Source: Nitrosopumilus sp. (GTDB lineage: Archaea; Thermoproteota; Nitrososphaeria; Nitrososphaerales; Nitrosopumilaceae). Taken from it: DNA of 64,000 nt. The notes beneath the pieces were generated by a model. That model saw only the letters and a list, made by a program, of their open reading frames with translations. It did not search any database and was not told the origin of the DNA. Location of the stretch: contig OZ250186.1 in the NCBI GenBank assembly GCA_965238275.1, forward strand, positions 768,001 to 832,000. The letters are read 5' to 3'. The position numbers were made by a program, and so were the translations under genes. Positions 1 to 64,000 of the stretch are shown here, in pieces (within the stretch, counting starts at the first letter, position 1; every line of letters starts with the position of its first letter).

Positions 1-324
1 GGTTTTGCAAAGACAACGCTTCCGGCGGTGGTGGACAGGGTCATGCCCCAGAGCGATCCTATGCAAATCCCGGGCTGGATAAAGAACAATGCACTGCTGT
101 GGTCCCAGGGACAGATTGACGATGGGACATTCATCGGCGCAATACAATATCTTATCCAGAACGGCATCATTACAGTATCCCAAACATCGCAGGATGATGG
201 ATCGCAGGACATTCCCGACTGGGTCAGAACCAATGCTGCATTGTGGGCAGGCGGGCAGATTGACGATGGCACGTTCGTCCTGGGCTTGGAGTTTCTTATC
301 CAGGCGGGGATAATCAACATCTGA
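1..324 (+). CDS. 3' end of a secreted/surface protein with thaumarchaeal C-terminal 'IPxW(I/V)K/R' tandem domains (partial)
   Basis: Frame open from base 1; two IPxWxxxNAxLWxxGQIDDGTF repeats. Confidence 0.75.
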   Translation, partial: GFAKTTLPAVVDRVMPQSDPMQIPGWIKNNALLWSQGQIDDGTFIGAIQYLIQNGIITVSQTSQDDGSQDIPDWVRTNAALWAGGQIDDGTFVLGLEFLIQAGIINI

Positions 325-474
325 GCCGGCACGGTTTGAATGACGCACCTGCACGGTAAACCATGAATCCTCCTCATATGCTGCCGGGAGAATCAGAACC
401 GTTCAGTCACCGGCGCGCAGTAACCATCCCAAAGGGATATCATATTAAGGCAAAAGATCCTATTGATAGATTAA

Positions 475-1707
475 TTGAAGACCATACACTTGGCCTGCCT
501 TGCAGGCATTGTCATTACAGGACTGCTCTACGCATCATTCCTTCAGATGGCAGATGCCCAGGTAGTCATACCGCCAGACGAGTATCTGGGGTACCATGAC
601 GCCCTCGGAATCTATACCGTAGTGGGCAATGTCAAGAATGAAGGCGACTTTGCAGTGATTCCGACCATTACCGTCTCCGTGACTGACGGCCCCACAATTG
701 TCTCTGAGACGATAAGGCACGTCCCGATACCGTCAAAAGGAGAGATCCCGTTCAAGGTAAAGTTTCCCAATCTCACCTCCGATGCCCCAATACTTGGAGA
801 ACCGGCAGTCACGTTTGAGAGGACAGTTGCTGACAGGATCCCAATTGACGTACTATATGACAGGACCCTGATAAAGCACGAGGACGGCCACATAACAGGA
901 AGGATACAGAACAACGGCGAACAGACCATCCACTATCCCAAGATCTTTGCCGTGGTTCACGGGTATGATGCGGTACTGGATATCGCCCAGAACATTGAGT
1001 TTATTGAAAGTATTGAGCCCGGACAAATTGTAGAATTCTCCATGTATCCTGATCCCGCGATTACCGAGGATGTCTTTTACTACAGCTGTTTTGGACCAAC
1101 CGACAGCACCGTGGTTCCGCTGACTGCCAAGAAGAACGGCGGAGACTTTAACTTCAGATACGACGCGGGCTCATGGTACTCTGGGCAGGCCTTTGACGAG
1201 GAGGGAACCACAATGACCCTCCGGGGCTACAACAGTTTTGCCTTTGAAACCTATGTCAACTTTGAGCTTCCGCCCATATCCGGAAACGAAGAGTTTGCAG
1301 TCACCGTAAACGACCAACCCATAGACTTTATCCAAAGCAAGGACGAATTGGGATTCTGGCATATTGCCTTCCCCGTCGAACCCATCTCGCAGGACATCAT
1401 AAGGATCTCAGGGTTTGAGAAGGGACTCCCACCAGCCCTGTCGCTTGTCCCCGAGTGGGTCAAACTTGGTGCTGCGTGGTGGGCTGCCGGAGAGATACCT
1501 GCAGGCGAGTTCCTTGAGGGAATCAATTTTCTGTTTGAAAGGGCGGTCATATCGGTCCCGTCGCGGGACATCATTGCAGAGTCACAGTGGACGGTTCCCT
1601 CGTGGGTGAAAGCGCCTGCCAAACTGTGGTCAGAGGACAGGATTACCGATGACGAGTTTCTGGCAATGATAGAATATCTTGTAGAAAAGGGCATAGTCGT
1701 AGCGTAG
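475..1707 (+). CDS. Secreted protein with thaumarchaeal C-terminal 'VPxWVK' domains
   Basis: N-terminal signal-like hydrophobic stretch; two C-terminal PxWVK..W repeats. Confidence 0.75.
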   Translation: MKTIHLACLAGIVITGLLYASFLQMADAQVVIPPDEYLGYHDALGIYTVVGNVKNEGDFAVIPTITVSVTDGPTIVSETIRHVPIPSKGEIPFKVKFPNLTSDAPILGEPAVTFERTVADRIPIDVLYDRTLIKHEDGHITGRIQNNGEQTIHYPKIFAVVHGYDAVLDIAQNIEFIESIEPGQIVEFSMYPDPAITEDVFYYSCFGPTDSTVVPLTAKKNGGDFNFRYDAGSWYSGQAFDEEGTTMTLRGYNSFAFETYVNFELPPISGNEEFAVTVNDQPIDFIQSKDELGFWHIAFPVEPISQDIIRISGFEKGLPPALSLVPEWVKLGAAWWAAGEIPAGEFLEGINFLFERAVISVPSRDIIAESQWTVPSWVKAPAKLWSEDRITDDEFLAMIEYLVEKGIVVA

Positions 1708-1788
1708 GTTTTGTGACCCAGGTTAGGCCACACCCTGAGACAACGGGTTCAAAAAATCTTATTATACAAATTTTCACCATGCAGTATC

Positions 1789-2568
1789 ATGTTCCCTCTG
1801 CGCGATGAGAATCCACATCCTCTAGGATTCAAGCCGAGGGTCACATATGCCCTGATGATAGCCAATATTGCAGTATTCTTCATGGAGGTGGCATATACCG
1901 GCCAGTTCTTTGATTTTACAAACAGGAACGCCTTTGACCTGTTCTACAGCTGGGGTGCCGTTCCGTACTGTGTCACAGGCGGGGATATCATAAGGATCGA
2001 CTTTGGCGCAGGCCCGATATCCGTATCGTGTCCTGCCATGCCGTACATCTCCCTGATAACCTCCACATTCCTTCACGGAGGCCTGATGCATCTGGGGGGC
2101 AACATGCTGTTCCTGTGGATATTTGGCGACAACATAGAGCAGAAGTTCGGGAAGCTAAAATATCTTGGAATCTATCTCCTGTGGGGGGTTCTTGCAGGAC
2201 TGGTTCACATATATGGCGATACCGGCAGCGCGACTCCCGCAGTCGGTGCATCCGGGGCCATCTCCGGAGTGCTGGGTGCATACCTGATTATATTTCCCAG
2301 GGCAAGGATCCAGACATTCCTGATGCTGGGATTCTTTTGGAGAATGATACACATTCAGGCAAGATGGTTCCTGCCGTTCTGGCTGGTTTTTCAGAACCTG
2401 CTTCCGTTCTTTATAGGAGGGTTTGGAGTAGCAGGTGGCGGCACGGCGTACCTTGCCCACATCGGGGGATTTGCAGTAGGTCTTGCAACCGGATACCTTT
2501 ACAAAAAGACGCACAGCTCCGAGAGCCTGTACGGGACGCGATACGGCTACAGGTCTGACTACCGGTGA
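1789..2568 (+). CDS. Rhomboid family intramembrane serine protease
   Basis: FLHGGLMHLGGNM, GASG catalytic Ser motif, AHIGG catalytic His. Confidence 0.93.
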   Translation: MFPLRDENPHPLGFKPRVTYALMIANIAVFFMEVAYTGQFFDFTNRNAFDLFYSWGAVPYCVTGGDIIRIDFGAGPISVSCPAMPYISLITSTFLHGGLMHLGGNMLFLWIFGDNIEQKFGKLKYLGIYLLWGVLAGLVHIYGDTGSATPAVGASGAISGVLGAYLIIFPRARIQTFLMLGFFWRMIHIQARWFLPFWLVFQNLLPFFIGGFGVAGGGTAYLAHIGGFAVGLATGYLYKKTHSSESLYGTRYGYRSDYR

Positions 2569-2838
2569 CTAAGCACCCTGACCTCGTTCAGGCATAGACA
2601 CGGTTTTGCAAGATGTCATGTATTTTCACGTCTATGTTGGCATTGGACCTAAATTCAATCCGCCCTTTGTAAACCGGTACCTGTTGTCCTTGCCGACGAA
2701 TCTGTTGTGCAGGCAAAGTTCAGTTTTTGCTTGGAGCAGATCGGCGGCTGATTCAGCATGAATTGGCCCCCATTAAATGGCATTGCAGTTTTTTTGTCAG
2801 GCGGGTACGTCATGATGTTCAGCCGACACGTACGAAGG

Positions 2839-3157
2839 CTACTTGGCAGATATGACCCCTTCATGCGCCTTTTGCATTACTTGGATGCTCAGTTCGCGAT
2901 CCAGATCTTTGAACCTCTGGAGAATGGTACTTTCGTCGTTCAGGGCGTACAACTGCGCCCTACCATACCTTCTTGTGGGTTTTAGGATCCCAAACTGCAT
3001 GAACTCGTCCCAGATCTTGTAAAACGTGGCCTTTGAAATGTTGGCGTACTCTATGATCTCCTTCTTGGAGTAGTCACTTCCCTTGTTGTCCAAAAAAAAG
3101 TCCAAGATCCGGAGTGCTTCCCATATGTTTGAGAAGCAGCGATTTGTCTTCTGTCAC
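2839..3157 (-). pseudogene. Small winged-helix DNA-binding protein, N-terminus apparently frameshifted
   Basis: RILDFFL...YSKKEIIEYANISKATFYK HTH; upstream GTG-TEDKSLLLKHMG lies in another frame (shift near 3115-3125). Confidence 0.55.
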
Positions 3158-3255
3158 AAGTTAAGGTTATTCTTAAAAGTATTTAAAAAAAATACTTAGG
3201 GATCTGTTAAGTTACAGGTACCTACGGATATGGTGAGTTTTGCCAGACCGTACTG

Positions 3256-3681
3256 ATGAAACTGGCCCATCCCAAAATGACTCAGTTTGACATGAACAAC
3301 CGGATAACGGTCTGGCGCAAAGAATTCAACCTGACCGGTACCTATAAGATTCACGAAGCCGCGTCCAAACAGGCATTCCAGGCTGTAACCAAGTTTCACA
3401 AGTCAAACCGCGTAAAGCATGGAAAACGGATCTGGCGCAAGAAACAGATCATGCTCGGCAAGACCAAAACGTACAAGCACAACAGGTGGACCGAGCCATC
3501 CAGCTTGATGAGGCGCGGCAAGAAAACAATCAGGCTGCGCTCGCTGAATTCCTGTGGACGGCCAAAACTGCGAGACAGTGGAGCCGTATTCCTGCCGGGA
3601 CTTGGAGAAGCAAGACTGTGCATAAAGATCCCCGAAGGCAGGGTGCCGAACGTCCGAGTATTTGCTTTATGGAAGGAGTGA
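3256..3681 (+). pseudogene. tnpB: Truncated tnpB fragment, paralogue of the N-terminal part of 60659-62179
   Basis: MKLAHPKMTQFD...HEAASKQAFQAV...RWTEPS...KIPEGR closely matches the intact copy; RuvC half missing. Confidence 0.88.
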
Positions 3682-3748
3682 ACTGTTACTAAACTCATAT
3701 TGATGCCTGATTAAAAAAATAAATTCCACATGCCGCCTCCGGAAGGTG

Positions 3749-3925
3749 ATGCCGCTGATTAAAGTATCAATGTATCCTGGCAGGACTCAGGAGCAGAAGG
3801 ATGCGTTTGCAAAGGCCGTAACAAGGTCTGCTGTAGACATTCTCAAGACCAAGGAGATCCATGTAATCGTCATCTTTGAGGACAATCCCCGGGAGAACTG
3901 GTTTCTTGCAGGAGACCAACTCTGA
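3749..3925 (+). CDS. 4-oxalocrotonate tautomerase family protein (58 aa, not in the ORF track)
   Basis: Manual translation MPLIKVSMYPGRTQEQKDAFAKAVT...VIFEDNPRENW; catalytic Pro1 and GRTxEQK motif. Confidence 0.9.
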   Translation: MPLIKVSMYPGRTQEQKDAFAKAVTRSAVDILKTKEIHVIVIFEDNPRENWFLAGDQL

Positions 3926-4015
3926 TTATTTTTAAACTACAAATGAATCCATTCCTGCGCGGCTATGGCCTTGCGCCGGCAGATTCTTTTTATTGCAATC
4001 TGACAGACATCCCTT

Positions 4016-4822
4016 GTGAAGGCAGCAGTAGTACAGTTCAAGGCATCGACTGACAAGGCGGCCAACCTCAAGAGGGTAGTCTCGTTTATCTCCAAGGCCG
4101 CATCAAATGGTGCTGCACTGTGTGCGTTTCCAGAGTTTATGATGTTTTATACTGATTCATCACAGACGCCAGGACAGCTTGCAGCCATGGCCGAGACTGT
4201 TGATGGAGACTTTGTAACTGCCCTCTCAAGGGCTTCCCGGGAGAACCACATCGACCTAGTAGGATCGTTTTATGAAAAGAGTGCAAGGAGAAACAGGGTG
4301 TATGACACGTCTGTCATAATAGACAGAACCGGCAGGATCGTCTCTACATACCGCAAGATCCATCTCTATGACGCCCTAGGATTCAAGGAGTCCAGAAAGA
4401 TGATGCCCGGCTCTGAGATTGCAAAACCTGTAAGGACATCTGTGGGAAGAACAGGCATGATGATCTGCTACGATCTGAGGTTTCCCGAAATGTCCCGCTG
4501 GCTTGCAGCCTCCGGCTCGGAGGTTATTGTGGCACCGTCTGCATGGGTTCGGGGGGATATGAAAGAAGAGCACTGGCTCACAATCAACCGGGCGCGCGCA
4601 ATCGAGAACGGATGCTATGTAATCGCACCGGACCAGGTAGGCAACATCTACTGCGGAAGGAGCCTGGTAGTCGATCCGTTTGGCAGAATACTGCTTGACA
4701 TGGGACAGAGACAGGGCATAGGATATGCCGATATCGACACGCAAAACGTGCAGAAGACAAGGAGGATACTGCCGCTGCTCAAGAACAGAAGAACCGATGT
4801 GTACCGCTCCCCGGATTGCTAG
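4016..4822 (+). CDS. Carbon-nitrogen hydrolase (nitrilase/Nit family)
   Basis: FPE, YRKIHL and ICYDLRFPE: Glu-Lys-Cys triad. Confidence 0.92.
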   Translation: MKAAVVQFKASTDKAANLKRVVSFISKAASNGAALCAFPEFMMFYTDSSQTPGQLAAMAETVDGDFVTALSRASRENHIDLVGSFYEKSARRNRVYDTSVIIDRTGRIVSTYRKIHLYDALGFKESRKMMPGSEIAKPVRTSVGRTGMMICYDLRFPEMSRWLAASGSEVIVAPSAWVRGDMKEEHWLTINRARAIENGCYVIAPDQVGNIYCGRSLVVDPFGRILLDMGQRQGIGYADIDTQNVQKTRRILPLLKNRRTDVYRSPDC

Positions 4823-5487
4823 GTTCTGCTGCTGCATACAATGTTTGAGCACTGTCTTGTCCAGCTCTGGATTCTTGTGTACCTGAAGATTATTACCGGC
4901 CACCTGCAGACATCGCATCTGCTCTTTGTTGCCCGGAGTTTTGCCTTCTGTAGCAACGGCGATGATGCCTTGCACCCGCCGTAAAAGTTCGAACATCCCA
5001 TGAACCGCTTTCCGGTTGTTCTTGATCTGATTACCATCAGCTCGCCGAGTCCGCATTCGGGACACTGCACAAGCCCCTTCTTTGGAAAGTTTGTCCCCAG
5101 AATCATATACTTTTTCTCCCTTGAGGACCATGACAGGTAGCCTGTGGGATCTAGATACTGCTGGATCTCCCTCTTGAAGCTTTCTGCTCCGGTCTTTGTA
5201 ATCTTTACAGTGTGTCTGGGAACAGCTCTGGGAGCGGCCCGCACCTTTGGTTTCTTTGTCATGGTACCTGCTCTGGGAGCGGCCCGCACCTTTGGTTTCT
5301 TTGTCATGGTACCTGCTCTGGGAGCGGCCCGCACCTTTGGTTTCTTTGTCATGGTACCTGCTCTGGGAGCGGCCCGCACCTTTGGTTTCTTTGTCATGGT
5401 ACCTGCTCTGGGAGCGGCCCGCACCTTTGGTTTCTTTGTCATGGTACCTGCTCTGGGAGCGGCCCGCACCTTTGGTTTCTTTGTCAT
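4819..5487 (-). CDS. Topoisomerase-type C4 zinc-finger protein with basic N-terminal repeats
   Basis: CPECG..FMGCSNF..C and CDVC..C zinc ribbons; six copies of a 15-aa K/R/P/A repeat. Confidence 0.8.
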   Translation of the reverse strand: MTKKPKVRAAPRAGTMTKKPKVRAAPRAGTMTKKPKVRAAPRAGTMTKKPKVRAAPRAGTMTKKPKVRAAPRAGTMTKKPKVRAAPRAVPRHTVKITKTGAESFKREIQQYLDPTGYLSWSSREKKYMILGTNFPKKGLVQCPECGLGELMVIRSRTTGKRFMGCSNFYGGCKASSPLLQKAKLRATKSRCDVCRWPVIIFRYTRIQSWTRQCSNIVCSSRT

Positions 5488-5493
5488 GGTACC
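5225..5493. repeat. Perfect 45-bp tandem repeat, six copies
   Basis: Unit GCTCTGGGAGCGGCCCGCACCTTTGGTTTCTTTGTCATGGTACCT, no spacers; encodes MTKKPKVRAAPRAGT on the minus strand. Confidence 0.97.
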
Positions 5494-5538
5494 GGTACTA
5501 CTAAAACGATTTTTATATGGACTCCGATCAGTGGCGAT

Positions 5539-6693
5539 GTGGAGAAGGTTTGCGTTCTTGGTGCAGGCAGCACCAAATATGGAAAACTCAACGACAGCAT
5601 CGCCGATATTACGACACAAGCCTCGGTAATGGCAATCGAGGATGCAGGCATTGATCCCAAGGAAGTCAAGGCAGCATACATCTCAAACGTCTTTGGTGTT
5701 GCAGACAAGCAGGTGCATCTTGGCCCGGTTCTGATGAGCAATCTTGGAATCTCGGACAGGCCGTCATTGTCCATCGAGTCTGCCTGTGGAAGTGGCTCTG
5801 TCTCATTTAGGGAGGCATACGCAAACGTTGCAGCCGGCTTTTATGACTGTCTGGTAGTTACCGGAGTGGAGAAGGTGACCCACACTGGAACCGAATGGAC
5901 CACAACATACTTTACATACTGTTCGGACTTTTTTTACGAGGGGCAGTCAGGCGCATCATTTCCGGGACTGTTTGCCTCGATGGCACGCGCATACCTGACT
6001 GAGTTTGATGCCACTGAAGAGGATCTGGCACGGGTCGCAGTAAAGAACCACAAAAATGGCATGCTCAATCCAAAGGCCCATCTGCAAAAGGAGATCACAC
6101 TTGATGACGTAATGAATTCGCCGGTGGTTGCAAGCCCGCTTAAGCTTTACGACTGCTGTCCCTTCTCTGACGGGGCTAGTTCTGTAATACTCTGTTCTGA
6201 AAAATTTGCAAGGGAGCAGGGGGGCAGCTACGTAGAGGTAATAGGTTCTGGCAGGGGAGGTTCGCCTGCAGCCCTACAGGGCCGGGATCGCCTGACCACA
6301 ATTCCAAGTACAAAGATCGCAGCAGAGGCTGCATACAAGATGGCCGGAATAACCCCTGAGGATATAGACTTTGCAGAGGTACACGACTGTTTTACAATTG
6401 CAGAGGTGGTTGACACTGAGGATCTGGGGTTCTTTGAGAAGGGCACAGGCTTCCAGGCAGTCCGCGAGGGCAAAACCGACCTGAACTCGGATATATCGAT
6501 CAACCCGTCTGGCGGTCTCAAGTCAAAGGGACATCCGATCGGAGCGACCGGCGTGGGTCAGGTAGTAGAGGTGTATGATCAGCTTACCGGGAGGGCAGGC
6601 AGGAGAACCGTCAAGGATGCCAGAATCGGTCTTACTCACAACTTTGGCGCAACCGGGGCAAGCTGTGCAGTCCATCTGTTCCAAGGAGTATGA
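5539..6693 (+). CDS. Thiolase (acetyl-CoA acetyltransferase)
   Basis: ESACGSG, EVHDCF and KGHPIGATG motifs; GTG start at 5539. Confidence 0.93.
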   Translation: MEKVCVLGAGSTKYGKLNDSIADITTQASVMAIEDAGIDPKEVKAAYISNVFGVADKQVHLGPVLMSNLGISDRPSLSIESACGSGSVSFREAYANVAAGFYDCLVVTGVEKVTHTGTEWTTTYFTYCSDFFYEGQSGASFPGLFASMARAYLTEFDATEEDLARVAVKNHKNGMLNPKAHLQKEITLDDVMNSPVVASPLKLYDCCPFSDGASSVILCSEKFAREQGGSYVEVIGSGRGGSPAALQGRDRLTTIPSTKIAAEAAYKMAGITPEDIDFAEVHDCFTIAEVVDTEDLGFFEKGTGFQAVREGKTDLNSDISINPSGGLKSKGHPIGATGVGQVVEVYDQLTGRAGRRTVKDARIGLTHNFGATGASCAVHLFQGV

Positions 6694-6694
6694 C

Positions 6695-7060
6695 ATGTCC
6701 GTAAAGGAGAGTCTTATTGAGAACGCAAGACAGGGAAATATTCTTGTCCACAAATGCGCCGCGTGTGGCAACCTGCATCTCTCTACTGTCTATTTCTGCC
6801 AGGGATGCGGTAGCAAGGGCTTTGAGGATGTCATACTGGCAGGCACCGGCTCTGTTGTTACCTATACGATAATCACCGTGCCCCCTACAGGCTTTGAGGA
6901 GTATACCCCGTATGCCTTTGTCGTGCTTGGGCTGGACGACTCTGATCTGAGAATATCCGGATTCATGGCAGGAATAGCGACACCTGCGGATCTTCCGGTA
7001 GGGGCCCGGGCCAGGGTTGTAGGCTATGATCAGCGTGGCATTCTGATTGAAAAGCAGTAA
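6695..7060 (+). CDS. DUF35 Zn-ribbon/OB-fold protein, thiolase partner
   Basis: CxxCG..CxxCG followed by G.V..YT OB fold; directly follows the thiolase. Confidence 0.9.
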   Translation: MSVKESLIENARQGNILVHKCAACGNLHLSTVYFCQGCGSKGFEDVILAGTGSVVTYTIITVPPTGFEEYTPYAFVVLGLDDSDLRISGFMAGIATPADLPVGARARVVGYDQRGILIEKQ

Positions 7061-7129
7061 AATTATTTGTCCTGATTATTAAAAAGAATCAGACCAGCTT
7101 TTAATTATTCCAGGCATGCGATGATCTTC

Positions 7130-7291
7130 ATGTCAGTAGAGATTACATGCGGCAAGTGCGGAGAGCAGATTGTGCGGATGAAGATGCTAAAACCGCTCAA
7201 GAATATTCTGAATTCGTCAGGGGGAAAGTGTCCTTCATGCGGCCAGAAACTCTCCACATCCGAGTTCTCCCTTGACATCCAGGATGTCTGA
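7130..7291 (+). CDS. Small zinc-finger protein (53 aa, not in the ORF track)
   Basis: MSVEITCGKCG...GKCPSCGQKL. Confidence 0.75.
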   Translation: MSVEITCGKCGEQIVRMKMLKPLKNILNSSGGKCPSCGQKLSTSEFSLDIQDV

Positions 7292-7374
7292 CACCATTAT
7301 TCCCTGAAACCCCTGCATTCTATGTCAAAATGAATTGACACTATGTTTATTTACTTTCACATCAAGATATTCTT

Positions 7375-9483
7375 GTGGACGACGACGACGTAGAACCGAA
7401 GAGGAGCGGCATACTCAAATCCACCTCAAAGCGTGTAAGGATGATCTTCTCCGTCATGGCAAGTCCCAACCGGATCGATATTCTTCGAATCCTTAACTCC
7501 AAGGGCCCCCTGACTTACTCTGAACTAAAGTCGCTTGCCGGATTCAAATCAAAAAAAGAGAGCGGCAAGTTTGCATACCACCTGAGAAAATTGCTCCGGC
7601 AGTCACTTGTGGCACTCAACAAATCCGAAAGACGTTACACCATTACCAATCTGGGAAAGCTGGTGCTGAGCTTGGCACGGCAGATCGAGGAGAGATCCAT
7701 CATTGAGAGCGGAAAGATGTACGTCAGGACATCGCACAACTCGTTTGAGGAGTTTAATCCCTACAAGATAGTCCAGTCGCTGGTTCGCGAGGGGAACCTT
7801 CCACTGGAATTGGCTCAGAAGATTACCGAGGAGGTGGAGAACCGCATCTACAAGTATCAGACCACCTACCTTACAGGCTCGCTTATCCGAGAGCTGGTCA
7901 ACTCCGTCTTGCTTGAGCACGGCCATGAGGAGTACCGGGGCAGGCTTGCACGCATGGGCATACCGCTTTACGACATGAATGAAATGATCTCCAATCTGGA
8001 GGGAATGAACAACGGAGTAGAGGACCTCCAGTTTGCCATCAGCCAGAAGGTTCTTGCCGAGCAGCTTATCTCAAGCACACTGCCCAAGGATCTGGCAGAC
8101 TCGCACCTGTCCGGCGATCTGCACATTACCAATCCCGGAGCCTGGTCGCTGATTCCTGACACCATCTTTGTCAACATCAAGGAGATCTTTGAGGACGGGG
8201 TAAACCTTGGCGGCAAGTACCTTGACGTGCCCAGGGTTCCATCATCCGGGCAGCTTGGCAATCTTGCAATCTCGCTTTCAATCATGATATCCCTTCTCTC
8301 AAAAGAGGCGTCCCGGGAAGTAGTACTTGACGGACTGGTCGCGCTGTTTGCCAACCACAGCTCCGCCCCGGATCTCGAACAGAACATTACCAATGCGTTT
8401 GTGGCCGCATCCCCCACATCAAAACATAATGACCCAGGCACTGTAGTCTCAGTCAGACTTCAGCTGGGCTCTGACCCGGAGACGACTGCTGCCATAATCG
8501 GTGCATACAAGAACTATACAAGGATTACACCGACTCCAAAGATAGGTCTCATAATTGACTATGGCAAGGAGGCAGTCTCCGGCGTCTCCGGTCAGATATC
8601 TGAGATAATACTGCTCGGGGGACGGGTCAGTTTTATCAACGGACACATGTCAAGCTCTGGGCTGGCCACCGGCTCCAAAAGGAACCACGGACCGGTATCA
8701 GTGGCGCTCCAGTCCGTCTCGATCAATCTTCCGAGACTTGCATTCGAATCAAACAAGGACGAGACCTACTTTCGGGCAAGACTTGCGCTGCTGATGAAGC
8801 CGGCTCTTGCGGCAATGGCGCTAAGAAAGAAGGGCATTCTGGATCTTACCAGGAAGGGACTCCACCCAATTCTTGCACAGAACATCCAGTTTATGCAGAG
8901 GAATTCCGTATCCCTGATCATAAATCTGGTTGGACTCAAGGAGGCGGTATTTGGTATTCTGGGATACAAAAACGACAAGGAAGGCCGCGAGATCCTTCAA
9001 AAGGTAATTACGACTGCAGTGGACGTGGGCAACAAGAGCGGCAAGGATCTGGGCGATCCAGTCTTTGTATGCATGATTGATACTGACAGCTCGGCGCGTT
9101 TTGCAGGGCTGGACGGCGAAAAGTACGGCAAGAATTCAGTCATTGGCTCCCCGGAGGACAGCTCCTACTCCCAGGGAGTGACAATCAATGCATCTGAAAT
9201 CCACCAGTACACCGGCAGAAGCGAGCCGATATCCGAATCCAACAGGTTCTCAAGGTTCCTCAATGGGGGCGTGTCCATTACACTGCAGATTGACAGGGAT
9301 GCCGGGTACGAGACAGTCAAGGATTCCATAGAGAAGATGTCAGAGCTTGTCTCTCACTTTCGGCCCGTCAAGGACATCGTAATGTGCAACGAATGCGGCT
9401 TCAAGGATGAGCCGTTTGAGGACAGGTGCCCAAGATGCAATTCTCGTTACACCGCCTCAAACCAGAATGATTTCGGGGACTGA
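7375..9483 (+). CDS. ArsR-type HTH + ATP-cone + degenerate class III RNR (NrdD)-like protein
   Basis: N-terminal HTH (RIDILRIL..LTYSEL..AYHLRKL); ATP cone (VRTS..EEFN..KI); HLSGDLHI and VSINLPRLA NrdD motifs; terminal CxxC..CPxC without a glycyl-radical motif. Confidence 0.8.
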   Translation: MDDDDVEPKRSGILKSTSKRVRMIFSVMASPNRIDILRILNSKGPLTYSELKSLAGFKSKKESGKFAYHLRKLLRQSLVALNKSERRYTITNLGKLVLSLARQIEERSIIESGKMYVRTSHNSFEEFNPYKIVQSLVREGNLPLELAQKITEEVENRIYKYQTTYLTGSLIRELVNSVLLEHGHEEYRGRLARMGIPLYDMNEMISNLEGMNNGVEDLQFAISQKVLAEQLISSTLPKDLADSHLSGDLHITNPGAWSLIPDTIFVNIKEIFEDGVNLGGKYLDVPRVPSSGQLGNLAISLSIMISLLSKEASREVVLDGLVALFANHSSAPDLEQNITNAFVAASPTSKHNDPGTVVSVRLQLGSDPETTAAIIGAYKNYTRITPTPKIGLIIDYGKEAVSGVSGQISEIILLGGRVSFINGHMSSSGLATGSKRNHGPVSVALQSVSINLPRLAFESNKDETYFRARLALLMKPALAAMALRKKGILDLTRKGLHPILAQNIQFMQRNSVSLIINLVGLKEAVFGILGYKNDKEGREILQKVITTAVDVGNKSGKDLGDPVFVCMIDTDSSARFAGLDGEKYGKNSVIGSPEDSSYSQGVTINASEIHQYTGRSEPISESNRFSRFLNGGVSITLQIDRDAGYETVKDSIEKMSELVSHFRPVKDIVMCNECGFKDEPFEDRCPRCNSRYTASNQNDFGD

Positions 9484-9857
9484 GGTATCATTAAAATTGG
9501 ATTGTTATGAGTTTAATGATAGTAGTACCATTCATATGGCATCTGCCGTCTATCATGGCATGATGGATAAATTTACATATAAACCTAAGGTATAATTATA
9601 CCCAATTCTCATATTATTTTTCATACCAATACGACAAAAGTTGGAACGGTGTACCCATAACCAATAATACCGTAAATTCGTGCCTAGATCCGACCCACTA
9701 TGCTGGCTGTGCCTTGACTAGGTTCATTAGAGTGTACAGTATATATCTGTGTCCAATAGTTATTCATGTACGTAATCATCTTTTTCTTAACTTAGTGTAT
9801 TATGTAAACACAATTAAAATTTATAACCATATAGATCCAAGGGCTTGTGATGTTTCG

Positions 9858-12509
9858 ATGAATAATTCTCAGATAGAGAATTCCATATCCCAAATCACGA
9901 AGCGAAGCGGGGCCGTTACTGTGTTCAACAAGAACAAGATCTCAAGTGCCATATACAAGGCACTGGCCGCTACCTCCAAGGCCGATCACAGTCTGGCCGA
10001 TCAGCTTGCAGACCGGGTTGTAGCCAAGCTGGCCGAACAGGGATTTACAAAGTCCCATACCCCGACAGTGGAACACATTCAGGATATTGTCGAGATGACA
10101 CTGATTGACAGCGGTCACAGTGACATAGCCAGGGCGTATATCGTATACAGACACGAGAGAAGAAAGCTCCGGGAGGAGAAGATGAAGGTTCTGAATCTGC
10201 GTGCGCTTGATCCGGTCTCAAAGAAGTTTGATCTGAACTGTCTGAGGGTGCTTGCATCAAGATACCTGATGAGAAACGACAGGAATGAGATTACCGAGTC
10301 CCCCACACAGATGTTTGAAAGGGTTGCAGTAGTGGTGGCAATAGGGGATCTCATGTATGACTCTGCCATATTTGACAAGACGGGGGGACATGTTCAGAAC
10401 ACGGACGAGGCCGTGTCATACCTTCAAAAACTGGACTCGTTTGACTACAAGTTCAAGATAGGGCAGTACTACCTCAACAAGTACCACTTTAGGTCACTGA
10501 TCAACTTGTATGTGGAACTTGGCAGACGGGGGCAGATGAGGATCAGTTTCAAGGCATTGTTGATGTTGCTGGTAGGCAAGAAGCTTGACAAGCACGCCGA
10601 TCGTGTTACAGAATACTTTGAACTTATGACATCGCAGGACTTTCTGCCAAACTCGCCTACGATGATGAATGCAGGAGGGAGGCTTGGACAGCTGTCTGCA
10701 TGCTTTGTTCTGGGAATGGATGACGGCATGGAGGAGATCATGAAGTCTACATCGGATGCGGCACTAATCTTCAAGTCCGGAGGCGGCGTCGGAATCAACT
10801 ATTCAAATCTACGGGAAGAAGGCGACATAGTGGCCTCGACTTCGGGAGTCGCATCAGGCCCTGTCTCATTCATGAACATAATCAATACCGTGACTGAGGT
10901 AGTCAAGCAGGGTGGAAAGAGACGTGGGGCCAACATGGGCATCATAGAGTCGTGGCACCCTGATGTAGAAAAATTCATCACCAACAAGACCGAACCCGGG
11001 GTACTGGAGAATTTTAATATCAGCGTTGGAATATGGGAGGATTTTTGGGATGCGCTGGTGAATACAAAGGACGGCAACTATGTCCTGCGCAGTCCCCGTG
11101 ACAAGACCCCCGTCAAGGAGATAAACGCACACCAGCTGACTGACCTGATTGCGCTGTCTGCATGGAAGAGCGCAGAGCCCGGACTCATATTCTTTGATCA
11201 AATCAACAAGTACAACGTATTTGCCAAGGCCAGGAAGGCCCCTCTGAGGGCAACCAATCCGTGCGGCGAGCAGAGCCTTTATCCGTACGAGTCGTGCAAT
11301 CTGGGATCCATCAACTTGGCAAACCTGGCCAACAGGCAGGCAGACGGATCCTACAAGTTTGACTGGCAGCGGTACGAGGAGATGATCAGAAAGACGACAA
11401 GATTCCTTGACAATATAATAGATGTCAACAACTATCCGATTGAAGAGATCAGCAAGGCGTCAATAGAGTCTCGAAGAATAGGACTTGGCGTAATGGGGGT
11501 AGCCGATCTTTTGTACAAGCTCCGCATCCCGTACAACTCCGAGGACGGCTACCGTATGCAGGCGAGGCTCTCTGAGGCCCTGACATACTATTCCATGGAG
11601 GAGAGTGTTGCACTTGCACGGTTCCGTGGCGAATTTCCTCTGTGTTCAAAGACAGAATACCCTGACGGAAAGATTTCCGTTGCCGGATACTATGAGAAGC
11701 CAAAGGAGCAGCACTCGTATGAGTGGGATGCCCTGATTGGGAAGATCAAGACGCACGGCATCCGAAACGTCCTGACTACCACCGTGGCACCCACGGGGAC
11801 ACTCTCCATGATTGCAGACTGTTCCAACGGAATGGAGCCTGCCTTTGCACTGGTCTTTGAAAAAAGGGTTACTGTTGGAAGATTCTTTTACACAAACAAG
11901 GTAGTTCAGGATGCACTCAAGGAGGCCGGGCTTTACAATGACCAGATTCTTGCCAAGATCGCAGACAACTACGGTTCCCTAAAGGGAATTCCAGAGATTC
12001 CCCAGTGGATGCAGGATACGTTCGTGACTGCCATGGACATACACTGGACTGATCATCTCATGGCACAGAGCGTATGGCAGGACTGGATTGGAAATGCCAT
12101 TGCCAAGACCATAAACATGCCGTATGATGTAACTGCTGAAGACGTAAAATCCGCATACCTGCTGGCCCATGAAATGGGCCTTAAGGGAATAACAGTATAC
12201 AGGGACGGCTCCAGACACACGCAGGTCCTTCACATGACAAGCCAGAATGCAGAAAAGACGTTTGAGGTCAGGCCCAGCAGGTTTGTTACCGAGTTTATAA
12301 AATCCAACATTACAAATCCGTACGTCAGATCCCATGCTACTGCAGCACTTGCGCTAAAGCCCCATGACAGTGAGATCAAGACCGAATCCCAAAAACCTGA
12401 GAATATACCCGAGGATCAACTGTGTCCCACGTGCAAGAACCGCCTTGCCTTCATGGAAGGCTGCAGCATCTGTATTGAATGTGGACACAGCGGCTGCACA
12501 TCTGGATGA
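9858..12509 (+). CDS. nrdJ: Adenosylcobalamin-dependent (class II) ribonucleotide reductase
   Basis: ATP cone; PNSPT..NAG, LSACFV, TNPCGEQ, CNLGSIN, APTGT, KGITVYRDGSR motifs; C-terminal Cys cluster. Confidence 0.96.
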   Translation: MNNSQIENSISQITKRSGAVTVFNKNKISSAIYKALAATSKADHSLADQLADRVVAKLAEQGFTKSHTPTVEHIQDIVEMTLIDSGHSDIARAYIVYRHERRKLREEKMKVLNLRALDPVSKKFDLNCLRVLASRYLMRNDRNEITESPTQMFERVAVVVAIGDLMYDSAIFDKTGGHVQNTDEAVSYLQKLDSFDYKFKIGQYYLNKYHFRSLINLYVELGRRGQMRISFKALLMLLVGKKLDKHADRVTEYFELMTSQDFLPNSPTMMNAGGRLGQLSACFVLGMDDGMEEIMKSTSDAALIFKSGGGVGINYSNLREEGDIVASTSGVASGPVSFMNIINTVTEVVKQGGKRRGANMGIIESWHPDVEKFITNKTEPGVLENFNISVGIWEDFWDALVNTKDGNYVLRSPRDKTPVKEINAHQLTDLIALSAWKSAEPGLIFFDQINKYNVFAKARKAPLRATNPCGEQSLYPYESCNLGSINLANLANRQADGSYKFDWQRYEEMIRKTTRFLDNIIDVNNYPIEEISKASIESRRIGLGVMGVADLLYKLRIPYNSEDGYRMQARLSEALTYYSMEESVALARFRGEFPLCSKTEYPDGKISVAGYYEKPKEQHSYEWDALIGKIKTHGIRNVLTTTVAPTGTLSMIADCSNGMEPAFALVFEKRVTVGRFFYTNKVVQDALKEAGLYNDQILAKIADNYGSLKGIPEIPQWMQDTFVTAMDIHWTDHLMAQSVWQDWIGNAIAKTINMPYDVTAEDVKSAYLLAHEMGLKGITVYRDGSRHTQVLHMTSQNAEKTFEVRPSRFVTEFIKSNITNPYVRSHATAALALKPHDSEIKTESQKPENIPEDQLCPTCKNRLAFMEGCSICIECGHSGCTSG

Positions 12510-12874
12510 TCAAATCCTGCAAGGCTGCCGTGCCAAAACAGTAAATCTACACCGTGATCAGACCCACGCATATGTCATAAGGTTTTCAGACACGGATGCG
12601 GCATCCGGCGGGGCATGTTTAAGACACATACCGTTGCCGATGATTAATCATGATCAGGTATCAGCACTTTTTTTAGTGGCACGGATTCCCAAAAGTATGA
12701 TGGGATTCCTGGTATCTAAAACACGTGGAGTGATATTGAAAAAACCGGTTCACGATTTAAATCATGGTTTTGTTTGTTTGAATAAGATAGAATTTCTCCC
12801 CATTTACAGGTATTTCCAGGTGGCAGGCGACTCCGTTCTTGGCGCCGGCGGGTTTGTTATTGAACGGCTGGATC

Positions 12875-12972
12875 GCCATGTCTGCAGTTCCGGACTTGTA
12901 GATGTGGATGGAACTGCCAAGCCTGCCTGGAACGAGTTCAAGAATCAGATAGAGATGATCAGTACAGGATGA
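12875..12972 (+). pseudogene. Orphan 3' remnant of a deleted gene (…CSSGLVDVDGTAKPAWNEFKNQI…)
   Basis: Protein-like terminus (G..KPAW) whose TGA overlaps the nep1 ATG (ATGA); no coherent upstream part. Confidence 0.4.
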
Positions 12973-13696
12973 TCTCGCTGGTTCTGGCCGAATCGTCTCT
13001 GGAGCTGGTACCTGCGGAAATTTGGTCCCACCCGTCAGTAGTCCGGCATGCCAAGAGGCTTGGCAGGATGCCGTCTGAGATACTGCTGGACAACTCGTGG
13101 CATTTTGCTGCAATGAGGGAGATCGACTGCCAGATCAAGCGGGGACGGCCGGACCTAGTCCACTTTTCAATACTTGAGGCAGTCACAACTCCGCTGTACC
13201 TGCGGGATCATCTGAGGCTGTACGTCCACACCATTAACGACAAGGTGATACGGTTTGGATCCGGCGTCCGCGTACCAAAGTCATACCACCGCTTTGAGGG
13301 CACGGACTTGTAGATGTGGATGGAACTGCCAAGCCTGCCTGGAACGAGTTCAAGAATCAGATAGAGGGACTGGGATCGTCTCTGGAGCAGATTGCAGCAG
13401 ACGGCCGCATGCTGCTTGAGCTTGCAGACGTGACCCTGCCGGCACTGCTTGAACAGATCAATCCTGCAACAACGATAGGGCTGTCCACCAAGGGAATACC
13501 CTCTACATACGAGGGCATTGCAGCAGGGATTCCGGACGACGCCTGCATTGTGATCGGGGGGTTCCAAAAGGGGCATTTTTCTGATTCGGTTCGGAGCCTG
13601 CTTGATGCAGTATACTCCGTAGGCGACATGCCTCTTGAGGGCCATGTGGTGACTGCCAGAATGCTCTATGAGTATGAAAAGACCATTTTTATTTAG
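12969..13696 (+). pseudogene. nep1: Nep1/Emg1 16S rRNA pseudouridine N1-methyltransferase, interrupted
   Basis: LLDNSWH, RGRPDLVH, PKSYHRFEG and IGGFQKGHF motifs; a 64-bp insert at 13303-13366 introduces a stop. Confidence 0.85.
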
Positions 13697-13718
13697 GCCT
13701 CTGAATCCGCATACTGTC

Positions 13719-13792
13719 GCAGTCATAGTATAGCCTGGTTAGTATTCGGGGTTTCCAACCCTGCCACGCGGGTTCGAATCCCGCTGACTGCA
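13719..13792 (+). tRNA. tRNA-Gly(TCC)
   Basis: Acceptor stem GCAGTCA/TGACTGC, anticodon arm CGGGG-TTTCCAA-CCCTG, T loop GGTTCGAATCC. Confidence 0.95.
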
Positions 13793-13862
13793 CTCTTATG
13801 ATGCCATACGGATGCCTGCACACGGCACAAACCAATTTTTAGGCGCATCCCGGAGCAGTATC

Positions 13863-14165
13863 GTGAAGCCTGCAGTCCGGAGTGTGGCAATGGAGAGGAT
13901 GGAGATTCTTGTCAGAACCGCAATCTCCAATGCAAGATCGGATCCCGGCCTTGCCCGACGCCAAGCAATGCTGGCACGCAGAATCAGTACCCGGCACAGG
14001 ATACGAATGCCATACCACCTCCGGATGGCATTCTGCAAAAAATGCAAGTCGTTTATCGCACCGGGAATTGACTCCCGTATCAGAGTGGGACGATCCCCTG
14101 TCAAGTCGATCAGGATTTCCTGCCTGCTGTGCGGGCATACATACCGTAAAATTATATCTCAATGA
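13863..14165 (+). CDS. rnp4: RNase P protein component 4 (Rpp21/Rpr2)
   Basis: A.ERM..L, FCKKC..FI.PG, CLLCG..YR motifs. Confidence 0.9.
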   Translation: MKPAVRSVAMERMEILVRTAISNARSDPGLARRQAMLARRISTRHRIRMPYHLRMAFCKKCKSFIAPGIDSRIRVGRSPVKSIRISCLLCGHTYRKIISQ

Positions 14166-14196
14166 TTTATAAGACGATTCACGATTTTCTGTCTTC

Positions 14197-14649
14197 ATGG
14201 CAAAGGTCTATGACGTACCTGCAGACGTATTGATTGAACAGATGGCAGAGATTCTAAAGGGCGAGGACATTCCCGCCCCGTCATGGATTCCGTTTGTCAA
14301 GACCGGGGCACATGCAGACAAGCCCCCGCAGAACAGGGAGTGGTGGCATACAAGATGTGCCTCCATACTAAGGAAGATCTACCTGAACGGTCCTGTTGGC
14401 ATTAACAAATTACGAAACAACTATGGCGGCGGCAGGCCGTCAGGGTACGGCGCTGCACATCACAAGGATGCCGGGGGAGCGATCATCCGCAACGCCGTTC
14501 ACGGGCTGGAGAAGCTGGGCTATGTCGAGAAGGTTGGCAAGAAGGGCAGGATGGTTTCCAGAAACGGCATGCAGAAACTTGACAGGCTTTCAACTGAGAT
14601 TCTTAACGGAATGATTGCCCAGAACCCCCAACTAAAGGTGTACTCCTAG
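14197..14649 (+). CDS. rps19e: 30S ribosomal protein S19e
   Basis: VYDVPAD, VKTG, WW.TRCASILRKIY. Confidence 0.97.
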   Translation: MAKVYDVPADVLIEQMAEILKGEDIPAPSWIPFVKTGAHADKPPQNREWWHTRCASILRKIYLNGPVGINKLRNNYGGGRPSGYGAAHHKDAGGAIIRNAVHGLEKLGYVEKVGKKGRMVSRNGMQKLDRLSTEILNGMIAQNPQLKVYS

Positions 14650-14656
14650 ATTCGCA

Positions 14657-14929
14657 ATGAGCTTTCCTGAACCCAACGAACAACCCCTGAACAATGAGGC
14701 AGCCGCCCAAAAGGAACAGATTCTCAAGCAGATCCTCTCCCCGGAGGCCAGGATGAGGCTGGGTAACATTAAGATGGTAAGGCCGGAGATGTCCAACCTT
14801 GTAGAGCAGTATCTCATTGGGATGGCAACCAAGGGGCAGATTCACGGGCAGCTCACAGATGCCCAGCTCAAGCAGATCCTGCTCTCCATCCAGCAACCCA
14901 AACGCGACTTTAAGATAAACCGCGTCTAG
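14657..14929 (+). CDS. PDCD5-like dsDNA-binding protein
   Basis: ILSPEARMRL.NI.MVRPE; conserved position after S19e. Confidence 0.92.
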   Translation: MSFPEPNEQPLNNEAAAQKEQILKQILSPEARMRLGNIKMVRPEMSNLVEQYLIGMATKGQIHGQLTDAQLKQILLSIQQPKRDFKINRV

Positions 14930-15097
14930 TGGCGTCGGGAATTCCCACAGGTGTTGCGTGTGGCGCATTGCCTGGTTCACTCCGTTGCTACGTGCCAGGA
15001 TAACCCTGTGCAGGACAGAACCCTTTGAAAGTCATGCACGAATTGCCAATGTGGCCCACTGATAAAATATAATTATGGGTAGATATCCGCTTTAGAC

Positions 15098-16177
15098 ATG
15101 AAGGCAGTTGTGTACAGCGAATATGCGCCGGATGACGACTATGCCCGTATACTCAAGGTTCAGGACATTGACGACCCAAAACCAAAGCCCAACGAAGTGG
15201 TCTTTAAGGTAAAGTCGACAGCCCTTAACTATAACGACATCTGGGGCATGAGGGGCCAGCCGGTTCCTGTACCGCTGCCACATGTTTCAGGCTCTGATGC
15301 AGCCGGTGACGTTGTTGCAGTAGGCGAGGATGTAAGGAACATCAATGTGGGAGACAGGGTAGTGTCCCACTCCAACATGTCATGCAGGGTCTGCAAGGCG
15401 TGTACCGACGGAAGAGAGTTTGACTGCATCAACAGGACAATCTGGGGATTCCAGACTGGTCCCAACTGGGGAGCCTATCAGGAACTGACCCACCTGCCGG
15501 AGGTCAACGTTTCAAAGATTCCCGAAGAGGTATCCTATGACAATGCGGCTGCCGCGTCAATGACACTACTTACATCATGGCACATGCTTGTGGGAAGGGC
15601 AAGGATCACGCCCGGACAGACCGTCCTGATTATGGGAGGCGGTTCCGGGGTAGGAAGCTTTGGCATTCAGATTGCCAAGCTGTACAACTGTGATGTGATA
15701 GCAACTGCCAGTCCGGACAAGCTTGACAAGTGCCTTGAACTTGGTGCAGACTATGCAGTCGATCACAGAAAGGACGACTGGCACAAGGAGGTTCGGGCAA
15801 TCACAAAAGGCATTGCAAAGAAAAAGGGAGAGGCACCTGGAATCGATATCTCCTTTGATCACATAGGCCAGACCCACTGGAACAAGCAGCTTACCCTGCT
15901 CAAATACGGTGCAACGCTTGTCTCATGCGGAGCCACCACCGGATATGACGCCAAGACGGATCTTAGACATGTCTTCTTCAAGGGCACCAACATTCTGGGG
16001 TCCACACAGGGCACCAAGGCCGAACTGGATCAGGGACTCTACTGGATGGGCCAGGGCAAGATAAAATCTGCAATAGATTCCGTATACTCTTTTGAACAGG
16101 CAGCAGAGGCGCACACAAAGATGCTGACAGGAAAGGGCCTGTTTGGCAAAATCTTAATGAAGCCCGAAGGCGCCTAA
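15098..16177 (+). CDS. Zinc-binding medium-chain dehydrogenase/reductase
   Basis: P.V.GSDAAG, structural-Zn CRVCKAC..C, GGGSGVG Rossmann motif. Confidence 0.9.
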   Translation: MKAVVYSEYAPDDDYARILKVQDIDDPKPKPNEVVFKVKSTALNYNDIWGMRGQPVPVPLPHVSGSDAAGDVVAVGEDVRNINVGDRVVSHSNMSCRVCKACTDGREFDCINRTIWGFQTGPNWGAYQELTHLPEVNVSKIPEEVSYDNAAAASMTLLTSWHMLVGRARITPGQTVLIMGGGSGVGSFGIQIAKLYNCDVIATASPDKLDKCLELGADYAVDHRKDDWHKEVRAITKGIAKKKGEAPGIDISFDHIGQTHWNKQLTLLKYGATLVSCGATTGYDAKTDLRHVFFKGTNILGSTQGTKAELDQGLYWMGQGKIKSAIDSVYSFEQAAEAHTKMLTGKGLFGKILMKPEGA

Positions 16178-16184
16178 CCACTCC

Positions 16185-17042
16185 ATGACGCAGCTCTTTC
16201 GCAGTCTCATATTTGTTCCCGGAAACAATCCAAGGTTTCTGGAAAAGGCAAAATCACTCCAGGCAGACATCGTGTGTCTTGATCTGGAGGACTCTGTCCC
16301 GGATGCAGAGAAGGCAGGAGCGCGAGGGCTGATAAGGAATGCCCTTGAATCACACAACTCGTACAAATCCACCCTGTTTGTCCGGACAAACTCTCCGGCA
16401 TCAGGGCTGGTCCGGGCTGATCTTGAGGAGACAGTCAGGGAAGGACTGGGCGGGATCGTGGTGCCAAAGGTCGATGATGCAAAGGCCTTGGAGGACATAA
16501 CAGGGATCCTGTCCGGGCTTGAGGAGGCAAGGGGGATTGAACCGATTCGGATACTCCCCTCAATAGAGTCGGCCAAGGGCGTGGTCAACACGTACCAGAT
16601 AGCATCCTTTGGGCCAAGGGTGCCTGCAGTGGTCTTTGGCGTCTTTGACCTGCTCAATGATCTGGGAGTAGAATACGCCAAGGACGTGCCCGGCATTGCA
16701 TACTCCCGGGCAAAGATTCCAGTGGATGCGCGCGCTGCAGGCGTTGCCGCAATTGATGCAATATGGCAGGATCTTCGGGATTCAAAGGGGCTTGAGGACG
16801 ACTGCCAGGCAGGCAAGAGCCTTGGGTACTCTGGAAAAAGCATAATACATCCGGATCAGATTGAGACTGTCCACAGGCTGTTCTACCCGAACCCGTACGA
16901 GATCATGTGGGCCCGGAAGGTCTGCGGGGCATACCTTGAATCGGCAAGGGGCGGGACAGGCGCCACCACAGTCGACGGCAGAATGATAGACGAGGTCCAC
17001 TTCAAGCAGGCAAGGGCGCTTCTTGATCTTGTAGGGGAATGA
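16185..17042 (+). CDS. CoA ester lyase (CitE/HpcH family)
   Basis: RSLIFVPG, DLEDSV, PKV, GK..IHP.Q, GRMID motifs. Confidence 0.92.
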   Translation: MTQLFRSLIFVPGNNPRFLEKAKSLQADIVCLDLEDSVPDAEKAGARGLIRNALESHNSYKSTLFVRTNSPASGLVRADLEETVREGLGGIVVPKVDDAKALEDITGILSGLEEARGIEPIRILPSIESAKGVVNTYQIASFGPRVPAVVFGVFDLLNDLGVEYAKDVPGIAYSRAKIPVDARAAGVAAIDAIWQDLRDSKGLEDDCQAGKSLGYSGKSIIHPDQIETVHRLFYPNPYEIMWARKVCGAYLESARGGTGATTVDGRMIDEVHFKQARALLDLVGE

Positions 17043-17105
17043 ACAATCACCCAAAACGGCTCTCTCCAGATAGGTTAAAGACTGCCAACTGTCCACACAT
17101 GTGTA

Positions 17106-17810
17106 ATGGCCAACCTGCTTGATCCCACAAACGTGATTACCCGCATGTTCAACGCACAGAGATACGACGAGATGTACAGCTACTGCAAGGACCTGCTTGA
17201 AAAGACGCCTGACGAGATGGTGGCCCTGCAGAACATCTCCCTTGCCCTTGTCCATCTGAAGAGGTATCCGGAGGCCATAGAATACTGCGACAGGGTTTTG
17301 AAGATAAAGGATTCGGACATGTATGCGCAAAAGAACAAGATCTACTCCCTGGAATGCCTGCACAGGAATGCAGAGGTTCTTGAGATCTGCAACAAAATCC
17401 TCCGAACCGCCTCCGCTGACACCTGGATACTCAACAGCATGGGCCTCTCCCTCAACGAACTGGACCGGCATTCTGAGGCCATTTCATGCTATGATCGCTG
17501 CCTTGCAATCAACCCCGATGATGTCACTGCCCTGATGAACAAGGCCATATCCCTGAGCCACCTTGGCCGGTACCGGGAGGCACTTGGGTTCTATGATACA
17601 GCACAGAGGATTGATCCGAGCATTGCAGTGATCCCGCCTGCCAAGTCGCGCCTGTTTGAGAAGCTGGGAATGACAGACGAGGCATTCCTGGCAGCACAGG
17701 GGGTGCTGAACCGGGACATGGAGAGGATCGCAGCAGATGCAAAGAGGAACAAGTGCACCGTATTCCACCAGTTCTGCGAGAACGAGTTTGCAGAGATTGA
17801 CTCCAAATGA
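17106..17810 (+). CDS. TPR repeat protein
   Basis: Repeated EAI.xYDxxL.I.P 34-aa motifs. Confidence 0.9.
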   Translation: MANLLDPTNVITRMFNAQRYDEMYSYCKDLLEKTPDEMVALQNISLALVHLKRYPEAIEYCDRVLKIKDSDMYAQKNKIYSLECLHRNAEVLEICNKILRTASADTWILNSMGLSLNELDRHSEAISCYDRCLAINPDDVTALMNKAISLSHLGRYREALGFYDTAQRIDPSIAVIPPAKSRLFEKLGMTDEAFLAAQGVLNRDMERIAADAKRNKCTVFHQFCENEFAEIDSK

Positions 17811-17888
17811 CTGCGTCTAATCATCGTATGACGTGAAAGAAGATTCGACTTGTGATCTCATAAACAATTCCGTGTGAGAATCAAATGA

Positions 17889-18750
17889 TTATGATTCTGT
17901 GCGGATCTCTTTCTTTGTAGGCAGCATGGAAAACCAGGATCTCGGGGAGCCGCCCGTGCCGCCCTGCGCCACCAGCACCTCGTCTACGTACTGGATCAGT
18001 TTGCTGGAAATCAGGTGGTCTGTTTTTGTAACCGTAATCACGAACTGGACGTTGTGTGTTTTTGACCGTTTGACCATGCCGTTGATTAATTTCATGATGC
18101 CGTCATATTGGGTAAAGAGCCACCCTTCCTCTATCACTATCACTTTTCTCGTCTCTGACGGTATCGACTTGGCGCACTGCCAAATGGCGTCCAACGCGCA
18201 AAACAACACGAAGAGTTCTGACTGTTTGGTGCCAATCGTAGGGGCTGAAAACACGCAGCCCCTCTTGATGTTCGGCTTGCTGCCGGGCTCGTCGTTAAGA
18301 AACTGTGCCGACAGGCGCGAAATCTCGTTCCTGTGGCGTTCTGGAATCAGTCCCAAAAACTCCCGCATGGAAGAGGCGCGTTCGGCGCACGTTCCGAGTT
18401 CGTATACCACGTCGTTGTCCAGCCCTGCAAATTCGCCCAACAGGTTGGCTATGTTGAACGGATGGGAATCCCTTATGGGATCAAGCCCCAGTGACGGCTT
18501 GTCCTTGACCGATATGTTTTGTATGTCGAACCGTTCCCGTTCATATTCATACTCTCCTGTAACGTCCAAAACGAACACTACTGCCCCGGATTTTATGGAA
18601 TGCTCTATTATTGATTTGGCAATGAAAGATTTTCCGCTTCCAGATTTGCCCACGAGTGCGAGATTGCGAGTGGTTGGTTCGTCTGAAACGAAATTGGCTA
18701 GAGCCCAGTCGTCAAAAACGATCGTATCTTGACTCTTTGAATCTTTCACG
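17889..18750 (-). CDS. VirB4/HerA-like P-loop ATPase (start uncertain, possibly a remnant)
   Basis: Walker A GKSGSGKS, VLDVTGEY, Walker B-like VIVIEEGW. Confidence 0.7.
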
Positions 18751-19973
18751 CATACAGACGCATGTCTGCATATAAATAAATGTACTTTTGATTTTGCCAA
18801 ACCAAGAAAAATTATAGCCGCTCCATCTCTGTATGTGACTTGGAAGATGTCGCCCACTCGTGCCTGCGCAGGCATCGGACACGGGTAAATTTCACGTATA
18901 TGGAACATCATTGCTGTTCAGGTTCTGTTAACTTATCAAGATCTGCCGACGGCTGTTAACCGTCGGGATCTTGTTGCTCGCCAACTGATCAGCATCGACT
19001 GAATTCTTCACCATGAGACTTATCCTCTCGTGGCTATCCATCTCCATCGCTTCATTTGCGGATCCTACGGGCACGACCTTTGTGCCTCGTGCAAGTATGT
19101 TGATACATGCATGCTTGTCACGGTCTACCGTGATGTTTCCGACAGGGCATCGCACCATTCTGCGCTCTTCGGTGATCATTGTTTCACCACATGCCGCGCA
19201 TTTCGAGCTTGTGCCCCTCGGATTTACTTTGATTGGAACCGTTCCATTCCACCTTGCCTTGTATTCAATCTGCCTTCCCAATTCGTAATAACCCCAATTC
19301 TTGCCGTTAAAATTGGCAGTCTTTCCCTTCCTGGCTTTCTTGTTCCACAGTTTTGTTATTCCTTCCAAATCTTCCAGAACCGGAACGTGTCCAGAGTCAA
19401 CTATCCTTTTGCTTGCCTTGTGTAGGATGTCATTAGTCCTGTTTTTTCCAATCCGACCGTATTTGCCTGCTATCTTTTTTCTTATCCTGTGGTCGTTTCT
19501 CTTGAAATTGGAGACCGTTTTCCTGCATTGCCGCTTGATCTTGCCGACTTTTGAAAGATCGTGCCTGACTATCCTGTCGTCCGTATCACACGTGGTGACG
19601 TTGTCAAAATTCATGTCTATCCCGACGTAACCCTGCGGAGTCCTTTCTTCGATTTTTTTGGAACATGCCAGTATCAGTTTGTTCGGAGTGACGGTGATTC
19701 CTCCCAGACTCATGCCATCTATCGTTTCCAACACGTAAGATGCCAGTTTGATTTTGATCTTCGTCTTGGCTTTCACTGACAGCTCCACGAACCCGTCGGA
19801 TATCTTGCATGCCTGGTTGTTGAACTTTAATATTTTTCCGGTGACGTAAGGGACTCCCGCGTTTTTGCCTTTTCGCTTGTTTGTACGCATTGGCTTCAGC
19901 ATGGATTTTGCGGAGTAGATTGCGGTCTGTTTGACTGACGCATACAAATCACTTTTCAGTTCGTGATATATTA

Positions 19974-21455
19974 GAAGCCATGCGTAATCCCTCCATTTCG
20001 TTGGGTTAAACCAGAAAAACCCAGAAAATATTAAAAATTCTGATTTAATTCCCGTCATGTCAAGCGTGTGGAAACCCGTCCTGCCAGAAATACAAAATAA
20101 CGTGCGCAACCTTGCAGCACCACGATGTGCACGGAATTAATTGTTTGAAACGGCGCTGCCGGGGACGTTTGCCTCTTCCCAGTTTATTACCGGCCCCAGC
20201 GTGCTACCTGAAGGAGGTCCTTTCTTCATCTGGTTCCACAGGAGGTCCAGGTTTACGAGTCCGGTTATTATGTTAAATTCCCTGTTAAAGTCGCCAATCT
20301 TTCCTTTGTATGGCGCGGTAAGCCGGCCGTACCGCTTCAGCCTGCCGATGGAGTGCTCCACCTTTACCCTGGCCGAGTTGACGGCGTGGTTGTGCTCCTT
20401 TTCCTCCTTTGTAAAGCGCTTGTGGTTCTTGGTCTTCTTGTGCGGCTGCAGGGTGTTTGTGCCGGGCAGATCCTTTGCGATTCCCTTGTAGCCGCGGTCA
20501 GTAAGGGTGTGGATCCTGTCCTCTTCGGGGGTGTCCTCGTCGCACATCCTGTCCCACCATCTTCCAAATGGCAGCGGGCTCTCCCTGAGCAGCGTGATGT
20601 CGTGGACGGATCCCACGGTGCTGCCGGATATGGCGACTATCACCCCGTTTTCATTTATGCACACGGTGGTGTTGAGCGTGAATTTCTTCTTCTTGCCAGA
20701 ATACATCATGCTCCTCATCTGTTTTTCGTCTGGCCGCTGCAGCGGACAGTGCGTGCCGTCGATCATCATGATGCCCCCGTCAGGCCCGGAAATTATTTTT
20801 TTGAGATCCTCTTTTGTCTCCGTGCCTGCTATCTCCTTTGAGATGTTGGTAGCGGTGGGCAGCACCGCCTCAAGCACCTCGTCTAGCACATCGATATACC
20901 GGGACACGGTCGCCTGGTCTATTCCAAAGAATGCCGCAAGCACGCCCTGCGTGGGGTTGCCCTTTTTGTACATCAGCGCCATGAGCAGCGCGTGCCTTGG
21001 GTACAGCTTGCAGCGGTTCCCGGGATCCGACGCCCTCGTCTCGTCACTCCTGAAGAGCGGGGATTTGCCGCTTTGCCTTATCCACGCCTCGGCCCTGTCA
21101 AGCATGTATTGGAACTGTTCCCTGCGCTTCAGCGTCGCGTCATGAAGATTTTTCCCGACTCTGATGATCTCATCAAGGACCTCCACGCGATGCAGCAGGG
21201 CGGGCTCTCCTGCGGCTCCGGACTCGGAGCCGTCCCGTGTGCGCCACAGGCTTTGCTCGTGCCTGGCAGCTGCGTCCTGGCGCTTGATCATGTCTCTGAG
21301 AGCCTTGTTCTCTTTTTGCAGGTCACTTGTTTTCTGATTCGACAACAGTATGAACCGGCATATTTTGGTTTTAATTGAATGGATCATAAATTTTTGACAG
21401 CAGGGCTAACATGTCAACGCGGAGTTTGAAAAAGTTCTGGATTACGCATATTTTC
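19974..21455 (-). mobile_element. IS5-family (ISL2/Harbinger-like) insertion sequence, copy 1
   Basis: Imperfect TIRs GAAGCCATGCGTAATCC / GGATTACGCATATTTTC; TA duplication at 19972-73 and 21456-57. Confidence 0.9.
20137..21387 (-). CDS. DDE transposase (HTH_Tnp_4 + DDE_Tnp_4 type), intact
   Basis: FGIDQATVSR HTH; IDGT, YSGKKK, HD, DRGY, R..VEHSIGRLK. Confidence 0.92.
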   Translation of the reverse strand: MIHSIKTKICRFILLSNQKTSDLQKENKALRDMIKRQDAAARHEQSLWRTRDGSESGAAGEPALLHRVEVLDEIIRVGKNLHDATLKRREQFQYMLDRAEAWIRQSGKSPLFRSDETRASDPGNRCKLYPRHALLMALMYKKGNPTQGVLAAFFGIDQATVSRYIDVLDEVLEAVLPTATNISKEIAGTETKEDLKKIISGPDGGIMMIDGTHCPLQRPDEKQMRSMMYSGKKKKFTLNTTVCINENGVIVAISGSTVGSVHDITLLRESPLPFGRWWDRMCDEDTPEEDRIHTLTDRGYKGIAKDLPGTNTLQPHKKTKNHKRFTKEEKEHNHAVNSARVKVEHSIGRLKRYGRLTAPYKGKIGDFNREFNIITGLVNLDLLWNQMKKGPPSGSTLGPVINWEEANVPGSAVSNN

Positions 21456-21768
21456 TATTGATTCGTGGAAAGATTTCCTTGAAGTCAGGCCACGTTCCAG
21501 TCCAAGGCGGATCGACTCGTTTGTCACGCGGCGGAATTCCTCAAAATAATCCGCCAGCTCCTCATTTTTGTCATGGAACTGCCAGACTGATTTTGTCACT
21601 TTTACGATTATTATTGCGTTTGTTTTTATTTAAATGCTCAAGTTCCGCCATTTTTGCTAAAAAACACAAAACAGATCACGACGGTTAACAGCCATCGGCA
21701 GATCTCGATAAGTTAACAGAACCGCTGTTCATAATCAATTTATACATAGTGCCTGCCATCACCCCTTG

Positions 21769-22345
21769 ATGTTTACCGGGATAGTCGAGGGCACAGGCAG
21801 GGTCATGGACATTACCCGCTCTGACCGGAGAAGCGCCATGAGGGTTACTGTGGATCTGGGAGTCTGAGGGACTGCAGACCGGGCAAAGCGTCGCCCTGAA
21901 CGGCGTCTGTCTTACTGCAACCAATCTGTCTGGCTCCGAGTGCGTCTTTGAGATGATTGAGGAGACTGTAACCAGGACGGACCTTGGCAATCTGAATGTG
22001 GGCGGGGTGGTAAACATAGAACGGAGCCTCAGGGTGGGCGACAGGCTTGAGGGGCACTTTGTACTGGGCCATGTAGACGGGGTCGGAACCATCCTGGAGA
22101 TCCAGAAGAAACCCGACGAGGTCAGCGTGTCCTTTGAGGTTCCAGAGGACCTCTCAAGGTATATAGTACAGAAGGGCTCTGTTGCCATAGACGGCATCAG
22201 CCTGACTGTAGTTGATGTCAGGGATAACGTGGTATCCGTATCGCTTATCCCCCACACAGTCGATGTTACAAACTTTCACACCAGAAAGCCTGGCGACAGG
22301 GTCAACATCGAGACTGACATCCTTGGAAAATATATCCTAAAGTAG
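21769..22345 (+). pseudogene. ribE: Riboflavin synthase (bacterial alpha-chain type), frameshifted near 21860
   Basis: MFTGIVEG start, SVALNGVCLT, GHFVLGHVDG, KGSVAIDGISLT; span of 577 bp is not a multiple of 3. Confidence 0.85.
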
Positions 22346-22418
22346 GGAGGATTACCATTTTAGTGGTAACTACCAGTTTTTTAGTAACCTTTATAATCAA
22401 ATTGCGGAAAGTTGTACC

Positions 22419-23087
22419 ATGTCCCTTGAATCGGCACTGGAGTCGCTACGGCACGGAGAGTTTGTACTGCTTTATGACTCTGCAGGCAGGGAGAACGAGA
22501 TTGACATGGTCGTTGCAGCCGAGTTTGTAACCCCGGAGCATGTTGCACGGATGAGGGTGAATGCCGGAGGACTGCTGTGCGTGGCAGTGGATTACGGCCT
22601 TGCAGACTCGCTTGGGCTTCGATACATGCACGAGATGCTTGCAGAATCCGTACCTGACCGGGAGATGATCATGGGCCTTGCGCCGTACGGGGATCACCCC
22701 ACATTCTCGCTGTCAGTGAACCACTACCGAACCTACACGGGTATCACGGACCGGGATCGTTCCCAGACGATACGTGAAATGTCTGCCATATACCATGTAG
22801 AGAACAGGCAGAAGAAGTTTGTATCATCCTTCAAGACCCCCGGACACGTCCCATTGCTGATTGCCTCAAAGGGACTGCTTGCCGCACGTCAGGGTCACAC
22901 GGAGATGTCCGTGTATCTTGCACGTGCTGCAGGACTGACCCCGGTAACTGCGATCTGTGAGATGATGGATGCCCAGACGTATGCCGCGCTCTCGGTGGAC
23001 AAGGCTGCCGTGTTTGCAAAGCAGAACGGAATTCCGCTGATCGATGGAAAGGAACTTTTAGAGTATGCCCGGGTGAATCGGTATTGA
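22419..23087 (+). CDS. ribB: 3,4-dihydroxy-2-butanone-4-phosphate synthase
   Basis: D..GRENE.D, TGITD.DR, PGHV, RQGHTE, CEM. Confidence 0.95.
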   Translation: MSLESALESLRHGEFVLLYDSAGRENEIDMVVAAEFVTPEHVARMRVNAGGLLCVAVDYGLADSLGLRYMHEMLAESVPDREMIMGLAPYGDHPTFSLSVNHYRTYTGITDRDRSQTIREMSAIYHVENRQKKFVSSFKTPGHVPLLIASKGLLAARQGHTEMSVYLARAAGLTPVTAICEMMDAQTYAALSVDKAAVFAKQNGIPLIDGKELLEYARVNRY

Positions 23088-23500
23088 ATATTGGAATTGT
23101 GGCATCGGAGTTCAATGATGCAGTTACACTAAGGATGCTTGCAGTGGCACGGGAGAAGGCAGACTCGATGAACCTGAAGATAACCCACACGTGCATGGTT
23201 CCCGGCGCATACGACATGCCTGTTGTCGTTGACGCGCTGCTGGAGCGGGATGACGTGGACGGGGTGGTCACCCTGGGTGCCGTGATAAAGGGACAGACAA
23301 AGCACGACGAGGTGATATTGCACTCTGCTGCACGGGCGCTTACCGATCTGTCCTTGAGGCACCGGAAGCCAGTATCCCTTGGAATCTCAGGCCCCGGAAT
23401 GCAGGCACGACACGCGCATGCCAGAATACGGCCGGTTGCAGAACGTGCAGTCGAGGCGGTACTGAAGATATACCAGGAGTTGCAGAGAATTCAGAGATGA
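23084..23500 (+). CDS. ribH: 6,7-dimethyl-8-ribityllumazine synthase
   Basis: IGIVASEFN, VPGAYDMP, LGAVIKGQT.H. Confidence 0.95.
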   Translation: MNIGIVASEFNDAVTLRMLAVAREKADSMNLKITHTCMVPGAYDMPVVVDALLERDDVDGVVTLGAVIKGQTKHDEVILHSAARALTDLSLRHRKPVSLGISGPGMQARHAHARIRPVAERAVEAVLKIYQELQRIQR

Positions 23501-24246
23501 TCCAGCTCAGCATCCTCAAGATCAGCGGGTACGGTCCGTGGACACTGACGCTGGGAAGTGACAGGGAACACGAACTGCAGATGCTGCAGGCCTCCATGTA
23601 CGGCAAGATTCAAAGGCTTTTTTCTGAGAGGAACTGCCTGGTGTTTCACAACCGGGCCGACGAGTTCTTTGCAGTCTCAAACGGGCTCTTGCTGGAGGAC
23701 CACATAGGGATTCAAAAGTCCCTTGAGGAGTCCTTTGACGTGCGTCTGACAATGTCGATAGGATCCGGGGAGTCGCCGTTCCAGGCAAACCTGAAGGCAC
23801 ACAGGGCAAGGGTGGACGGCATAGAACTGGATCAAAGGCATCGCATCTTCGGGTCAGTTGATGACGGGGCCAGAAGCGTCTCGATCATGCATCTGGATGT
23901 GGACAATCTTACCACCCGCAGCCGTACCGACTCGCCGTATGAGATCACCTCTGCCGTGTTCGGTCTGTACTCCAAGATGTCCGGATTCTTTTTGGAGCGG
24001 GACTCGCTTGCATTCTTTCTGGGAGGCGACAACTTTATGGTGGTGGCAAGCGATGCGGCCAAGGACTCGGCGAGGCGGTTCATCCGGATGGTGCGCGATG
24101 ATGACGGAATCTCCATTAACTGCGGAATCGGCAACGGACGGACAGGAAGAGAGGCTGCAGGGCTGGCTACGGGATCGCTTGACATGATACGAAAGATCCG
24201 GGATTCCGGGGAAGGCAGCCCCGAGGTTTACGAGATGTCATGCTGA
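23497..24246 (+). CDS. gch3: GTP cyclohydrolase III
   Basis: YGPWT.TLG.DRE..LQ.LQ and F.GGDNF motifs. Confidence 0.92.
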   Translation: MIQLSILKISGYGPWTLTLGSDREHELQMLQASMYGKIQRLFSERNCLVFHNRADEFFAVSNGLLLEDHIGIQKSLEESFDVRLTMSIGSGESPFQANLKAHRARVDGIELDQRHRIFGSVDDGARSVSIMHLDVDNLTTRSRTDSPYEITSAVFGLYSKMSGFFLERDSLAFFLGGDNFMVVASDAAKDSARRFIRMVRDDDGISINCGIGNGRTGREAAGLATGSLDMIRKIRDSGEGSPEVYEMSC

Positions 24247-25430
24247 TTAGGAATGTTGCGGCCCTGCTGGGACCTGATCTTGAGTATGCCCCGGACACAT
24301 GCATACGGATACGGAACGGGCGTTTTGGAGGGATGGGACCCGGGCTAAGGCCGCACGGTACGGAGAGGTCAGTTGACGGCAGCGGGCTGCTGATGATCCC
24401 GGGGTTTGTCAACGCCCATACGCATATCGGGGATTCTGTAGGTAAGGACGTTACCCTGGACGGCTCAGTCGACCAGAGGATTCATCCCATGCATGGCGTA
24501 AAGTCAAAAATTCTCAGGAACACGCCTCCTGGCATACTGTCAGGATTCATGGCAGGCACGTGCAGCTCGATGCTCAGACGGGGAATTACCACGTTTGTCG
24601 ATTTTCGGGAGGGCGGCCTGGACGGCATAGCACTGATCAGAGGGGCCCTGCGGAAAACTCCAATCAGGGCAGTCATCTTGGGCAGAGTCGAGTTTTATCA
24701 AGACGCGCACGATGTGGCAGGCAACGTGCCCCTTCCGGACTCAAGGGTACGGGAGCTTGCCATGCTGGCTGACAAATGCGACGGGCTCGGTATCAGCGGC
24801 GCAAACGAGAACAGCACGTCGGTGCTCAAGAGATACTCCCGGACTGCCCGGCTCAGGGCGATCCACTCCTCTGAGACCAGGCAGAGCGTGCGTGTGTCCG
24901 AGGAGGTTACAGGGATTGCAGAGACTGCCAGGGCACTGGATCTCAAGCCGCACTTTCTGGTGCATATGACCCATGCCTCGCGTAGCGATCTGAAAGAGGC
25001 CGCAAAAAGGATCCGGGGGATCGTCATATGTCCCAGGGCAAACTCTGCGCTGGCAGAGGGGATTCCGGATATTGGGATGATGCAGGAGGCAGGATGCACA
25101 CTGGCACTGGGCACTGACAACGTGATGATAAACCCGCCTGACATGTTCCGGGAGATGGACTTTCTTTGGAAGGCGACCATGGGGGTGCACCAAAGGAGGG
25201 TAGATCCCCGGGAGATTCTCAAGATGGCAACGGTAAACGGCGGGAGGATACTGGGCATGGATGTGGGCGTGATTGCAGAGGGAATGATGGCCGACTGCAT
25301 CCTACTTGACACACACGTGATTGATCTGGAGCCCATGCACAACCCGCACGCCTCGGTGGTGCACAGGGCGTCTGAGTCTGCCATAAGGGGGGTCATGATC
25401 GGGGGGAGGACGGTTCATGGCAGCATCTAG
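24240..25430 (+). CDS. Metal-dependent amidohydrolase/deaminase in the riboflavin operon
   Basis: PGFVNAHTHIGD, IHSSE, LVHMT, CPRAN, LGTDN. Confidence 0.85.
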   Translation: MLIRNVAALLGPDLEYAPDTCIRIRNGRFGGMGPGLRPHGTERSVDGSGLLMIPGFVNAHTHIGDSVGKDVTLDGSVDQRIHPMHGVKSKILRNTPPGILSGFMAGTCSSMLRRGITTFVDFREGGLDGIALIRGALRKTPIRAVILGRVEFYQDAHDVAGNVPLPDSRVRELAMLADKCDGLGISGANENSTSVLKRYSRTARLRAIHSSETRQSVRVSEEVTGIAETARALDLKPHFLVHMTHASRSDLKEAAKRIRGIVICPRANSALAEGIPDIGMMQEAGCTLALGTDNVMINPPDMFREMDFLWKATMGVHQRRVDPREILKMATVNGGRILGMDVGVIAEGMMADCILLDTHVIDLEPMHNPHASVVHRASESAIRGVMIGGRTVHGSI

Positions 25431-26082
25431 GCCGCACGTGATTCTAAGTGCGGCAGTCTCTGTGGATGGAAGGATTGCCACTAGGACAGGCGATTCTGAG
25501 CTGTCATCGGGAGATGACACTGCAAGACTGCACAGACTGAGGGGCAGGGTGGATGCAATCCTTGTAGGAAAGAATACCGTACTGCGAGATGATCCGATGC
25601 TGACTGTGCGGCATGCGCGTGGGAAGAGCCCTGTCCGGATAATTTTGGACTCTGACGGGGCGATATCTTGGAACTATCGGGTTGTAAAGACTGCAGGTGA
25701 CGTACCTACCATACTGGCAGTATCTGAGAGGGTGGATGCCAGGCGCCTTGAGGATCTCAGGTCGCGCACGGACGTGATCGTTGCAGGACGGGACTCTGTG
25801 GATGTCAGGCTTCTGCTGGAACTGCTTGCAGTCAGAGGAATCAAGACGGTGCTTGTGGAGGGGGGCGGAACCATAAACTGGGAGTTTGTCCGGCTTGGCC
25901 TGTTTGATGAGATGATAGTGACTGTTTCCCCGTATCTGATAGGGGGTAGTGATGCCGTATCCCTTGTGATGGGGGGCGGGTTTGCCATGGTTGCAGACTC
26001 GCCGGAACTGCATCTCAAATCCGCAAGGAGGCTCGGGGATCATATCGTCCTGCACTATATCCGGAAAGAACATGGGAAGTAA
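25417..26082 (+). CDS. arfC: 2,5-diamino-6-ribosylamino-4(3H)-pyrimidinone 5'-phosphate reductase (RibD C-terminal type)
   Basis: A.SVDGRIA, DAILVG..TV..DDP.LT, VEGGG. Confidence 0.88.
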   Translation: MAASRPHVILSAAVSVDGRIATRTGDSELSSGDDTARLHRLRGRVDAILVGKNTVLRDDPMLTVRHARGKSPVRIILDSDGAISWNYRVVKTAGDVPTILAVSERVDARRLEDLRSRTDVIVAGRDSVDVRLLLELLAVRGIKTVLVEGGGTINWEFVRLGLFDEMIVTVSPYLIGGSDAVSLVMGGGFAMVADSPELHLKSARRLGDHIVLHYIRKEHGK

Positions 26083-26342
26083 TCGGACCGACTCGTCTTT
26101 GCTGGTGGTCCGGGGCCTGCATCATTCATAGGACTTGAAGGCATTCCCGATTCCCCAGCGGGCTCTGTACCACCTGCCGGTTCATCCGGTTCGCTTTGCA
26201 GATCACGGTTTAGGACGGTGGTGGCAAATGTGAAATCTGGCAGACCCTTTGTTGTCCTCGGTACATTTTGTTTTTTATTCATTACATACAAAATAACAAG
26301 ACACCAAGAATTTTTATTATACACCGTTAACCAAGGACACCG

Positions 26343-27009
26343 ATGGAGCACAAACATAAAATCACAATACTGATTGCATTGCAAATATCTCTAATAGTTG
26401 CAAGCTCTATAATTATTGTATATTCTGAATCACAGATAAACCTTACCGGAAACACTAAATATTGCAGGAAAAAACAGAGTACTGACCAGCCATGTGCAAA
26501 TTGAACTAAACCACCTATTGCTTTATGATTCACCGCACGATGCCCACGTCTTTGAGGCTCTTGAGGAACTGGAGAATAATATACTATTTTTAAAGCACGG
26601 CGGCCAGTTGTCTGGAATAGGGATATCCCCGCTTGCACCGCGCTTTGACAGTGATTGGAACGAGATCTGGAAAACTTTTGAGGTGTACAAGACCGAGATA
26701 TTCTATTTGGTAGACAAGAAAGACATTTTGTCAAAAAACATTCTAGATGTAGAGCATACAAGCGACGCATTGGAACATCTGTCTAGTGTGCTCACAGACA
26801 AGCTGGGCAAAGATGTCGAGGAGTTGTCATCCCGTCTGATATTACTGCAGCTAATTCTTGGTCTCATTAATGTTGCAGCGCATATCTTTATGATCTCTTT
26901 GATATGGCGAATCTTTAACCGCCATACTGAACAAAAAATAAAGATAGAAAAGTTTGCCATACTGGGAGAATTTGCTGCAATGATAGCACACGACATGAGA
27001 AACCCATTA
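26343..27009 (+). pseudogene. Membrane sensor histidine kinase with PilJ/NarX-like sensor motif; frameshifted and truncated by an IS
   Basis: TM1, then NIAGKNRVL in a shifted frame, TM2, H-box GEFAAMIAHDMRNPL cut at 27009. Confidence 0.75.
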
Positions 27010-28561
27010 GAAGATATGCGTAATCCACCCATTTTGCCAACCCGGCCATAAAAAACCGGAAAAATACGGCCTAAAACTAGTCGTGTCTGGTATGTGGCAA
27101 GTCCGTTCACCCCAAAATCCAAAACAACATGCGTAGCCTTGCAGCACTTCATCGTGCCCTGAATTCTACTTGACCGGAGCTTCGGAGCAGGCCCTGTCCC
27201 AGTCGACTGACGTCTTCCACTGCCCTGGCGGTGGCGGACCCTTTTCCATAAAGTCCCACAAAAGGTTCAGGTTTACTAGCCCTGTGATCACGTTGAACTC
27301 CCTGTTGAACCCGGCTGCGTTGCCGTCGTACGGGTCGGTAAGACGCGCGTAGCAAACGCGCGTAGCGCTTGAGCCTGCCTATCGTGCTTGAGCCTGCCTA
27401 TCGTGTGCTCCACCAACACCCGGGTGGAGTTGATCCTGCTGTTATGCTTTTTTTGCTCCGGCGTCAGCGGCGTGTCCCTGGTCTTCTTGTACGGGATCTC
27501 CGGCGTGGTGCCGGGTAGGTGGTCTGCGATTCCCTGGTAGCCGCGGTCGACGAAGGGGTGGCACCTGTCTGATTCTGGCAGGTCCGGATCGTGCATCGCC
27601 TTCTCCCACTTTCCAAACGGCATGGGGCGTTCCTTGAGTAGCGTGATGTCGCCGACTGACCCGACGGTGTTTTTTGATATGCCGATCACCACCCCGTCCC
27701 GGTTGGTGTACACGTTGGTATTGTTAGTGAACTTTTTCTTCTTGCCGGAGTATTTCATGCGCCGGACTGACTTTACAGACGGGCGCTGTATGGGGCAGTG
27801 CGTGCCGTCTATGAATATCTCGCCACCGTCGGGTCCGGGCACGATCTTCTTGAAATCCTCCTTGGTCGGGGCAGCAGCTACCTCCTCGGATATGTTGTCT
27901 GCCGTCGGAAGTATTCCTGTCAGCATCGCGTCCATCACCGGAAGGTACCGGGACACGGTGGATTGGTCTATCCCGAAGAACGCGGCAAGCGTTCCCTGCG
28001 TGATGTTTTCCTTTTTGTGCATCAGCGCCATGAGCAGCGCGTGTCTCAGGTACAGCTTGCACCGGTTTCCGGGATCGGATGTCCTGGATGCGTTATCACA
28101 GAACAGCGGCATCTGGCCCGAATGCGTCAGAAACACCTTGGCCCGCTCCAGCAGGTACCGGAACTGTTCCCCGTCTGCCAGCGTGGCATGGCGGAGCTTG
28201 TCCCCGTCGCGTATTATGTCGTCTAGCACCTCTAGCAGGTGCAGCGCGGGCCCCTTGCCGGGGTTCCAGCCATCGTCCCTGCTCTTCCACAGGCCGCGCT
28301 CAAGGCCCAGCTCCCTGTCTTTCTGCTGTATCTTTTTGTCTTTCTGCTTTAGAATATTTTTTAGGCTTTTGTTTTCCTGCTCCAGCTCCCTGTCTTTCTG
28401 CTGTATCTTTTTGTCTTTCTGCTTTAGAATATTTTTTAGTCTTTTGTTTTCCTGCTGCAACTTGTATATGATCTGATCAGGCGAGTCTGGCATTTGATGT
28501 GAGACACGATCGTGCCTGATCTAAATTTATCGATGTGGACAGGGGGATTACGCATATTCTC
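27010..28561 (-). mobile_element. IS5-family (ISL2/Harbinger-like) insertion sequence, copy 2
   Basis: TIRs GAAGATATGCGTAATCC / GGATTACGCATATTCTC, flanked by TA; homologous to copy 1. Confidence 0.88.
27149..28493 (-). pseudogene. DDE transposase, frameshifted by two short duplications at about 27343-27405
   Basis: Homologue of 20137-21387; native tail RLKRYARLTDPY..FNREFNVITGLVN lies in another frame; in-frame 75-bp duplication at the N-terminus; exact 3' end uncertain. Confidence 0.85.
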
Positions 28562-29188
28562 TATTATGTAGAAATTTTAATGGACATATCAGTGGGAGAA
28601 GATGTCGCTGGTTGGTGACGTCTCATCTTGCAATTGGGAGGGGTTTATATCTGACCCTCCTTTTTCATTAATATTATATCTATAATGCGGATTATCAAGA
28701 TTTGCATTGGCCAACGCGCTTCTTTTGGTTCTAGACAAACTGTTAGAACAAAATCCATCACTCTCCCCAGGTTTGGATAGACTTCTATCAGCCATAAATG
28801 CAGTAAATTTTGAAAGAGACGAGTTGTTACAATTTGATCGAGATTATTCTGCCATGCCCAAAACAGCTAATATGATTACAAACCCAGCGAACTTACGGCA
28901 TGGCACAAATTTGAAGCGTATTTAGTAGTAAATACCTCGCCAATAACAGGCACAATCCAAAATAAGGGGAGTCGACAGAGACTACTTCTTCAGATAATGC
29001 AGAGGAGGTAACGTTCCTGTACACAAAACACTACCCCATAACATGGTCTGACGAGGACATGTCCTATGGGAATCATGAACCCCAACCGGTATCTTGAGGA
29101 TCAAGGCGTTCCCGGCATTTCACTCGGTATGCACCGCCGAGCCTCCCCGTCACTATCTAATACGCCAAAACCGATACTTAAGGAGTAG

Positions 29189-30580
29189 TCATTCTACGTA
29201 GTGGCTGTGCACCAGGTTGTCATAGAACCTGACTGACTTTATGTTTAGAAACTCCAGCATTCCATACCTTGAGAGCTCCCTTCCAAACCCGCTGTGCTTG
29301 ATTCCGCCAAACGGAATCCTCGGATCCGAGACCACCACATTATTGACGCTCACTATGCCTGACTCTATCTGTCTGGACATCCTCTCTGCCTTTGTGAGAT
29401 CCCTTGTCCAGATGCTTGCGCCTAGGCCAAACTCAGTGTCGTTGGCCATCCTTATGGCCTCCTTTTCATTCTCCACTATCGTAATCGGGGCCACCGGCCC
29501 AAAGACCTCCTCCCTTGCGATCCTCATGTCAGGCTTTACGTTGGAGAGAATTGTCGGCATGTAAAAGAAGCCGTTGCCATCCACCCGTTCCCCTCCGAGC
29601 AGGACCTCGGCACCCCTGTCCTTTGCCTCGTCGACCATCCCTGATATGTTCTCAAGGCCCTCTCTGTTTGAAATGGGTCCGATGTCAGTCTCCATGGATG
29701 ACGGGTCTCCGACCTTCAACTGCGATGTCATTTTGACAAACAGTTCGATGAATTCCTTTGCCACATTCCTTGTGACAAAGAATCTCTTTGAGGCTATGCA
29801 GCTCTGGCCGCAGTTGATGAACCTGCCCTTCACTGCCCCCTCTGCTGCTTTTTCAACGATTGCATCATCAAGTACTATGAAGGGATCGCTCCCACCAAGC
29901 TCCAGAACGCATTTTTTCAGGTTTGATGCGGCCCTTTTTCCCACCTCCATCCCTGCATTCATGCTTCCGGTAAATGTGATGGCATTGGTGTTTGAATCAA
30001 TCAGGTGGTTTGCAGACTCGACGCTTCCCACTATGGTCTGGAACACACCCTCAGGTACGCCAGAACTGATGAATGCCTTTTCAATCTCGATTCCGGACTG
30101 CATTGTTACCCTTGAGGGCTTCATCGCGATTACGTTTCCGGCCATCAGACATGGGGCTGCAAACCTCAGCGCTTGCCAGTACGGAAAGTTCCACGGCATG
30201 ATGGAGCCGATAACACCCAACGGCTCAAACGTCAAAAAGCTCTTTCTTGCATCCGTGTTGAGCACCTCGTCAGTCAGAAAACTGTCTCCATGGTCTGCAT
30301 AGAACTCCAGGGCCCATGCACATTTTTCGACCTCGCCGACTGACTCCTTGATGGCCTTTCCCATCTCTTCTGTTGCAACCTTTGCAAGTTGCATCTTGTT
30401 CTTCTTGAGGTACTCTACCAGATTGTAGATGTAGCTTCTGCGCTTCTCATAGTCGCCCTTCCACTCTGGAAACACCCCTCTGGCCTTTCCCACGATGGCA
30501 AACACCTGATCCCTGTCCATGGCCTGGTATGTAGCAATGCATTCACCGGTTGCCGGATTGACCGTCTCTATCTGGCTCAA
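29189..30580 (-). CDS. NAD(P)-dependent aldehyde dehydrogenase (succinate-semialdehyde dehydrogenase family)
   Basis: PWNFP, FTGS, LELGG, GQSC, EEVFGP, PFGG.K.SG.GRE. Confidence 0.93.
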   Translation of the reverse strand: MSQIETVNPATGECIATYQAMDRDQVFAIVGKARGVFPEWKGDYEKRRSYIYNLVEYLKKNKMQLAKVATEEMGKAIKESVGEVEKCAWALEFYADHGDSFLTDEVLNTDARKSFLTFEPLGVIGSIMPWNFPYWQALRFAAPCLMAGNVIAMKPSRVTMQSGIEIEKAFISSGVPEGVFQTIVGSVESANHLIDSNTNAITFTGSMNAGMEVGKRAASNLKKCVLELGGSDPFIVLDDAIVEKAAEGAVKGRFINCGQSCIASKRFFVTRNVAKEFIELFVKMTSQLKVGDPSSMETDIGPISNREGLENISGMVDEAKDRGAEVLLGGERVDGNGFFYMPTILSNVKPDMRIAREEVFGPVAPITIVENEKEAIRMANDTEFGLGASIWTRDLTKAERMSRQIESGIVSVNNVVVSDPRIPFGGIKHSGFGRELSRYGMLEFLNIKSVRFYDNLVHSHYVE

Positions 30581-30996
30581 CGCGTATCCCTGTAAAACCT
30601 CTCATAATACTCGGCGACGCCTGCAAGCATCCCTGCGTATGGATTAATCAGCGCATGCACGGATTCGTCATAGAGCTTCATGTATGTGATTCTCATTCGG
30701 GTGTACCACTTGAGATAGTTGTCAAAGTCATCGACATGCTTGATCCACATGTCAGTCATGCCGTCTGCATACGGCCGTACCTGCTCCAGAAGATCCTGCA
30801 GAGGAAGCATCCTTTCAAAGGCATTCTCTGCCATTATGCACGTACCATACACGTCATCAAGCGTGTGCAGATACTCCTTGTACATGTCTGAATACATTTG
30901 AAGATGCACAGGCAGGTGCATCTCTATCCTGTTGATTACCTTGGACATGTTGTCCTTGTACATGTTGCAGATTGATGGGGTCTCTTGGACTGACAT
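30577..30996 (-). CDS. Hypothetical amphipathic helical protein
   Basis: Overlaps the ALDH start by 4 bp; Y/M/D-rich helical pattern. Confidence 0.55.
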   Translation of the reverse strand: MSVQETPSICNMYKDNMSKVINRIEMHLPVHLQMYSDMYKEYLHTLDDVYGTCIMAENAFERMLPLQDLLEQVRPYADGMTDMWIKHVDDFDNYLKWYTRMRITYMKLYDESVHALINPYAGMLAGVAEYYERFYRDTR

Positions 30997-31270
30997 TACT
31001 ACGCGTCTCTACAGGCTCTATATCTTTATTTTGCATGCGACCTGTCAGATTCTGCCAATAGTGCAATTCCATGAGATGTCCTATCCGGATGCAACATCTT
31101 CACTGCAGACGTGCATGCGCCCCGTGTGTCATGCCTGCAACAGACGTAGCTGCAAATGATCATGCCCAGATACCTGCATGCCCCATACCCGGACACCCGC
31201 TGCGAATCCTGCCTGCCCTTCTCCTCCCGGTGTGATTATAATTTATAACAGAGGGTTGTCTGGAATGTGG

Positions 31271-31786
31271 TTGGTAGACAAATACGAGGATCCCTTTGTC
31301 AGAATCGCCTCCATGATTGGGGGGGACGAGTATCTCAAGGTTGCAAGATCTCTGCTCAAGGCTGAGGATGCCACAGACGAGGAGATTGCAAGCTCGACTG
31401 GCCTTAGAATCAACATGGTGCGGAAGGTTCTCTATGACCTGTTTGGCAAATCACTCATTACCGGAATCAGGGTAAAGGACGAGAGGAAGGGATGGTTTGT
31501 CTACAGGTGGAGAACCAGAAGGGACGAAGTCGAACACTTTATCGAGAATCAAAAGAAGAAGATTGGAGAGAGACTGCAGCAAAGACTAGACTATGAGAAC
31601 GCCTCTGATTTTTACCATTGCGGGAACGAAGACTGCCCAAGGGTGGCCTTTGAGGATGCCCTTGAAAGCATGTTCAGGTGCTCTTCGTGCGGAAAGGTAT
31701 TGAACCTGAAGAAGAATGACAGATCAAAGAAAGCCTACTCCAAAAAAATCGACGAGATCAAAAAAGACATACAGCAGGTATTCTAG
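31271..31786 (+). CDS. tfe: Transcription factor E (TFIIE-alpha)
   Basis: TDEEIA..G...N.VRK.LY.L, GWF.Y.W, Zn ribbon. Confidence 0.95.
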   Translation: MVDKYEDPFVRIASMIGGDEYLKVARSLLKAEDATDEEIASSTGLRINMVRKVLYDLFGKSLITGIRVKDERKGWFVYRWRTRRDEVEHFIENQKKKIGERLQQRLDYENASDFYHCGNEDCPRVAFEDALESMFRCSSCGKVLNLKKNDRSKKAYSKKIDEIKKDIQQVF

Positions 31787-31837
31787 CTGTCAAGTGGGAC
31801 CTTTGGTTGCTGGTCTCCGAAGAATTCAATTCCGGAG

Positions 31838-32362
31838 TCACTCCTCCACGATCACGTTCTTGCCGCTGCCTGAGGGAACTATCCTTCTCATGGCACCGGG
31901 AAATTCCCTTTCAAACTGCCTCCCCTCGTGGATGCGATCCAGCAGGACTGCAAGCGCGCTTATCTCCGAGTGGGGCTGGCATCCGATCCCCACGTTGTAG
32001 TCTGCCAGTTCGTATATCTCCCTTGGAACCTTCTCTGCCCCCACAACAACCAGCAAATTCTCCTCGCCCCTGAGCCTCTCCTGTACCTCGTTGATGCTCT
32101 CACCGTACATGGACAGGTGCGCCACGGCAAACCCGTCCTCCTTTTTCTTTCTTATGACGGGCCTCCACTTTTCGATAAACTCGACTTGAAAGTCTCCCCC
32201 CCATGTCCTGCCTACCTTCCCAATGGTATCTTCTATCTCGGGGTTGACTTCGTTCATGAGTATCCTTGCAGCGCCAAACGCCCTGGCAACCAGTGCCACG
32301 TGTGTCGTAACCCTGTCATCCCTGACAAGCCGCTGGCCAATCCTGACCACCTCAATTACCAA
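31838..32362 (-). CDS. trm56: tRNA (cytidine56-2'-O)-methyltransferase
   Basis: [35 protein letters not shown]. Confidence 0.95.
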
Positions 32363-33449
32363 GCAGGTCGGCCCCTCCAGGTTCATTCCCGTACCGAACC
32401 CCTACTGCGTCCCTGACTGTCTCCTTGAGATGCCTGGCATTCTCCCCTGTTCTTGCAGATACCGGGACAACCCTTCTGCCTGTCAACCCGAGCATCTCAA
32501 TTGCCCCGCTGATCTCCTCGTGTCCTATCAGGTCGGCTTTGTTTAGCGCATAAACCATCCTCTCCCTTTGGACACCCAGCTCTCCTAGGGTTCTCATGCA
32601 GCTTGAAAACTTTTTTTTCATCTTTTGTGGCGGATCGCCTGCATCAATCACCACCACCACGGCATCTGCATGGAGCAGCTCCTCAAGCGTGGACTTGAAT
32701 GCATCTATCATGTATGCAGGCAGCTTGTTGATGAATCCCACGGTATCTGACATCAGAAACCGCTCCCTGTCCACCTCCAGCCTTCTGGTCGTCGTCGACA
32801 GCGTGGTGAACAGCTCCTCACCCTCTGCCCTCTCCTCTCCTGTCAGCCTGTTGAACAGGGTCGTCTTTCCGGCAGACGTGTACCCTGCAAGCGACACGGT
32901 CTTGAATCCCATCCTCTTTCTTCCCTGTCTGTGCAGCTCCCTCTGCCTTCCTGACTTTTCAAGCTTGGTCCTCGTCGTGTTCATCCTGTGCTTGATGTCG
33001 TTATAGTATACGTCCACCTCGAACTTGCCTATCCCCATGAATCCTGGCTGCTCGCCCATTCTTGAGAGGCGAACCCTCTCCCTTGCCCTTGACATCTCGT
33101 ATCTCAGCTGCGCCAGTCTTACCTGTAGTTTTGACTCCGCACTTGAGGCCCTGCTCTCAAAGATCTCCAGTATCAGCGCCTCCCTGTCCAGTATCTCCAT
33201 GTGCAGGGCAGATGCAAGGTTGTAACTCTGGCTTGGCTTTAGAATTTCGTCGTATATTATGACATCCGGGTGCACCCTCCCTGCGATCTCCTCAAGCCTC
33301 TCCAGGATGCCGCTGCTTATACCGTATTTTGGCCTCTTGAGAAACCTCTGCCTCACCGTATGCACTATCTGGTATCCTGCAGCATCGCACAGGCCTGCTG
33401 CCTCGTCTGCAATGCCTTCCCTGTCATATGTGATTAGAATTGCCTTCAT
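32352..33449 (-). CDS. hflX: GTPase HflX
   Basis: LILEIF..RA...[30 protein letters not shown]. Confidence 0.95.
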
Positions 33450-33473
33450 GTTCCCGTACGCATCCCCGCAGAA

Positions 33474-34520
33474 TCATTCCATCTTTTTGAGAACCTTCTC
33501 TATGTTCATGTTCAGCACGATCTCAGATATGTCGCTTGCATACTCTGCCACCCTCCTGATGTTCTCTGCCATCCTTCTGACCCTGTAGATCTCCTCGTCA
33601 TCCTCAAGGGATTCTGATGCCTCCCTCACCCTCTTTTCGTACACTGTGATCTTCGAGGCATCCATGATGTTCTTTTCTGCCTGGGCATAGTTCTCCTTGA
33701 ATAGTGCCAGGCAGGAGTCGTCTAGCAGCGACAGGCAGAACTGGTTCATATCCTGCAACCTCTCTAGGACGCCTGCGGGTATGGGCTTTTTAAACTCCAG
33801 CAGATCCCTTGCAATCCACGAGGCATGATCGCCGGTCCTCTCGATGTTCTTTACTATCAGCCTGTACCCAAGGCAGTTCCGGGCGTTCTTGAAGCCCATC
33901 TCCTTTAGCATGTACTCATTCTGGATTGCGATCTTTAGCTGGCGGATTATGTAAAATCCGAACCTGTCCACCTCGTCGTCCGTGTTAATCACCTCCTGCG
34001 CAAGCTCCTGATTGTTCTCCCTTACTGCCAGGATGGCATCGTTTGACATTGATTTTGTCAGGTGCATCATCCGCTTGAAGGCCCCGTCCACTGAGAGCTC
34101 CAGCAGGTTGACTAGTACCTGTATTGTTATGCCCTCGCTGGAGTCTGAGATGATCTCCGATCCCATCAGCATCCGCTTTACGGCCTCCTTTACCGCATTC
34201 CTCTGGCTGGGACCAAGCCTGCCGATCTTGGGTTTTACATGGATGGTCTTGAATCCCAGAAAGTACAGGGATATCAGCTTTCTTACAATCGACGAGGGCT
34301 CGTCGTCAGTCTCAATCTCGATTAGCGCGTCCTCCTTTTTTTGCACATTGGTCTCAAACTTTGGCGGATGCAGCTCCAGGGTGGACAAGCCCTTTCTGAC
34401 TACCCTGAGCTGGTCGCCCTGCTTCAGACCCAGCTCAACGATCCATTGTTTTGGCAGTGAAATTATGTATGATGACTTGCCGGTAAACTGAATCTTCCTC
34501 GTCTCCTCTCTTTCCTTCAC
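33474..34520 (-). CDS. phoU: Phosphate uptake regulator PhoU with AbrB domain
   Basis: RKIQFTGKSSYIISLPK.W, DDEVDRF, IERTGDHA. Confidence 0.92.
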   Translation of the reverse strand: MKEREETRKIQFTGKSSYIISLPKQWIVELGLKQGDQLRVVRKGLSTLELHPPKFETNVQKKEDALIEIETDDEPSSIVRKLISLYFLGFKTIHVKPKIGRLGPSQRNAVKEAVKRMLMGSEIISDSSEGITIQVLVNLLELSVDGAFKRMMHLTKSMSNDAILAVRENNQELAQEVINTDDEVDRFGFYIIRQLKIAIQNEYMLKEMGFKNARNCLGYRLIVKNIERTGDHASWIARDLLEFKKPIPAGVLERLQDMNQFCLSLLDDSCLALFKENYAQAEKNIMDASKITVYEKRVREASESLEDDEEIYRVRRMAENIRRVAEYASDISEIVLNMNIEKVLKKME

Positions 34521-34612
34521 GGGATATAGTGTGTGTGGCCAGTCTATATAGTTTGAGATCCGCGATCTGTGTCATCATTGGACTAATATTTGGTCGGAGG
34601 CTGTCCATACCC

Positions 34613-35080
34613 ATGGATCACATCCTGAAACTGCAGCACACACTTGATGCACTGTTTGGGAATGGCGTCTCCAGGCACATGCCAAAGGACGTGGTGATGA
34701 CATTCTCGCGCAAGACAGGACGGATCAGAACTGTCATGTCCGGGGGACGGCTGCTGTGCACGCTGAGAATCGACGGCGGCCTGGCATTAAGTCCGTATTT
34801 TGCCCAGATGCTACTGGGCAGCAGGGCGTTCCGGGAGAACTGTGTCGAGGTAAATTCGGAGGCTGCCCCGTTTGTAGAAGAGGGACGCTCGGTATTCTGC
34901 CGGCATGTGGTGTGGTGCGGCAGAAACGTCAGGGTGTCTGCCGATACTCCTGTAATCTTCGAAGGCAGGGTCATTGCAGTGGGCAAGGCGGTCCTCTCAT
35001 ACCCGATGATCGGCGATTTCAAGCGGGGCGTGGCAGTCCGGATAAGGAATAGCTTAAAAAGTTCCGCCGTGGAGGCATAG
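34613..35080 (+). CDS. PUA domain protein (archaeosine TGT C-terminal-like)
   Basis: SRKTGRIR, FV.EGRSVF..HV, RGVAV.IR. Confidence 0.88.
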   Translation: MDHILKLQHTLDALFGNGVSRHMPKDVVMTFSRKTGRIRTVMSGGRLLCTLRIDGGLALSPYFAQMLLGSRAFRENCVEVNSEAAPFVEEGRSVFCRHVVWCGRNVRVSADTPVIFEGRVIAVGKAVLSYPMIGDFKRGVAVRIRNSLKSSAVEA

Positions 35081-35082
35081 TC

Positions 35083-35424
35083 ATGATGCGAGGACAAAAC
35101 CGCGGCATGCGGAGGTCGATTAACAAGATGGGCATGGACATGAACGAGATGCAGGATGTTCAGGAGGTAATCATTCGGACTAGCAAGAAGGAGATCATAA
35201 TCAACAAGCCCAGCGTAACTGAGATGAAGGCCAAGGAGAGCATAATCTTCATGGTTGATGCAGGCGACTACGAGGAGAGGGAACTGGAGGTCCCGACATT
35301 CTCAGAGGGCGACATCCAGATGGTCAGGCAGGCGGCAGACGTAGACGAGGCCAAGGCCATATCCGCCCTGACAGACGCCAAGGGCAACATTGCCCAGGCC
35401 ATTCTGCTTCTGACCGCGGGATGA
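35083..35424 (+). CDS. nac: Nascent polypeptide-associated complex protein
   Basis: V.EVII, DI.MV.Q, G.IA.AI..L UBA tail. Confidence 0.92.
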   Translation: MMRGQNRGMRRSINKMGMDMNEMQDVQEVIIRTSKKEIIINKPSVTEMKAKESIIFMVDAGDYEERELEVPTFSEGDIQMVRQAADVDEAKAISALTDAKGNIAQAILLLTAG

Positions 35425-35498
35425 GCCCGTCTGGCAAATACCTTTCTGAAAAGAAATCCTAAGAATGATTTAAGTATGGAACAGTTATCGTCAGGAAC

Positions 35499-35825
35499 AT
35501 GTCCGAATCCCGCGTATCTGTAGTGCTCAAATCACTCAACGCCCTGGAGGATGATCTTAACTCGCTTAATGCCAAGGCCGCTGACATAAAGCAGGCCCTA
35601 TCAGTCAAGGTTCAAAATGAGATTGACTCCATGCTGGACAAGACCCAAAAGATCGCCACAGGACAAGTCGAGATGATAATCAGTGCATCCCGGGAGAAGG
35701 CCAACGCCGAATCACAAAAAATCATCAAGGACGGCCAGACGAGGCTTGCCGAGATTCAGGGGAAGATCGATGCCAACTTTGATGAGGCCGTGGTACACGT
35801 TGTGTCAACTGTTTTGAAGGAATAA
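35499..35825 (+). CDS. Coiled-coil hypothetical protein (ATPase subunit H/G-like pattern)
   Basis: Helical, REKA..E...I...G and NFDEAV..V. Confidence 0.6.
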   Translation: MSESRVSVVLKSLNALEDDLNSLNAKAADIKQALSVKVQNEIDSMLDKTQKIATGQVEMIISASREKANAESQKIIKDGQTRLAEIQGKIDANFDEAVVHVVSTVLKE

Positions 35826-35864
35826 CCCTAAATTCCACATCCTTCAATACCTAGTATAGACCCG

Positions 35865-36521
35865 TTGCTTGATGCCCGTATCGGAGTTGCAACTGCCTAT
35901 GGAAGGCCGTACTACCGATTCTCTACGCTTTTGAAGAGGTTCAACCTCTCGTTTGATTCCATCCTTCCCGGGGAGATTCCCGGGTATGCGGGGCATCTTG
36001 TACTTACCACATACGGGGAATCGCTTGTGGGATGCAGAATGCCGGTACTCTTTGAGGACATTCTTGGACACCATCCGACTGTAGCTAGGGGACTTATGAT
36101 GCAGAAGATCATGCCCGGTTTTGAAGACGAGGATCTCGTGCTGGGAATAGATCCCGGACAGAGGACCGGCCTGTCAGTGTCATACTGCGGAATGGAGATT
36201 GACGGGTCGTTTCATTCCTCCGTCGAGGCTCTTGCCACACACGTGGCCTGTATCCTCAAGGGCCTTGAGGCGGGGCGCAGAATAGTAAAGATTGGAAACG
36301 GGAACATGCACATGGCAGGGCAGATAATCCGCATGCTTGGTCTGAAGCGCTGCCCGCCGTTTGTGCTGGAGTTTGTAGACGAGCAGAACACCAGTCTGAA
36401 GATAAAGAACTTCAACCAGCGCGGCAGGAGGGACATTCTCTCGGCAAGGTACATCTCCCGGCGCCAGGGATACACGCATCCCGGAATGATGATGCAGTCT
36501 GCCGGGCCCGGAACCGTCTGA
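35865..36521 (+). CDS. Conserved hypothetical protein with RNase H-like LGIDPG motif
   Basis: LGIDPG..TGL, KIGNG, VDE..TS, RD..SA..I. Confidence 0.7.
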   Translation: MLDARIGVATAYGRPYYRFSTLLKRFNLSFDSILPGEIPGYAGHLVLTTYGESLVGCRMPVLFEDILGHHPTVARGLMMQKIMPGFEDEDLVLGIDPGQRTGLSVSYCGMEIDGSFHSSVEALATHVACILKGLEAGRRIVKIGNGNMHMAGQIIRMLGLKRCPPFVLEFVDEQNTSLKIKNFNQRGRRDILSARYISRRQGYTHPGMMMQSAGPGTV

Positions 36522-36707
36522 GCTCCACACATGCCTGCTGCATGCATCAATCCAAGCCCGGCAAAATCAGACAGGCTAGGACATCGCCTCACGGACACGA
36601 CCTCCATGTGGTGCCGTTGCCGACCCATATATCAGGGAGCAAATCCCGATATTTCATCATCAAGTTTCCCCTGAAACCCCCATCTGGCGGACCATTCCTG
36701 TAAAACA

Positions 36708-38983
36708 GTGTGCGTTCACGTCCCCCCTTACCAATTCCACGCTAGCTGGGATGTCATACATGGGCATGTGATTCTGACTCCATTATGGAAGCATCCATCA
36801 GAAGACATGCCAGTGTGTGAAAATGCATGGCAAGAATAAGATGCCATCCTGCAGACATGCCTGGGGCTTTTTGTGGCATGTTCTGCAACGTGTCCTGTCT
36901 AAACCAAAATGGTGCGGCAACAACCCGGATCTGCTGGATGTCGTGGCGCGGTCATTTGAGATTCGGAAGTATCGGCGGCGGCGTCCCGGCCTCGAACATG
37001 TTCCACGAGTCGCATGCGGTGACTGCATCGCCTGAGAACATTCCGCGTTTTGCGCACGTGGCGTGAATCGTCTGGAGTGTGGCAAGGTTCTCGGCGGCGC
37101 GCCGGTTCGGAAGTATACGCTGTATGTTGCGCGGCCTTACGACATACCCGCGTATGGTCCTCTCGCAGGCGTTGGTGCTGCCCTCCATTCCGGGATGTCC
37201 GATGAACGTGAGGAGGTACGGCATTGCGTTTTCAAGCGTGCCTGCAAACTCGCGGCTGGCATCATCAGAGACTGCGCCGTTCCGGTATGCATGGGCCACC
37301 TTTCCGAGGCGCTTGAGCAGGTCAGACCGGCTTGATTCGACGTGTTCTGCCAGTCCGGGAACGGTCCTGACGGCGGCGCCGATGTCGCCGGCCATCTCGA
37401 GGGTCCTGGCAGCTGCTGCCTTGGCGTCGTGGTATATGCCGCGCATCATGACATGGCAGCTGCTGCCTTGGCGTCGTGGTATATGCCGCGCATCATGACA
37501 TACAGGACATACTCTAACGAGTCGATGCCGTGGCGAATGGCCAGGCCCTCGCTCTTGCGGCTCACGTGCACAAAACACGACTGGAACTCGCCCCCAAAGG
37601 TGTAGCCGCCGCGGTACATGTCTGCCACAAACGGCCTGTTCAGCACCATCCAAAAGGCGCCCTCCATGGTCTTCCTGGACTTGTCCTTCTCTATGCGTAT
37701 GAGGACAGCATGCTCTGTGTCCAGCACCAGGGCCTGTGCCTGCCTGCCCCCGATGTTTTTTCGCGACTCGTCTATCTGCACGTATGGCGCCATGCTGATC
37801 TTTTCCTCTATCTGTCGGAGAAGCGGTTGTGTTGTTGTTGCTGCTGCTGCTGTTGTTGCTGCTACTGCTGCTGCCATCGTGCCGGACCAGACTGCATCCC
37901 GGCTCTGGTCATACGACCCGTGATCTGCAGGTGGTCGGAGCGGTGCCTTGGAGACTAACGGTATTTCTGCATGGTCTGGGATCGTTTCCGGACAGTCTCC
38001 TTTTGCGCGTCCTGCCGTCCCCGACAGACAGTTGGATATGCATCCTGTAGATAACGTGACGCCGTGGTTTGATGCCAGAAGTTTTTGGATGGATCTTACG
38101 GATGGCACGACTGCGTGTATGTTGGTGATTATCCTCCTCAGGCCGGGTCCGAGCGATGATCCCGCAATGGTGCCAGTCTCGGGGTGCGTGACGGTACCGC
38201 ACCCGATGCAGTATGCCGGCACGGTCTCCTCCACGTGGCAGACCATCTTGCCGCATCGGGTCAAATCAAGCACCACCTTCCAGAACATCCCTTCGGGCTG
38301 TGTGTCCGTCCTGCCGCAGTTTTTGCACATGTCTGCCTGGCATGTCTTGGTCTCAGTCGGCTTGCAGACGTGGGAGACTCCCCTTGTCCCGGGCTGGTGC
38401 CCGCACCGTCTTCCGGCAGGACAGGCACTGCCGTCCTCATCCTCCCCGCCGATCCTGCCGTCGGCCCTCCTCTGGAACTCTTTTCGCTTCTTGACAAACA
38501 GGACTGCCTCCCTGGACGAGTGGTTCCAACTCTCGTGGACCGACAGCATCCTTTTGAGATTGGTTATCTCTTTTTTCAGGCCGTCATTCTCCATGGTTTT
38601 TTGTGCCAGCCTGTCCCTCAGCGAATCCACCAATCCCAAACACGTCGCAACCACCCCGATCAGGCAGTCTGCCACTCCCCATGCGCGGCGCAGTTCTGCC
38701 TGCAGGATCAGCTTTTCGGATTTTGGCAGAGGAGGAGCCATGCCTAAAGGGACACCTGCCCGGGGCATCCCACGGATGCCGGATCGGTTTTTTTAAATAT
38801 TGATTTCGTGCATGGATATTGACGCGCATGTTTCATGTGGATTCGTTGTTTACTGACTCATGCGTTGTCATTTTAAGCACAGATTTGGAAAAAACTTATT
38901 CATTGGTTTGTGCTGTTTGACACCTGTGCATTGGGATGACTGGCGTGGGTGGGTGCAGTATCTGGGGGGACGTGAACGCACAC
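36708..38983 (-). mobile_element. IS66-family element (single-ORF type)
   Basis: Perfect 20-bp TIR GTGTGCGTTCACGTCCCCCC; 8-bp TSD GTAAAACA at 36700-36707 and 38984-38991. Confidence 0.93.
36952..38768 (-). pseudogene. IS66 transposase, frameshifted by a 47-bp tandem duplication (37407-37500)
   Basis: G.QPG..G, CxxCG zinc finger, IDES, VAD.Y.GGY, QSCFVH, TNACERTIR. Confidence 0.88.
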
Positions 38984-39159
38984 GTAAAACATGATGGTAA
39001 AATCAGCTATACATATTTATTGAAGTTTTCTAGGTTTTCTTTGCAACTAATGAGGCTAGTTGTGTTAGTAGTTGGAATATTTCCAACATTTAGCATCATT
39101 TTGTTGATATTTTATCGATCTACCCTTATATAGTTATAAAATATATATTAGTTACCAAG

Positions 39160-39570
39160 ATGACTTGCAAAGGAATTTGTGTTAGATACAAGGCTCAAAA
39201 GCCTGTTGGAACCGGACGATACGCTTCGGGACAACGTCGATGCCAAATTTGTGAAATATTCATCAAATGGGAAGGACTCTGGTGTCCATGTTGTGGTTAC
39301 AGACTGCGAACCAAGCCACGCAATCTGAAATACAAGGCAAAACTGCGTGCCCGAGTTGAAGCCGACTCGATCGAGGCCAAACCGGACATGATTGTCCAGC
39401 CTGAGGTAGTAGTGGCATCAACCAAGGTGGCAAAAACCAGAGAGAAGGCGCCATGCAAATACTGCGAGAAGCTGTTTGTCTATCCTGGCAAGCATGAGAA
39501 GAACTGCAAAAAGAACCCCGCACATGCTGCCGTCCCCCAGGAGCATGAATCAATAGCAATAAAAGCATAG
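39160..39570 (+). CDS. Cys-rich zinc-finger protein
   Basis: MTCKGIC.RY..RY..GQ.RCQ.C...CPCCG.RLR plus a C-terminal CxxC..H..C finger. Confidence 0.8.
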   Translation: MTCKGICVRYKAQKPVGTGRYASGQRRCQICEIFIKWEGLWCPCCGYRLRTKPRNLKYKAKLRARVEADSIEAKPDMIVQPEVVVASTKVAKTREKAPCKYCEKLFVYPGKHEKNCKKNPAHAAVPQEHESIAIKA

Positions 39571-39585
39571 GACAATGTTCAAAGT

Positions 39586-39930
39586 GTGTTGAACTCTCCA
39601 GACGGAACCTGTCAGAAGATGGTATGTCTGGAGAACCGCACTTTTTCTTTATTGATTCAACGATTCGAGAACGGATGTTCCGTATTTATCAGCGAGGGAC
39701 CGGCCCGGATAGGATCCATGACTGCGTCCCTGGCAGGCGGGCCGGTGCCGGTGACCATTACCATCATTCCATCAAAGACCGAGTCCCTCTTCCTGAAGCT
39801 TGCAGCAGAGCGCCTCAGTACGCGGATGCGGGGCATTGCGCTTGTCTCGGTGTTTGTACAAAGGGAGCTGGGATCAGATACTGCCAAGGCCCTGATGAGC
39901 CAGATGATGGAGATGATCGAGGATGACTGA
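39586..39930 (+). CDS. Hypothetical protein (proteasome assembly chaperone 4-like)
   Basis: FENG..V.ISEG..RIGS pattern; overlaps the ubiD-family start. Confidence 0.55.
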   Translation: MLNSPDGTCQKMVCLENRTFSLLIQRFENGCSVFISEGPARIGSMTASLAGGPVPVTITIIPSKTESLFLKLAAERLSTRMRGIALVSVFVQRELGSDTAKALMSQMMEMIEDD

Positions 39931-41272
39931 CCTGAGGGAGTACATCTCCAGGATACGAGACAGCGGGGATCTGCTGACTGTAAAATCTCAGGCATCTCCG
40001 GTCTTTGAGATTGCCGGGATCACGGCAAAGTCCGACGGATCCCATGCTCTGATGTTTGAGGATGTGGAGGGGAGCGACTTTCGGCTTGCCGCCAACCTTG
40101 TAGGGACCAGAAGCAGGTTTGCAGCCGCAGTCGGGGCACCTGAGGACGGCATCCACAAGAGGATAATCTCGGCAATCAACCAGACAAGGCGGCCGGAGAC
40201 TGTTCCGTCTGGCAGATTCATGGAGAACAGAACTAGGGACGCCTCATGCCTGCCTGTTGTCACCCACTTTGAAAAGGAGTCAGGCCCGTTCATCACCTCG
40301 TCTATGGCATATGTCAAGAATCCTGATACCGGTATGCAGAACTCCTCATTCCACCGGATGATGCCCATTGATGATACGCATTTCTCAATAAGGATGGTGG
40401 AGGGACGTCACCTGCACAGATGTTTTGTGGATGCAGTAGAGCACGGGGAGGATCTGAAGACAGCAATTACGGTGGGCGTCCATCCCGCAGTCTCGATTGC
40501 AGGGGCATACCAGGAGGAGTGGGGCTCAGACGAGATCGACATTGCAAACTCCCTGCTTGACGGCCGACTTGCCCTGGCAAAGCTTCCGATTACCGGCCTG
40601 GCGGTCCCGTCAGGAGCCGAGATTGTGATGGAGGGAAGAATCCTTGGAGACAGAACGCATGAGGAATGGATGGTTGAGATGCTTCAGACATACGATCACA
40701 AGAGACACCAGCCGGTCTTTGAAGTAGACTGCCTGTACTATAGGAACAATCCCATATTCCATGACATTCTGTCAGGGTATTCTGAGCACAGACTGCTGAT
40801 GGGAATGCCGATCGAGTCAAAATTGAACAGGGACATTAAGGAGGCGTTTCCGCAGACCCGCAGGGTATCGCTGACCGGCGGGGGCTGCAACTGGCTGCAC
40901 GCAGTGGTGCAGATTGAAAAGAGGCAAGAGTCGGATCCCCTGGAGATAATCGACAAGACGTTTGCATCCCACCGCTCCCTCAAGCAGGTGGTGGTAGTCG
41001 ATCCTGACATTGATCCGGATGATGCCGGATCAGTCGAGTATGCCATGGCCACGCGGTTCCAGGCCGACAGGGATCTTGTAATTCTGAGAAACGTAAGGGG
41101 TTCGAGTCTGGATCCATCCAGTGATCAGGCCAGCCTGCAGACTGCAAAGATGGGCATCGATGCGACCCGGTCGCTTGCAAAACGCCAGGAGGGGTTTGAA
41201 GTGGCAAGGATTCCTGGAATCGACGGGATCAGTCTTGATGGGTATGATGGCCTGACGGATCGTACCGCTTAA
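39923..41272 (+). CDS. UbiD family prFMN-dependent decarboxylase
   Basis: LP...HFE...GPFIT, EIVMEG, VVVVD.DID....VE.A.ATRFQ, SSLDPS, KMGIDAT. Confidence 0.92.
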   Translation: MTDLREYISRIRDSGDLLTVKSQASPVFEIAGITAKSDGSHALMFEDVEGSDFRLAANLVGTRSRFAAAVGAPEDGIHKRIISAINQTRRPETVPSGRFMENRTRDASCLPVVTHFEKESGPFITSSMAYVKNPDTGMQNSSFHRMMPIDDTHFSIRMVEGRHLHRCFVDAVEHGEDLKTAITVGVHPAVSIAGAYQEEWGSDEIDIANSLLDGRLALAKLPITGLAVPSGAEIVMEGRILGDRTHEEWMVEMLQTYDHKRHQPVFEVDCLYYRNNPIFHDILSGYSEHRLLMGMPIESKLNRDIKEAFPQTRRVSLTGGGCNWLHAVVQIEKRQESDPLEIIDKTFASHRSLKQVVVVDPDIDPDDAGSVEYAMATRFQADRDLVILRNVRGSSLDPSSDQASLQTAKMGIDATRSLAKRQEGFEVARIPGIDGISLDGYDGLTDRTA

Positions 41273-41297
41273 ATCCGCTGGCCTGAAATTTTATACA

Positions 41298-41816
41298 ATG
41301 TCTGCAGGATACCGGCCGGATCAGAGAACCTCTTCTGAGTCACGCGCCGAGGTGATAGTTCGGATGTTTCCATCAGATGCCAACCCTGCAGGCAACGTCT
41401 TTGGCGGCCAGATACTCAAGCACATTGATATGGTGGCAGGGATAGTTGCCCAGAGGCACTCCCGGTCCAACGCCGTCACAGTGTCAATGGACAGCGTCAG
41501 CTTTCTCAAACCGGTTCTTGTCGGAAACGTCCTTACACTGAGTGCCCGGATAAACTACGTCCATAATTCGTCAATGGAGATCGAAGTCAGGACCGAGGCT
41601 GAGGACATAATTACCGGGATCAGCACGGTCACCGGTACGGCATTTGTGACGTTTGTGGCACTTGACGAGAATGGAAAACCCACGCCCGTCCCCGGGCTGA
41701 TCCTCAGTACAGACGAGGACAGGATCAAGTTTGAGGAAGGACGGCTCAGGATGGAAAAACGACTGCAGGCCAGACACTCGGGCCGGGCCACGTCCACCGG
41801 AACAAACCTGCCATAG
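41298..41816 (+). CDS. Acyl-CoA thioesterase (hotdog fold)
   Basis: P.DANP.GNVFGG.ILK.ID, TFVALDE.GKP. Confidence 0.93.
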   Translation: MSAGYRPDQRTSSESRAEVIVRMFPSDANPAGNVFGGQILKHIDMVAGIVAQRHSRSNAVTVSMDSVSFLKPVLVGNVLTLSARINYVHNSSMEIEVRTEAEDIITGISTVTGTAFVTFVALDENGKPTPVPGLILSTDEDRIKFEEGRLRMEKRLQARHSGRATSTGTNLP

Positions 41817-41836
41817 ATTGGTTTAAGAGAGGCAGC

Positions 41837-42253
41837 ATGTTACACCAGTTAATGTCCGGACAAGACAACAATGCACAATGGGATTCATTGTGGCAGGAGT
41901 ACTCAAAGTCACTTGAAAACTGGAAGACGCTCTTTGAGCAGATGCAGAAGGCAAGCGCCGAGATGCAGTCCAAGTTCAACGAGGTCTGGGAGAAGGCTAC
42001 TGCCGAATCCAGCAACGACACCCTCAAGTCGTTTGGAGAAAACTGGCAGAGGGCCATGACTGAGACCAACATGAGGGCCTTTGAGGGATGGCAGAAGGGC
42101 CTTGGCGATACAGGCAAGTCTTCGTTTGCACAATTTGCCGACAGCTGGCAGAAATCCCTCGGCACGTCGGGACTGGATCAGATGAACGCCTACGGGGAGA
42201 TGATGATGAAGTTTGCCGATACTTGGAATTCGATGTGGCCCCAACCAGGCTAG
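41837..42253 (+). CDS. W/Q/E-rich amphipathic helical protein (phasin/PhaE-like)
   Basis: Periodic W..W helices; next to an acyl-CoA thioesterase. Confidence 0.55.
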   Translation: MLHQLMSGQDNNAQWDSLWQEYSKSLENWKTLFEQMQKASAEMQSKFNEVWEKATAESSNDTLKSFGENWQRAMTETNMRAFEGWQKGLGDTGKSSFAQFADSWQKSLGTSGLDQMNAYGEMMMKFADTWNSMWPQPG

Positions 42254-42574
42254 CATGAATTGAGAGAAAAACTGTTATTTTTTTGCACCTGCACGGCCTT
42301 GGAGATAATGACTGCCGTCGGGGTTGCCGGGTACCTGCTGTACCTTGGGGAGCACATACTGGCACTAATTTCAACTGTGGTGTTTGGCAAGCTGATCGTG
42401 TTTCATGCCGACAGCTGGCAGAAATCCCTCGGCACGTCGGGACTGGATCAGATGAACGCCTACGGGGAGATGATGATGAAGTTTGCCGATACTTGGAATT
42501 CGATGTGGCCCCAACCAGGCTAGCATGAATTGAGAGAAAAACTGTTATTTTTTTGCACCTGCACGGCCTTGGAG
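42136..42574. repeat. 169-bp perfect direct repeat (42136-42304 and 42406-42574)
   Basis: Identical sequence at an offset of 270 bp. Confidence 0.95.
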
Positions 42575-42642
42575 TGACTGCATGGAATACTTTGACAGGA
42601 GGTCTGCTGCGACCCTGGCAACCGAAAAAGGCGGTTCATGTA

Positions 42643-43897
42643 TACCAGCAATGAAAAATTCATATCAAAATCGCTCATAAATTTTTGATGCAACAGCCGT
42701 CTCTGGAAATTACGAGGTGCGTTGAATTCCCAAATGACGAGAAAAGACGCCCCGAACATTAGACATTGCATGCTCTGGTGCGCCGTGCATGGCACACGCT
42801 AGGCGGCGTGGATCCGGTGCGGTTTGATGTCGTTCTAGATGGCCCTGTACAGAAAGTTTTCAACGACCAGATTCGGTTTTTTGTACCTCGTGTACCTGGT
42901 GATCGCCTCGCGGAGCATGCTCAGGCTGGTGTACGGCACGTCAAGCACTGCCCGCTTGAGATCCCTCCAGTACGTCTCTATGGCGCTCAGGTCCGGGGTC
43001 GCAGTTGGCAGGAAGACTATCTCCAGGCCGTCTGTGCCATCAAGCAGTTTGCGTATGTTTGATGCCCTGTGCTGGGAGGCCTTGTCCATGATCAGGCAGA
43101 TCTTCTTGAACCTGTACATCGCCTGCCTTAGAAAGTCCTCAAAGGTGTCCTTGGTAAACGCATCGTACTGCCGGAACATGCCCCTGCCGTCCGTGGTGAT
43201 TAGTCCATGGATTATCGTCTTGGAGTGTGAGCCGGTGTACGTGAAAAACGCCCGTATTCCCTTCCTGGTGTAGCCGCGTCTTCGCGGCCGCGCATCGGAG
43301 ATTACTATGGACTCGTCCTGTATCGCTACGACTGTTCCTTCACTGTTCTTTTTTTTATAAGCTCTGGCATCTCTTTTTGGAATTTCCTGATCTCCTCGTC
43401 AGGTGCCCTTCTTGCATGTTTTCCTACGGGAACCTTCTGGGAATAGCCCCACCCGCGCAGTATCTGGCGCACATATCCGAGTTCGTACCTTACTCCGGTC
43501 TTCTGTTGGATGTATTGCTGCATCTCCATGCCCGTCCAGACAGGTTTCCTGCATGCGGCCTTTCTGATCTTCTTCATGTCTGCCTTGCTCGCCTTGGTCG
43601 GCCTGCCGGAACGCGGCATGTTTCCCAGCCTGTCAAATCCGACTTCCAGGTAGCGCTCGTGCCACTTGTAGCCCCACGAGGCTGACTTTCCCAGGGATTT
43701 TGCAGAATCCCTCATGGTTATCCCGTCACGTTTGACTCTGATGATCAGCATCATGCGGTCCTTGGTATCGCAGTCTGTCTCAGCGGCGTATCTTTTCAAC
43801 ATCGTCTTGATCTTCATTGACTATGCTACGTGAAATAAGCATAATTTCACATGGAGTTAAAATATTTTACAATCACATCAATTTTTCATCTTTGGTA
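42643..43897 (-). mobile_element. IS630-family element
   Basis: TIRs TACCAGCAATGAAAAATT vs TACCAAAGATGAAAAATT; TA duplication within target CATG-TA-CATG. Confidence 0.9.
42835..43817 (-). CDS. IS630 transposase in two ORFs joined by a -1 frameshift at A8G (43348-43356)
   Basis: ORF A HTH with RSGRP; the -1 frame continues KNSEGTVVAIQDES…MDKA..H…P..PDLSAIE..W. Confidence 0.88.
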
Positions 43898-44010
43898 TAC
43901 ATGTTCAGGCCGCCTCCAAAACTAGGAATGATTACTTGCATGATTCATGTCTATATGGATTCCAGCCCTGCGAACATACATGTTCCTTCCGTATAGGGAA
44001 ATGTCTGCCC

Positions 44011-44400
44011 TTAGGCACTGCTGGGCATGTCCGGTTTCTGGACTGCATACCTTGACTGCCTCTTGAGGTTGGTTGCCAGCTCCTTGAAGATCTCATTCAC
44101 ACTGACATCAACCAGATTGATTGTGGCGTTCTCCTTTACGATCTGTTTTTCAAACTTTTCCTTTATTGCAAATGAGACAGACGACCAGTGCAGGATTCCC
44201 TTCAACTGTTCATCGATCGTTGCGTTCGTGGTGGGAAAGTTTGCCGACGAAAAGACGATTCCGTTTGTCCACTGCATTGTCGGGATTCCGCCTCCGGATG
44301 TACGCGTACTGAATGCTATCTGTTTTACCCAGTCGTCGAACTTGTATTCTATTACCTCGTGAATGATAAGCTTCTTCCACGGCTCAATGGATATGTCCAT
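44011..44400 (-). CDS. Conserved archaeal hypothetical protein
   Basis: EPWKKL.IHEVIEY, W.NG.VF pattern; clean ORF. Confidence 0.7.
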   Translation of the reverse strand: MDISIEPWKKLIIHEVIEYKFDDWVKQIAFSTRTSGGGIPTMQWTNGIVFSSANFPTTNATIDEQLKGILHWSSVSFAIKEKFEKQIVKENATINLVDVSVNEIFKELATNLKRQSRYAVQKPDMPSSA

Positions 44401-44576
44401 CCATCTTACTTGGTTTATGCACGTTATAACCTTGTTTACCCGAACACCTGCACGCACTACAGTCCGGCGCCGTACAATGCCGGACATGGCGTGCACGATT
44501 TCACCAATCCTGGCATGACCCGGAGATGTTCTATCCGTCGTGTTTATTTACCGGTTGCTATCCATTATTTTTTGAA

Positions 44577-44906
44577 ATGGAGAAATGGGCAGACTATCTG
44601 ATCTCTCAGGTCCAGTACGATGCTGATCACCTGATCTCCTTTGTCATGTGTCATGAGGACGTAGGCCAGACGCTTACTGACGGGGCACTTGTCGATAGAA
44701 TGACGCTGTCCTCTGAACTCAAGAAGAACCGCAGGTACGCCACCGTATATGACTGGGGAAAGTCCTGGAAGGTTGGACACCGGATCCGGTTGCACAAGGT
44801 TGGCGGCTTACCATACATACGAATCGATGACAACCAGGTCAATCTGGACCACTTGGGGGATCTGCCGGAAGTATCTGCACCCATGTTGGAAAACTCCTCA
44901 GAGTAG
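44577..44906 (+). CDS. DUF3892-like protein
   Basis: WADYLIS.V.Y...YIR.D.N....D.LG.LPE. Confidence 0.75.
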   Translation: MEKWADYLISQVQYDADHLISFVMCHEDVGQTLTDGALVDRMTLSSELKKNRRYATVYDWGKSWKVGHRIRLHKVGGLPYIRIDDNQVNLDHLGDLPEVSAPMLENSSE

Positions 44907-45027
44907 ATCCATCCACGACTGATTTTCACTGTAGATTCATGATGAACACACGCGAATATGCTGCCGGCAGACTATCCCCGGCATTTCTGACTGCCGAACC
45001 AGGATGCATGTGAGATGCACGTTCGGG

Positions 45028-45870
45028 TTAGCACATTACCCATGCCTGGTTGAATTTCTTTATGGCTTCCTGATACGCCGTTATCGAGTCGTTGCCTGAC
45101 GTCTTGAGGAATTTTTCCCACTGTTCGTTGAATTTGTTTATCGTCTTGATGTTGGTATTCACAAAGATGTTCTCAATCATGCTTGTCTGCTGCCTTATGT
45201 ATGTCGGACCGATTACTTCCCATGTATTCTGCCAGCTTGCACTGACCCTCTTTAACGCCTCTGCATCCGTCTCCAATGCCCTCTGGCAGGCGGTACGGTA
45301 AGTAACTAGGGTTTTATTTGTAGTGTCATACCACCATGCAAGAGCATCCTTCCAGTTGTCCAGAGCATGATTGTACTCTTCCCACGCCTCCTCAAACTCG
45401 GTTCTGACCTCCTCTTTTATTCTGGCCGGCTTCCCTGCAGGCTTCTGACTAGTTGCAGGCTTTACCTTGGCAGGCTTCTGACTAGTTGCAGGCTTTACCT
45501 TGGCAGGCTTCTGACTAGTTGCAGGCTTTACCTTGGCAGGCTTCTGACTAGTTGCAGGCTTTACCTTGGCAGCTTCCCTGATGGTCTTCTGTGGTGCACT
45601 GGCCGGCTTCCCTGCAGGCTTCTGACTAGTTGCAGGCTTTACCTTGGCAGCTTCCCTGATAGCCTTCTGTGGTGCACTGGCCGGCTTCTGACTAGTTGCA
45701 GGCTTTACCTTGGCAGCTTCCCTGATGGTCTTCTGTGGTGCACTGGCAGCTTCCCTGATGGGTTTCTGTGTGCCTGAGGATTCTGCCTTGCTGCTGCTGC
45801 TGCTGCTGCTGCTGACTGTAGCATTCCTCCTGGATTCAACTGTAAAACTCCTCTTCTTCTTCCTAGCCAT
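45028..45870 (-). CDS. Protein with K/A/P-rich histone-H1-like repeats and a C-terminal amphipathic (phasin-like) domain
   Basis: AKVKPATSQKP repeats (33 bp, about 45421-45760); W-periodic helical C-terminus resembling 41837-42253. Confidence 0.65.
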   Translation of the reverse strand: MARKKKRSFTVESRRNATVSSSSSSSSKAESSGTQKPIREAASAPQKTIREAAKVKPATSQKPASAPQKAIREAAKVKPATSQKPAGKPASAPQKTIREAAKVKPATSQKPAKVKPATSQKPAKVKPATSQKPAKVKPATSQKPAGKPARIKEEVRTEFEEAWEEYNHALDNWKDALAWWYDTTNKTLVTYRTACQRALETDAEALKRVSASWQNTWEVIGPTYIRQQTSMIENIFVNTNIKTINKFNEQWEKFLKTSGNDSITAYQEAIKKFNQAWVMC

Positions 45871-45884
45871 GCAAAACCCCAAAT

Positions 45885-46076
45885 TCAGTCATTGTTAAAC
45901 CTTTCAATTGTATTCTCATGGCGCCTATCTGATGCCCTTATAAAATTCGATGCATGCTTGACATCCTTGTCCATGAACAACGCATAGTGTTTTTTGCACA
46001 GGTTTCTCTTCTCCCTGAACCCAATCCCCACTGTTTTGACTGCCTTGGACTTGCACTCTGATATGCTGCATTGCAA
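45885..46076 (-). CDS. Small Cys/His zinc-binding protein
   Basis: QCSISEC...A...NLCKKHY. Confidence 0.6.
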   Translation of the reverse strand: MQCSISECKSKAVKTVGIGFREKRNLCKKHYALFMDKDVKHASNFIRASDRRHENTIERFNND

Positions 46077-46200
46077 TATGACAGATCGCGCAGATTCACT
46101 AATAAAACTTTGAAACCGTCCCCATACCGGTCCCGAAGGACATTTCAAATGAAACCCCGCTTATCCATTATCCTGTCTGCAAGACCGGTCCGCCTGTTCC

Positions 46201-47130
46201 CTACAGCGCAGAGTCTACCATCAGCGCGATAAACAGCACTGCCAGATACGGGCTGGAAAACTTGAACAGGGTCCATGAGGCCCTCTCCATGGGCTTTGCG
46301 ATCACCCATGCTGACAGGATTATCATCAGTCCGCCTGACGCTATGGCAGTCCAGAGGTATACGCTACCCACCATCGCCTCACCGTCCCCCGTGGTTATGA
46401 AGAACGGGGCAATCGAGAACAGCACCATCACCACAGTAGAGCCTGCAATAGCCCTTGCCGATGTCTTCTCAGACTGCACTGCAGTCAGCATCGGGACGTT
46501 GACCTTGTTGTAGTCCTCCTTGAAGTGCAGCGTAAGGGCCCATATGTGCATCGGAATCCAGATGAATACCAGTCCTGCCATTGCCAGCCCCATCGTCCAC
46601 AAATCCGACGTTGTTACTGCCACCCATCCTATCATGGGAGGCGATCCGCCGCACAGTCCACCCAGAATGATGTTGGTTCTGGAGTTTCGCTTCAGGACGT
46701 ACGAGTAGACAAGTACGTTGTTTAGCAGTCCAAATGCAATGAATGCAGCAGCCCAGGCACCCTGTTCTACGGTTGTGGTAAGCGATATTGCAAGGGCCAA
46801 AACCATGGATATTGCAGCTAGCGCGAGTCCGAAGTTTCTTGCCTTGACTGCCGGATAGATTCTCTTTGAGGGCAGCGGCCTCTTCTTTGTTCTCTCCATG
46901 ATTGCATCAATGTCCCTGTCGTGATAGTTTGTCAGGGTGTTTGCCGCCGCCGATCCGGCAGCCACAGAAAAGAGCATCAGCGCCCATGTGGCAGGAGATA
47001 TTTCAATCTGGTATATGTTGGATGCAGTAAGGGCCGCACCAAATGCGGTAAACACCAGCAGGTACCATATCTTGGGCTTTGTGAGTTCATAGTATACTGC
47101 GATCCTTGATTCTGTTCTTTGCCTCTGCAA
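46201..47130 (-). CDS. cyoE: Protoheme IX farnesyltransferase (heme O synthase)
   Basis: LTKP, DRDIDAIMERT..RPLP, W.P.H.W.L, DY....VPML. Confidence 0.95.
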   Translation of the reverse strand: MQRQRTESRIAVYYELTKPKIWYLLVFTAFGAALTASNIYQIEISPATWALMLFSVAAGSAAANTLTNYHDRDIDAIMERTKKRPLPSKRIYPAVKARNFGLALAAISMVLALAISLTTTVEQGAWAAAFIAFGLLNNVLVYSYVLKRNSRTNIILGGLCGGSPPMIGWVAVTTSDLWTMGLAMAGLVFIWIPMHIWALTLHFKEDYNKVNVPMLTAVQSEKTSARAIAGSTVVMVLFSIAPFFITTGDGEAMVGSVYLWTAIASGGLMIILSAWVIAKPMERASWTLFKFSSPYLAVLFIALMVDSAL

Positions 47131-47132
47131 CG

Positions 47133-47600
47133 CTAATCCCTTCTGCTTGAGGGCATATATGGCATTACCTTTCCGTGCGCCTTCATCTCAATGAACGACT
47201 CTGAGGACCGGATCCCCTCTATCCTGCCGACTCCCTCTGAGACTCTCTTGTGCATCTGTTCCAGTGATGTGGAATACATGGTTACCAGTATGTCAAACCT
47301 CCCTGTCACCTCTGCTATCTCCCTGACCCCGTCAATCTTGAACAGCTCCTCGATTATGTGATCCCGCATCTTTGTATCAATGTTTATTCCGACCAGGGCC
47401 TTTACGCCGTATCCAAGCTCCTGATCATTTACCACTATTGTAAACCTCTCTATCAGCTTCTTTCTGACCATTCTCTTGATTCTCGAGTACACCACTGATG
47501 CGTTGACGTTGATCTTTTTTGACAGGCGCGGAATCGACATCGAGGCGTCATTGGAGAGTTCAGAGAGAATGAGAAGATCCAAATCATCTATCCTTGCCAT
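47133..47600 (-). CDS. Lrp/AsnC family regulator
   Basis: IDDLD..IL..L..DA HTH; VTGRFD. Confidence 0.92.
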   Translation of the reverse strand: MARIDDLDLLILSELSNDASMSIPRLSKKINVNASVVYSRIKRMVRKKLIERFTIVVNDQELGYGVKALVGINIDTKMRDHIIEELFKIDGVREIAEVTGRFDILVTMYSTSLEQMHKRVSEGVGRIEGIRSSESFIEMKAHGKVMPYMPSSRRD

Positions 47601-47657
47601 CCAAAACACCAGCTCTAGTATACGTTTACAGTTCTTATAAAGCTATTATTGCAAAAA

Positions 47658-48749
47658 TTACAATAAAACCGATTTAATCTTACCTTTCTTGTAGAGCATC
47701 TCTGCAAGCAGAACCGCGCCCTTTGCAGAACCCATCTTTTTGTTGTGTGAGAACAGCATGTACTTGATGCCGTGCTCAAAGAGCTCCTCCTTTTCGACAC
47801 GCCCTATGGTGGTTGTCATGCCGCCACCTACGGTCCTTTCCATTCTTGGCTGGGGCCTGGTGGGATCCTCGTGAAACGCATAGTAGTCCTTTGGCGCCGA
47901 AGGCAGGCCTGCCACCGTAATGGTCTGGTTGCAGGAATCGTACATCTCCTTTGCCATGCCAGGATCTATGTCCTCGCGCGTCTCCACAAAGACGGATTCG
48001 GTATGGCCGTCAATTACTGGAACCCTTGTGCATCTGCAGCTTATCCTGATGTCGGCGTCCTCTATCCTGCCGTCTGCAAGACTTCCAAGAATCTTTCTAG
48101 TCTCGGTCTTTACCTTCTCCTCCTCCTTGGGTATGAACGGCAGTATGTTGTCTGTGATGCCCATTGCAGATACGCCGGTCTTTCCGCCGCCGGAGATTGC
48201 CTGCATTGAGGTCATCAGGACCTTCTTTACGCCATACTTGTCCAGAAGCGGCTTGAGCGTGATTGCAAGACCCGTCGTGGTACAGTTGGGCAGCGGTGCC
48301 ACCCAGCCCTTCCAGTTGCGGTTCTTCTTTTGCGCCTCAAGCAGCTCGGCATGCTCGTCGTTCACGCCGGGAATGAGAATCGGAACGTCGTCTTCGTACC
48401 TGTATGCAGAACTAGTCGAGATTACAGGCAAATGCTCTGCCATGGCAGTCTCTATGTCCCTTGCAGCCACGGATTCGACTGCAGAGAAGACCAGATCCAG
48501 CTGGGATGTGTCAAGCTCTTGAATCCGCCTGACCTTCATGGACTTGATGTACTTGGGGATCTCCCCGCCAACATCCCATGCTATGATTCCGCTCGAATCC
48601 CTTATGGCATCCAGATAGTTCTTGCCAGCCGATCGCTCGGATGCTGCAATCTGGGTCACCTCGAACCACGGATGGCCATCCAGCGACTGGACAAACTCCT
48701 GCCCGACGGCTCCGGTAACACCGATGATTGCCGTCTTGATCTTTTGCAT
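47658..48749 (-). CDS. asd: Aspartate-semialdehyde dehydrogenase (archaeal type)
   Basis: GVTGAVGQ, PNCTT, QAISG, RVPVIDGH, RPQPR, SHN. Confidence 0.92.
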   Translation of the reverse strand: MQKIKTAIIGVTGAVGQEFVQSLDGHPWFEVTQIAASERSAGKNYLDAIRDSSGIIAWDVGGEIPKYIKSMKVRRIQELDTSQLDLVFSAVESVAARDIETAMAEHLPVISTSSAYRYEDDVPILIPGVNDEHAELLEAQKKNRNWKGWVAPLPNCTTTGLAITLKPLLDKYGVKKVLMTSMQAISGGGKTGVSAMGITDNILPFIPKEEEKVKTETRKILGSLADGRIEDADIRISCRCTRVPVIDGHTESVFVETREDIDPGMAKEMYDSCNQTITVAGLPSAPKDYYAFHEDPTRPQPRMERTVGGGMTTTIGRVEKEELFEHGIKYMLFSHNKKMGSAKGAVLLAEMLYKKGKIKSVLL

Positions 48750-48916
48750 GTTCCGGGTTGGTTCTGTTCAATTAATAATCGTTTTCTGTTGTCTCAAACC
48801 ATCCGGGTGGCGGTTCATGTTCGGCCTGCAGATTCAAGCGAACAGCACCATCCTTTGCAGACTGCAGACTCCGTAATTACCAAAACATACTATATCAGCA
48901 GGCACCATCCAAAACC

Positions 48917-49996
48917 ATGAATGTGGATCCCCGGCCTTCCATTCTCGGATACACCCCTGCCCTGCACGGCGGCAGATACTCCATAGAGGGAACCGATCAC
49001 ACCACGATAGATTTTAGCTCAAATATCACCCCCCTGGGGACTCCGCAGTCAGTCAGGGCAGCCATCAAAAGGAACATCGACAGCATAGCAGAGTATCCTG
49101 ATCCGGGCTCGTCTGCCCTGCTGTCTGATCTTGAGGGGTATACCGGCCTGCCTGCAGCCAACCTGGTTGCAGGAAACGGGGCAGTCGAGATAATCCACAA
49201 CTTTTGCCATGCGTTCCTCTCGAGGAAGATGCGCGTCCTGATGCCTGTTCCAACATTCTCAGAGTACGAGGCCGCATCACTCCTGTACAATGCCCGCCCC
49301 TCCTACTTTGAGACCATGAACCTCTCTGACTCCATGGATGGTTTCCTTGCCCGTATTCCCGATGGCGGATGCGTCTTTTTGTGCAACCCAAACAATCCCA
49401 CAGGGGAACTGCTCTCAAAAAACGACGTACTGTCAGTGGCAAGGCGTGCACAGGAGGCATCCTCTGTGGTGCTGGTGGACGAGTGCTTTATCGAGATGGT
49501 CGGGTCTGACGAATCCGTCATGGGGCACGTCCAAAGACATGAAAACCTGATGGTACTACGCTCCCTGACAAAATCCTTTGGCATGCCTGGGATCCGAATC
49601 GGGTATGCTGCTGCCCCCGTAGGGATGGCCAAAACCCTGCGGCGTCTCCAGGTACCGTGGAGCGTCAACTCGCTTGCACAGGCTGCCGCGCGTGCAGCGC
49701 TTGCAGACACGTCGCACCTGGCCAGGTCCAGGAAGATCATCCAAAGGGAGTCCAGATACCTGAGGCAGAGGATATCAAAAATCAGGGATCTTGAGTGTCT
49801 TGAGTCGTCTGCAAACTTTATCCTGATCAGAACTGCACGCGACTCCCGTGTGCTGCAAAAGATGCTGCTTGCCCGGGGGATTCTGGTACGCGACTGCAGC
49901 AGCTTCCGGGGGATGGGCTCCCACCACATACGGATCGCCGTGCGATCCCACGCAGACAACCAGAAGCTGGTCGGTGCGCTGGAGGCAGTATCATGA
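48917..49996 (+). CDS. cobD: Threonine-phosphate decarboxylase (PLP aminotransferase class I/II)
   Basis: HGG, DFSSN..PLG, CNPNNPTG, RSLTKSFG.PG.R.GY; first gene of the cob cluster. Confidence 0.85.
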   Translation: MNVDPRPSILGYTPALHGGRYSIEGTDHTTIDFSSNITPLGTPQSVRAAIKRNIDSIAEYPDPGSSALLSDLEGYTGLPAANLVAGNGAVEIIHNFCHAFLSRKMRVLMPVPTFSEYEAASLLYNARPSYFETMNLSDSMDGFLARIPDGGCVFLCNPNNPTGELLSKNDVLSVARRAQEASSVVLVDECFIEMVGSDESVMGHVQRHENLMVLRSLTKSFGMPGIRIGYAAAPVGMAKTLRRLQVPWSVNSLAQAAARAALADTSHLARSRKIIQRESRYLRQRISKIRDLECLESSANFILIRTARDSRVLQKMLLARGILVRDCSSFRGMGSHHIRIAVRSHADNQKLVGALEAVS

Positions 49997-50832
49997 GATC
50001 CCTGATGGTTCAGGGGACGTCCTCAGGCGCAGGCAAGACCACGCTGGTTGCCGCATTCTGCAGGATATTTTCGGATGTGGGGTACAGGGTCGCCCCGTTC
50101 AAGTCCCAGAACATGTCATGTCTTTCATACCGCGCCCCCGACTTTGAGATATCACGCGCGCAGGCCATACAGGCAGTGGCTGCAAGGTGCCCGATTACTG
50201 CTGATCTCAATCCGATCCTGCTCAAGCCCGACGGGGATCAGTCCAGCATGGTATACCTCAACGGCAGGCCCTACAGCAGGATGAATGCACAGGAATACTA
50301 CCACACCTTTGTAAACTCAGAAGGGGTCAGAGCCGCCTCTGCCTCGCTTGCAAGGCTGCAAAGGGAGTTTGATCTGGTGGTGCTGGAGGGTGCAGGCTCC
50401 CCTGCAGAGATCAACCTGCAGAGGTTTGACATTGCCAACATGCGCATGGCATGCAAGGCAAAGGCATGCGTCCTGCTGGTCTCTGATATTGACAGGGGCG
50501 GCTCCTTTGCAAGCCTGGCCGGAACAATGGCCCTGATGAGCCCAAGGCACCGGAGCCTGGTACAAGGCTACATACTCAACAAGTTCAGGGGGGATGTTGG
50601 TGTCCTCAAACCCGGATTCCAAAAGATCAAAAGGATTACCGGGGTGCCGGTAGTCGGCACCGTCCCGCTTGTCCGGCTGAATCTGCCAGAAGAGGACTCG
50701 CTGGATTCGAACCCTGAGGAGTTTGCCTGGGATGATGCAGGCATTAGTCAGCTTGATGCAGAACTGGACAGACTGGCCGGAATAGTAAAGGAACATGTGG
50801 ATCTTGCACGAATCAAGAGGATGATACTGTGA
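49993..50832 (+). CDS. cobQ: Cobyric acid synthase, synthetase domain only
   Basis: QGTSSGAGKT, PFKSQNM, NPILLKP, EGAGSPAEINL, NKFRGD, EEDSL; ends before any glutaminase domain. Confidence 0.9.
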   Translation: MRSLMVQGTSSGAGKTTLVAAFCRIFSDVGYRVAPFKSQNMSCLSYRAPDFEISRAQAIQAVAARCPITADLNPILLKPDGDQSSMVYLNGRPYSRMNAQEYYHTFVNSEGVRAASASLARLQREFDLVVLEGAGSPAEINLQRFDIANMRMACKAKACVLLVSDIDRGGSFASLAGTMALMSPRHRSLVQGYILNKFRGDVGVLKPGFQKIKRITGVPVVGTVPLVRLNLPEEDSLDSNPEEFAWDDAGISQLDAELDRLAGIVKEHVDLARIKRMIL

Positions 50833-51800
50833 TGTTTGAGCCGCTCCTTGTCATGGCAGCTGCCCTTGCAATAGACGCGGCCCTTGGCGATCCCGGAAAC
50901 AGGTACCACCCCACCGCCTGGATGGGGGGAATGATTGCAGCCATCACCGTCCGGGCGCGGAACATTCCTGGCAGGTTCGGCGGCGTTGCAGTGGTGGTGC
51001 CTGCAGCAGCTGCCGTGGCAGCATCCGTAACGATAATCCTGTACCTGTTTGATGCAGGCGCATCCGTACTTCCAGAATACCTGCAGGTTGCCGCATCCGT
51101 ACTGTTTGGCGGGCTCCTTCTCAAGACGACCCTTGCAGTAAGGGGCATGAAGAGGCATGCCGAGGCGGTGGTCGCATCCCTTGACCGGGACGACATTGGA
51201 GCTGCCAGGGTCGGCCTGTCTGCGATAGTCAAGAGGGACACCCGGAACCTGAACAAAAGGCACATCATATCCGGCGTGCTTGAGAGCATCAGCGAGAACA
51301 CAGTCGACGGAATTACAGGGCCGCTGTTCTACTATGCCATATTCGGACTGCCCGGCGCCTTTGTGTACCGTGTCATCAACACTGCTGATTCCATGATTGG
51401 ATACAGGACCCGCATGTTCCGGGACGTGGGATGGTTTGCAGCACGGTGCGACACAATTCTCAACTATGCCCCGTCCCGCCTCACCGGGCTGGTCATGGTG
51501 GTCTCTGCGGCCATGTTGCGTTACGACTGGAGGGGATCCTACTCCACCATGATGCGCGACGGCGCAAAGACTGCAAGCTCCAACGCCGGATACCCGATGG
51601 CGGCCCTTGCAGGCGCCCTCGGGACTCAGTTTGAAAAGATTGGCCACTACAGTCTGGGAAGCGGGGGCACACACCTGACAAGGGAGCATGTGCAGGCTGC
51701 AGTGTCCATAATGAGGCTCACATCCGTCCTATTTGTTATAGTGGTGTCTGCCCCGATCACTACGGCCCTCTTCCTTGCAGGATGGTGGATTCATGCTTAG
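50829..51800 (+). CDS. cbiB: Adenosylcobinamide-phosphate synthase
   Basis: GDP...HP, ES.SEN.VDG, YR..NT.DSM.GY, NAGYP.AA.AGAL. Confidence 0.94.
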   Translation: MMFEPLLVMAAALAIDAALGDPGNRYHPTAWMGGMIAAITVRARNIPGRFGGVAVVVPAAAAVAASVTIILYLFDAGASVLPEYLQVAASVLFGGLLLKTTLAVRGMKRHAEAVVASLDRDDIGAARVGLSAIVKRDTRNLNKRHIISGVLESISENTVDGITGPLFYYAIFGLPGAFVYRVINTADSMIGYRTRMFRDVGWFAARCDTILNYAPSRLTGLVMVVSAAMLRYDWRGSYSTMMRDGAKTASSNAGYPMAALAGALGTQFEKIGHYSLGSGGTHLTREHVQAAVSIMRLTSVLFVIVVSAPITTALFLAGWWIHA

Positions 51801-52518
51801 GGGGGCAGGCTCGGTCATCTCGTTTCTGACCATCCTCCCGTCGTCCGGTGGCCGTCTCGAGGAGACTGCAAGGCACATGTACCTTTTTCCCGCAGTCGGG
51901 ATCCTCATCGGGGTGCTTGCCGGCTCCCTGGCATTCGGGCTGTCATTGTTTCTGGATCCGCTGCTTGTCGGGGTTCTTGTTGCAGCGTTTCTTGCAATAA
52001 TCACCGGAATCCACCACACAGACGGCCTGGCAGATTTTGCCGACGGCCTCATGGCAAAAGGCGACAGGGAGCACAGGCTTGCGGCCATGAAGGACGTCTC
52101 GACTGGCTCTGCTGGAACAGTCAGCGTTGTACTGTACATGGCAGGCCTGATAGCGGCTGTATCCCTTGCCGACGGCCTTGACCTGCTCCGGGCAGTCCTG
52201 ATAAGCGAGATACTGGCCAAGTTCTCGATGGTACTGATGGCAGGCATTGGCAGTTCTGCGGCATCCGGCTCAAACTCGCCGTTTCTCCTTGCCATGAAGG
52301 ACAAGAGGAGGCTTGCAGCCGCGTTTGCAATCATGCTGGTGCCGGTGATGCTGCTGGGCGGAATCGAGGGACTGCTGATGCTTGGCATTGCCATTGCAGT
52401 GACGCTGTTCCTTCTGGCAGTCTCCACTAGGATCTTTGGCGGGATTACCGGGGACGTCCTTGGTGCCTCCAACGAGCTGACAAGGCTGTCGTGCATGGTG
52501 GTGTTTGTATCGGTATGA
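51793..52518 (+). CDS. cobS: Adenosylcobinamide-GDP ribazoletransferase
   Basis: FLT.LP, G..H.DGLAD.ADG, MKD..G, GG.TGDV.GA. Confidence 0.95.
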   Translation: MLRGAGSVISFLTILPSSGGRLEETARHMYLFPAVGILIGVLAGSLAFGLSLFLDPLLVGVLVAAFLAIITGIHHTDGLADFADGLMAKGDREHRLAAMKDVSTGSAGTVSVVLYMAGLIAAVSLADGLDLLRAVLISEILAKFSMVLMAGIGSSAASGSNSPFLLAMKDKRRLAAAFAIMLVPVMLLGGIEGLLMLGIAIAVTLFLLAVSTRIFGGITGDVLGASNELTRLSCMVVFVSV

Positions 52519-53099
52519 TTGGAATCATAATGGCAGGAGGCCGCGGCACTAGGATGAATGCCAAGACTGAGAAATTGCTCCTCTGCTACAAGAGGCCCGT
52601 GGTCGTTCATGTTGCAGACTCTATGAGGGACTCGGGATGCTTTGAGAGGATCATTGCTGCAACCAGCCCCAACTCCCCGGATACTAGGAGGCTTCTTGCA
52701 GGGCAGGGCATCGAGATCTTTGATACCCCGGGGACTGGATATGTCGGGGATCTGAACCGCGTCCTGAGATCGATTAGCGGCACGGCCCTTGTCACCTCAG
52801 GCGACCTGCCGCTGCTTGACGGCGACATGATACGAAAAATACTCCGGTGCCATACGGCACAAAGCGCATGGACCAGCATACTTGTGAGCCGGCCGTTCCT
52901 TGATTCCCTGGGGCTGGATGTAGGGGAGTGCATAGAACACGAAGGCAGGTTGTGCTGTTACTCTGGAATATCCGTTGTCAACTCGGACGGAATATCCTCG
53001 CTTGAGGCAATGCCTGAGAGCCGCGTGATAGTTGATGACCGCAGAATAGCATTCAATATTAATACGCCAAAAGACTATGACCTACTCGGCGCTGCCTGA
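52515..53099 (+). CDS. cobY: Adenosylcobinamide-phosphate guanylyltransferase
   Basis: MAGGRGTRM..EK, TSPN.P.T, G.GYV.DL, NINT..D. Confidence 0.88.
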   Translation: MIGIIMAGGRGTRMNAKTEKLLLCYKRPVVVHVADSMRDSGCFERIIAATSPNSPDTRRLLAGQGIEIFDTPGTGYVGDLNRVLRSISGTALVTSGDLPLLDGDMIRKILRCHTAQSAWTSILVSRPFLDSLGLDVGECIEHEGRLCCYSGISVVNSDGISSLEAMPESRVIVDDRRIAFNINTPKDYDLLGAA

Positions 53100-53279
53100 G
53101 ACCCTGCCGTATATGACTGCCTTGGAGCCTGTGGGCTCTGCAAGCACGTTGCCGCAGGAGTTGCATGCAACCTGGGTTGAGGCATGCGAGTACAGTACCT
53201 GCTCCTCCTCACATTCGCCGCATATGACCTTCTGAAACTTGCTGGAAGGCTCTGGAATATCGATGTGATTCTTCTTCAT
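53082..53279 (-). CDS. rps27e: 30S ribosomal protein S27e
   Basis: P.SKF..V.C.EC..EQ..YSHA...V.C..CG..LAEPTG. Confidence 0.95.
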   Translation of the reverse strand: MKKNHIDIPEPSSKFQKVICGECEEEQVLYSHASTQVACNSCGNVLAEPTGSKAVIYGRVSGSAE

Positions 53280-53557
53280 GTTGCCACCAACTCAAACTTT
53301 TTTATCCTGATGCCAGGCTTGTTGAACTTTTTCTTGCATACGGTGCATGTAAGGATCGGCGTGACCTTCTTGGTGACCTTGGCAGGCTTGGCCAGCTTTG
53401 GGAACTTTTGTCCCCCGTAGCCGTGCTTGCGCTCGGCATGCCTGCGCTCACCCCTGGCAGAACCGCGCCTCTTTCCGGCCTTGTATATGGAGACCTTTTG
53501 CTCCGTGTGCGTCCTGCACTTTGAGCAGTACTTCCTTATCATCTTGGGAATGTTCAC
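53276..53557 (-). CDS. rpl44e: 50S ribosomal protein L44e
   Basis: YC.KC..HT, GYGGQKFP, K.TKK. Confidence 0.96.
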   Translation of the reverse strand: MNIPKMIRKYCSKCRTHTEQKVSIYKAGKRRGSARGERRHAERKHGYGGQKFPKLAKPAKVTKKVTPILTCTVCKKKFNKPGIRIKKFELVAT

Positions 53558-53616
53558 ATCAACAAGACCGCCCCATCCGTAATTTAAGCATTGAATCTAA
53601 ATAGGAATAATCCGGA

Positions 53617-55395
53617 ATGCATGGTATGGATTCACGTCTGGCAGACATGTTCCCGTCGCTGACAGCAGTGGCCATGGGGGACAGAAAGGCCGATCTCATA
53701 TTGAAGGACTGCCGCCTAGTCTCGGTGTACACCCGGGAGATAATCCCCGGGACCCAGATTGCCATATACCGGGACAGGATTGCATACGTGGGTGATGATG
53801 CAGGCCACACGCAGGGCCCTGATACCAAGGTAATCAATCTTGGCGGCCGGTATGTCTGTCCGGGACTTGCAGACCCGCACCTGCACATAGACCAGTTCGT
53901 GCTGCCTTCCGAGTTTGCCCGGATGGCGCTGCCCTGCGGCGTCACATCGCTCTTCTCGGATCCGATCGATGCTGTAAGCGTTGCCGGATACAGGGGGTTT
54001 GAGGAGTTTCTCCGCCTTGGGGAGGGCCTGCCAATCCGGATATTCCAGACGGTTCCAGGCGGCCTTCCAGTTGATCCAAAGTTCAGCAGGAGCCAGACCA
54101 TGACCCTGTCTGAGGAGAAGGCCGCCCTCAGGCACCGGCACGTGCTTGGGATGGGGGAGGTATTTTCATGGACCAAGGTGACCCTTGGCGATTCCCGCAC
54201 TGCCAGATCCATATCTGCCATGCTCGAGGGCAACTGCATAATCAACGGGCATACGGCAGGCGCATCCGGAAGAAAGCTCAATGCGTACGTCGCCTCCGGA
54301 ATCATCTCGTGTCATGAGCCGATAAACCTTGATCAGACCCTTGAGAGACTGCGCCTTGGAATGTGGGTGATGATACGGGAGGGCTCCATAAGGCGCGATC
54401 TGAAGGAGATAATCCCTGGCATCCTTGCAGGAAATACGTCCATTGACAGGCTGATGTTCTGCACCGACGGGCTGGATCCGGCAGAGATTGCAGGGTATGG
54501 CCACATTGACCACTGCATCCGGGAGGCAGTAAGGCTCGGCCTTGATCCGGTAGATGCCATCACCATTGCCTCGCGGAACAGCTTTGACTACTACGGCATG
54601 GGGCGGGACCTTGGGGGAATCGCGCCCGGCAGGCTTGCCGACATGATAGTCTTTGATGATCTGCAGTCGTTTAGGCCCGGAATGGTCTTTACCGGGGGCG
54701 TGCTTGTGGCATCTGACGGCAGGATGACGGCACCTGTCAGAAAAAAAAGGATCCCTTCATGGGCGCGCGATACGGTCCGGCTGGAGAGGCTCTCTGCAGG
54801 CGACTTCCAGGTGCGATCAAGAAAGGATGTCACGGCAAACACCATATTCATGATTACCGAGATTGTCACCCGTGTTGGTTCTGCCCGCCTGTCCTCTGAC
54901 GGTCAGAATGTCGGTGCGTCGCCTGACAGGGACGTATGGAAGGTGGCAGCATTTGACCGGATCCGGGGGACGGGCAGGCGCTGCGTGGGATTTCTTGAGA
55001 ACTTTGGCGCCGAGATCGGCGCATTTGCCTCCACACGGAGCTTTCATGAAAACGACATGATCGTAATAGGATCAGACGACTCTGACATGGCTGATGCTGC
55101 CAACTGCGTCATCCGGAACAGGGGGGGAATGGCAGTGGCAAAATCCGGCAGGATTATTGCCTCGATGCCTTTCCAGTTTGCAGGCATTGCATCCACGGAC
55201 CCGTTTGAGAAGGTGCTTGAAAACTTTGAGGGAATAAACCACTCCATTACCGATGCCGGCTGCAAATTTTCCAGGCCGTGCCTGGTTCCGTTGTTTCTGC
55301 CGTTTCTGGCCCTGCCGTCGATCCGAATACTCTCAGGCGGGATGGTCGATGTAAGGGCAAGGCGCTACATCCGGCCCATCGCAGAGACCGGCTGA
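53617..55395 (+). CDS. ade: Adenine deaminase
   Basis: PG..D.H.HI, GH..G, HE, REGS, CTDG, G.IAPG..AD. Confidence 0.9.
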   Translation: MHGMDSRLADMFPSLTAVAMGDRKADLILKDCRLVSVYTREIIPGTQIAIYRDRIAYVGDDAGHTQGPDTKVINLGGRYVCPGLADPHLHIDQFVLPSEFARMALPCGVTSLFSDPIDAVSVAGYRGFEEFLRLGEGLPIRIFQTVPGGLPVDPKFSRSQTMTLSEEKAALRHRHVLGMGEVFSWTKVTLGDSRTARSISAMLEGNCIINGHTAGASGRKLNAYVASGIISCHEPINLDQTLERLRLGMWVMIREGSIRRDLKEIIPGILAGNTSIDRLMFCTDGLDPAEIAGYGHIDHCIREAVRLGLDPVDAITIASRNSFDYYGMGRDLGGIAPGRLADMIVFDDLQSFRPGMVFTGGVLVASDGRMTAPVRKKRIPSWARDTVRLERLSAGDFQVRSRKDVTANTIFMITEIVTRVGSARLSSDGQNVGASPDRDVWKVAAFDRIRGTGRRCVGFLENFGAEIGAFASTRSFHENDMIVIGSDDSDMADAANCVIRNRGGMAVAKSGRIIASMPFQFAGIASTDPFEKVLENFEGINHSITDAGCKFSRPCLVPLFLPFLALPSIRILSGGMVDVRARRYIRPIAETG

Positions 55396-55528
55396 CCATT
55401 CCAGACGGGTTCGTCTGATGTACAGGCTGATAATCGGCAGTCCGGCGCGTGCTGCGTCTGCGCCAGGACATCCGTGCAGCTGCCGGATACATGCCAAACA
55501 GAGCCGGTTCAGTATGCAAGGGTGGGTA

Positions 55529-56323
55529 CTAGCCTGGCAGCATCCGGTGCAGCATGAGGAGGCCTCCCTGGTACACGCCCTCCAGAAACTCCCAGAAGAG
55601 CCTTGCAGCCGCGCTGAAGATCAGCGCAGACAGGATTATCTGCATCTGCCTGCCTTTCAGCCTGCCAGACAGCCTGACTCCGAGCAGTCCGCCGGCAAAC
55701 CCTCCTGCCAGCAGCAGTGCGGCCTGATACATGTCCGGATGACCAAGCGACCCGTGCACTATTAGCCCTACAAAGGCGATGACCAGCAGCGCAGGCTGGG
55801 ACATGACTGCCACCTCCTTCATCTTCATTCCCATGACAAGCACCATGAACGGCACGATGACTACGCCCCCGCCGATCCCAAAAAAGCTGGACACGATTCC
55901 TGCAGAGATGCTTGCAAGAACCATCATGACTGCCATGAACCGCATCGGGCTGTTTCCCCTCTCCTTCATCTTGCCCCGAAACAGCATGTACGCGCTGATC
56001 GCAAGTATGCTGCCGAGCATGACGTTGAAGAGATCCGATTCTGTGTACTCGGCCATCAGCGCCCCGAGGGCCGTACCCGGAATCGACATGAGGCCCAGCT
56101 TTAGTCCAAGGGAGTATTTGATCTTCTTTCTTACTGTGTGGGTGAGTGTGGCTCCGCCAAGGTTGCCAAACGTGCCAAAGAGACTGTTGCTTGCAATGAG
56201 TGACGGGGGGAATCCGAGAAACGCAAGAACCGGGGATATCATGATTCCGCCGCCAAAACCGACCATGGATCCTGCCGTTCCTGCACCAAATCCCAAAAGT
56301 ATCAACCAAAGGTTCTCCAGCAT
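55529..56323 (-). CDS. TauE/SafE sulfite exporter family membrane protein
   Basis: Duplicated G.GGG...P motifs; multiple transmembrane segments. Confidence 0.88.
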   Translation of the reverse strand: MLENLWLILLGFGAGTAGSMVGFGGGIMISPVLAFLGFPPSLIASNSLFGTFGNLGGATLTHTVRKKIKYSLGLKLGLMSIPGTALGALMAEYTESDLFNVMLGSILAISAYMLFRGKMKERGNSPMRFMAVMMVLASISAGIVSSFFGIGGGVVIVPFMVLVMGMKMKEVAVMSQPALLVIAFVGLIVHGSLGHPDMYQAALLLAGGFAGGLLGVRLSGRLKGRQMQIILSALIFSAAARLFWEFLEGVYQGGLLMLHRMLPG

Positions 56324-56751
56324 TACATTTTTCTAAAATGCCATTTATTAAATCCGTACATTCGGGTTCTTCCTGCAAACGGCGTCCTGTTTTTCACGGC
56401 CGCGCCCTGACGACAGTACGTCCTGTGGCAGCCTGACAGCAGGTTCCAGATGATGGTCCGGTAATGTCACACTACAGGCGCCTTGCAGTATCCGGCGTTA
56501 TGGGGGATTCATGCGTGGCAGACATGCCTGGGAACCGGTAGGATGGACCAAACCCCCATCCATACGGGGTTGCCATGGCAGTCAGAATCTAAATTTTCGT
56601 TCAGACCGGCTGTGCCCACTCAGGCCGTCCCCAAACCTAGGCATGGTTATTTGCATGATTCATGCCCAGACAGATCCTGGCTCTGTGCACATGCCCGAGA
56701 ATGCTCAATTGAGTAATATTAAAAAGAGGGGCTTCATGCCCTGAAATCAGA

Positions 56752-58368
56752 ATGGCATCGATTCAGCAGGGACCAAACGGCCCAGTTTTAGTCTTGAAGG
56801 AGAGCGCCCTGCAGCAGAAGGGCAGGGACGCCCAGCAGAACAACATTGCTGCTGCAAAACTGGTCGCAGAACTGGTAAAGAGCAGCCTGGGGCCACGGGG
56901 GCTTGACAAGATGCTGGTTGATTCGCTAGGAGATGTTACAATTACCAATGACGGTGCAACAATCCTCAAGGAGATCGATGCGCAACACCCTGCAGCCAAG
57001 ATGATGGTGGAGATATCAAAGGCCGTAGACAACGAGGTGGGCGACGGCACGACCTCTTCTGTAGTGTTTGGAGGAGCACTGCTTGCACATGCAGAGGAGC
57101 TGCTCAAAAAGGATGTGCACTCTTCAGTTATTGTAGAGGGATTTCAGGCAGCAGCAGACAAGACCCTTGAGATACTTGCCCAGCTTGCCAACACCATACA
57201 GCCTGACGATGCCCAATCACTGACAAAGATTGCAACTACAAGCATGCAGTCGAAGCTTATATCAGAAGACAGCAGCATACTGTCCGAGGTTGTAGTTGAT
57301 GCAATACTCAAGGTGGTTACAAAGAGGGGCGGCAACTACTCTGTCGACCTTGACAACATCAAGGTGGAAAAGAAGACCGGAGGCTCTATCCAGGACACCC
57401 GGGTGATAGGGGGGATAGTCTTGGACAAGGAGATAGTCCACAGCGGAATGCCCACCAAGATAGGCAATGCCAAGATTGCGCTTATCAACTCGGCACTTGA
57501 GATTGAAAAGACCGAGATGAGTTCGGAGATAAGAATCACCGATCCCACACAGATGCAGATGTTCCTTGAAGAGGAGAACCGGATGCTCAAGGGTATGGTT
57601 GAAAAGCTGCACCGCGTAGGAACAAACGTCCTGATATGCCAGAAGGGCATAGACGACATAGCACAGCACTATCTTGCCAAGAACGGCATCCTGGCGGTGC
57701 GCCGTGTAAAGGAGAGCGACATGACAAAGCTTACCAAGGCCACAGGCGGCCGCGTTATCAATAACCTGGATGATCTCTCAGAGGAGGACCTGGGACAGGC
57801 GGATCTCGTACACCAGAAGAAGATAGAGTCTGACAAGTGGGTCTTTGTAGAGGGATGTCACAACCCACAGTCTGTTACCCTGCTGATTCGCGGAGGCTCC
57901 CAGAGGGTCATCGACGAGGTAGACCGCTCCATCCATGACGCCCTGATGGTGGTAAAGGATGTAATTGAGACGCCCCAGATCGTCGCAGGCGGGGGCGCAC
58001 CCGAGGCGTTTGTTGCCACCCAGATCAGGGAATGGGCAGACCACTTTGACGGACGCGAGCAGCTTGCCATTAAAAAGTTTGCCGAGGCACTGGAGACCAT
58101 CCCATTAACCATTGCAGAGAATGCAGGCATGGATCCAATTGATACCATGGCCACGCTGCGCTCAAAACACACACAGGGAAACAAGTGGACCGGAATTGAT
58201 GCAAGGAACGGAAAGATCGCCGACATGTTTGCCATTGATGTAATAGAGCCCGTCGTGGTAAAGGAGCAGATAATAAAATCTGCAACAGAGTCGGCGTGCA
58301 TGATTCTCAGAATCGACGACGTGATTGCCGTGTCCGGCGGTCCTGGCGGCGGCGGACCCATGGGATAA
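56752..58368 (+). CDS. ths: Thermosome (group II chaperonin) subunit
   Basis: SLGPRG.DKM, TNDGATIL, GDGTTS, GGGAPE. Confidence 0.97.
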   Translation: MASIQQGPNGPVLVLKESALQQKGRDAQQNNIAAAKLVAELVKSSLGPRGLDKMLVDSLGDVTITNDGATILKEIDAQHPAAKMMVEISKAVDNEVGDGTTSSVVFGGALLAHAEELLKKDVHSSVIVEGFQAAADKTLEILAQLANTIQPDDAQSLTKIATTSMQSKLISEDSSILSEVVVDAILKVVTKRGGNYSVDLDNIKVEKKTGGSIQDTRVIGGIVLDKEIVHSGMPTKIGNAKIALINSALEIEKTEMSSEIRITDPTQMQMFLEEENRMLKGMVEKLHRVGTNVLICQKGIDDIAQHYLAKNGILAVRRVKESDMTKLTKATGGRVINNLDDLSEEDLGQADLVHQKKIESDKWVFVEGCHNPQSVTLLIRGGSQRVIDEVDRSIHDALMVVKDVIETPQIVAGGGAPEAFVATQIREWADHFDGREQLAIKKFAEALETIPLTIAENAGMDPIDTMATLRSKHTQGNKWTGIDARNGKIADMFAIDVIEPVVVKEQIIKSATESACMILRIDDVIAVSGGPGGGGPMG

Positions 58369-58399
58369 GATAATACCGTCCATACACACAATTCCATTA

Positions 58400-59260
58400 T
58401 TGCACCGAATCGGCGTGGATCTTGGTGGCACGAAAACCGAGGCCGTACTGCTCAACGAATATCTTGACGTGGTAAGAAGGACCCGCGCCCCCACGCCGGG
58501 GGACTATCCCGGCATTATCGACGTGATATCCCGCCTGGTCGCAGCCATGTCTGACGGCATACCCTCCTACTCTGTCGGCGTGTGCACGCCGGGCATCGCA
58601 CCTGACGATGCCGGGCTGGTAAGAAACAGCAACACCGGCTGCCTGATCGGCCGTCCCCTCAAGAAAGATCTCCAGGACGCCTTGGGCACGAAGATCGTGA
58701 TGGACAACGATGCCAACTGCTTTGCGCTGGCCGAGGCCCGAATGGGTGCCGCCCGGGGGTTTGGGCTGGTCTTTGGCGTGATCATGGGAACCGGCGTGGG
58801 AGGCGGGATTGTCATGGATGGAAAAATCCACCGCGGCCGAAACGGCATCGGGGGCGAATGGGGGCATCAGGTGCTGCACCGCGGCGGGCGTCCCTGCTGG
58901 TGCGGCGGGGCCGGATGCGCAGAGAGGTATCTCAGCGGGCCATCGCTGGAGGCAAGGTGGAAGGAGATTGCCGGCGCGGAAATGCCCATTCCGGAGATAG
59001 TGCGCAACCTCGACTCTGAACCCGGCAGGGCGTGGAGGGACGAGTTTCTAGAGGACTTTGGGTACGGCATTGCCGGCATCATAGACGTGCTGGATCCTGA
59101 CGCGATCGTGCTCGGCGGCGGACTGTCAAACATAGACTTTCTGTACACCCAAGGGGTCGAGTCCGTGCACAACAAGGTCTTCTCGGATCGCCTCGCTACC
59201 CCGATACTGAAAAATGCGCTAGGCGATTCTGCAGGCGTCATCGGGGCCTGCCTGATCTGA
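58400..59260 (+). CDS. ROK family sugar kinase (fructokinase/Mak-like)
   Basis: DLGGTK, NDANCFALAE, GTGVGGG, GEWGH, C.CG..GC.E. Confidence 0.92.
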   Translation: MHRIGVDLGGTKTEAVLLNEYLDVVRRTRAPTPGDYPGIIDVISRLVAAMSDGIPSYSVGVCTPGIAPDDAGLVRNSNTGCLIGRPLKKDLQDALGTKIVMDNDANCFALAEARMGAARGFGLVFGVIMGTGVGGGIVMDGKIHRGRNGIGGEWGHQVLHRGGRPCWCGGAGCAERYLSGPSLEARWKEIAGAEMPIPEIVRNLDSEPGRAWRDEFLEDFGYGIAGIIDVLDPDAIVLGGGLSNIDFLYTQGVESVHNKVFSDRLATPILKNALGDSAGVIGACLI

Positions 59261-59312
59261 GGCCGCGCATTCTTGGGGCGTGATTCTGGCACTGCCTATA
59301 GTGAAAAGCGAA

Positions 59313-60606
59313 AGACGCCATGTGTTGCCGTTGTAACGGTGATCATGGCATTTACCCTGTTGGACCTGAGAGTCGACACGAACTTGCCACTTATGATGGC
59401 GTGCGAAAGAGTGACTCAAGGTATGCGGATGGTCAAATACCGCTTTGACGGTGAATGGGAGTTTTCCGCTGGTCGGGTCCGATATGCTGCAAAGGAGGTG
59501 ATAGCACGTATTACATTGGAATAGACGTTCACAAAAAGAAATGCGTTTCAACCATCAAGGGCAAAACCAACAAGATACTAAGGCAGGCTGAATTTGACAA
59601 TAATGTCCGGGGAATAACCGAATTCGTCAAGATGATCCGCAAGGAAGGATACGTGCCGGCTACGGCCGTCTGCGAATCCACGGCCAACTACTGGATAGTC
59701 GTGCACGACATGCTCGAGGATGTCGGCATCAACACCCTGCTGGCCCACCCACACAACACGAAGATCATAACCGAAACCGTCTACAAAAACGACAAGGCAG
59801 ACTCGGCAAAGCTGGCAGACCTGTGCAGGCTGGACATGATCCCGGAGTCGTTCGTGGCCGACAAGCCCGCGCGGGACCTGCGCGAACTGACCCGCACCCG
59901 CCTGGGCATGAAGATGTACGCCACCGCCCCAAAGAACCGCATCCACGCGATCCTGGCCAAATACCCGCACGAGCAGCCCAAGGGAGGACTTTACGGGACC
60001 TGGACTCGAGTGGCTGCAGGCCGTGCCCCTGAGGGAGGTTGACCGCATGGCGGTGCAGTCGCATCTGGCCACCATCGATACCGTACTAAAGCAGGTGGCA
60101 AAATTTGAAAAAAAGGTAGCCGGGATTGCAATGAGCGACAGGAGGGCACAGCTGATCATGACCATACCCGGAATAGGCTACGTTACGGCAGTAACCATAC
60201 TTGCCGAAATAGTCGACCACAGCAGGTTTGCTGACGCCGAAAAGATGGCCTCATACGCCGGCCTGGTGCCAAAACACCACAACAGCGGGGAGACCGTCAG
60301 GACCGGCGGCATCACAAAACGCGGCTCCGTCTGGCTGCGCCGCGCCATGGTCGAGGCCGCGTTAGTTGCCGTCCAGCACGATGTCCGGATAGGGGCGCGC
60401 TACCAAAGACTGGCAACCCGCATAGGACCCATGAAGGCAAGGGTCGCCGTGGCCAGGCAGATGCTCGAATGGGTCTGGGAGATGCTTGAGCACAGCACCG
60501 AGTACAGGACCCAGGACAGGGATCTTGTAAGACGAAAATTCCAGAGAATAAAACGCATTGCCGACACACAACATCAACGGGTTTGGATGCCCGTAACACA
60601 TGGGAG
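59313..60606 (+). mobile_element. IS110-family element
   Basis: AG core at both junctions (59313-14, 60605-06); subterminal inverted repeat CCATGTGT/ACACATGG; removal restores the host TIR. Confidence 0.87.
59317..59480 (+). ncRNA. Candidate IS110 bridge RNA
   Basis: 5' hairpin, outer stem GGACCTGA/TCGGGTCC and two internal-loop hairpins; loop 1 strands ACACGAACT and GTGCGAAAG match the target, loop 2 ATGGGAG matches the element end. Confidence 0.75.
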
Positions 60607-60643
60607 TTCGTGCAATTTTTTGAGATCCTTTTTAAGAAAATAA
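59506..60643 (+). pseudogene. IS110 DEDD recombinase; ACG in place of the start codon and a frameshift near 60000
   Basis: YIGIDVHK, CEST, KNDKADS, IPGIG, YAGLVP....SG; SD-like GGAGGTGA upstream. Confidence 0.9.
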
Positions 60644-60658
60644 ATCCCAACTACAGGT

Positions 60659-62179
60659 ATGATTGTCAGCAAAATCATCAAGATAACACAATCTCGGGAA
60701 CTGTCACGCAAGATCGTGAAATGCTCCCGGGAAACAGACATCATTTACGACATGACGATCATGATGAAACTCACACATCCCAGAATCACGCAGTTTGATG
60801 TCAACAACCTGATAACAGGATGGCGCAGGGAATTCGGCCTGACCAACAGCGTCCGCATGCATGAGGCCGCCTCAAAACAGGCTTTCCAGGCGGTAGTCAA
60901 ATTCCGCAAGGCAAACCGGCTCAAGCACAACAAGCGCATCTGGCGCAAGAAACAGATCAAGCTGGGGAAAAAGAAGACGTACAGGCACAACAGGTGGACC
61001 GAGCCGTCTGGCCTGATGAGGCGCGGCAGGAAAACAACCAGGCTGCGCTCGCTGAATTCACGCGGAAAGCCAAAACTGCGGGACGACGGCACCGTATTTC
61101 TGCCCGGACTCGGGGAAGTAAGGCCGCGCGTAAAGATCCCGGAAGGCAGGCTCGTGTCATTCCAGATGATTGATGTTACGAAAAAAGTCACGCGCAGGAC
61201 GAAAGATTCTGACTGCGAATTCAGACTGTGCCTGCAAATCGAGGTTCCGGATCCCGAACCCGTGACAGACGGCGACGGCGACAGTTGCAAGGCCGGATTG
61301 GATCTTGGAGTCAGGCACCTTGCGGCAGTCGCAGACGAGCATGGGAATGAAAAACTGTACAATGTCCCGGGAGGCTGCAAGAGGCATGACGGCGACAGGA
61401 TTGATCAGCTGAAATCACTTAGATCAAGATGCCAGACAGGCTCCAGAAGATGGAAAGAGATCGGCCGCAAGATAGCGCATGAATTGAAAAATATATCAAA
61501 CAGGCAAAAACACAACGAGATCGACATTGCCAGGCGGATAACAAAAGGGCTGTCTGCGTTGTTCTTGGAAGACATGGATTTGACCAAGATGAGGCGATCC
61601 AACGGAGCAGCCTCAAAGACTGGGTTGAATCGCGAGATGGCATACTCTAGGATTGGAGAGTTTCGATGCCAGCTTGAATGGCAGATGAAAAAGAAAGGCG
61701 GCGTTGCAAAACGCGTGAAATACAGGTACACGAGCCAGAAATGCGCTGCCTGCCAAATAGTGGACAAGAAGTCCAGAAACGGCGAATCCTTTGTCTGCGT
61801 GTCCTGCGGGTGGTGCCACCATGCCGACAAGAACGCGGCAAAAAACATTTTGGATAATGACTGTCTCCATACGGAGGAGACTGGCGGCCAAGCCCACGGG
61901 AATCGTGGAGGCACCATTGCAGGTGTCGAGGTCGTCACAAGGCGCGAGGATCACGGATCGGATGGTTCTGGAATGAACGATTCGACAAGCCGGCTTGGAC
62001 CCGGCAACAAGGAGGATGATGTTGGAAGATCTGACAGAGCGCCGGAAAGAGCATCAGGACATGCTACAGAGAGATCTGTTTGCACGAACTTTCGCTCGCC
62101 GCTATACTACCTGAACGCACCTGATCGCACTATTGCATCTCGATCGTGGACGGGGGCTTGCTTGATATCGCGTACGTGA
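60659..62179 (+). CDS. tnpB: TnpB RNA-guided nuclease with intact RuvC triad
   Basis: GLDLG, LEDMD, TSQKCAAC..FVCVSCG, HADKNAAKNI; low-complexity tail reads through the element end. Confidence 0.92.
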   Translation: MIVSKIIKITQSRELSRKIVKCSRETDIIYDMTIMMKLTHPRITQFDVNNLITGWRREFGLTNSVRMHEAASKQAFQAVVKFRKANRLKHNKRIWRKKQIKLGKKKTYRHNRWTEPSGLMRRGRKTTRLRSLNSRGKPKLRDDGTVFLPGLGEVRPRVKIPEGRLVSFQMIDVTKKVTRRTKDSDCEFRLCLQIEVPDPEPVTDGDGDSCKAGLDLGVRHLAAVADEHGNEKLYNVPGGCKRHDGDRIDQLKSLRSRCQTGSRRWKEIGRKIAHELKNISNRQKHNEIDIARRITKGLSALFLEDMDLTKMRRSNGAASKTGLNREMAYSRIGEFRCQLEWQMKKKGGVAKRVKYRYTSQKCAACQIVDKKSRNGESFVCVSCGWCHHADKNAAKNILDNDCLHTEETGGQAHGNRGGTIAGVEVVTRREDHGSDGSGMNDSTSRLGPGNKEDDVGRSDRAPERASGHATERSVCTNFRSPLYYLNAPDRTIASRSWTGACLISRT

Positions 62180-63653
62180 CCAGCGTGACGTCCTCGATCT
62201 CGTTTGTAATGCGGTTGCTCATCCTCTCCAGGACATCGTGGGGCAGCCTGGTCCAGTCGGCAGTCATCGCATCTATGGAATCGACTGCCCTGATGATCAC
62301 TATGTTTCCGTACCTTCGCTCGTCTCCCACTACGCCTACGGCCCTGTCATCGCCCACTGTAGCATATGCCTGCCATATCCCCTCGTACAGTCCGGCCTTG
62401 ATCAGCTCGTCCTCGACTATCCTGCTTGCCCTCTTGGCAATGTTGAGCTTGGCAGGCGTTATCTCCCCGATGATTCTTACTGCCAGGCCGGGACCGGGAA
62501 ACGGATGTCTGGTGAGTATCTTCTCAGGAACCCCCAGAATCCCTGCAATCTTTCTCACCTCGTCCTTGTACAGATCCCTTAACGGCTCCAGGACATCCAG
62601 ATGCAGCCAGTCAGGCAGCCCTCCCACGTTGTGGTGAGTCTTTATCACGGCTGCAGGCCCCTTTGATACCCCGCTCTCGATGACGTCCGGATAGAGCGTG
62701 CCCTGCGCCAGCCATTTGAACGGACCGTTCTGTTCGGCAAACTCTGTAAAGACATGGACAAACTCCTCCCCTATTATCATCCTCTTCCTCTCCGGGTCAG
62801 TTACCCCCCTTAGCCTCTCCAGAAACCTCTCTGATGCCTCAATGGCAGTAAAGTTTACGGCAAAGTTGTCCCTGAACATCCTCTCCACCTCGGCCCCCTC
62901 GTCCATTCTCAGCAGGCCGTTATTCACAAAGACACACTTGAGCCTGTCCCCTATGGCCCTGTGGATGATGAGTGCTGCAACTGTCGAGTCGATGCCCCCG
63001 CTGACACCGCACAGCACGTTGCCTTCGATCCCCGCGATGCCCCTGACTGCCTCCTCTACGAACCCCTCCATGGTCCACTCCTGGCCTGCCCCGCACACAT
63101 CAAGTACAAAATTACCAAGAATTCTGGTTCCCTTCTCGGTGTGCGCCACCTCCGGATGGAACTGGATTCCGTATACGGGCCTCTCCTCTGAGACGATTGC
63201 AGCAGCCTTTACGTTATCTGTATGTCCTATAACCCTGAATCCCGGAGGTACTGCCTCTGCCTCGTCGCCGTGGCTCATCCACGCCTTTACAGAATCCCCT
63301 ATTCCTCCCAAAAGATCGCCTGCGTCATCTATCCTGAGTTGTGCCGAACCGTACTCCTTGTTTGCCCGCTTTACCCTTCCGCCGTGCCTGTCCACAATAA
63401 GCTGGTGCCCGTAGCAGATTCCAAGTATGGGAAGCCCCATCTCAAAGATCCCGTCGTCTGGCATGGGGGCATCCTGCTCGTATACGCTTGACGGACCGCC
63501 TGACAGAATGATTCCCTTGGGGTTGCGTTTTTTCAGCTCCTCGCAGGTAATGTCATAGGGAACCAGCTCTGCGTACACTGAGAGATCCCTTATCCTTCTG
63601 CAGATTAGGTGGCTGTACTGTGATCCAAAATCTAGCACCGTGATCCTGTCCAT
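62130..63653 (-). CDS. guaA: GMP synthase (glutamine-hydrolysing)
   Basis: LDFGSQY, GICYGHQ, QFHPEV, SGGIDS, QGTLYPDVIES, HPFPGPGL, SKPP.TIE. Confidence 0.97.
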   Translation of the reverse strand: MDRITVLDFGSQYSHLICRRIRDLSVYAELVPYDITCEELKKRNPKGIILSGGPSSVYEQDAPMPDDGIFEMGLPILGICYGHQLIVDRHGGRVKRANKEYGSAQLRIDDAGDLLGGIGDSVKAWMSHGDEAEAVPPGFRVIGHTDNVKAAAIVSEERPVYGIQFHPEVAHTEKGTRILGNFVLDVCGAGQEWTMEGFVEEAVRGIAGIEGNVLCGVSGGIDSTVAALIIHRAIGDRLKCVFVNNGLLRMDEGAEVERMFRDNFAVNFTAIEASERFLERLRGVTDPERKRMIIGEEFVHVFTEFAEQNGPFKWLAQGTLYPDVIESGVSKGPAAVIKTHHNVGGLPDWLHLDVLEPLRDLYKDEVRKIAGILGVPEKILTRHPFPGPGLAVRIIGEITPAKLNIAKRASRIVEDELIKAGLYEGIWQAYATVGDDRAVGVVGDERRYGNIVIIRAVDSIDAMTADWTRLPHDVLERMSNRITNEIEDVTLVTYAISSKPPSTIEMQ

Positions 63654-63660
63654 ACCATCA

Positions 63661-64000
63661 TCACTTGCCGGTCTTTTCAAGCATTCTTGTAAGCGACCAT
63701 TCTGCCGCATTGATAAGATCCCCTGTCCTGTCGCCTCCGCCATAATTCCTGATTACTATCTCACGGATGCCGTTCTTGTCGCTGTCCACCGTACACTCTA
63801 TGACCGACTCTGGTGAAATCTCCCCCTTTTTGGCCATGGCCTCGTCCTTTCTCCTTATGTCCCCGATGACCCTGTCCATGAAGAATGACCGGAACGGTGG
63901 CGTATCCTCCCCTACCCTGATGTGATCCTCAAGCGTGATGGAGAGCCGATCCTGCGTGATGCGCGCCCTTGCGATAAGATCCCCGCCGTTCCCCCTCTTG
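63661..64000 (-). CDS. Conserved hypothetical protein, 3' part (partial)
   Basis: Open from the window edge: …TPPFRSFFMDRVIG…IRNYG…INAAEWSL.RMLEK. Confidence 0.7.
   Translation of the reverse strand, partial: KRGNGGDLIARARITQDRLSITLEDHIRVGEDTPPFRSFFMDRVIGDIRRKDEAMAKKGEISPESVIECTVDSDKNGIREIVIRNYGGGDRTGDLINAAEWSLTRMLEKTGK

What the first reader, a model, noticed from the sequence alone, without database searches (positions are those of the whole stretch)
18913..21731. Second, unrelated TnpB enclosed by IS6-like 50-bp TIRs with an 8-bp target duplication
Seen: TIRs 47/50 identical starting GGTTCTGTTAACTT, with GCTGTTCA duplicated on both sides. The tnpB stop codon lies inside one TIR, and only about 75 bp, including a TTTAAATA TATA-like box, separate the other TIR from the GTG start. 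Established: GGTTCTGTT ends with 8-bp duplications are typical of the IS6 family (e.g. IS257/IS431). Inference: the TSD implies this unit, or its TIR shell, moved by DDE transposition. With the 59-62 kb element, this points to repeated independent capture of TnpB by TIR transposons in this lineage.
Basis: partly seen in the sequence, partly recalled or inferred. Interest (0 to 1): 0.88.

Follow-up and report, generated by a model that had tools for sequence, protein, structure and literature searches.

The report
TnpB gene inside IS6-type transposon ends
This is a small jumping element of a marine ammonia-oxidising archaeon that carries only the RNA-guided nuclease gene tnpB but has the ends and 8-bp target duplication of an IS6-type transposon, and this copy has been broken by a second insertion.

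Summary
TIRs 18921-18971 / 21673-21723 match at 48 of 51 bases. GCTGTTCA is duplicated on both sides. The tnpB stop lies inside one TIR, and 73 bp with a TATA-like box precede the GTG.

tnpB is split by a 1484-bp IS5-like IS (19973-21456, 3-bp duplication ATT). Contigs from 3 of 4 public runs carry the same locus without it, so intact alleles exist.

This unit is a family. A same-genus genome (G367) holds an 82%-identical copy elsewhere with duplication TGAATTAT. Nine more TnpB-only elements (34-45% protein identity) in Nitrosopumilaceae have GGTTCTGTCAA-type TIRs and 8-bp duplications.

IS6-family transposase elements in the same clade carry matching ends. One in G339 matches this TIR at 22 of 25 bases, with an 8-bp duplication.

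The window's genome has no IS6 transposase above the curated cut-off and no Y1 TnpA.

Best reading: a non-autonomous, TnpB-carrying IS6-type element moved in trans by IS6 transposases. This copy is dead.

DDE-linked TnpBs are already published (IS630, ISL2, IS1031). I found no IS6 link in print. The scan has noted this family three times on other DNA. Verdict: new variant of a known kind. The guide RNA and TnpB's role remain inferred.

The parts
18913..18920 (.). 8-bp target-site duplication GCTGTTCA, copy next to the tnpB 3' end
   Evidence: Identical to 21724-21731
18921..18971 (-). Terminal inverted repeat at the tnpB 3' end. It starts GGTTCTGTTAACTT, holds two CTGTTAAC motifs and a 13-bp hairpin, and contains the tnpB stop codon.
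   Evidence: The RNA hairpin folds at -18 kcal/mol, z = -5.4.
18928..19969 (-). tnpB, C-terminal 346 codons plus stop (18928-18930). Includes the RuvC motifs and the TNB zinc-ribbon region.
   Evidence: Pfam PF07282 59.6 bits. 81% identical to the intact G367 TnpB. Aligned to ISDra2 TnpB 8bf8 via the G367 protein.
19970..19972 (.). 3-bp target duplication (ATT) of the nested IS, left copy
   Evidence: 3 copies flanked by ATT and 1 by AAT
19973..21456 (-). Nested IS5-like insertion sequence, 1484 bp, ends AGAAGCC..TTTTCT, splitting tnpB. Not part of the TnpB element proper.
   Evidence: Three other copies at 99.7% identity or more, and one at 94%. Ends defined. Absent from this site in contigs of runs X5, X9 and X16.
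20137..21387 (-). Transposase of the nested IS (416 aa, DDE_Tnp_4 with HTH_Tnp_4)
   Evidence: Pfam 95.1 and 38 bits. NCBIfam IS5 models all below cut-off.
21457..21459 (.). 3-bp target duplication (ATT) of the nested IS, right copy
21460..21599 (-). tnpB, N-terminal part. GTG start at 21599.
   Evidence: Joins in frame to 19969 after removing 1487 bp, giving 394 aa. N-terminus MTKSVWQFHDKN matches G367 MKVTKSVWQFHDKN.
21627..21634 (-). TATA-like box TTTAAATA, about 28 nt upstream of the GTG
   Evidence: Sequence. AGCATTTAAATAAAAA is shared with the G367 copy. Promoter function is inferred.
21673..21723 (+). Terminal inverted repeat at the tnpB 5' end
   Evidence: 22 of 25 terminal bases match the TIR of an IS6-transposase element in G339.
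21724..21731 (.). 8-bp target-site duplication GCTGTTCA, second copy

Best explanation
The stretch 18921-21723 is a non-autonomous transposon of the IS6 type whose only gene is tnpB, an RNA-guided nuclease.

Anatomy. Without the later IS5-like insertion it is 1316 bp: a 51-bp TIR, 73 bp holding a promoter-like TATA box, a 394-codon tnpB whose last codons and stop lie in the other TIR, and an 8-bp target duplication.

How it moves (inferred). It encodes no transposase. IS6-family DDE transposases supplied in trans by related autonomous elements bind the GGTTCTGTTAAC termini, probably also the second subterminal TGTTAAC motif. They insert the unit with a staggered 8-bp cut, most likely by the replicative cointegrate route known for IS6.

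What tnpB does (expected from the TnpB family, not shown). It should make a guide RNA from its own 3' end, with the scaffold ending at the outer edge of the TIR, so the guide would be the target duplication plus adjoining flank. The nuclease would then cut element-free alleles and promote copying or retention of the element.

State of this copy. It is a relic. tnpB is split by an IS5-like IS, the element is single-copy, and this genome has no closely matching IS6 transposase. Uninterrupted alleles of the same insertion exist in other samples.
For: Shown:
- TIRs, target duplication and gene layout.
- A second copy, 82% identical over 1239 bp, lies at another locus in G367 with duplication TGAATTAT and an intact 395-aa TnpB (NF040570 121.4 bits, cut-off 100).
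- Counting the window, 11 TnpB-only elements of 1.2-1.4 kb from published genomes have TIR pairs with an 8-bp duplication: 8 at 8 of 8 and 3 at 7 of 8.
- The stop codon lies in or next to the TIR throughout the clade.
- The TIR is conserved as DNA, not as protein. TIR identity between G000 and G367 is 90-92% against 82% overall, yet the two C-terminal tails differ after DADQLA.
- IS6-transposase elements with matching ends and 8-bp duplications:
  - G339 L152:5610-7970, TIR 24 of 24, duplication CATTGTGT, 127.5 bits.
  - G112 L156:2920-6434, duplication TGAAATTA, 130.8 bits.
  - G339 L139:3489-7945, duplication TGTTTCGA, 127.0 bits.
- The L152 TIR matches the window's 5' TIR at 22 of 25 bases.
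- This complete genome has no Y1 TnpA despite 34 TNB-domain hits.
- IS6-end TnpBs and their unlabelled kin form one side of a branch with SH-aLRT 99, against the 22 other TnpBs of this genome (quick tree).
- Genomes with this TnpB clade more often hold an IS6 transposase: 32 of 62 against 99 of 339. Kin are not independent, and the tallies include unpublished genomes.
- An intact allele exists. Contigs in 3 of the 4 runs laid join 19968 to 21456, skipping 1487 bases, and bridge the left junction.
Against: - No IS6 transposase above the curated cut-off is in this genome. The best is 86.5 bits, from an IS6-like IS with GGTTCTCC ends that makes 9-bp, not 8-bp, duplications.
- In G367 no transposase was found next to GGTTCTGTTAAC ends either.
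- No element holding both an IS6 transposase and tnpB between one TIR pair was found.
- Not every relative fits. L080 has a TIR pair (22 of 23) but no duplication. L072 has a TIR of 19 of 26 with 1 of 8. L065 is ambiguous (6-8 bp). Many relatives showed no recognisable end motif with my patterns.
- The duplication screen required at least 6 of 8 matches, so it cannot give a rate.
- The guide RNA is not shown. Rfam found nothing. The 6-bp covarying helix found in relatives is unpaired in the window and G367 rows. Pairing of the terminal motif with upstream sequence is no better than shuffles for these two copies.
- A replicative transposon leaves no empty donor site, so the benefit of a homing nuclease is unclear.
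Confidence: 0.8

Rival explanations
1. Nested insertion. An ordinary IS1341-type (IS200/IS605) tnpB element happened to land inside an empty IS6-type MITE, so the TIRs and tnpB are unrelated passengers.
For: Elements with the same GGTTCTGTTAACTT ends but other contents exist in this genome (61757 to about 64190, and 1471746 to about 1475670). So the shell can carry different cargo, and the family may have begun this way.
Against: There is no room for separate IS200/IS605 ends. The stop codon lies inside one TIR, and only 73 bp separate the other TIR from the start. The same tight arrangement is kept in elements whose TnpBs are only 34-45% identical. These TnpBs cluster in the tree. No Y1 transposase is in the genome.
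Confidence: 0.05
2. The element is mobilised by the resident 1694-bp IS6-like IS of this genome (381-aa transposase; TIR GGTTCTCCTGCATCATCGG..), not by classical IS6-type transposases.
For: That IS is present in 4 full copies here and is 100% identical at protein level in G367, the only other genome with this TnpB element. Its ends share GGTTCT and a subterminal GGATCTT motif with the TnpB element.
Against: It makes 9-bp duplications in 3 of 3 copies examined, whereas the TnpB elements have 8 bp. Beyond the first 6 bases the ends differ. The L152-type IS6 ends match far better, at 22 of 25.
Confidence: 0.1
3. The 51-bp repeats with their hairpins are IS200/IS605-style subterminal hairpins used in single-strand 'peel and paste' transposition, and the flanking 8-bp repeat is coincidental.
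For: Each TIR holds an imperfect palindrome, CCGACGG-CTGTTAA-CCGTCGG. A related hairpin with changed stem bases is in another element's end.
Against: Eleven elements have 8-bp duplications, each with a different sequence. The ends are inverted copies over 51 bp, including non-palindromic termini. IS200/IS605 has neither TIRs nor duplications (review PMC13565253, passages). The genome has no Y1 transposase.
Confidence: 0.03

Closest known systems
IS6/IS26-family insertion sequences and their MITEs (review: Varani et al. 2021, PMC7986276)
   Same: 8-bp direct target repeats and short conserved terminal IRs starting GG (passages read). Elements in the same archaeal family whose transposases pass the NCBIfam IS6 model have nearly the same ends. 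I recall that IS257/IS1216 ends begin GGTTCTGTTGCAAAGT; no call checked this.
   Different: This element has no transposase and carries tnpB instead. Its TIR is 51 bp here, against about 14 bp in the review. The review does not mention TnpB (0 occurrences). The IS6 elements found in these archaea are 2.2-4.5 kb with cargo ORFs and 372-379-aa zinc-finger transposases, not about 800 bp.
IS1341-group (TnpB-only) elements of the IS200/IS605 family
   Same: A single tnpB gene, a compact 1.2-1.4 kb element, non-autonomous. TnpB has RuvC motifs and the TNB domain.
   Different: IS200/IS605 has no TIRs and makes no target duplications (PMC13565253, passages). This family has both, and this genome has no Y1 transposase.
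DDE-transposase-associated TnpB branches (Altae-Tran et al. 2023, PMC10691335; summarised in PMC13565253)
   Same: Prokaryotic TnpBs inside transposons with symmetrical ends and DDE transposases are described there: IS630 in the text, and ISL2, IS630 and IS1031 in the review (passages read).
   Different: IS6 is not among the families named in the passages I read. Here tnpB and the transposase are on separate elements that share ends. I could not see the figures or supplements, which may place this clade in one of the DDE branches.
Fanzor (eukaryotic TnpB homologues) in TIR/DDE transposons
   Same: A TnpB-type nuclease carried between TIRs that make target duplications. The review discusses the duplication serving as part of the TAM (PMC13565253, passage).
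   Different: This element is archaeal, much smaller, IS6-type, and has variable 8-bp duplications. No TAM or guide has been determined.

Membership tests
IS6 family insertion sequence | Encodes an IS6-type DDE transposase | tested here: not met
   The only ORFs are tnpB and the nested IS5-like transposase. The genome's best NF033587 hit is 86.5 bits against a cut-off of 125.
IS6 family insertion sequence | Conserved terminal inverted repeats of the family type | tested here: met
   48 of 51 TIR. 22 of 25 terminal bases equal the perfect TIR of a G339 element whose transposase scores 127.5 bits on NF033587.
IS6 family insertion sequence | 8-bp direct target repeats | tested here: met
   GCTGTTCA on both sides. 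Ten more TnpB elements have 7-8 of 8 matches. Feature as stated in PMC7986276.
IS6 family insertion sequence | Replicative transposition through cointegrates | not testable with these tools
   Needs a transposition assay.
IS200/IS605 family, IS1341 group | Carries tnpB as its only gene | tested here: met
IS200/IS605 family, IS1341 group | No TIRs and no target duplication; asymmetric hairpin ends | tested here: not met
   51-bp TIRs and an 8-bp duplication.
IS200/IS605 family, IS1341 group | A Y1 (HUH) TnpA available in the genome for mobilisation | tested here: not met
   PF01797: 0 matches in the 99.9%-complete genome; the controls ring in 6 of 14 genomes.
RNA-guided TnpB (NCBIfam guided_TnpB, NF040570) | Profile match above the curated cut-off | tested here: met
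   G367 orthologue scores 121.4 bits against a cut-off of 100. The window's C-terminal part scores 59.6 bits on the TNB domain, cut-off 26.3. The joined window protein was not scanned.
RNA-guided TnpB (NCBIfam guided_TnpB, NF040570) | RuvC acidic residues present | tested here: met
   GIDMNFDN, VLEDLEG and VDRDKHA are present. In the G367 protein, the E and the DRD align to TEHL and HDRDENAA of ISDra2 TnpB 8bf8. The first D lies outside that alignment. The catalytic numbering is recalled, not from a call. The second CxxC of the zinc ribbon has lost one Cys (CPVGN).
RNA-guided TnpB (NCBIfam guided_TnpB, NF040570) | omega-RNA encoded at the 3' end, with the guide taken from the flank | tested here: inconclusive
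   The 3' 140 nt fold better than shuffles (z = -3.5 here, -2.8 in G367). The covarying helix in relatives is not paired in these two rows. No Rfam match. No RNA run was listed.
MITE | TIRs and a target duplication with no coding capacity | tested here: not met
   It carries a full tnpB, 394 codons once the nested IS is removed.

The most novel reading that the evidence does not exclude
In ammonia-oxidising archaea, an RNA-guided nuclease lineage has become a long-term passenger of IS6-type transposons. The transposase-binding TIR doubles as the last part of the guide-RNA scaffold. The guide is therefore the freshly made 8-bp target duplication plus flank, and TnpB homes a replicative DDE transposon into element-free alleles. 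On this reading the target-site choice of the transposase and the TAM of the nuclease would have had to co-evolve. Three of the 11 duplications begin TGAA when read in tnpB sense.
Probability: 0.25. Interest if true: 0.8.

Novelty: new variant of a known kind. Interest (0 to 1): 0.6.

Why it matters
TnpB is thought to pay its way by restoring transposons that excise without a scar (IS605, IS607). A recent review treats its rarity in DDE transposons as meaningful (PMC13565253, passages).

Here a whole clade of TnpB-only elements uses IS6-type ends and 8-bp duplications. It was found in 62 of 401 Nitrosopumilaceae genomes by protein similarity, with ends confirmed in 11 elements. IS6 is a family believed to transpose replicatively. 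This raises a concrete, testable question: what does a guided nuclease do for a copy-in transposon, and how is a TAM satisfied when the guide starts in a variable target duplication?

It also explains how a genome can hold 34 TnpB-domain hits and no Y1 transposase.

Practically, intact alleles (G367, and contigs in three runs) give compact 394-395-aa archaeal TnpBs for testing.

Tried and rejected
- Empty site. The closest genome with the right flank (G110, 81% identity) also lacks the HerA-like ORF left of the element, so no clean empty site was obtained.
- Autonomous partner in G000 or G367. Short-motif scans found only non-transposase elements or solo ends with GGTTCTGTTAAC. The G367 IS6-type gene (117.8 bits) showed no recognisable TIRs within 12.5 kb.
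- First TIR search around 14 IS6-type transposase genes with 9-nt exact seeds and 700-bp flanks. It gave only chance-level repeats, because the elements are 2.2-4.5 kb. This was solved later with wider regions.
- Rfam. No family matched 18700-22000 at E up to 1.
- Pairing of the terminal TIR motif with upstream RNA. It is significant in one subgroup (9-bp helix, 4-11 of 500 shuffles as good) but not for the window (149 of 500) or G367 (252 of 500). I dropped it as evidence for this copy.
- TGAA at the start of 3 of 11 duplications (tnpB sense) and of one IS6 element's duplication. The numbers are too few and the orientation is arbitrary, so I left it unexplained.
- Expression. No RNA holder was listed.
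- Depth steps were not used as copy numbers.
- The 'careful' tree did not finish in 300 s, so the quick tree is reported.
- Literature. 'TnpB' + 'Nitrosopumilus' gave 0 papers. 'TnpB' + 'Thaumarchaeota' gave 1, irrelevant by title. 'TnpB' + 'IS6' + 'DDE' as whole words gave 7, none on this topic by title or abstract start.
- Supplements and figures of PMC10691335 were not seen and may already hold this clade.
Full report
**1. The observation**

- The repeat finder reports one long inverted pair, 18921-18971 against 21673-21723, 51 nt at 94%. Base by base this is 48 of 51, starting GGTTCTGTTAACTT.
- The first 32 bases, with up to 3 mismatches, occur only at these two places in the window. 0 of 100 shuffles gave any match.
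- They also occur only at these two places in the whole 2,216,668-base single-contig genome.
- GCTGTTCA flanks the repeats on both sides, at 18913-18920 and 21724-21731.
- On the minus strand, a GTG at 21599 opens a reading frame that is cut at about 21460. It resumes at 19969 and ends with a stop at 18928-18930, inside the TIR.
- The C-terminal part carries the Cas12f1-like TNB domain, 59.6 bits against a cut-off of 26.3.
- 73 bp lie between the other TIR and the GTG. They include TTTAAATA about 28 nt upstream of the GTG.

**2. The nested element**

- The interruption is an IS5-like insertion sequence with a 416-aa transposase (DDE_Tnp_4 95.1 bits, HTH_Tnp_4 38 bits).
- Three other genomic copies are at least 99.7% identical, and one is 94% identical.
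- These copies fix its ends at 19973 and 21456 (AGAAGCC..TTTTCT, 1484 bp) with a 3-bp target duplication.
- Of the 5 copies, 3 are flanked by ATT and 1 by AAT. One was unclear at my coordinates.
- Removing 1487 bp restores a 394-codon tnpB.
- This is confirmed in nature. Contigs in 3 of the 4 public runs I laid (X5, X9, X16, from three studies) join 19968 to 21456, 'skips 1487'. In the same runs, contigs bridge the left junction of the outer element.
- The fourth run (X2) holds the interrupted form.
- One X16 contig matches from 18921 inward but continues outward into different sequence. That fits a copy at another site. It is a single contig and I did not follow it up.

**3. It is a family, not an accident**

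A second, close copy:
- Among 401 genomes of the same family (Nitrosopumilaceae; record titles name Nitrosopumilus), the 32-nt TIR pattern was found in only one other genome, G367, of the same genus.
- There the element (L043:2001-6580) lies next to a pyrophosphatase gene, not at the window's locus.
- It is flanked by TGAATTAT on both sides and has an intact 395-aa TnpB. That protein scores 121.4 bits on NCBIfam guided_TnpB, cut-off 100.
- With its own two nested ISs removed (an IS5-like with an IS66-like inside it, sitting between TATA box and start codon), it is 82% identical to the window element over 1239 bp. The TIRs are 90-92% identical.
- The predicted C-terminal tails of the two proteins differ after DADQLA, although the DNA there is the conserved TIR. 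So the end is kept as DNA or RNA, not as protein.

More distant relatives:
- A protein search of the same 401 genomes found relatives at E up to 1e-30 in 62 genomes, mostly 30-45% identical.
- In many of the best loci the tnpB stop codon abuts a motif GG(T/A)(T/A)CTGTCAAGTT, which recurs inverted upstream.
- Counting only published genomes, and including the window and G367, 11 TnpB-only elements of 1.2-1.4 kb have a TIR pair plus an 8-bp flanking repeat.
- Eight of these match at 8 of 8: window, G367, L062, L074, L096, L117, L157, L158. Three match at 7 of 8: L045, L107, L108.
- Every duplication has a different sequence.

Caveats on that count:
- The screen required at least 6 of 8 matches.
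- In the unfiltered pass, of 7 rows with a TIR of at least 18 of 26, 5 had 7-8 of 8. Two of those 5 are from unpublished genomes and are not counted above. One row (L065) was ambiguous at 6-8 bp, and one (L072) had none.
- L080 has good TIRs but no duplication.
- Many relatives showed no end motif with my patterns.

Tree:
- In a quick maximum-likelihood tree of 49 TnpBs, the IS6-end TnpBs plus unlabelled kin form one side of a branch with SH-aLRT 99. The other 22 TnpBs of this genome are on the other side.
- Two fragments under 300 aa, one 647-aa ORF and the four unpublished loci were left out.
- The rows were picked by similarity, and the careful search did not finish.
- The nearest paralogues inside this genome are only about 26% identical.

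**4. Who moves it**

In this genome:
- There is no Y1 transposase (0 matches to PF01797) despite 34 TNB-domain hits.
- There is no IS6 transposase above the curated cut-off. The best is 86.5 bits against 125.
- That best hit belongs to a 1694-bp IS6-like IS. It has about 83-bp TIRs starting GGTTCTCC and makes 9-bp duplications in 3 of 3 copies examined.

In relatives that hold TnpB elements:
- True IS6-type transposases (372-379 aa, with SWIM and zinc-ribbon N-termini; NF033587 127-131 bits) sit in elements with the same kind of ends and 8-bp duplications.
- G339 L152:5610-7970 has a perfect 24 of 24 TIR, GGTTCTGCTAACTTGTCGAGACCT, and duplication CATTGTGT.
- G112 L156:2920-6434 has duplication TGAAATTA.
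- G339 L139:3489-7945 has duplication TGTTTCGA.
- The L152 end matches the window's 5' TIR at 22 of 25 bases.
- None of these transposase elements contains tnpB. They carry other ORFs.

Across the 401 genomes:
- IS6-type genes (E up to 1e-25) are in 131 genomes.
- 32 of the 62 TnpB-positive genomes have one, against 99 of the other 339. The odds ratio is 2.6 and Fisher p is 0.001.
- Related genomes are not independent, completeness varies, and the tallies include genomes flagged unpublished. This is only a weak supporting hint.

Other elements with the same ends:
- This genome also holds two larger transposase-less elements with GGTTCTGTTAACTT ends and repeated subterminal TGTTAAC motifs.
- The window TIR has CTGTTAAC at positions 5-12 and 33-40.
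- I read the second motif as a further transposase-binding site. This is inference.

**5. The nuclease and its RNA**

- The RuvC-type motifs are present in the window protein: GIDMNFDN, VLEDLEG and VDRDKHA.
- In the G367 orthologue, the E and the DRD align with ISDra2 TnpB (8bf8, E = 2.5e-9). The first D lies outside that alignment. The catalytic numbering is from memory.
- One Cys of the second zinc-ribbon pair is lost.
- The last 140 nt of the gene fold more stably than shuffles: z = -3.5 here and -2.8 in G367.
- The hairpin in the 3' TIR (-18 kcal/mol, z = -5.4) is stronger than the one in the 5' TIR (-9.4, z = -2.1).
- In an alignment of 16 element 3' ends, RNAalifold finds one 6-bp long-range helix. 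88.5% of its cells are paired, 33 cells are changed on both sides, 0 of 500 shuffles do as well, and slid controls give 18-41%.
- However, the window and G367 rows are not paired in it under that alignment.
- Rfam has no match, and no RNA run was listed.
- So a guide RNA is expected from the family, but for this lineage its scaffold and guide are not shown.
I favour flanking, because conservation runs to the last TIR base in all copies.

**6. Comparison with what is known**

- IS200/IS605 and IS607, the usual homes of tnpB, have neither TIRs nor target duplications (PMC13565253, passages).
- TnpB branches linked to DDE transposases with symmetrical ends are published. The text of PMC10691335 names IS630 (passages). 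The review lists ISL2, IS630 and IS1031.
- IS6 is not named in what I read.
- The IS6 family review (PMC7986276, passages) gives 8-bp repeats, about 14-bp IRs, cointegrate formation and two MITEs. It does not mention TnpB.
- My searches for TnpB with Nitrosopumilus or Thaumarchaeota found nothing relevant.
- Figures and supplements were not available to me.
- Notes of this scan on three other genomes (e1-2601215, e1-5280983, e1-2422719) describe decayed members of what appears to be the same family in other ammonia-oxidising archaea. They agree with this reading, but they are unchecked AI notes.

**7. The 59-62 kb element**

- It is an IS110-type element (59296-60564) whose transposase is split into two ORFs (PF01548 69.1 bits, PF02371 98.9 bits).
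- It is inserted into the left TIR of a roughly 1.5-kb TnpB-only element that ends at 62107.
- That element belongs to a separate family of roughly 20 copies, whose ends are inverted repeats TATAG(T/C)G..AGCGAAAGTTCGTGCAA.
- So two unrelated TnpB lineages in this genome both have TIR-type ends.
It does not show the order of events.

**8. Verdict**

- The feature is real and correctly described.
- It is a dead copy of a TnpB-carrying, non-autonomous IS6-type element. Intact alleles and relatives exist elsewhere.
- Mobilisation by IS6 transposases in trans is well supported by anatomy but not demonstrated.
- The role of TnpB is inferred.
- Novelty: new variant of a known kind.

Noticed in passing
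window 19973-21456; also L043:2183-5376: The same IS5-like IS (3-bp AWT duplication) has hit the TnpB element independently in both genomes. In G000 it lies inside the ORF. In G367 it lies between the TATA box and the start codon, and there it is itself interrupted by an IS66-like element (L043:3727-5367).
   Followed up: partly
window 59296-62107: An IS110-type element with a frameshifted transposase sits in the left TIR of a TnpB-only element. That element belongs to a family of roughly 20 copies with TIRs TATAG..GCGAAAGTTCGTGCAA. The same IS110-beside-TnpB arrangement recurs at genome 2146754-2149882. The target duplication of that TnpB family was not resolved.
   Followed up: partly
own genome C1:853917-855610 and 3 other copies (outside the window): A 1694-bp IS6-like IS with about 83-bp TIRs (GGTTCTCCTGCATC..), a 381-aa zinc-finger transposase (NF033587 86.5 bits, below cut-off) and 9-bp duplications. 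Its transposase is 100% identical in G367 (L046:1540-2685), which suggests recent exchange.
   Followed up: partly
L139 (G339:C1:1778500-1793500) 3489-12652: Three IS6-type elements lie head to tail, each separated by the same 8 bases, TGTTTCGA. This looks like repeated insertion at one target next to a resident end, or an IS26-like array.
   Followed up: no
own genome C1:61757 to about 64190, and 1471746 to about 1475670 (outside the window): Two transposase-less elements have GGTTCTGTTAACTT ends and repeated TGTTAAC motifs but carry unrelated ORFs. One has a nested IS5-like IS. They show that the same shell carries other cargo.
   Followed up: partly
own genome C1:1020528-1021699 (outside the window): A 1172-bp element with ends GGTTCTGTAACATCTTCGAG / GGTTCTGTATAATCTTCGAG and an 8-bp duplication TTTTTACG. 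It encloses a 184-aa ORF that looks secreted and no transposase.
   Followed up: no
window 17889-18911 (minus strand): A HerA/TraG-like P-loop ORF (DUF87, 42.4 bits) starts 1 nt from the element's target duplication. The closest related genome (G110) lacks both this ORF and the element between the TPR gene and the riboflavin synthase gene, so the spot has taken up foreign DNA more than once. In G367 the element likewise sits 2 nt upstream of the pyrophosphatase start codon.
   Followed up: partly
window 18920 (run X16): One contig matches the element from its first TIR base inward but continues outward into unrelated sequence. This suggests a further copy at another site in that community.
   Followed up: no
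target duplications of the 11 TnpB elements: Read in tnpB sense, 3 of the 11 duplications begin TGAA (window, G367, L062). One IS6-transposase element has TGAAATTA. There are too few cases to call this a target or TAM preference.
   Followed up: partly

What the first reader, a model, noticed from the sequence alone, without database searches (positions are those of the whole stretch)
59297..62106. Intact TnpB carried by an IS630/mariner-type TIR element with a TA duplication (Fanzor-like architecture in an archaeon)
Seen: once the IS110 is removed in silico, tnpB is the only gene between 25-bp inverted repeats (inner 17 bp AGCGAAAGTTCGTGCAA perfect), each flanked by TA. There is no Y1 or serine TnpA. 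Established: prokaryotic TnpB normally rides in IS200/IS605 or IS607 elements, which lack TIRs and TSDs, while TIR/TSD hosts such as mariner are typical of eukaryotic Fanzors. Inference: this is a non-autonomous element mobilised in trans by an IS630-type DDE transposase. Its omega-RNA probably lies in the low-complexity 3' tail (about 61860-62104), and the guide may run into flanking DNA to recut excision sites.
Basis: partly seen in the sequence, partly recalled or inferred. Interest (0 to 1): 0.92.

Follow-up and report, generated by a model that had tools for sequence, protein, structure and literature searches.

The report
TnpB riding an IS630-type transposon
An ammonia-oxidising archaeon carries about twenty copies of a small jumping gene that holds only an RNA-guided nuclease (TnpB) between mariner-like inverted ends, which looks borrowed from a neighbouring IS630 transposon; this pairing is rare in prokaryotes but has been described before.

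Summary
With the IS110 removed, tnpB is the only gene between 25-bp inverted repeats (21/25 matching, inner 17 perfect), each flanked by TA. It is not a one-off. The genome has about 22 copies (78-99% identical) whose homology stops exactly at TA|TAG...CTA|TA. Three resolved empty sites carry exactly 2 nt where filled sites carry TA-element-TA. The complete genome has no Y1 or serine TnpA, but it has an IS630 family ("D", intact 337-aa HTH+DDE_3 transposase) whose TIRs match the tnpB element's as well as its own two ends match each other. A sister species has diverged tnpB subfamilies with the same type of ends. The 3' tail is a conserved structured RNA (59 pairs, 10 with compensatory changes) that includes the right TIR.

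New details:
- The base 5' of the left TA is C at all 47 left ends seen, but at only 18 of 42 right ends. This suggests a TAM of C plus the TSD.
- The tnpB frame runs through the TIR and is closed by the TSD.
- The IS110 specifically targets this TIR.

Novelty is limited. IS630-linked TnpBs with symmetric ends, and solo TnpBs mobilised in trans, were reported by Altae-Tran et al. (2023).

The parts
59296..59296 (+). Target-derived C immediately 5' of the left TA; candidate TAM base
   Evidence: C at 25/25 left ends in the own genome, 20/20 in G017, 1/1 in G334 and 1/1 in a contig of run X1. The C is also present in all three homologous empty sites. Its function is inferred.
59297..59298 (.). 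Left TA (target-site duplication)
   Evidence: Every copy has TA outside TAG...CTA. Three empty sites have exactly 2 nt here.
59299..59314 (+). Outer 16 nt of the left TIR (TAGTGAAAAGCGAAAG)
59315..60606 (+). IS110-family element inserted in the left TIR. Its transposase is frameshifted (ORFs 59455-60042 and 60023-60643).
   Evidence: Pfam DEDD_Tnp_IS110 and Transposase_20. The insertion point is the same at 8 of 8 IS110 left junctions in the genome. Contigs of DNA runs carry 2 extra nt behind 59989 (table 4).
60607..60615 (+). Inner 9 nt of the left TIR (TTCGTGCAA)
   Evidence: It is contiguous with the outer part in the other copies.
60629..60645 (+). A/T-rich TATA-like stretch 14-30 nt upstream of the tnpB ATG; possible archaeal promoter
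   Evidence: Read from the sequence. Inference only.
60659..62179 (+). tnpB ORF: 482 codons inside the element plus 24 read-through codons and a stop in the flank
   Evidence: D215, E304, D390 and C362/C365/C380/C383 are invariant in 7 diverged homologues.
61851..62106 (+). Conserved structured RNA (candidate omega-RNA scaffold). It overlaps the tnpB 3' tail and includes the right TIR.
   Evidence: MFE -93.7 kcal/mol, z -3.1. RNAalifold on 16 copies from two species gives 59 pairs, 10 with compensatory changes. 99% of cells are paired, against 34-49% when partners are slid. Nucleotide diversity is 0.017-0.034 with no third-position excess at 61865-61954. No Rfam match. No transcript ends were mapped.
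62080..62104 (-). Right TIR (reverse complement TAGCGGCGAGCGAAAGTTCGTGCAA)
62105..62106 (.). Right TA (target-site duplication). It supplies the first two bases of the tnpB stop codon when the next base is G or A.
62107..62122 (+). Right flank; predicted template of the guide, by analogy with TnpB and Fanzor
   Evidence: Inference only. RNA-library contigs cross this boundary in relatives, but contigs cannot show RNA ends.

Best explanation
The region 59297-62106 is one copy of a multi-copy, non-autonomous IS630-type insertion sequence (about 1.52 kb without the IS110). Its only cargo is an RNA-guided nuclease gene, tnpB, and the nuclease's own guide-RNA scaffold. The element has about 25-bp terminal inverted repeats and duplicates a TA on insertion. 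It encodes no transposase. The most likely mover is the 337-aa HTH+DDE_3 transposase of a co-resident IS630 family ('D'), acting in trans on ends that are as similar to its own as its own two ends are to each other. The 3' 250 nt of the element serve at once as the C-terminal tail of the TnpB ORF, as a conserved structured RNA (the omega-RNA scaffold) and, in the last 27 nt, as the right TIR. The TnpB frame is closed by the duplicated TA plus the first flanking base. Inferred: the RNA continues into the right flank as a guide. TnpB then recognises 5'-C-TA-[right flank], a sequence that exists at an empty or precisely excised site. It does not recognise the occupied site, where the base before the TA is the element's terminal A. 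A cut there would let the element be copied back by recombination after cut-and-paste excision. The window's copy has been hit in its left TIR by an IS110-family element that specifically targets this TIR. That insertion probably cripples mobilisation of this copy but leaves the tnpB promoter, ORF and RNA intact.
For: Shown:
- There are 16 unbroken full-length copies plus about 6 interrupted or slightly truncated ones, 78-98.9% identical. Homology ends exactly at TA|TAG and CTA|TA.
- Three of three resolvable empty sites (two paralogous, one orthologous in G017) have exactly 2 nt where filled sites have TA-element-TA.
- Y1_Tnp and Resolvase give 0 hits in the own genome, with positive controls. 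Y1_Tnp gives 0 hits in 31 genomes including G017.
- There are 35 DDE_3 matches, 32 over the cut-off, in four DNA families. Only family D has TIRs like the tnpB element: 23/30 identical between the TnpB right end and the D1873 right end, against 23/30 between D1873's own left and right ends.
- Two family D copies encode an intact 337-aa protein. The one scanned has HTH_32, HTH_29 and DDE_3.
- In G017, tnpB subfamilies at about 65% DNA identity carry TATAC-type ends (TATACTGACGCGCAAAAGTT...), as IS630-D copies do in both genomes. A degraded copy in G334 has the same architecture.
- tnpB is under purifying selection: third-position diversity is about twice that of positions 1 and 2 in the core ORF. 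The frame is open to the element's end in 12 of 16 copies.
- RNA structure is supported.
- Flank asymmetry: C precedes the left TA at 47 of 47 left ends. The equivalent base at right ends is C in 10/24 (G000) and 8/18 (G017). At IS630-D ends it is C in 1/5 (G017).
Established knowledge:
- TnpB restores excised IS200/605 elements by cutting the donor joint (Meers et al. preprint 10.1101/2023.03.14.532601; only its abstract and its IS630 passages were seen).
- In Fanzors the 5' TSD is part of the TAM and the 3' TSD is part of the scaffold (PMC13565253 section 20; PMC10711439 section 28).
Against: - None of the three empty sites actually reads TA (they read AA, CA and AG). They come from homologues 80-91% identical, so the 2-bp duplication rests on spacing, not on an identical pre-insertion site.
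- At the window's own locus the G017 intergenic region has a 9-nt indel, and the exact junction cannot be read.
- No two copies are identical (maximum 98.9%), so recent transposition is not shown.
- TIR identity to IS630-D is about 75%, not near-identity. Trans-mobilisation is inferred, not observed.
- No RNA ends, guide or cleavage were observed. RNA-library data were only assembled contigs of relatives.
- Part of the left-C signal could be the transposase's own CTAG-like preference: C is enriched at other ends of this TIR superfamily too, at 6/10 and 3/4.
- Three of the 20 G017 'left ends' were classed only by their inner sequence, without checking for tnpB. Two pairs share flanks, so 18 flanks are independent.
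Confidence: 0.85

Rival explanations
1. The element and its mobilisation are as above, but the invariant C at the left flank is the target preference of the IS630 transposase (IS630 itself prefers CTAG; recalled, not from a call). It would then not be a TnpB TAM, and TnpB would not do donor-site homing in this element. For example, the DDE excision already leaves a break, so the nuclease may serve another role or none.
For: C is enriched next to TA at other ends of this TIR superfamily: tnpB right ends 18/42, 'TAATTAAT'-type ends 6/10 and MITE ends 3/4. The background C frequency is 0.264. The 2026 review argues that a DDE excision already makes the break that a homing nuclease would make (PMC13565253 section 20).
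Against: A symmetric TA-targeting transposase cannot by itself fix the C to one named end of the element. Left ends show 47/47 against 18/42 at right ends, and IS630-D's own ends show 1/5 (G017) and no C bias at four G000 left ends (a, t, c, g). tnpB is under purifying selection across subfamilies and species. The RNA is conserved with covariation.
Confidence: 0.3
2. The TIRs are a relic. The tnpB elements descend from an IS630 derivative but are no longer moved by IS630-D. Either they are immobile, or they are moved by another of the genome's DDE families or by an unknown route.
For: No identical copies exist (maximum 98.9%). TIR identity to IS630-D is only about 75%. Only 3-4 IS630-D copies are present, against about 22 tnpB elements.
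Against: The other three IS630 families have unrelated TIRs by inspection. Both TATAG- and TATAC-type ends occur in parallel among tnpB elements and IS630-D copies in two species. Several subfamilies have each multiplied. Copies occupy different sites in G000, G017 and G334.
Confidence: 0.08
3. One-off capture: an IS605/IS607-type tnpB landed inside an IS630 MITE, and the TIRs have nothing to do with tnpB.
For: TnpB scores best against IS607-type and generic TnpB models (NCBIfam IS607_TnpB 91.5 bits, below its cut-off), so the gene's ancestry lies in those families.
Against: All of about 22 copies, plus diverged subfamilies in G017 and a copy in G334, share the same outer boundaries. Only 43 nt separate the left TIR from the ATG. 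The ORF and RNA run into and through the right TIR, leaving no room for internal IS605/IS607 ends. There is no Y1 or serine enzyme in the genome.
Confidence: 0.03

Closest known systems
IS630-associated TnpBs ('DDE-6' large branch) and solo TnpBs with DDE-type ends, Altae-Tran et al. 2023 PNAS (PMC10691335; passages read)
   Same: A prokaryotic TnpB sits inside an element with symmetric (inverted) ends of an IS630-family transposon. The TnpB 3' end lies within 250 bp of the transposon end. Solo TnpBs carry ends like those of transposase-bearing elements and are inferred to be mobilised in trans.
   Different: DDE-6 is described with the IS630 transposase and a separate HTH protein in the same element; here the element never carries a transposase in any copy seen. 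The passages read do not mention the TSD-completed stop codon, the left-specific C or a thaumarchaeal host. Whether these sequences are in that paper's data set could not be checked, because supplements are closed.
Fanzor1 / Fanzor2* in eukaryotic cut-and-paste transposons such as Mariner/Tc1 (Bao & Jurka 2013, listing only; Yoon et al. 2023 PMC10711439, section 28 read; review PMC13565253, section 20 read)
   Same: A TnpB-family nuclease is carried between TIRs with a TSD. The RNA scaffold overlaps the TIR. In Fanzors the 5' TSD contributes to the TAM and the 3' TSD to the scaffold, which is the logic proposed here.
   Different: The host is an archaeon (thermosome, ROK and guaA flanks; the record title of the sister genome names Nitrosopumilus). 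The protein is 482 aa and TnpB-like. By sequence it matches ISDra2 TnpB (E 1.5e-15) about as well as the mimivirus TnpB-like protein L79 (E 1.9e-16). No phylogeny was made.
IS200/IS605 (IS1341-type, tnpB-only) and IS607 elements
   Same: The cargo is a tnpB with a 3'-overlapping omega-RNA. tnpB-only copies greatly outnumber any transposase gene.
   Different: Those families have no TIRs and no TSD, and they need a Y1 HUH or serine TnpA. Here TIRs and a 2-bp TSD are present, and neither enzyme is encoded in the genome.
IS630 family / IS630-derived MITEs
   Same: The TIRs begin TA|TAG or TA|TAC, TA is duplicated, and there is dependence on an HTH+DDE_3 transposase. About 150-bp MITEs with the same ends exist in G017.
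   Different: This non-autonomous derivative carries a full-length, selected protein gene and a structured RNA instead of being a short MITE.
IS1111/IS110 elements that target TIRs of other transposons (IS4321/IS5075 into Tn21-family IRs: title in the reference list of PMC11187229; seekRNA: abstract of the same paper)
   Same: The IS110-family element in the window sits at one fixed position of the IS630-D-type TIR in 8 of 8 junctions.
   Different: The target is a different TIR family, in an archaeon. The guide RNA of this IS110 was not analysed.

Membership tests
TnpB (OMEGA RNA-guided nuclease) | RuvC-like D-E-D catalytic triad and CxxC...CxxC zinc finger | tested here: met
   D215, E304, D390 and C362, C365, C380, C383 are invariant in an alignment of 7 homologues at 45-79% identity.
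TnpB (OMEGA RNA-guided nuclease) | Matches the curated family models above their cut-offs | tested here: met
   Pfam OrfB_IS605 44.7 bits (cut-off 30.5) and Cas12f1-like_TNB 56.2 (cut-off 26.3). NCBIfam guided_TnpB 115.1 (cut-off 100). PDB profile hit to ISDra2 TnpB, E 1.5e-15.
TnpB (OMEGA RNA-guided nuclease) | Structured omega-RNA overlapping the 3' end of the ORF and reaching the transposon's right end | tested here: met
   59 consensus pairs, 10 with compensatory changes. 99% of cells are paired, against 34-49% in slid controls. Expression and RNA ends were not shown.
TnpB (OMEGA RNA-guided nuclease) | Guide taken from the right flank; TAM-dependent DNA cleavage | not testable with these tools
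   There is only indirect evidence: an invariant C-TA at 47/47 left junctions.
IS630 family (non-autonomous derivative) | Terminal inverted repeats shared with an IS630 transposase-bearing element | tested here: met
   The tnpB element's ends match IS630-D (D1873) ends at 21-23/30, and D1873's own left and right ends match at 23/30. TATAC-type ends are shared by G017 tnpB elements and IS630-D copies.
IS630 family (non-autonomous derivative) | Duplication of a TA target dinucleotide | tested here: met
   TA flanks both ends of all copies. Three of three resolved empty sites have exactly 2 nt. Caveat: those 2 nt read AA, CA and AG in the diverged homologues. A fourth site (the window locus against G017) is unresolved.
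IS630 family (non-autonomous derivative) | HTH + DDE_3 transposase | tested here: met
   It is not in the element, but it is present in trans. Two intact 337-aa ORFs were found; the one scanned has HTH_32, HTH_29 and DDE_3. Action on these ends was not tested.
IS200/IS605 | Y1 HUH TnpA in the element or the genome | tested here: not met
   PF01797 gives 0 hits in the own genome (99.92% complete, 1 contig); the control rang in 6 of 14 genomes. It gives 0 hits in 31 relatives.
IS200/IS605 | No TIRs, no TSD, subterminal hairpins | tested here: not met
   25-bp TIRs and a 2-bp TSD are present.
IS607 | Serine recombinase TnpA | tested here: not met
   PF00239 gives 0 hits in the own genome; the control rang in 12 of 14 genomes.
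Fanzor | Encoded in a eukaryote or a eukaryotic virus | tested here: not met
   The chromosomal context is archaeal (thermosome, ROK, guaA). The sister genome's record is titled Nitrosopumilus sp.. No relatives were found in viral contigs.
Fanzor | Phylogenetic placement within the Fanzor clades and their structural insertions | not tested
   Only PDB profile hits are available: mimivirus TnpB-like L79 at E 1.9e-16 and ISDra2 TnpB at E 1.5e-15.
DDE-6 branch of Altae-Tran 2023 | IS630 transposase plus a separate HTH protein in the same element | tested here: not met
   All copies are about 1.5 kb with tnpB as the only gene.
DDE-6 branch of Altae-Tran 2023 | Placement in that branch of the TnpB tree | not testable with these tools

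The most novel reading that the evidence does not exclude
A TnpB lineage in Nitrosopumilaceae archaea has become fully co-adapted to DDE cut-and-paste transposons, independently of eukaryotic Fanzors. Its TAM would be the target C plus the duplicated TA. The nuclease could then tell an empty or precisely excised site (C-TA-flank) from an occupied one (A-TA-flank). Its guide-RNA scaffold is built partly from the transposase-binding TIR. Its reading frame is closed by the target-site duplication. The lineage may also have switched carrier type, because a sister genus carries distant relatives between unrelated 26-bp TIRs with 7-bp duplications. That would make it a tractable prokaryotic model for how RNA-guided homing works together with TSD-forming transposases, the step thought to lead to Fanzor1.
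Probability: 0.4. Interest if true: 0.75.

Novelty: new member of a known kind. Interest (0 to 1): 0.55.

Why it matters
Prokaryotic TnpBs on DDE transposons are rare. The 2026 review (PMC13565253, section 20) treats them as a puzzle for two reasons: a cut-and-paste excision already leaves a break, and a TSD constrains the TAM and the scaffold. This genome offers an unusually clean natural data set. It has about 22 copies, plus diverged subfamilies in a sister species, the putative helper transposase, MITEs and empty sites. From these data a concrete and cheap prediction follows: the TAM is C-TA, the guide starts at or just after the TSD, and the occupied site is protected by the element's terminal A. 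If that is confirmed, it would show in a prokaryote the same solution reported for Fanzors. It would also give a compact (about 400-aa core) nuclease with a short TAM. If the C turns out to be only transposase preference, the locus is an ordinary example of an already published association.

Tried and rejected
- Exact empty site at the window locus. G017 has ROK and guaA only 23 nt apart, so the element is absent there, but a 9-nt indel prevents reading the junction. Flank searches for three further copies (L003, L005, L009) in G017 and four other genomes gave no junction-spanning match. Flanks of six G017 copies searched against the own genome gave none either.
- Sequencing runs. Only assembled contigs were available. 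The RNA-library contigs are 90-95% relatives of the element that run into other flanks, and they cannot show RNA ends or expression. No contig joins 59296 to 62107. This is recorded as no evidence either way.
- Rfam: no family matches 59200-62300 at E up to 1.
- Viral contigs: no relative found.
- Genome-contig scan: it found only G017's record, because the peptide patterns used were very specific.
- Partner transposase for the genus-g30 TIR type: not found in G095 at up to 3 mismatches.
- Fuzzy left-end scan. Of 44 matches, 23 continue into the inner TIR or into an insertion at the standard point, and these were kept. The other 21 were dropped: they have 3-4 mismatches and no tnpB behind them, one is the IS630-D end at 1874348, and the two that look TIR-like (143916 and 490292, flank base A) have no tnpB or transposase.
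- MITE or standalone-RNA versions in the own genome: only 5'-truncated fragments were found.
- Not attempted: a covariance-model search, a structure prediction, a complex prediction and a phylogeny against Fanzors.
- Print search. 'TnpB' together with 'Thaumarchaeo' returned 1 unrelated paper. A five-term search (TnpB, Nitrosopumil, Thaumarchaeo, Cenarchaeum, sponge symbiont; at least 2 terms) listed 15 of 1,306 papers, none of which contains TnpB.


Full report
**What is there**

The window is bases 768001-832000 of a single-contig, 2,216,668-bp genome with 52.7% G+C. Between a ROK-family gene (58325-59260) and guaA (62130-63743, minus strand; Pfam) lies the reported structure:
- CACTGCC-TA, then TAGTGAAAAGCGAAAG (59299-59314);
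- a 1292-bp IS110-family element (59315-60606);
- TTCGTGCAA (60607-60615), 43 nt of A/T-rich leader, then a tnpB ORF from 60659;
- at the far end, TTGCACGAACTTTCGCTCGCCGCTA-TA (62080-62106).

The repeat finder reports the outer arms (pair I2). With the IS110 removed, left and right repeats match at 21 of 25 positions, the inner 17 perfectly. The IS110 transposase is split between two frames. Contigs of DNA runs that hold related copies carry two extra bases behind 59989 (table 4), which is the shift needed to join the two frames. TnpB has both Pfam domains and the NCBIfam guided_TnpB model above their cut-offs. It matches ISDra2 TnpB in the PDB. Its D-E-D triad and four zinc-finger cysteines are intact.

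**It is a family, and its limits are the TIRs**

The tnpB part matches 34 places in the own genome. A local BLAST resolves these into 16 unbroken full-length copies (including the window's), about 6 copies interrupted by other insertions or slightly truncated, and some fragments. Pairwise identity is 78-98.9%, and no two copies are identical. In every copy the similarity starts at TATAG and ends at CTATA, and the flanks are unrelated. The 17-nt core occurs 41 times at up to 2 mismatches, against 1 for the reversed control. Only 43 nt separate the left TIR from the ATG, and the ORF runs through the right TIR.

**Target duplication**

TA is part of both the repeat and the flank, so only empty sites can decide the question. 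Three could be read:
- The copy at 883619-891004 sits in a repeated sequence whose two other copies read ...ATATTC-AA-CGCA..., where the filled site reads ...ATATTC-TA[element]TA-CGCA....
- The copy at 428238-426719 has an orthologous empty site in sister species G017 reading ...GCTGAC-CA-CCATAGG, against ...GCTGAC-TA[element]TA-CAATAGG.
- The copy at 2140905-2139391 aligns without gaps to a paralogue that has AG at that place.

All three have exactly two bases at the junction. This fits a 2-bp duplication and excludes zero. None of the three reads TA itself, because they come from homologues only 80-91% identical. At the window's own locus G017 has the two flanking genes 23 nt apart, so the element is absent there, but a 9-nt indel hides the junction. 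Four other attempts gave no junction.

**Who moves it**

The genome (99.92% complete) has no match to Y1_Tnp or Resolvase, although both searches rang in control genomes. Y1_Tnp is also missing from all 31 genomes of the relatives draw, including G017. There are 35 DDE_3 matches, 32 above the cut-off, falling into four DNA families. Three families have unrelated ends. Family D (about 1.1 kb) has ends TA|TAGTGACGCGCAAAAGTTTTGACAA and TA|TAGTGGCGATCAAAAGTTCTTGCAA, or TATAC variants of these. Over 30 nt, the tnpB element's right end matches D1873's right end at 23 positions, the same as D1873's own left end against its right end. Two D copies encode an intact 337-aa protein. The one scanned has HTH_32/HTH_29 and DDE_3 domains.

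**The same arrangement in relatives**

G017 has at least two further tnpB subfamilies, at about 65% DNA identity and 45-56% protein identity to the window's. They are bounded by TATAC(T/C)GACGCGCAAAAGTT or TATAGTGAC... ends. G017 also has 1105-bp IS630-D elements and about 150-bp MITEs with such ends. In total it has 59 TIR matches, against 1 for the control. A third genome of the genus, G334, has one degraded copy with the same ends. The clade is narrow:
- 3 of 151 genomes searched in the genus;
- 2 of 201 drawn from the family at clade-level scores;
- 22 protein clusters at 41% identity or more in the large protein collection, then a drop to 33% or less.

**The 3' tail**

The tnpB frame is open to the very end of the element in 12 of 16 full-length copies. 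It reads ...TTT CGC TCG CCG CTA TA|N, so the stop codon is the duplicated TA plus the first flank base:
- Seven copies stop there (flank base G or A).
- Five, including the window's, read on into the flank.
- One ends earlier after a 44-nt insertion.
- Three are broken.

In the core ORF, diversity among copies at third codon positions is about twice that at positions 1 and 2. At 61865-61954 diversity is 0.017-0.034 at all three positions, which indicates a constraint on the nucleotides themselves. The window's last 257 nt fold at -93.7 kcal/mol, z = -3.1. No Rfam family matches.

RNAalifold on ten own-genome and six G017 copies gives 59 pairs, 10 of them with compensatory changes. On that structure 99% of cells pair, against 34-49% when partners are slid by 1-3 columns, and 54 cells have double changes, against 9 or fewer. 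Much of that covariation is one split between two species, so it counts few independent events. Three helices use the right TIR. For example, GAAAG at 62045-62049 pairs with CTTTC at 62089-62093. This is what an omega-RNA scaffold ending at the transposon end should look like. Expression, ends and guide were not observed, because the available RNA libraries exist only as contigs of relatives.

**An asymmetry that points to a TAM**

The base just outside the left TA is C at every left end seen:
- 25 of 25 left ends in the own genome;
- 20 of 20 in G017 (18 distinct flanks);
- the single G334 copy;
- one contig of run X1.

The three empty sites also have that C, so it belongs to the target. The equivalent base at right ends is C in 10 of 24 (own genome) and 8 of 18 (G017). 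At IS630-D ends it is C in 1 of 5 in G017, and the four G000 left ends read a, t, c, g. Genome C content is 0.264.

A transposase that attacks a symmetric TA may prefer CTAG-like sites, and the roughly 45% C at other ends suggests it does. It cannot, however, tie the C to one named end. The simplest reading is that TnpB needs C-TA 5' of the flank-derived guide. In Fanzors the 5' TSD is part of the TAM and the 3' TSD part of the scaffold (PMC13565253 section 20; PMC10711439 section 28). At an occupied site the base before the right TA is the element's last A, so the same requirement would spare occupied sites. This step is inference.

**Comparison with what is known**

Altae-Tran et al. 2023 (passages read) report several points:
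- a 'DDE-6' branch of TnpBs associated with IS630 transposases and an HTH protein, with symmetric ends;
- TnpB 3' ends within 250 bp of the transposon end;
- solo TnpBs whose ends are nearly identical to those of transposase-bearing systems, implying mobilisation in trans.

The 2026 review repeats this and calls such associations rare. The kind is therefore known. What this locus adds is a well-populated archaeal example with the helper family, MITEs and empty sites in hand, together with three undescribed details: the left-specific C, the TSD-completed stop codon and TIR-embedded RNA helices. I could not check the supplements to see whether these sequences are already in that data set.

**Verdict**

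Novelty is 'new member of a known kind', and interest is moderate.

Noticed in passing
window 59315-60606; own genome 2149863-2148251, 504356-502652, 1289009-1289808, and left junctions at 1926102, 1920768, 1089473, 1091319: The IS110-family element is site-specific for the IS630-D-type TIR. All 8 left junctions lie after ...(A/G)AAAG, and the 4 right junctions that can be read are followed by TT(C/T)GTGCA. The hit TIRs belong to a tnpB element, a diverged tnpB element or an IS630-D. This recalls IS4321/IS5075 targeting Tn21 inverted repeats.
   Followed up: partly
window about 59989: Contigs of DNA runs X9 and X11 that cover IS110 relatives have TG inserted behind 59989. The window copy lacks these 2 nt, which accounts for the split transposase frame (table 4).
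   Followed up: partly
L169, L173, L174 (G095); L177, L178, L171 (G164): In another genus of the same family, distant TnpBs (about 180 bits to the clade profile) sit in 1.41-1.47-kb solo elements. These have perfect 26-bp TIRs of a different type (GGGAATTATATCGTTAAGTAAACACG) and 7-bp target duplications such as TGACGAC and CCCTCCC. No transposase-bearing partner with these ends was found in G095.
   Followed up: partly
own genome 1873253-1874348 and 2123842-2124945 against window 62060-62106: The IS630-D transposase ORF and the tnpB ORF enter the right TIR in the same reading frame (...CKNF* against ...CTNFRSPL*). In tnpB elements the TGA of the IS630 TIR is replaced by CGC. This could be a relic of descent from an IS630-D element, or a 1-in-3 coincidence.
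   Followed up: no
G017 820977-821130 and 1710257-1710408 (L116/L117, L139): There are MITEs of about 150 bp bounded by the same TIR type.
   Followed up: no
left flanks of all copies: The position three bases 5' of the left TA is T in 15 of 19 own-genome copies but A or G in 15 of 18 G017 copies. These were counted by eye. This may be subfamily-specific extension of the TAM.
   Followed up: no
own genome 35138-35483 and 193617-194030: These are 5'-truncated fragments that keep only the structured-RNA region and the right TIR. They have no left TIR, so they are not MITEs. They could still supply guides in trans.
   Followed up: partly
window 3254-3642: A decayed 389-nt fragment of the same tnpB family, 78% identical.
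   Followed up: no
window 19096-19290 (-) and 42919-43323 (-): The window contains a second, unrelated tnpB (402-aa frame) and a copy of IS630 family B. The genome is very rich in insertion sequences, with at least 32 IS630-type transposase matches and several other multi-copy repeats.
   Followed up: no
own genome 883619-891004: This tnpB element is itself interrupted by a 5.8-kb insertion that includes an IS630 family A copy. It had inserted at the left edge of another TnpB-type gene that begins MKSFKFRLY.
   Followed up: no

Follow-up and report, generated by a model that had tools for sequence, protein, structure and literature searches.

A defective IS110-family element with a putative bridge RNA in the terminal inverted repeat of a TnpB element in Nitrosopumilus

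Introduction

IS4321 and IS5075, members of the IS1111 family, target the terminal inverted repeats (TIRs) of Tn21-family transposons. In the 64,000-nucleotide stretch of DNA analysed here (the window), from the archaeon Nitrosopumilus sp., one TIR of an element carrying tnpB is split by another insertion. This raises the question of whether the insertion was directed to the TIR by an RNA of its own. We consider the whole to be best explained, with a probability of about 0.88, as a defective copy of an IS110-family element, from a lineage with a bridge RNA at its left end, whose loops match the insertion site and the element's own ends and which entered the TIR by recombination at a core dinucleotide. 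An earlier sequence-only reading of the locus had proposed a bridge RNA aimed at the TIR of a TnpB transposon, and all of its coordinates proved correct, including those of the loop strands, the paired ATGGGAG motifs and the intact copy of the target.

Results

Ends of the element and its insertion site

Positions 59315-60606 of the window are a defective IS110-family insertion sequence in the TIR of a TnpB element (Table 1). Its ends were set by comparison with another copy in the same genome (c2148k) and with uninterrupted TIRs. The insertion point is an AG/CT core in the left TIR, 19 bp from the TIR tip. AG is present at both junctions (59313-59314 and 60605-60606) and only once in uninterrupted sites, which indicates that no target duplication occurred. 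The right flank begins AG-TTCGTGC (60605-60613). When the two flanks are joined they give GCGAAAGTTCGTG, the reverse complement of the 13-mer CACGAACTTTCGC, which is intact at 62083-62095 in the opposite (right) TIR. The subterminal inverted repeat of the insertion is perfect over 9 bp (59318-59326 with 60595-60603), and the terminal extensions beyond it are 3 and 3 bp if the core is counted at the right end, or 5 and 1 bp if it is counted at the left.

In the contigs of four DNA runs, we found neither a piece across the locus nor a circle junction. Joints from 59314 to 60616/60618 were present in the DNA runs, but they are uninterrupted TIRs not assignable to the window locus and thus do not demonstrate an empty site. 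By eye, no AT-rich box of a promoter was seen near the circle junction of the window-copy subgroup.

Table 1. Coordinates of the element, its putative RNA, its gene and the surrounding TnpB element in the window
Feature	Position	Strand	Remarks
Outer 19 bp of TnpB-element left TIR, CTATAGTGAAAAGCGAAAG	59296-59314	+	TIR also present without interruption at 11 other left ends
Left half-site GCGAA and core AG	59308-59314	+	Read from sequence
IS110-family element	59315-60606	+	1292 bp, core copy AG counted at right end; defective
5′ stem-loop of putative bridge RNA	59317-59349	+	Contains left subterminal inverted repeat CCATGTGTT (59318-59326); MFE fold
Basal stem, 5′ arm GGACCTGA	59362-59369	+	Pairs with TCGGGTCC at 59473-59480; MFE fold
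Target-loop outer stem, 5′ arm GAGTCG	59370-59375	+	Pairs with TGACTC at 59412-59417
Target-loop 5′ strand ACACGAACT	59376-59384	+	CACGAACT complementary to + strand of right flank AGTTCGTG (60605-60612)
Target-loop inner stem-loop, TGCC ... GGCG	59385-59401	+	Helix 2: 99.1% paired, 2 of 4 pairs compensatory
Target-loop 3′ strand TGCGAAAGAG	59402-59411	+	GCGAAAG (59403-59409) equals left flank and core
Target-loop outer stem, 3′ arm TGACTC	59412-59417	+	Consensus fold
Donor-loop outer stem, 5′ arm GCGGA	59425-59429	+	Pairs with TCCGC at 59465-59469; helix 3: 96.2% paired
Donor-loop 5′ strand TGGTCAAA	59430-59437	+	Partial match (TGG) to reverse complement of element's first bases
Donor-loop inner stem-loop, TACCG ... 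CGGTG	59438-59453	+	Helix 4: 98.1% paired, 3 of 5 pairs compensatory
Donor-loop 3′ strand AATGGGAGTTT	59454-59464	+	ATGGGAGTT identical to right junction 60600-60608
Recombinase, N-terminal half (DEDD/RuvC-like domain)	59455-60042	+	PF01548, E 4.8e-19; frame open from 59455
Basal stem, 3′ arm	59473-59480	+	MFE fold
AAGGAGGTG just 5′ of recombinase start	59492-59500	+	Invariant in 10 of 10 aligned homologues
2-bp deletion splitting recombinase frame	59989-59990	+	c504k and c1289k hold two more bases
Recombinase, C-terminal half (Transposase_20, conserved serine motif NSG)	60023-60643	+	PF02371, E 2.2e-28
Scar of 309-bp deletion in 3′ non-coding region	60553-60564	+	Between two copies of a 12-bp repeat
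Right end: subterminal inverted repeat AACACATGG (60595-60603), G, core AG (60605-60606)	60595-60606	+	
Core and right half-site, AGTTCGTGC	60605-60613	+	Read from sequence; uninterrupted TIRs
Rest of TnpB element	60607-62106	+	tnpB frame 60659-62179; PF07282, PF01385
Right TIR of TnpB element	62080-62106		Intact 13-mer at 62083-62095

The recombinase and its decay

Both halves of the recombinase aligned with the transposases of IS621 and ISCro4, the C-terminal half with residues 157-289 of the IS621 chain. IGID, CEST, NDKAD and NSG fell on the corresponding stretches of IS621, and we take the aligned acidic motifs to include the catalytic residues. The serine of IS621 is named as S241 in the available text of PMC11208160 and PMC11208158. 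Plasmid searches for the recombinase subgroup reached 23-43% identity, mostly with unnamed 'IS110 family' genes.

The gene of the window copy is broken. Its expected start (59506-59508) reads ACG, its frame is split by a 2-bp deletion, and because of the 3′ deletion the C-terminal frame runs past the right end into the TnpB element. At the split, contigs from DNA runs X7 and X9 carry TG after 59989, which gives an unbroken frame. At the scar of the 3′ deletion, 309 and 307 bp are retained in the copies c2148k and c504k, respectively. None of the four long copies in the genome is intact, whereas relatives have open frames of 372-387 aa. With its frameshift and deletion, the window copy is a fossil, now inert, and not a working system.

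Structure of the left-end non-coding region

The non-coding region at the left end (about 59315-59485), upstream of the recombinase gene, is a putative bridge RNA. The predicted fold begins with a 5′ hairpin, after which come two stem-loops, each with an internal loop. The MFE fold of 59307-59500 and a consensus fold of 10 homologues agree in placing the two target strands in one internal loop. For the stems closing this loop, the sequence-only reading was right about the outer one; its inner stem, GCCA/TGGC, is the single-sequence version of what is TGCC/GGCG in the consensus.

Homologues were sought by protein, because a search of the RNA region against the DNA of 60 relatives gave a single 21-nt match outside its own genome. 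The related loci came from Nitrosopumilus or Nitrosopumilaceae MAGs, so the system had rightly been called archaeal. A covariance model, which had been suggested as a check, was then available from the homologues and found 82 matches (54 distinct) in 87 loci; in the full-length copy it matched only the upstream region. Bases were paired in 97.5% of cells, compared with 30-48% when the partners were slid, in an alignment that had itself been fitted to the covariance model. Compensatory changes were found in 10 of the 20 pairs, and the covariation score was reached by none of 500 shuffles. The outer stem of the target loop (helix 1) was 96.8% paired with compensatory changes in four of its six pairs. 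The basal stem was left out of the model because two subgroups are offset by one column, the other subgroup having GCCTGA/TCAGGC; it is given from the single-sequence fold and by inspection, its pairs having no formal count.

Thermodynamic stability of the region was not significant (z = -1.19), with 30 of 200 shuffles folding as well. An Rfam scan of 58500-62600 at E values up to 10 gave no usable match; the sole hit was COG2908 at chance level (E 7.4; 14.3 bits, where the gathering score is 58.7). In full-length relatives, a conserved hairpin is also found in the 3′ non-coding region, which is long.

Guide strands and flanking sequences

The first internal loop is hypervariable among homologues and tracks the flanks of each copy. 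In the window copy, GTGCGAAAG lies at 59401-59409 and is followed by AG (59410-59411) at the handshake positions of the target-loop 3′ strand. We compared the guides of all copies with their own flanks and with those of others. On the left side, the mean match was 4.15 of 6 for the copy's own guide and 1.88 for the guides of others (positions 2-8 of the 8-mer pair; 59 copies, two of 61 being dropped for short upstream sequence or a guide gap). On the right side, the means were 3.39 and 1.90 of 6; here right ends were located by an exact 7-mer in 33 of the 61 copies, the other 28 having none in range. Neither difference was reached in 10,000 permutations, figures that overstate the case since copies that share a genome or come from kin are not independent of one another. 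The claim that the target loop specifies the TIR site was borne out.

The register of the match is also consistent. Within 150 nt upstream, the best match of the 3′-strand guide was the exact element boundary in 36 of 59 copies, and AG stood at the boundary in 48 of the 59, leaving 11 without AG at the fixed position. When only distinct guides are counted, 22 of 34 3′ guides have a copy matching at 5/5 and eight are at 3/5 or less; for the 5′ guides, six of 23 match at 5/5 and 10 at 4/5 or better. Flank mismatches occurred among the homologues, on the right side in L060 and L053 and likewise in L058.

A chance resemblance between loop and flank, or the capture of a piece of TIR by the element, might be suspected because the target is partly palindromic and balanced in AT and GC, and 64 kb of sequence offers many short matches. 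But the match covers 6 + 5 non-core positions in a fixed register, for which hand arithmetic gives about 4^-11, and the 13-mer occurs only in TIRs. The pattern also recurs with unrelated target sequences in other genomes, and the permutation tests on both sides and the distinct-guide counts contradict chance. We regard this explanation as extremely improbable.

It could also be supposed that the 5′ region, with its conserved structure, acts as a leader in translation or transcription of the recombinase gene, that the protein itself picks the site, and that the similarity of loop and flank is a by-product. In a consensus fold from the long alignment, the invariant AAGGAGG does pair with a CCU stretch that lies upstream, and the donor loop overlaps an ATG. 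However, unchanged loops at unrelated sites, named beforehand as what would speak against a bridge RNA, were not what we found: the loops differ between copies just as the flanks differ, as the perfectly matching distinct guides show. Furthermore, the stems are kept through compensatory change, and a site chosen by protein gives no reason for the guides to track it. The same layout guides recombination experimentally in IS621 and ISEc21, according to the available text of PMC11208160, PMC11208158 and PMC11187229. A leader function is therefore very unlikely, although slightly less so than chance.

The second loop is conserved and matches the ends of the element itself. ATGGGAG at 59455-59461 is repeated at 60600-60606. 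The other donor guide had been said to match only partly, and indeed the donor 5′ strand of the window copy agrees with the left end at three of six positions; in other subfamilies, positions 1-5 or 1-6 of this strand change in step with the reverse complement of the left end. One subfamily has altered loop and end together, with GATGGAAG in the loop and a right end of ...ACACATGGAAG. The handshake consensus, AC, is the first two bases of the element, and 36 of 49 copies agree with their left end at the handshake position (none of 10,000 permutations). Structure, guide-flank covariation and donor-loop covariation together support the assignment to an IS110-family element with a bridge RNA.

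Other copies in the genome

It had been predicted that other copies would sit in the same 13-mer. Copy c2148k, which is 99.9-100% identical to the window copy, does so, in the same orientation but in a different TnpB copy. In copy c504k the guide is GCAAAAG, and the site that it occupies, GCAAA-AG-TTTGTG, belongs to the left end of a TnpB element with only 43% identity. For the guide pairs of c1289k and c1920k, uninterrupted cognate sites are present elsewhere, in TIR context. The diverged copies have retargeted loops and reside in variant TIRs.

The bridge RNA may be real while the window copy and c2148k represent one insertion spread between TnpB copies by gene conversion or homologous recombination. 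Besides their near identity, the two copies share the 2-bp frameshift, the genome lacks an intact recombinase of the lineage, and, over the stretch compared, the TIR and left-end interior beside the one insertion are the same as beside the other; that near-identical copies share a frameshift in a genome without an intact recombinase also speaks against our main reading. Against this, the host TnpB bodies are only 91% identical, their outer flanks differ, and the window copy has its additional 309-bp deletion. Intact-frame versions occur in other samples, so a source of the enzyme existed, and the family-wide match of guides and flanks is independent of this pair. We consider such a spread improbable, though less so than a leader function.

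The targeted repeat

The target had been described as the TIR of a TnpB transposon. The site does lie in such a TIR, but the repeat is an IS630-type TIR, which is common to TnpB carriers and DDE_3 transposons of the same genome; the specificity is therefore for the TIR family and not for TnpB as such. The 2.2-Mb genome has 34 DDE_3 matches and no match to a Y1 transposase. Its TnpB copies carry tnpB alone, with no internal DDE gene, and DDE_3 genes with related TIRs are found in separate elements. The TnpB element is probably non-autonomous and would be mobilised in trans. In the available part of PMC10691335, IS630-linked TnpB elements likewise have TnpB between symmetrical inverted ends, unlike the asymmetric ends of IS200/IS605; they differ from the present elements, in which tnpB stands alone and DDE_3 genes are elsewhere.

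Is the element programmed to attack the TnpB transposon and to immobilise it by insertion, as the sequence-only reading had suggested? Three of the four long copies are in left ends of TnpB elements, the guides follow TIR variants, and the insertion splits a TIR of 27-28 bp at 19 bp from its tip. However, the 13-mer occurs 22 times in the genome, all in TnpB-element ends (11 left and 11 right), and only two of 13 left-end sites and none of 11 right-end sites are occupied. The same TIR family in DDE_3 (IS630-type) elements is also hit or targetable, and related IS110 subfamilies use sites unlike TIRs. Other IS110 and IS1111 members target repeats or transposons with no antagonism shown in the available text of PMC11208160, PMC11208158 and PMC11187229. 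We therefore find a dedicated attack on TnpB rather unlikely, and a landing site that is safe and present in many copies is no less likely than the immobilisation of TnpB.

Comparison with known IS110 and IS1111 elements

The locus shares several features with IS621 as described in the available parts of PMC11208160 and PMC11208158: a recombinase with a DEDD/RuvC-like domain and a Tnp domain with a conserved serine, an RNA from the left end upstream of the gene, and a 5′ stem-loop followed by a variable target loop and a conserved donor loop. Also shared are a dinucleotide core under every guide, which is CT on one strand, and two handshake positions after the 3′ guides. Unlike in IS621, it is the sense (top) strand of the right halves to which the 5′ strands here are complementary, and the core, read along the RNA, is therefore AG. 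The CT core that had been likened to that of IS621 is thus present, but solely on the strand that is antisense to the RNA, and the guide order is that of the IS1111 type (available text of PMC11187229). Both target guides here have about 5-6 nt plus core, compared with 7 plus core and 2 plus core in the IS621 text, and the host is an archaeon, unlike that of IS621.

Membership depends on how narrowly the group is drawn. In the broad sense of the IS110 family, both domains, the aligned residues, the RNA fold, the loop complementarity and the same dinucleotide at the junctions were all found. The upstream RNA is that of the IS110 group in the strict sense (IS621, ISEc21), but the strict order of guides, with the complement of the bottom strand 5′ of that of the top strand ('top' being read as element sense), is reversed, and the 9-bp subterminal inverted repeat departs from a group in which such repeats are absent or very short (2-3 bp in the available parts of PMC11208160 and PMC11208158). 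In the IS1111-type seekRNAs of PMC11187229, as far as its available text goes, the top-strand complement comes before the bottom-strand complement, which is also the order in the window copy. The seekRNA elements ISEc11, ISKpn4 and ISPa11 share subterminal inverted repeats and orientation-specific insertion without duplication. They differ in having the RNA downstream of the gene, with few exceptions such as ISMtsp17, and in their longer repeats (11-13 bp), which have extensions of 7 bp on the left and 3 bp on the right, compared with 9 bp and 3 + 3 here.

The target of ISEc21 is a conserved stretch of IS3-family transposase genes (PMC11187229, available text). ISEc21 of the IS110 family and IS4321/IS5075 are likewise RNA-guided with a natural target inside another mobile element. 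The present case differs from them in that the target is an IS630-type TIR, including that of a TnpB-only derivative, the host is an archaeon, and several retargeted variants occur in one genome. In the part of the literature that was searched, we found no paper on an archaeal IS110-family element that targets the TIRs of TnpB or IS630 elements, although the supplementary tables of PMC11208160, PMC11187229 and the Vaysset preprint may list such elements.

Discussion

In the mechanism that we propose for the defective IS110-family element, the target loop would bind by base pairing, its 5′ strand (CACGAACU) to the right half-site on the sense strand and its 3′ strand (GCGAAAG) to the left half-site on the antisense strand, each spanning the AG/CT core. 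The donor-loop 3′ strand (AUGGGAG) would mirror the right end and core, and the 5′ strand would partly mirror the left end. Recombination at the core would then have placed the element, without target duplication, 19 bp into the left TIR, which is of IS630 type, in a non-autonomous TnpB element. We infer that the RNA is made and that a circular intermediate exists; by homology, the chemistry of strand exchange would be as in IS621.

Most likely, a transposon end present in many copies offers a harmless place to land, and the TnpB element may possibly be disabled by the insertion. It could be proposed further that the lineage diversified by stepwise retargeting of its target loop along IS630-type TIR variants within single Nitrosopumilaceae genomes, combining an IS1111-type guide polarity with an upstream RNA, so that one RNA-guided element would track the ends of others and, by splitting them, disable them. 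This proposal is tentative and, to our mind, still doubtful, although somewhat less so than a dedicated attack on TnpB.

No new mechanism is revealed by this locus, and as an example of RNA-guided transposition in an archaeon it is real but expected. With its upstream RNA, IS1111-type guide order, 9-bp subterminal repeat and extra conserved 3′ hairpin, the arrangement lies outside both published subgroup definitions. IS630-type TIRs, including those of a TnpB-only element, join the known transposon landing sites of IS110 and IS1111 elements. The dozens of copies, with varied guides and cognate sites, form a natural data set for archaeal bridge-RNA targeting, and the retargeting series inside one genome could inform the rules of guide length and mismatch beyond the IS621 model.

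Insertion site and copies in the same genome

The sequence-only reading held that the loops of a predicted bridge RNA at the left end of the IS110-family element spell a site in the terminal inverted repeat (TIR) of the TnpB element. The coordinates, the flanks and the 13-mer confirmed this observation, and a reading of 58800-62400 bore out every coordinate. AG was present at both junctions (Table). The flanks GCGAA-AG and AG-TTCGTGC, once joined, are the reverse complement of the 13-mer CACGAACTTTCGC. The 2.2-Mb genome has 22 occurrences of this 13-mer, each in a TnpB-element end (11 left and 11 right). We also found another copy in the same 13-mer. This copy, c2148k, is 99.9% identical to the window copy and has the same position and orientation in the left end of another TnpB copy, which is only 91% identical to the window's TnpB and has different outer flanks.

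Features of the window and the own genome, and loci listed for two comparisons
Feature	Position or loci	Remark
IS110-family element	59315-60606	basis: reading of 58800-62400
AG at junctions	59313-59314; 60605-60606	
TnpB element	59296-59314 and 60607-62106	flanks compatible with TA duplication
Uninterrupted 13-mer	62083-62095	
ATG within donor loop	59455	window recombinase frame open from here
ACG of window's subgroup	59506-59508	all own-genome copies, L053, L054
Position of TG in runs X7, X9	after 59989	
Scar of 3′ loss	60553-60564	between 12-bp repeats
Fragment L008, own genome	1089330-1089476	
Fragment L009, own genome	1091184-1091322	
Distant IS110-family genes, own genome	1923539-1924633; 287433-287948; 1064151-1064417; 1204515-1204790	28-34% identical
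AC-for-CT subgroup (alignment A4)	L110, L073, L085, L086, L057, L059, L072	
Relatives listed for 3′ non-coding region	c2148k, c504k (own genome); L053, L054, L066, L068, L070, L096, L100, L102, L105, L129, L131	

The copy c504k (93% identical) has the 3′-strand guide GCAAAAG and the site GCAAA-AG-TTTGTG, within a TnpB left end; that TnpB is just 43% identical, and one position of the site forms a G:T pair with the 5′ guide. In c1289k, the guide TCAAAAG equals the left flank TCAAAAG. GCAAAAG and ACAAAAACT are the guides of the fragment c1920k, whose predicted site has two uninterrupted occurrences elsewhere, in TIRs adjoining DDE_3 genes. Guide and left flank differed by 2 mismatches in c1089k and c1091k and by 1 in c1926k.

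Two fragments, L008 and L009, consist of the 5′ portion of the element alone. In both, the sequence breaks off exactly behind the donor-loop ATGGGA, which is also the sequence of the element's right end, and their flanks do not match the guides. RNA-coding DNA may have been used there as a false right end in recombination. The own genome also has four distant IS110-family genes, one of them with an open frame of 371 aa.

Homologues and predicted RNA structure

When the DNA of the RNA region was the query, nothing useful was found in 60 relatives. In named records, the N-terminal half of the protein revealed 11 loci of Nitrosopumilus or Nitrosopumilaceae MAGs and one contig titled Dehalococcoidia. 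Of 401 genomes from the family, 40 had matches to it, among them the own genome and an unpublished one that was not used further. Another 40 homologous copies were added to the comparison. The 67%-identical element L056, which has a matching RNA and a left flank fitting at 7/7, was found at the end of a 46-kb contig whose title names a Dehalococcoidia MAG, a placement due either to horizontal transfer or to misbinning.

A single-sequence fold reproduced the loops of the sequence-only reading, with ordinary stability (z -1.19). The homologues agreed with it: the consensus fold of 10 gave two stem-loops with an internal loop in each, and a covariance model built from four helices had 82 matches, 54 of them distinct, among 87 loci. 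In the model alignment, 97.5% of cells were paired versus 30-48% with partners slid, both-sided changes occurred in 10 of 20 pairs and no shuffle reached the covariation score, although these figures lean towards structure because the sequences are related and their alignment was itself fitted to the model. The layout is that of IS110-group bridge RNAs as described in PMC11208160, where a 5′ stem-loop is followed by two loops, the first poorly conserved and the second conserved.

Guides and flanks

In the alignment of homologues, the stems were conserved and both strands of the first (target) loop were hypervariable. When 150 nt upstream were scanned, the best match to the 3′-strand 8-mer lay exactly 43 nt before the model start, the element boundary, in 36 of 59 copies. 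AG stood at this fixed left boundary in 48 of 59, and the left flank agreed with positions 2-8 of the 8-mer, not with position 1. Own guides scored 4.15 of 6, versus 1.88 for the guides of other copies (0 of 10,000 permutations). With each distinct guide counted once, 22 of 34 had a perfect 5/5 copy and 26 of 34 at least 4/5. Right ends were locatable in 33 of 61 copies. Pairing was shorter and noisier on this side: own guides scored 3.39 versus 1.90 of 6 (0 of 10,000 permutations), with 5/5 for 6 of 23 distinct guides and at least 4/5 for 10 of 23. Compared across copies, the sequences strongly support reading the element's left end as a predicted bridge RNA.

In one subgroup, the core positions of the target-loop 5′ strand read AC rather than CT while the flank keeps AG, a natural core mismatch in one guide. 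One copy fits the right-side register shifted by one base, and copies not fitting their flanks include L060 (both sides), L053 and L058 (right side). L060, L058 and L061 are in one genome, where L060 and L061 have common guides and the left flank of L060 fits the guide of L058. The L060 mismatch could come from RNA acting in trans between copies or from a later loop change.

Nearly all copies have ATGGGAG as the donor-loop 3′ strand, the sequence of the right end with the core; one subfamily has GATGGAAG in the loop and ...ACACATGGAAG at the right end. In most subfamilies, the 5′ strand follows the reverse complement of the element's first bases over 4-6 positions. It had been noted that this other donor guide matches only partly, and in the window copy the match indeed covers only 3 of 6 positions. 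Behind the 3′ target guide stand two bases that are also the first two of the element; these are the handshake positions described for IS621. The second base agrees with the left end in 36 of 49 copies (0 of 10,000 permutations). The two 3′ strands of the window copy resemble the two recombinant junctions (left 8/9, right 9/9).

The targeted TnpB element

TnpB (PF07282, PF01385) is encoded next to the recombinase frames. The TnpB elements are bounded by imperfect 27-28 bp inverted repeats starting TATAG. The Y1 transposase of IS200/IS605 had zero matches in the own genome, and the IS630-type DDE_3 domain had 34, of which 32 were above the cut-off. A closely related TIR was at the expected left-end place for 3 of 16 DDE_3 genes examined. 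Given the IS630-related TIRs, the absent Y1 match and the abundance of DDE_3, the most plausible reading of the element is a derivative that has IS630-type ends and TnpB alone, a class noted in PMC10691335; it would presumably be mobilised in trans. The insertion could perhaps disable this element, an effect that the sequence-only reading had held to be probable.

Decay of the element

The recombinase frames have the Pfam domains of the IS110 family (PF01548, E 4.8e-19; PF02371, E 2.2e-28), and both halves can be aligned, serine motif included, with the IS621 and ISCro4 transposases of solved structure. Of the bridge system proposed earlier, the element and the guide-site match stand, but not a working copy. 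The window copy has a 2-bp recombinase deletion in common with c2148k and lacks 309 bp of its 3′ non-coding region. It is a fossil, and the recombinase is broken in all four long copies of the own genome, by a 92-bp insertion and indels in c504k and an internal deletion in c1289k. Contigs of the public runs X7 and X9 have TG at the deletion and an unbroken frame, so intact versions exist in other populations.

The 3′ non-coding region is about 310-370 bp in full-length relatives. Of 17 homologues in which the 3′ region is long, 12 have a conserved GC-rich hairpin there, GCGTTTCGCCGCCCC ... GGGGCGGCTCAACGCC, to which the bridge-RNA covariance model had no match. The more distant L056 and L058 have ATG, a candidate recombinase start, a few bases past the invariant AAGGAGGTG; the window's subgroup has ACG at that position (Table).

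Comparison with known systems

Precedents exist for targeting another mobile element; IS4321 and IS5075 reportedly target Tn21 TIRs. ISEc21 targets IS3-family genes (PMC11187229), and archaeal IS110 recombinases are already catalogued, with 662 in the Vaysset preprint. In IS621 and ISEc21, the bottom strand is bound by the 5′ guide and the top strand by the 3′ guide; IS1111-type seekRNAs have the reverse order (PMC11187229). If "top strand" means the sense of the element, which is a reading of the text only, the guide order here is of the IS1111 type, the 5′ strands being complements of the sense strand. The position of the RNA upstream of the gene, by contrast, is that of the IS110 group, and the 9-bp subterminal repeat with 3/3-bp extensions falls outside both definitions in PMC11187229. 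The same paper mentions that the non-coding region is upstream in a few IS1111 members, and this arrangement of upstream RNA and IS1111 guide order may therefore not be unseen. The system is thus of a known kind, and its arrangement is unusual.
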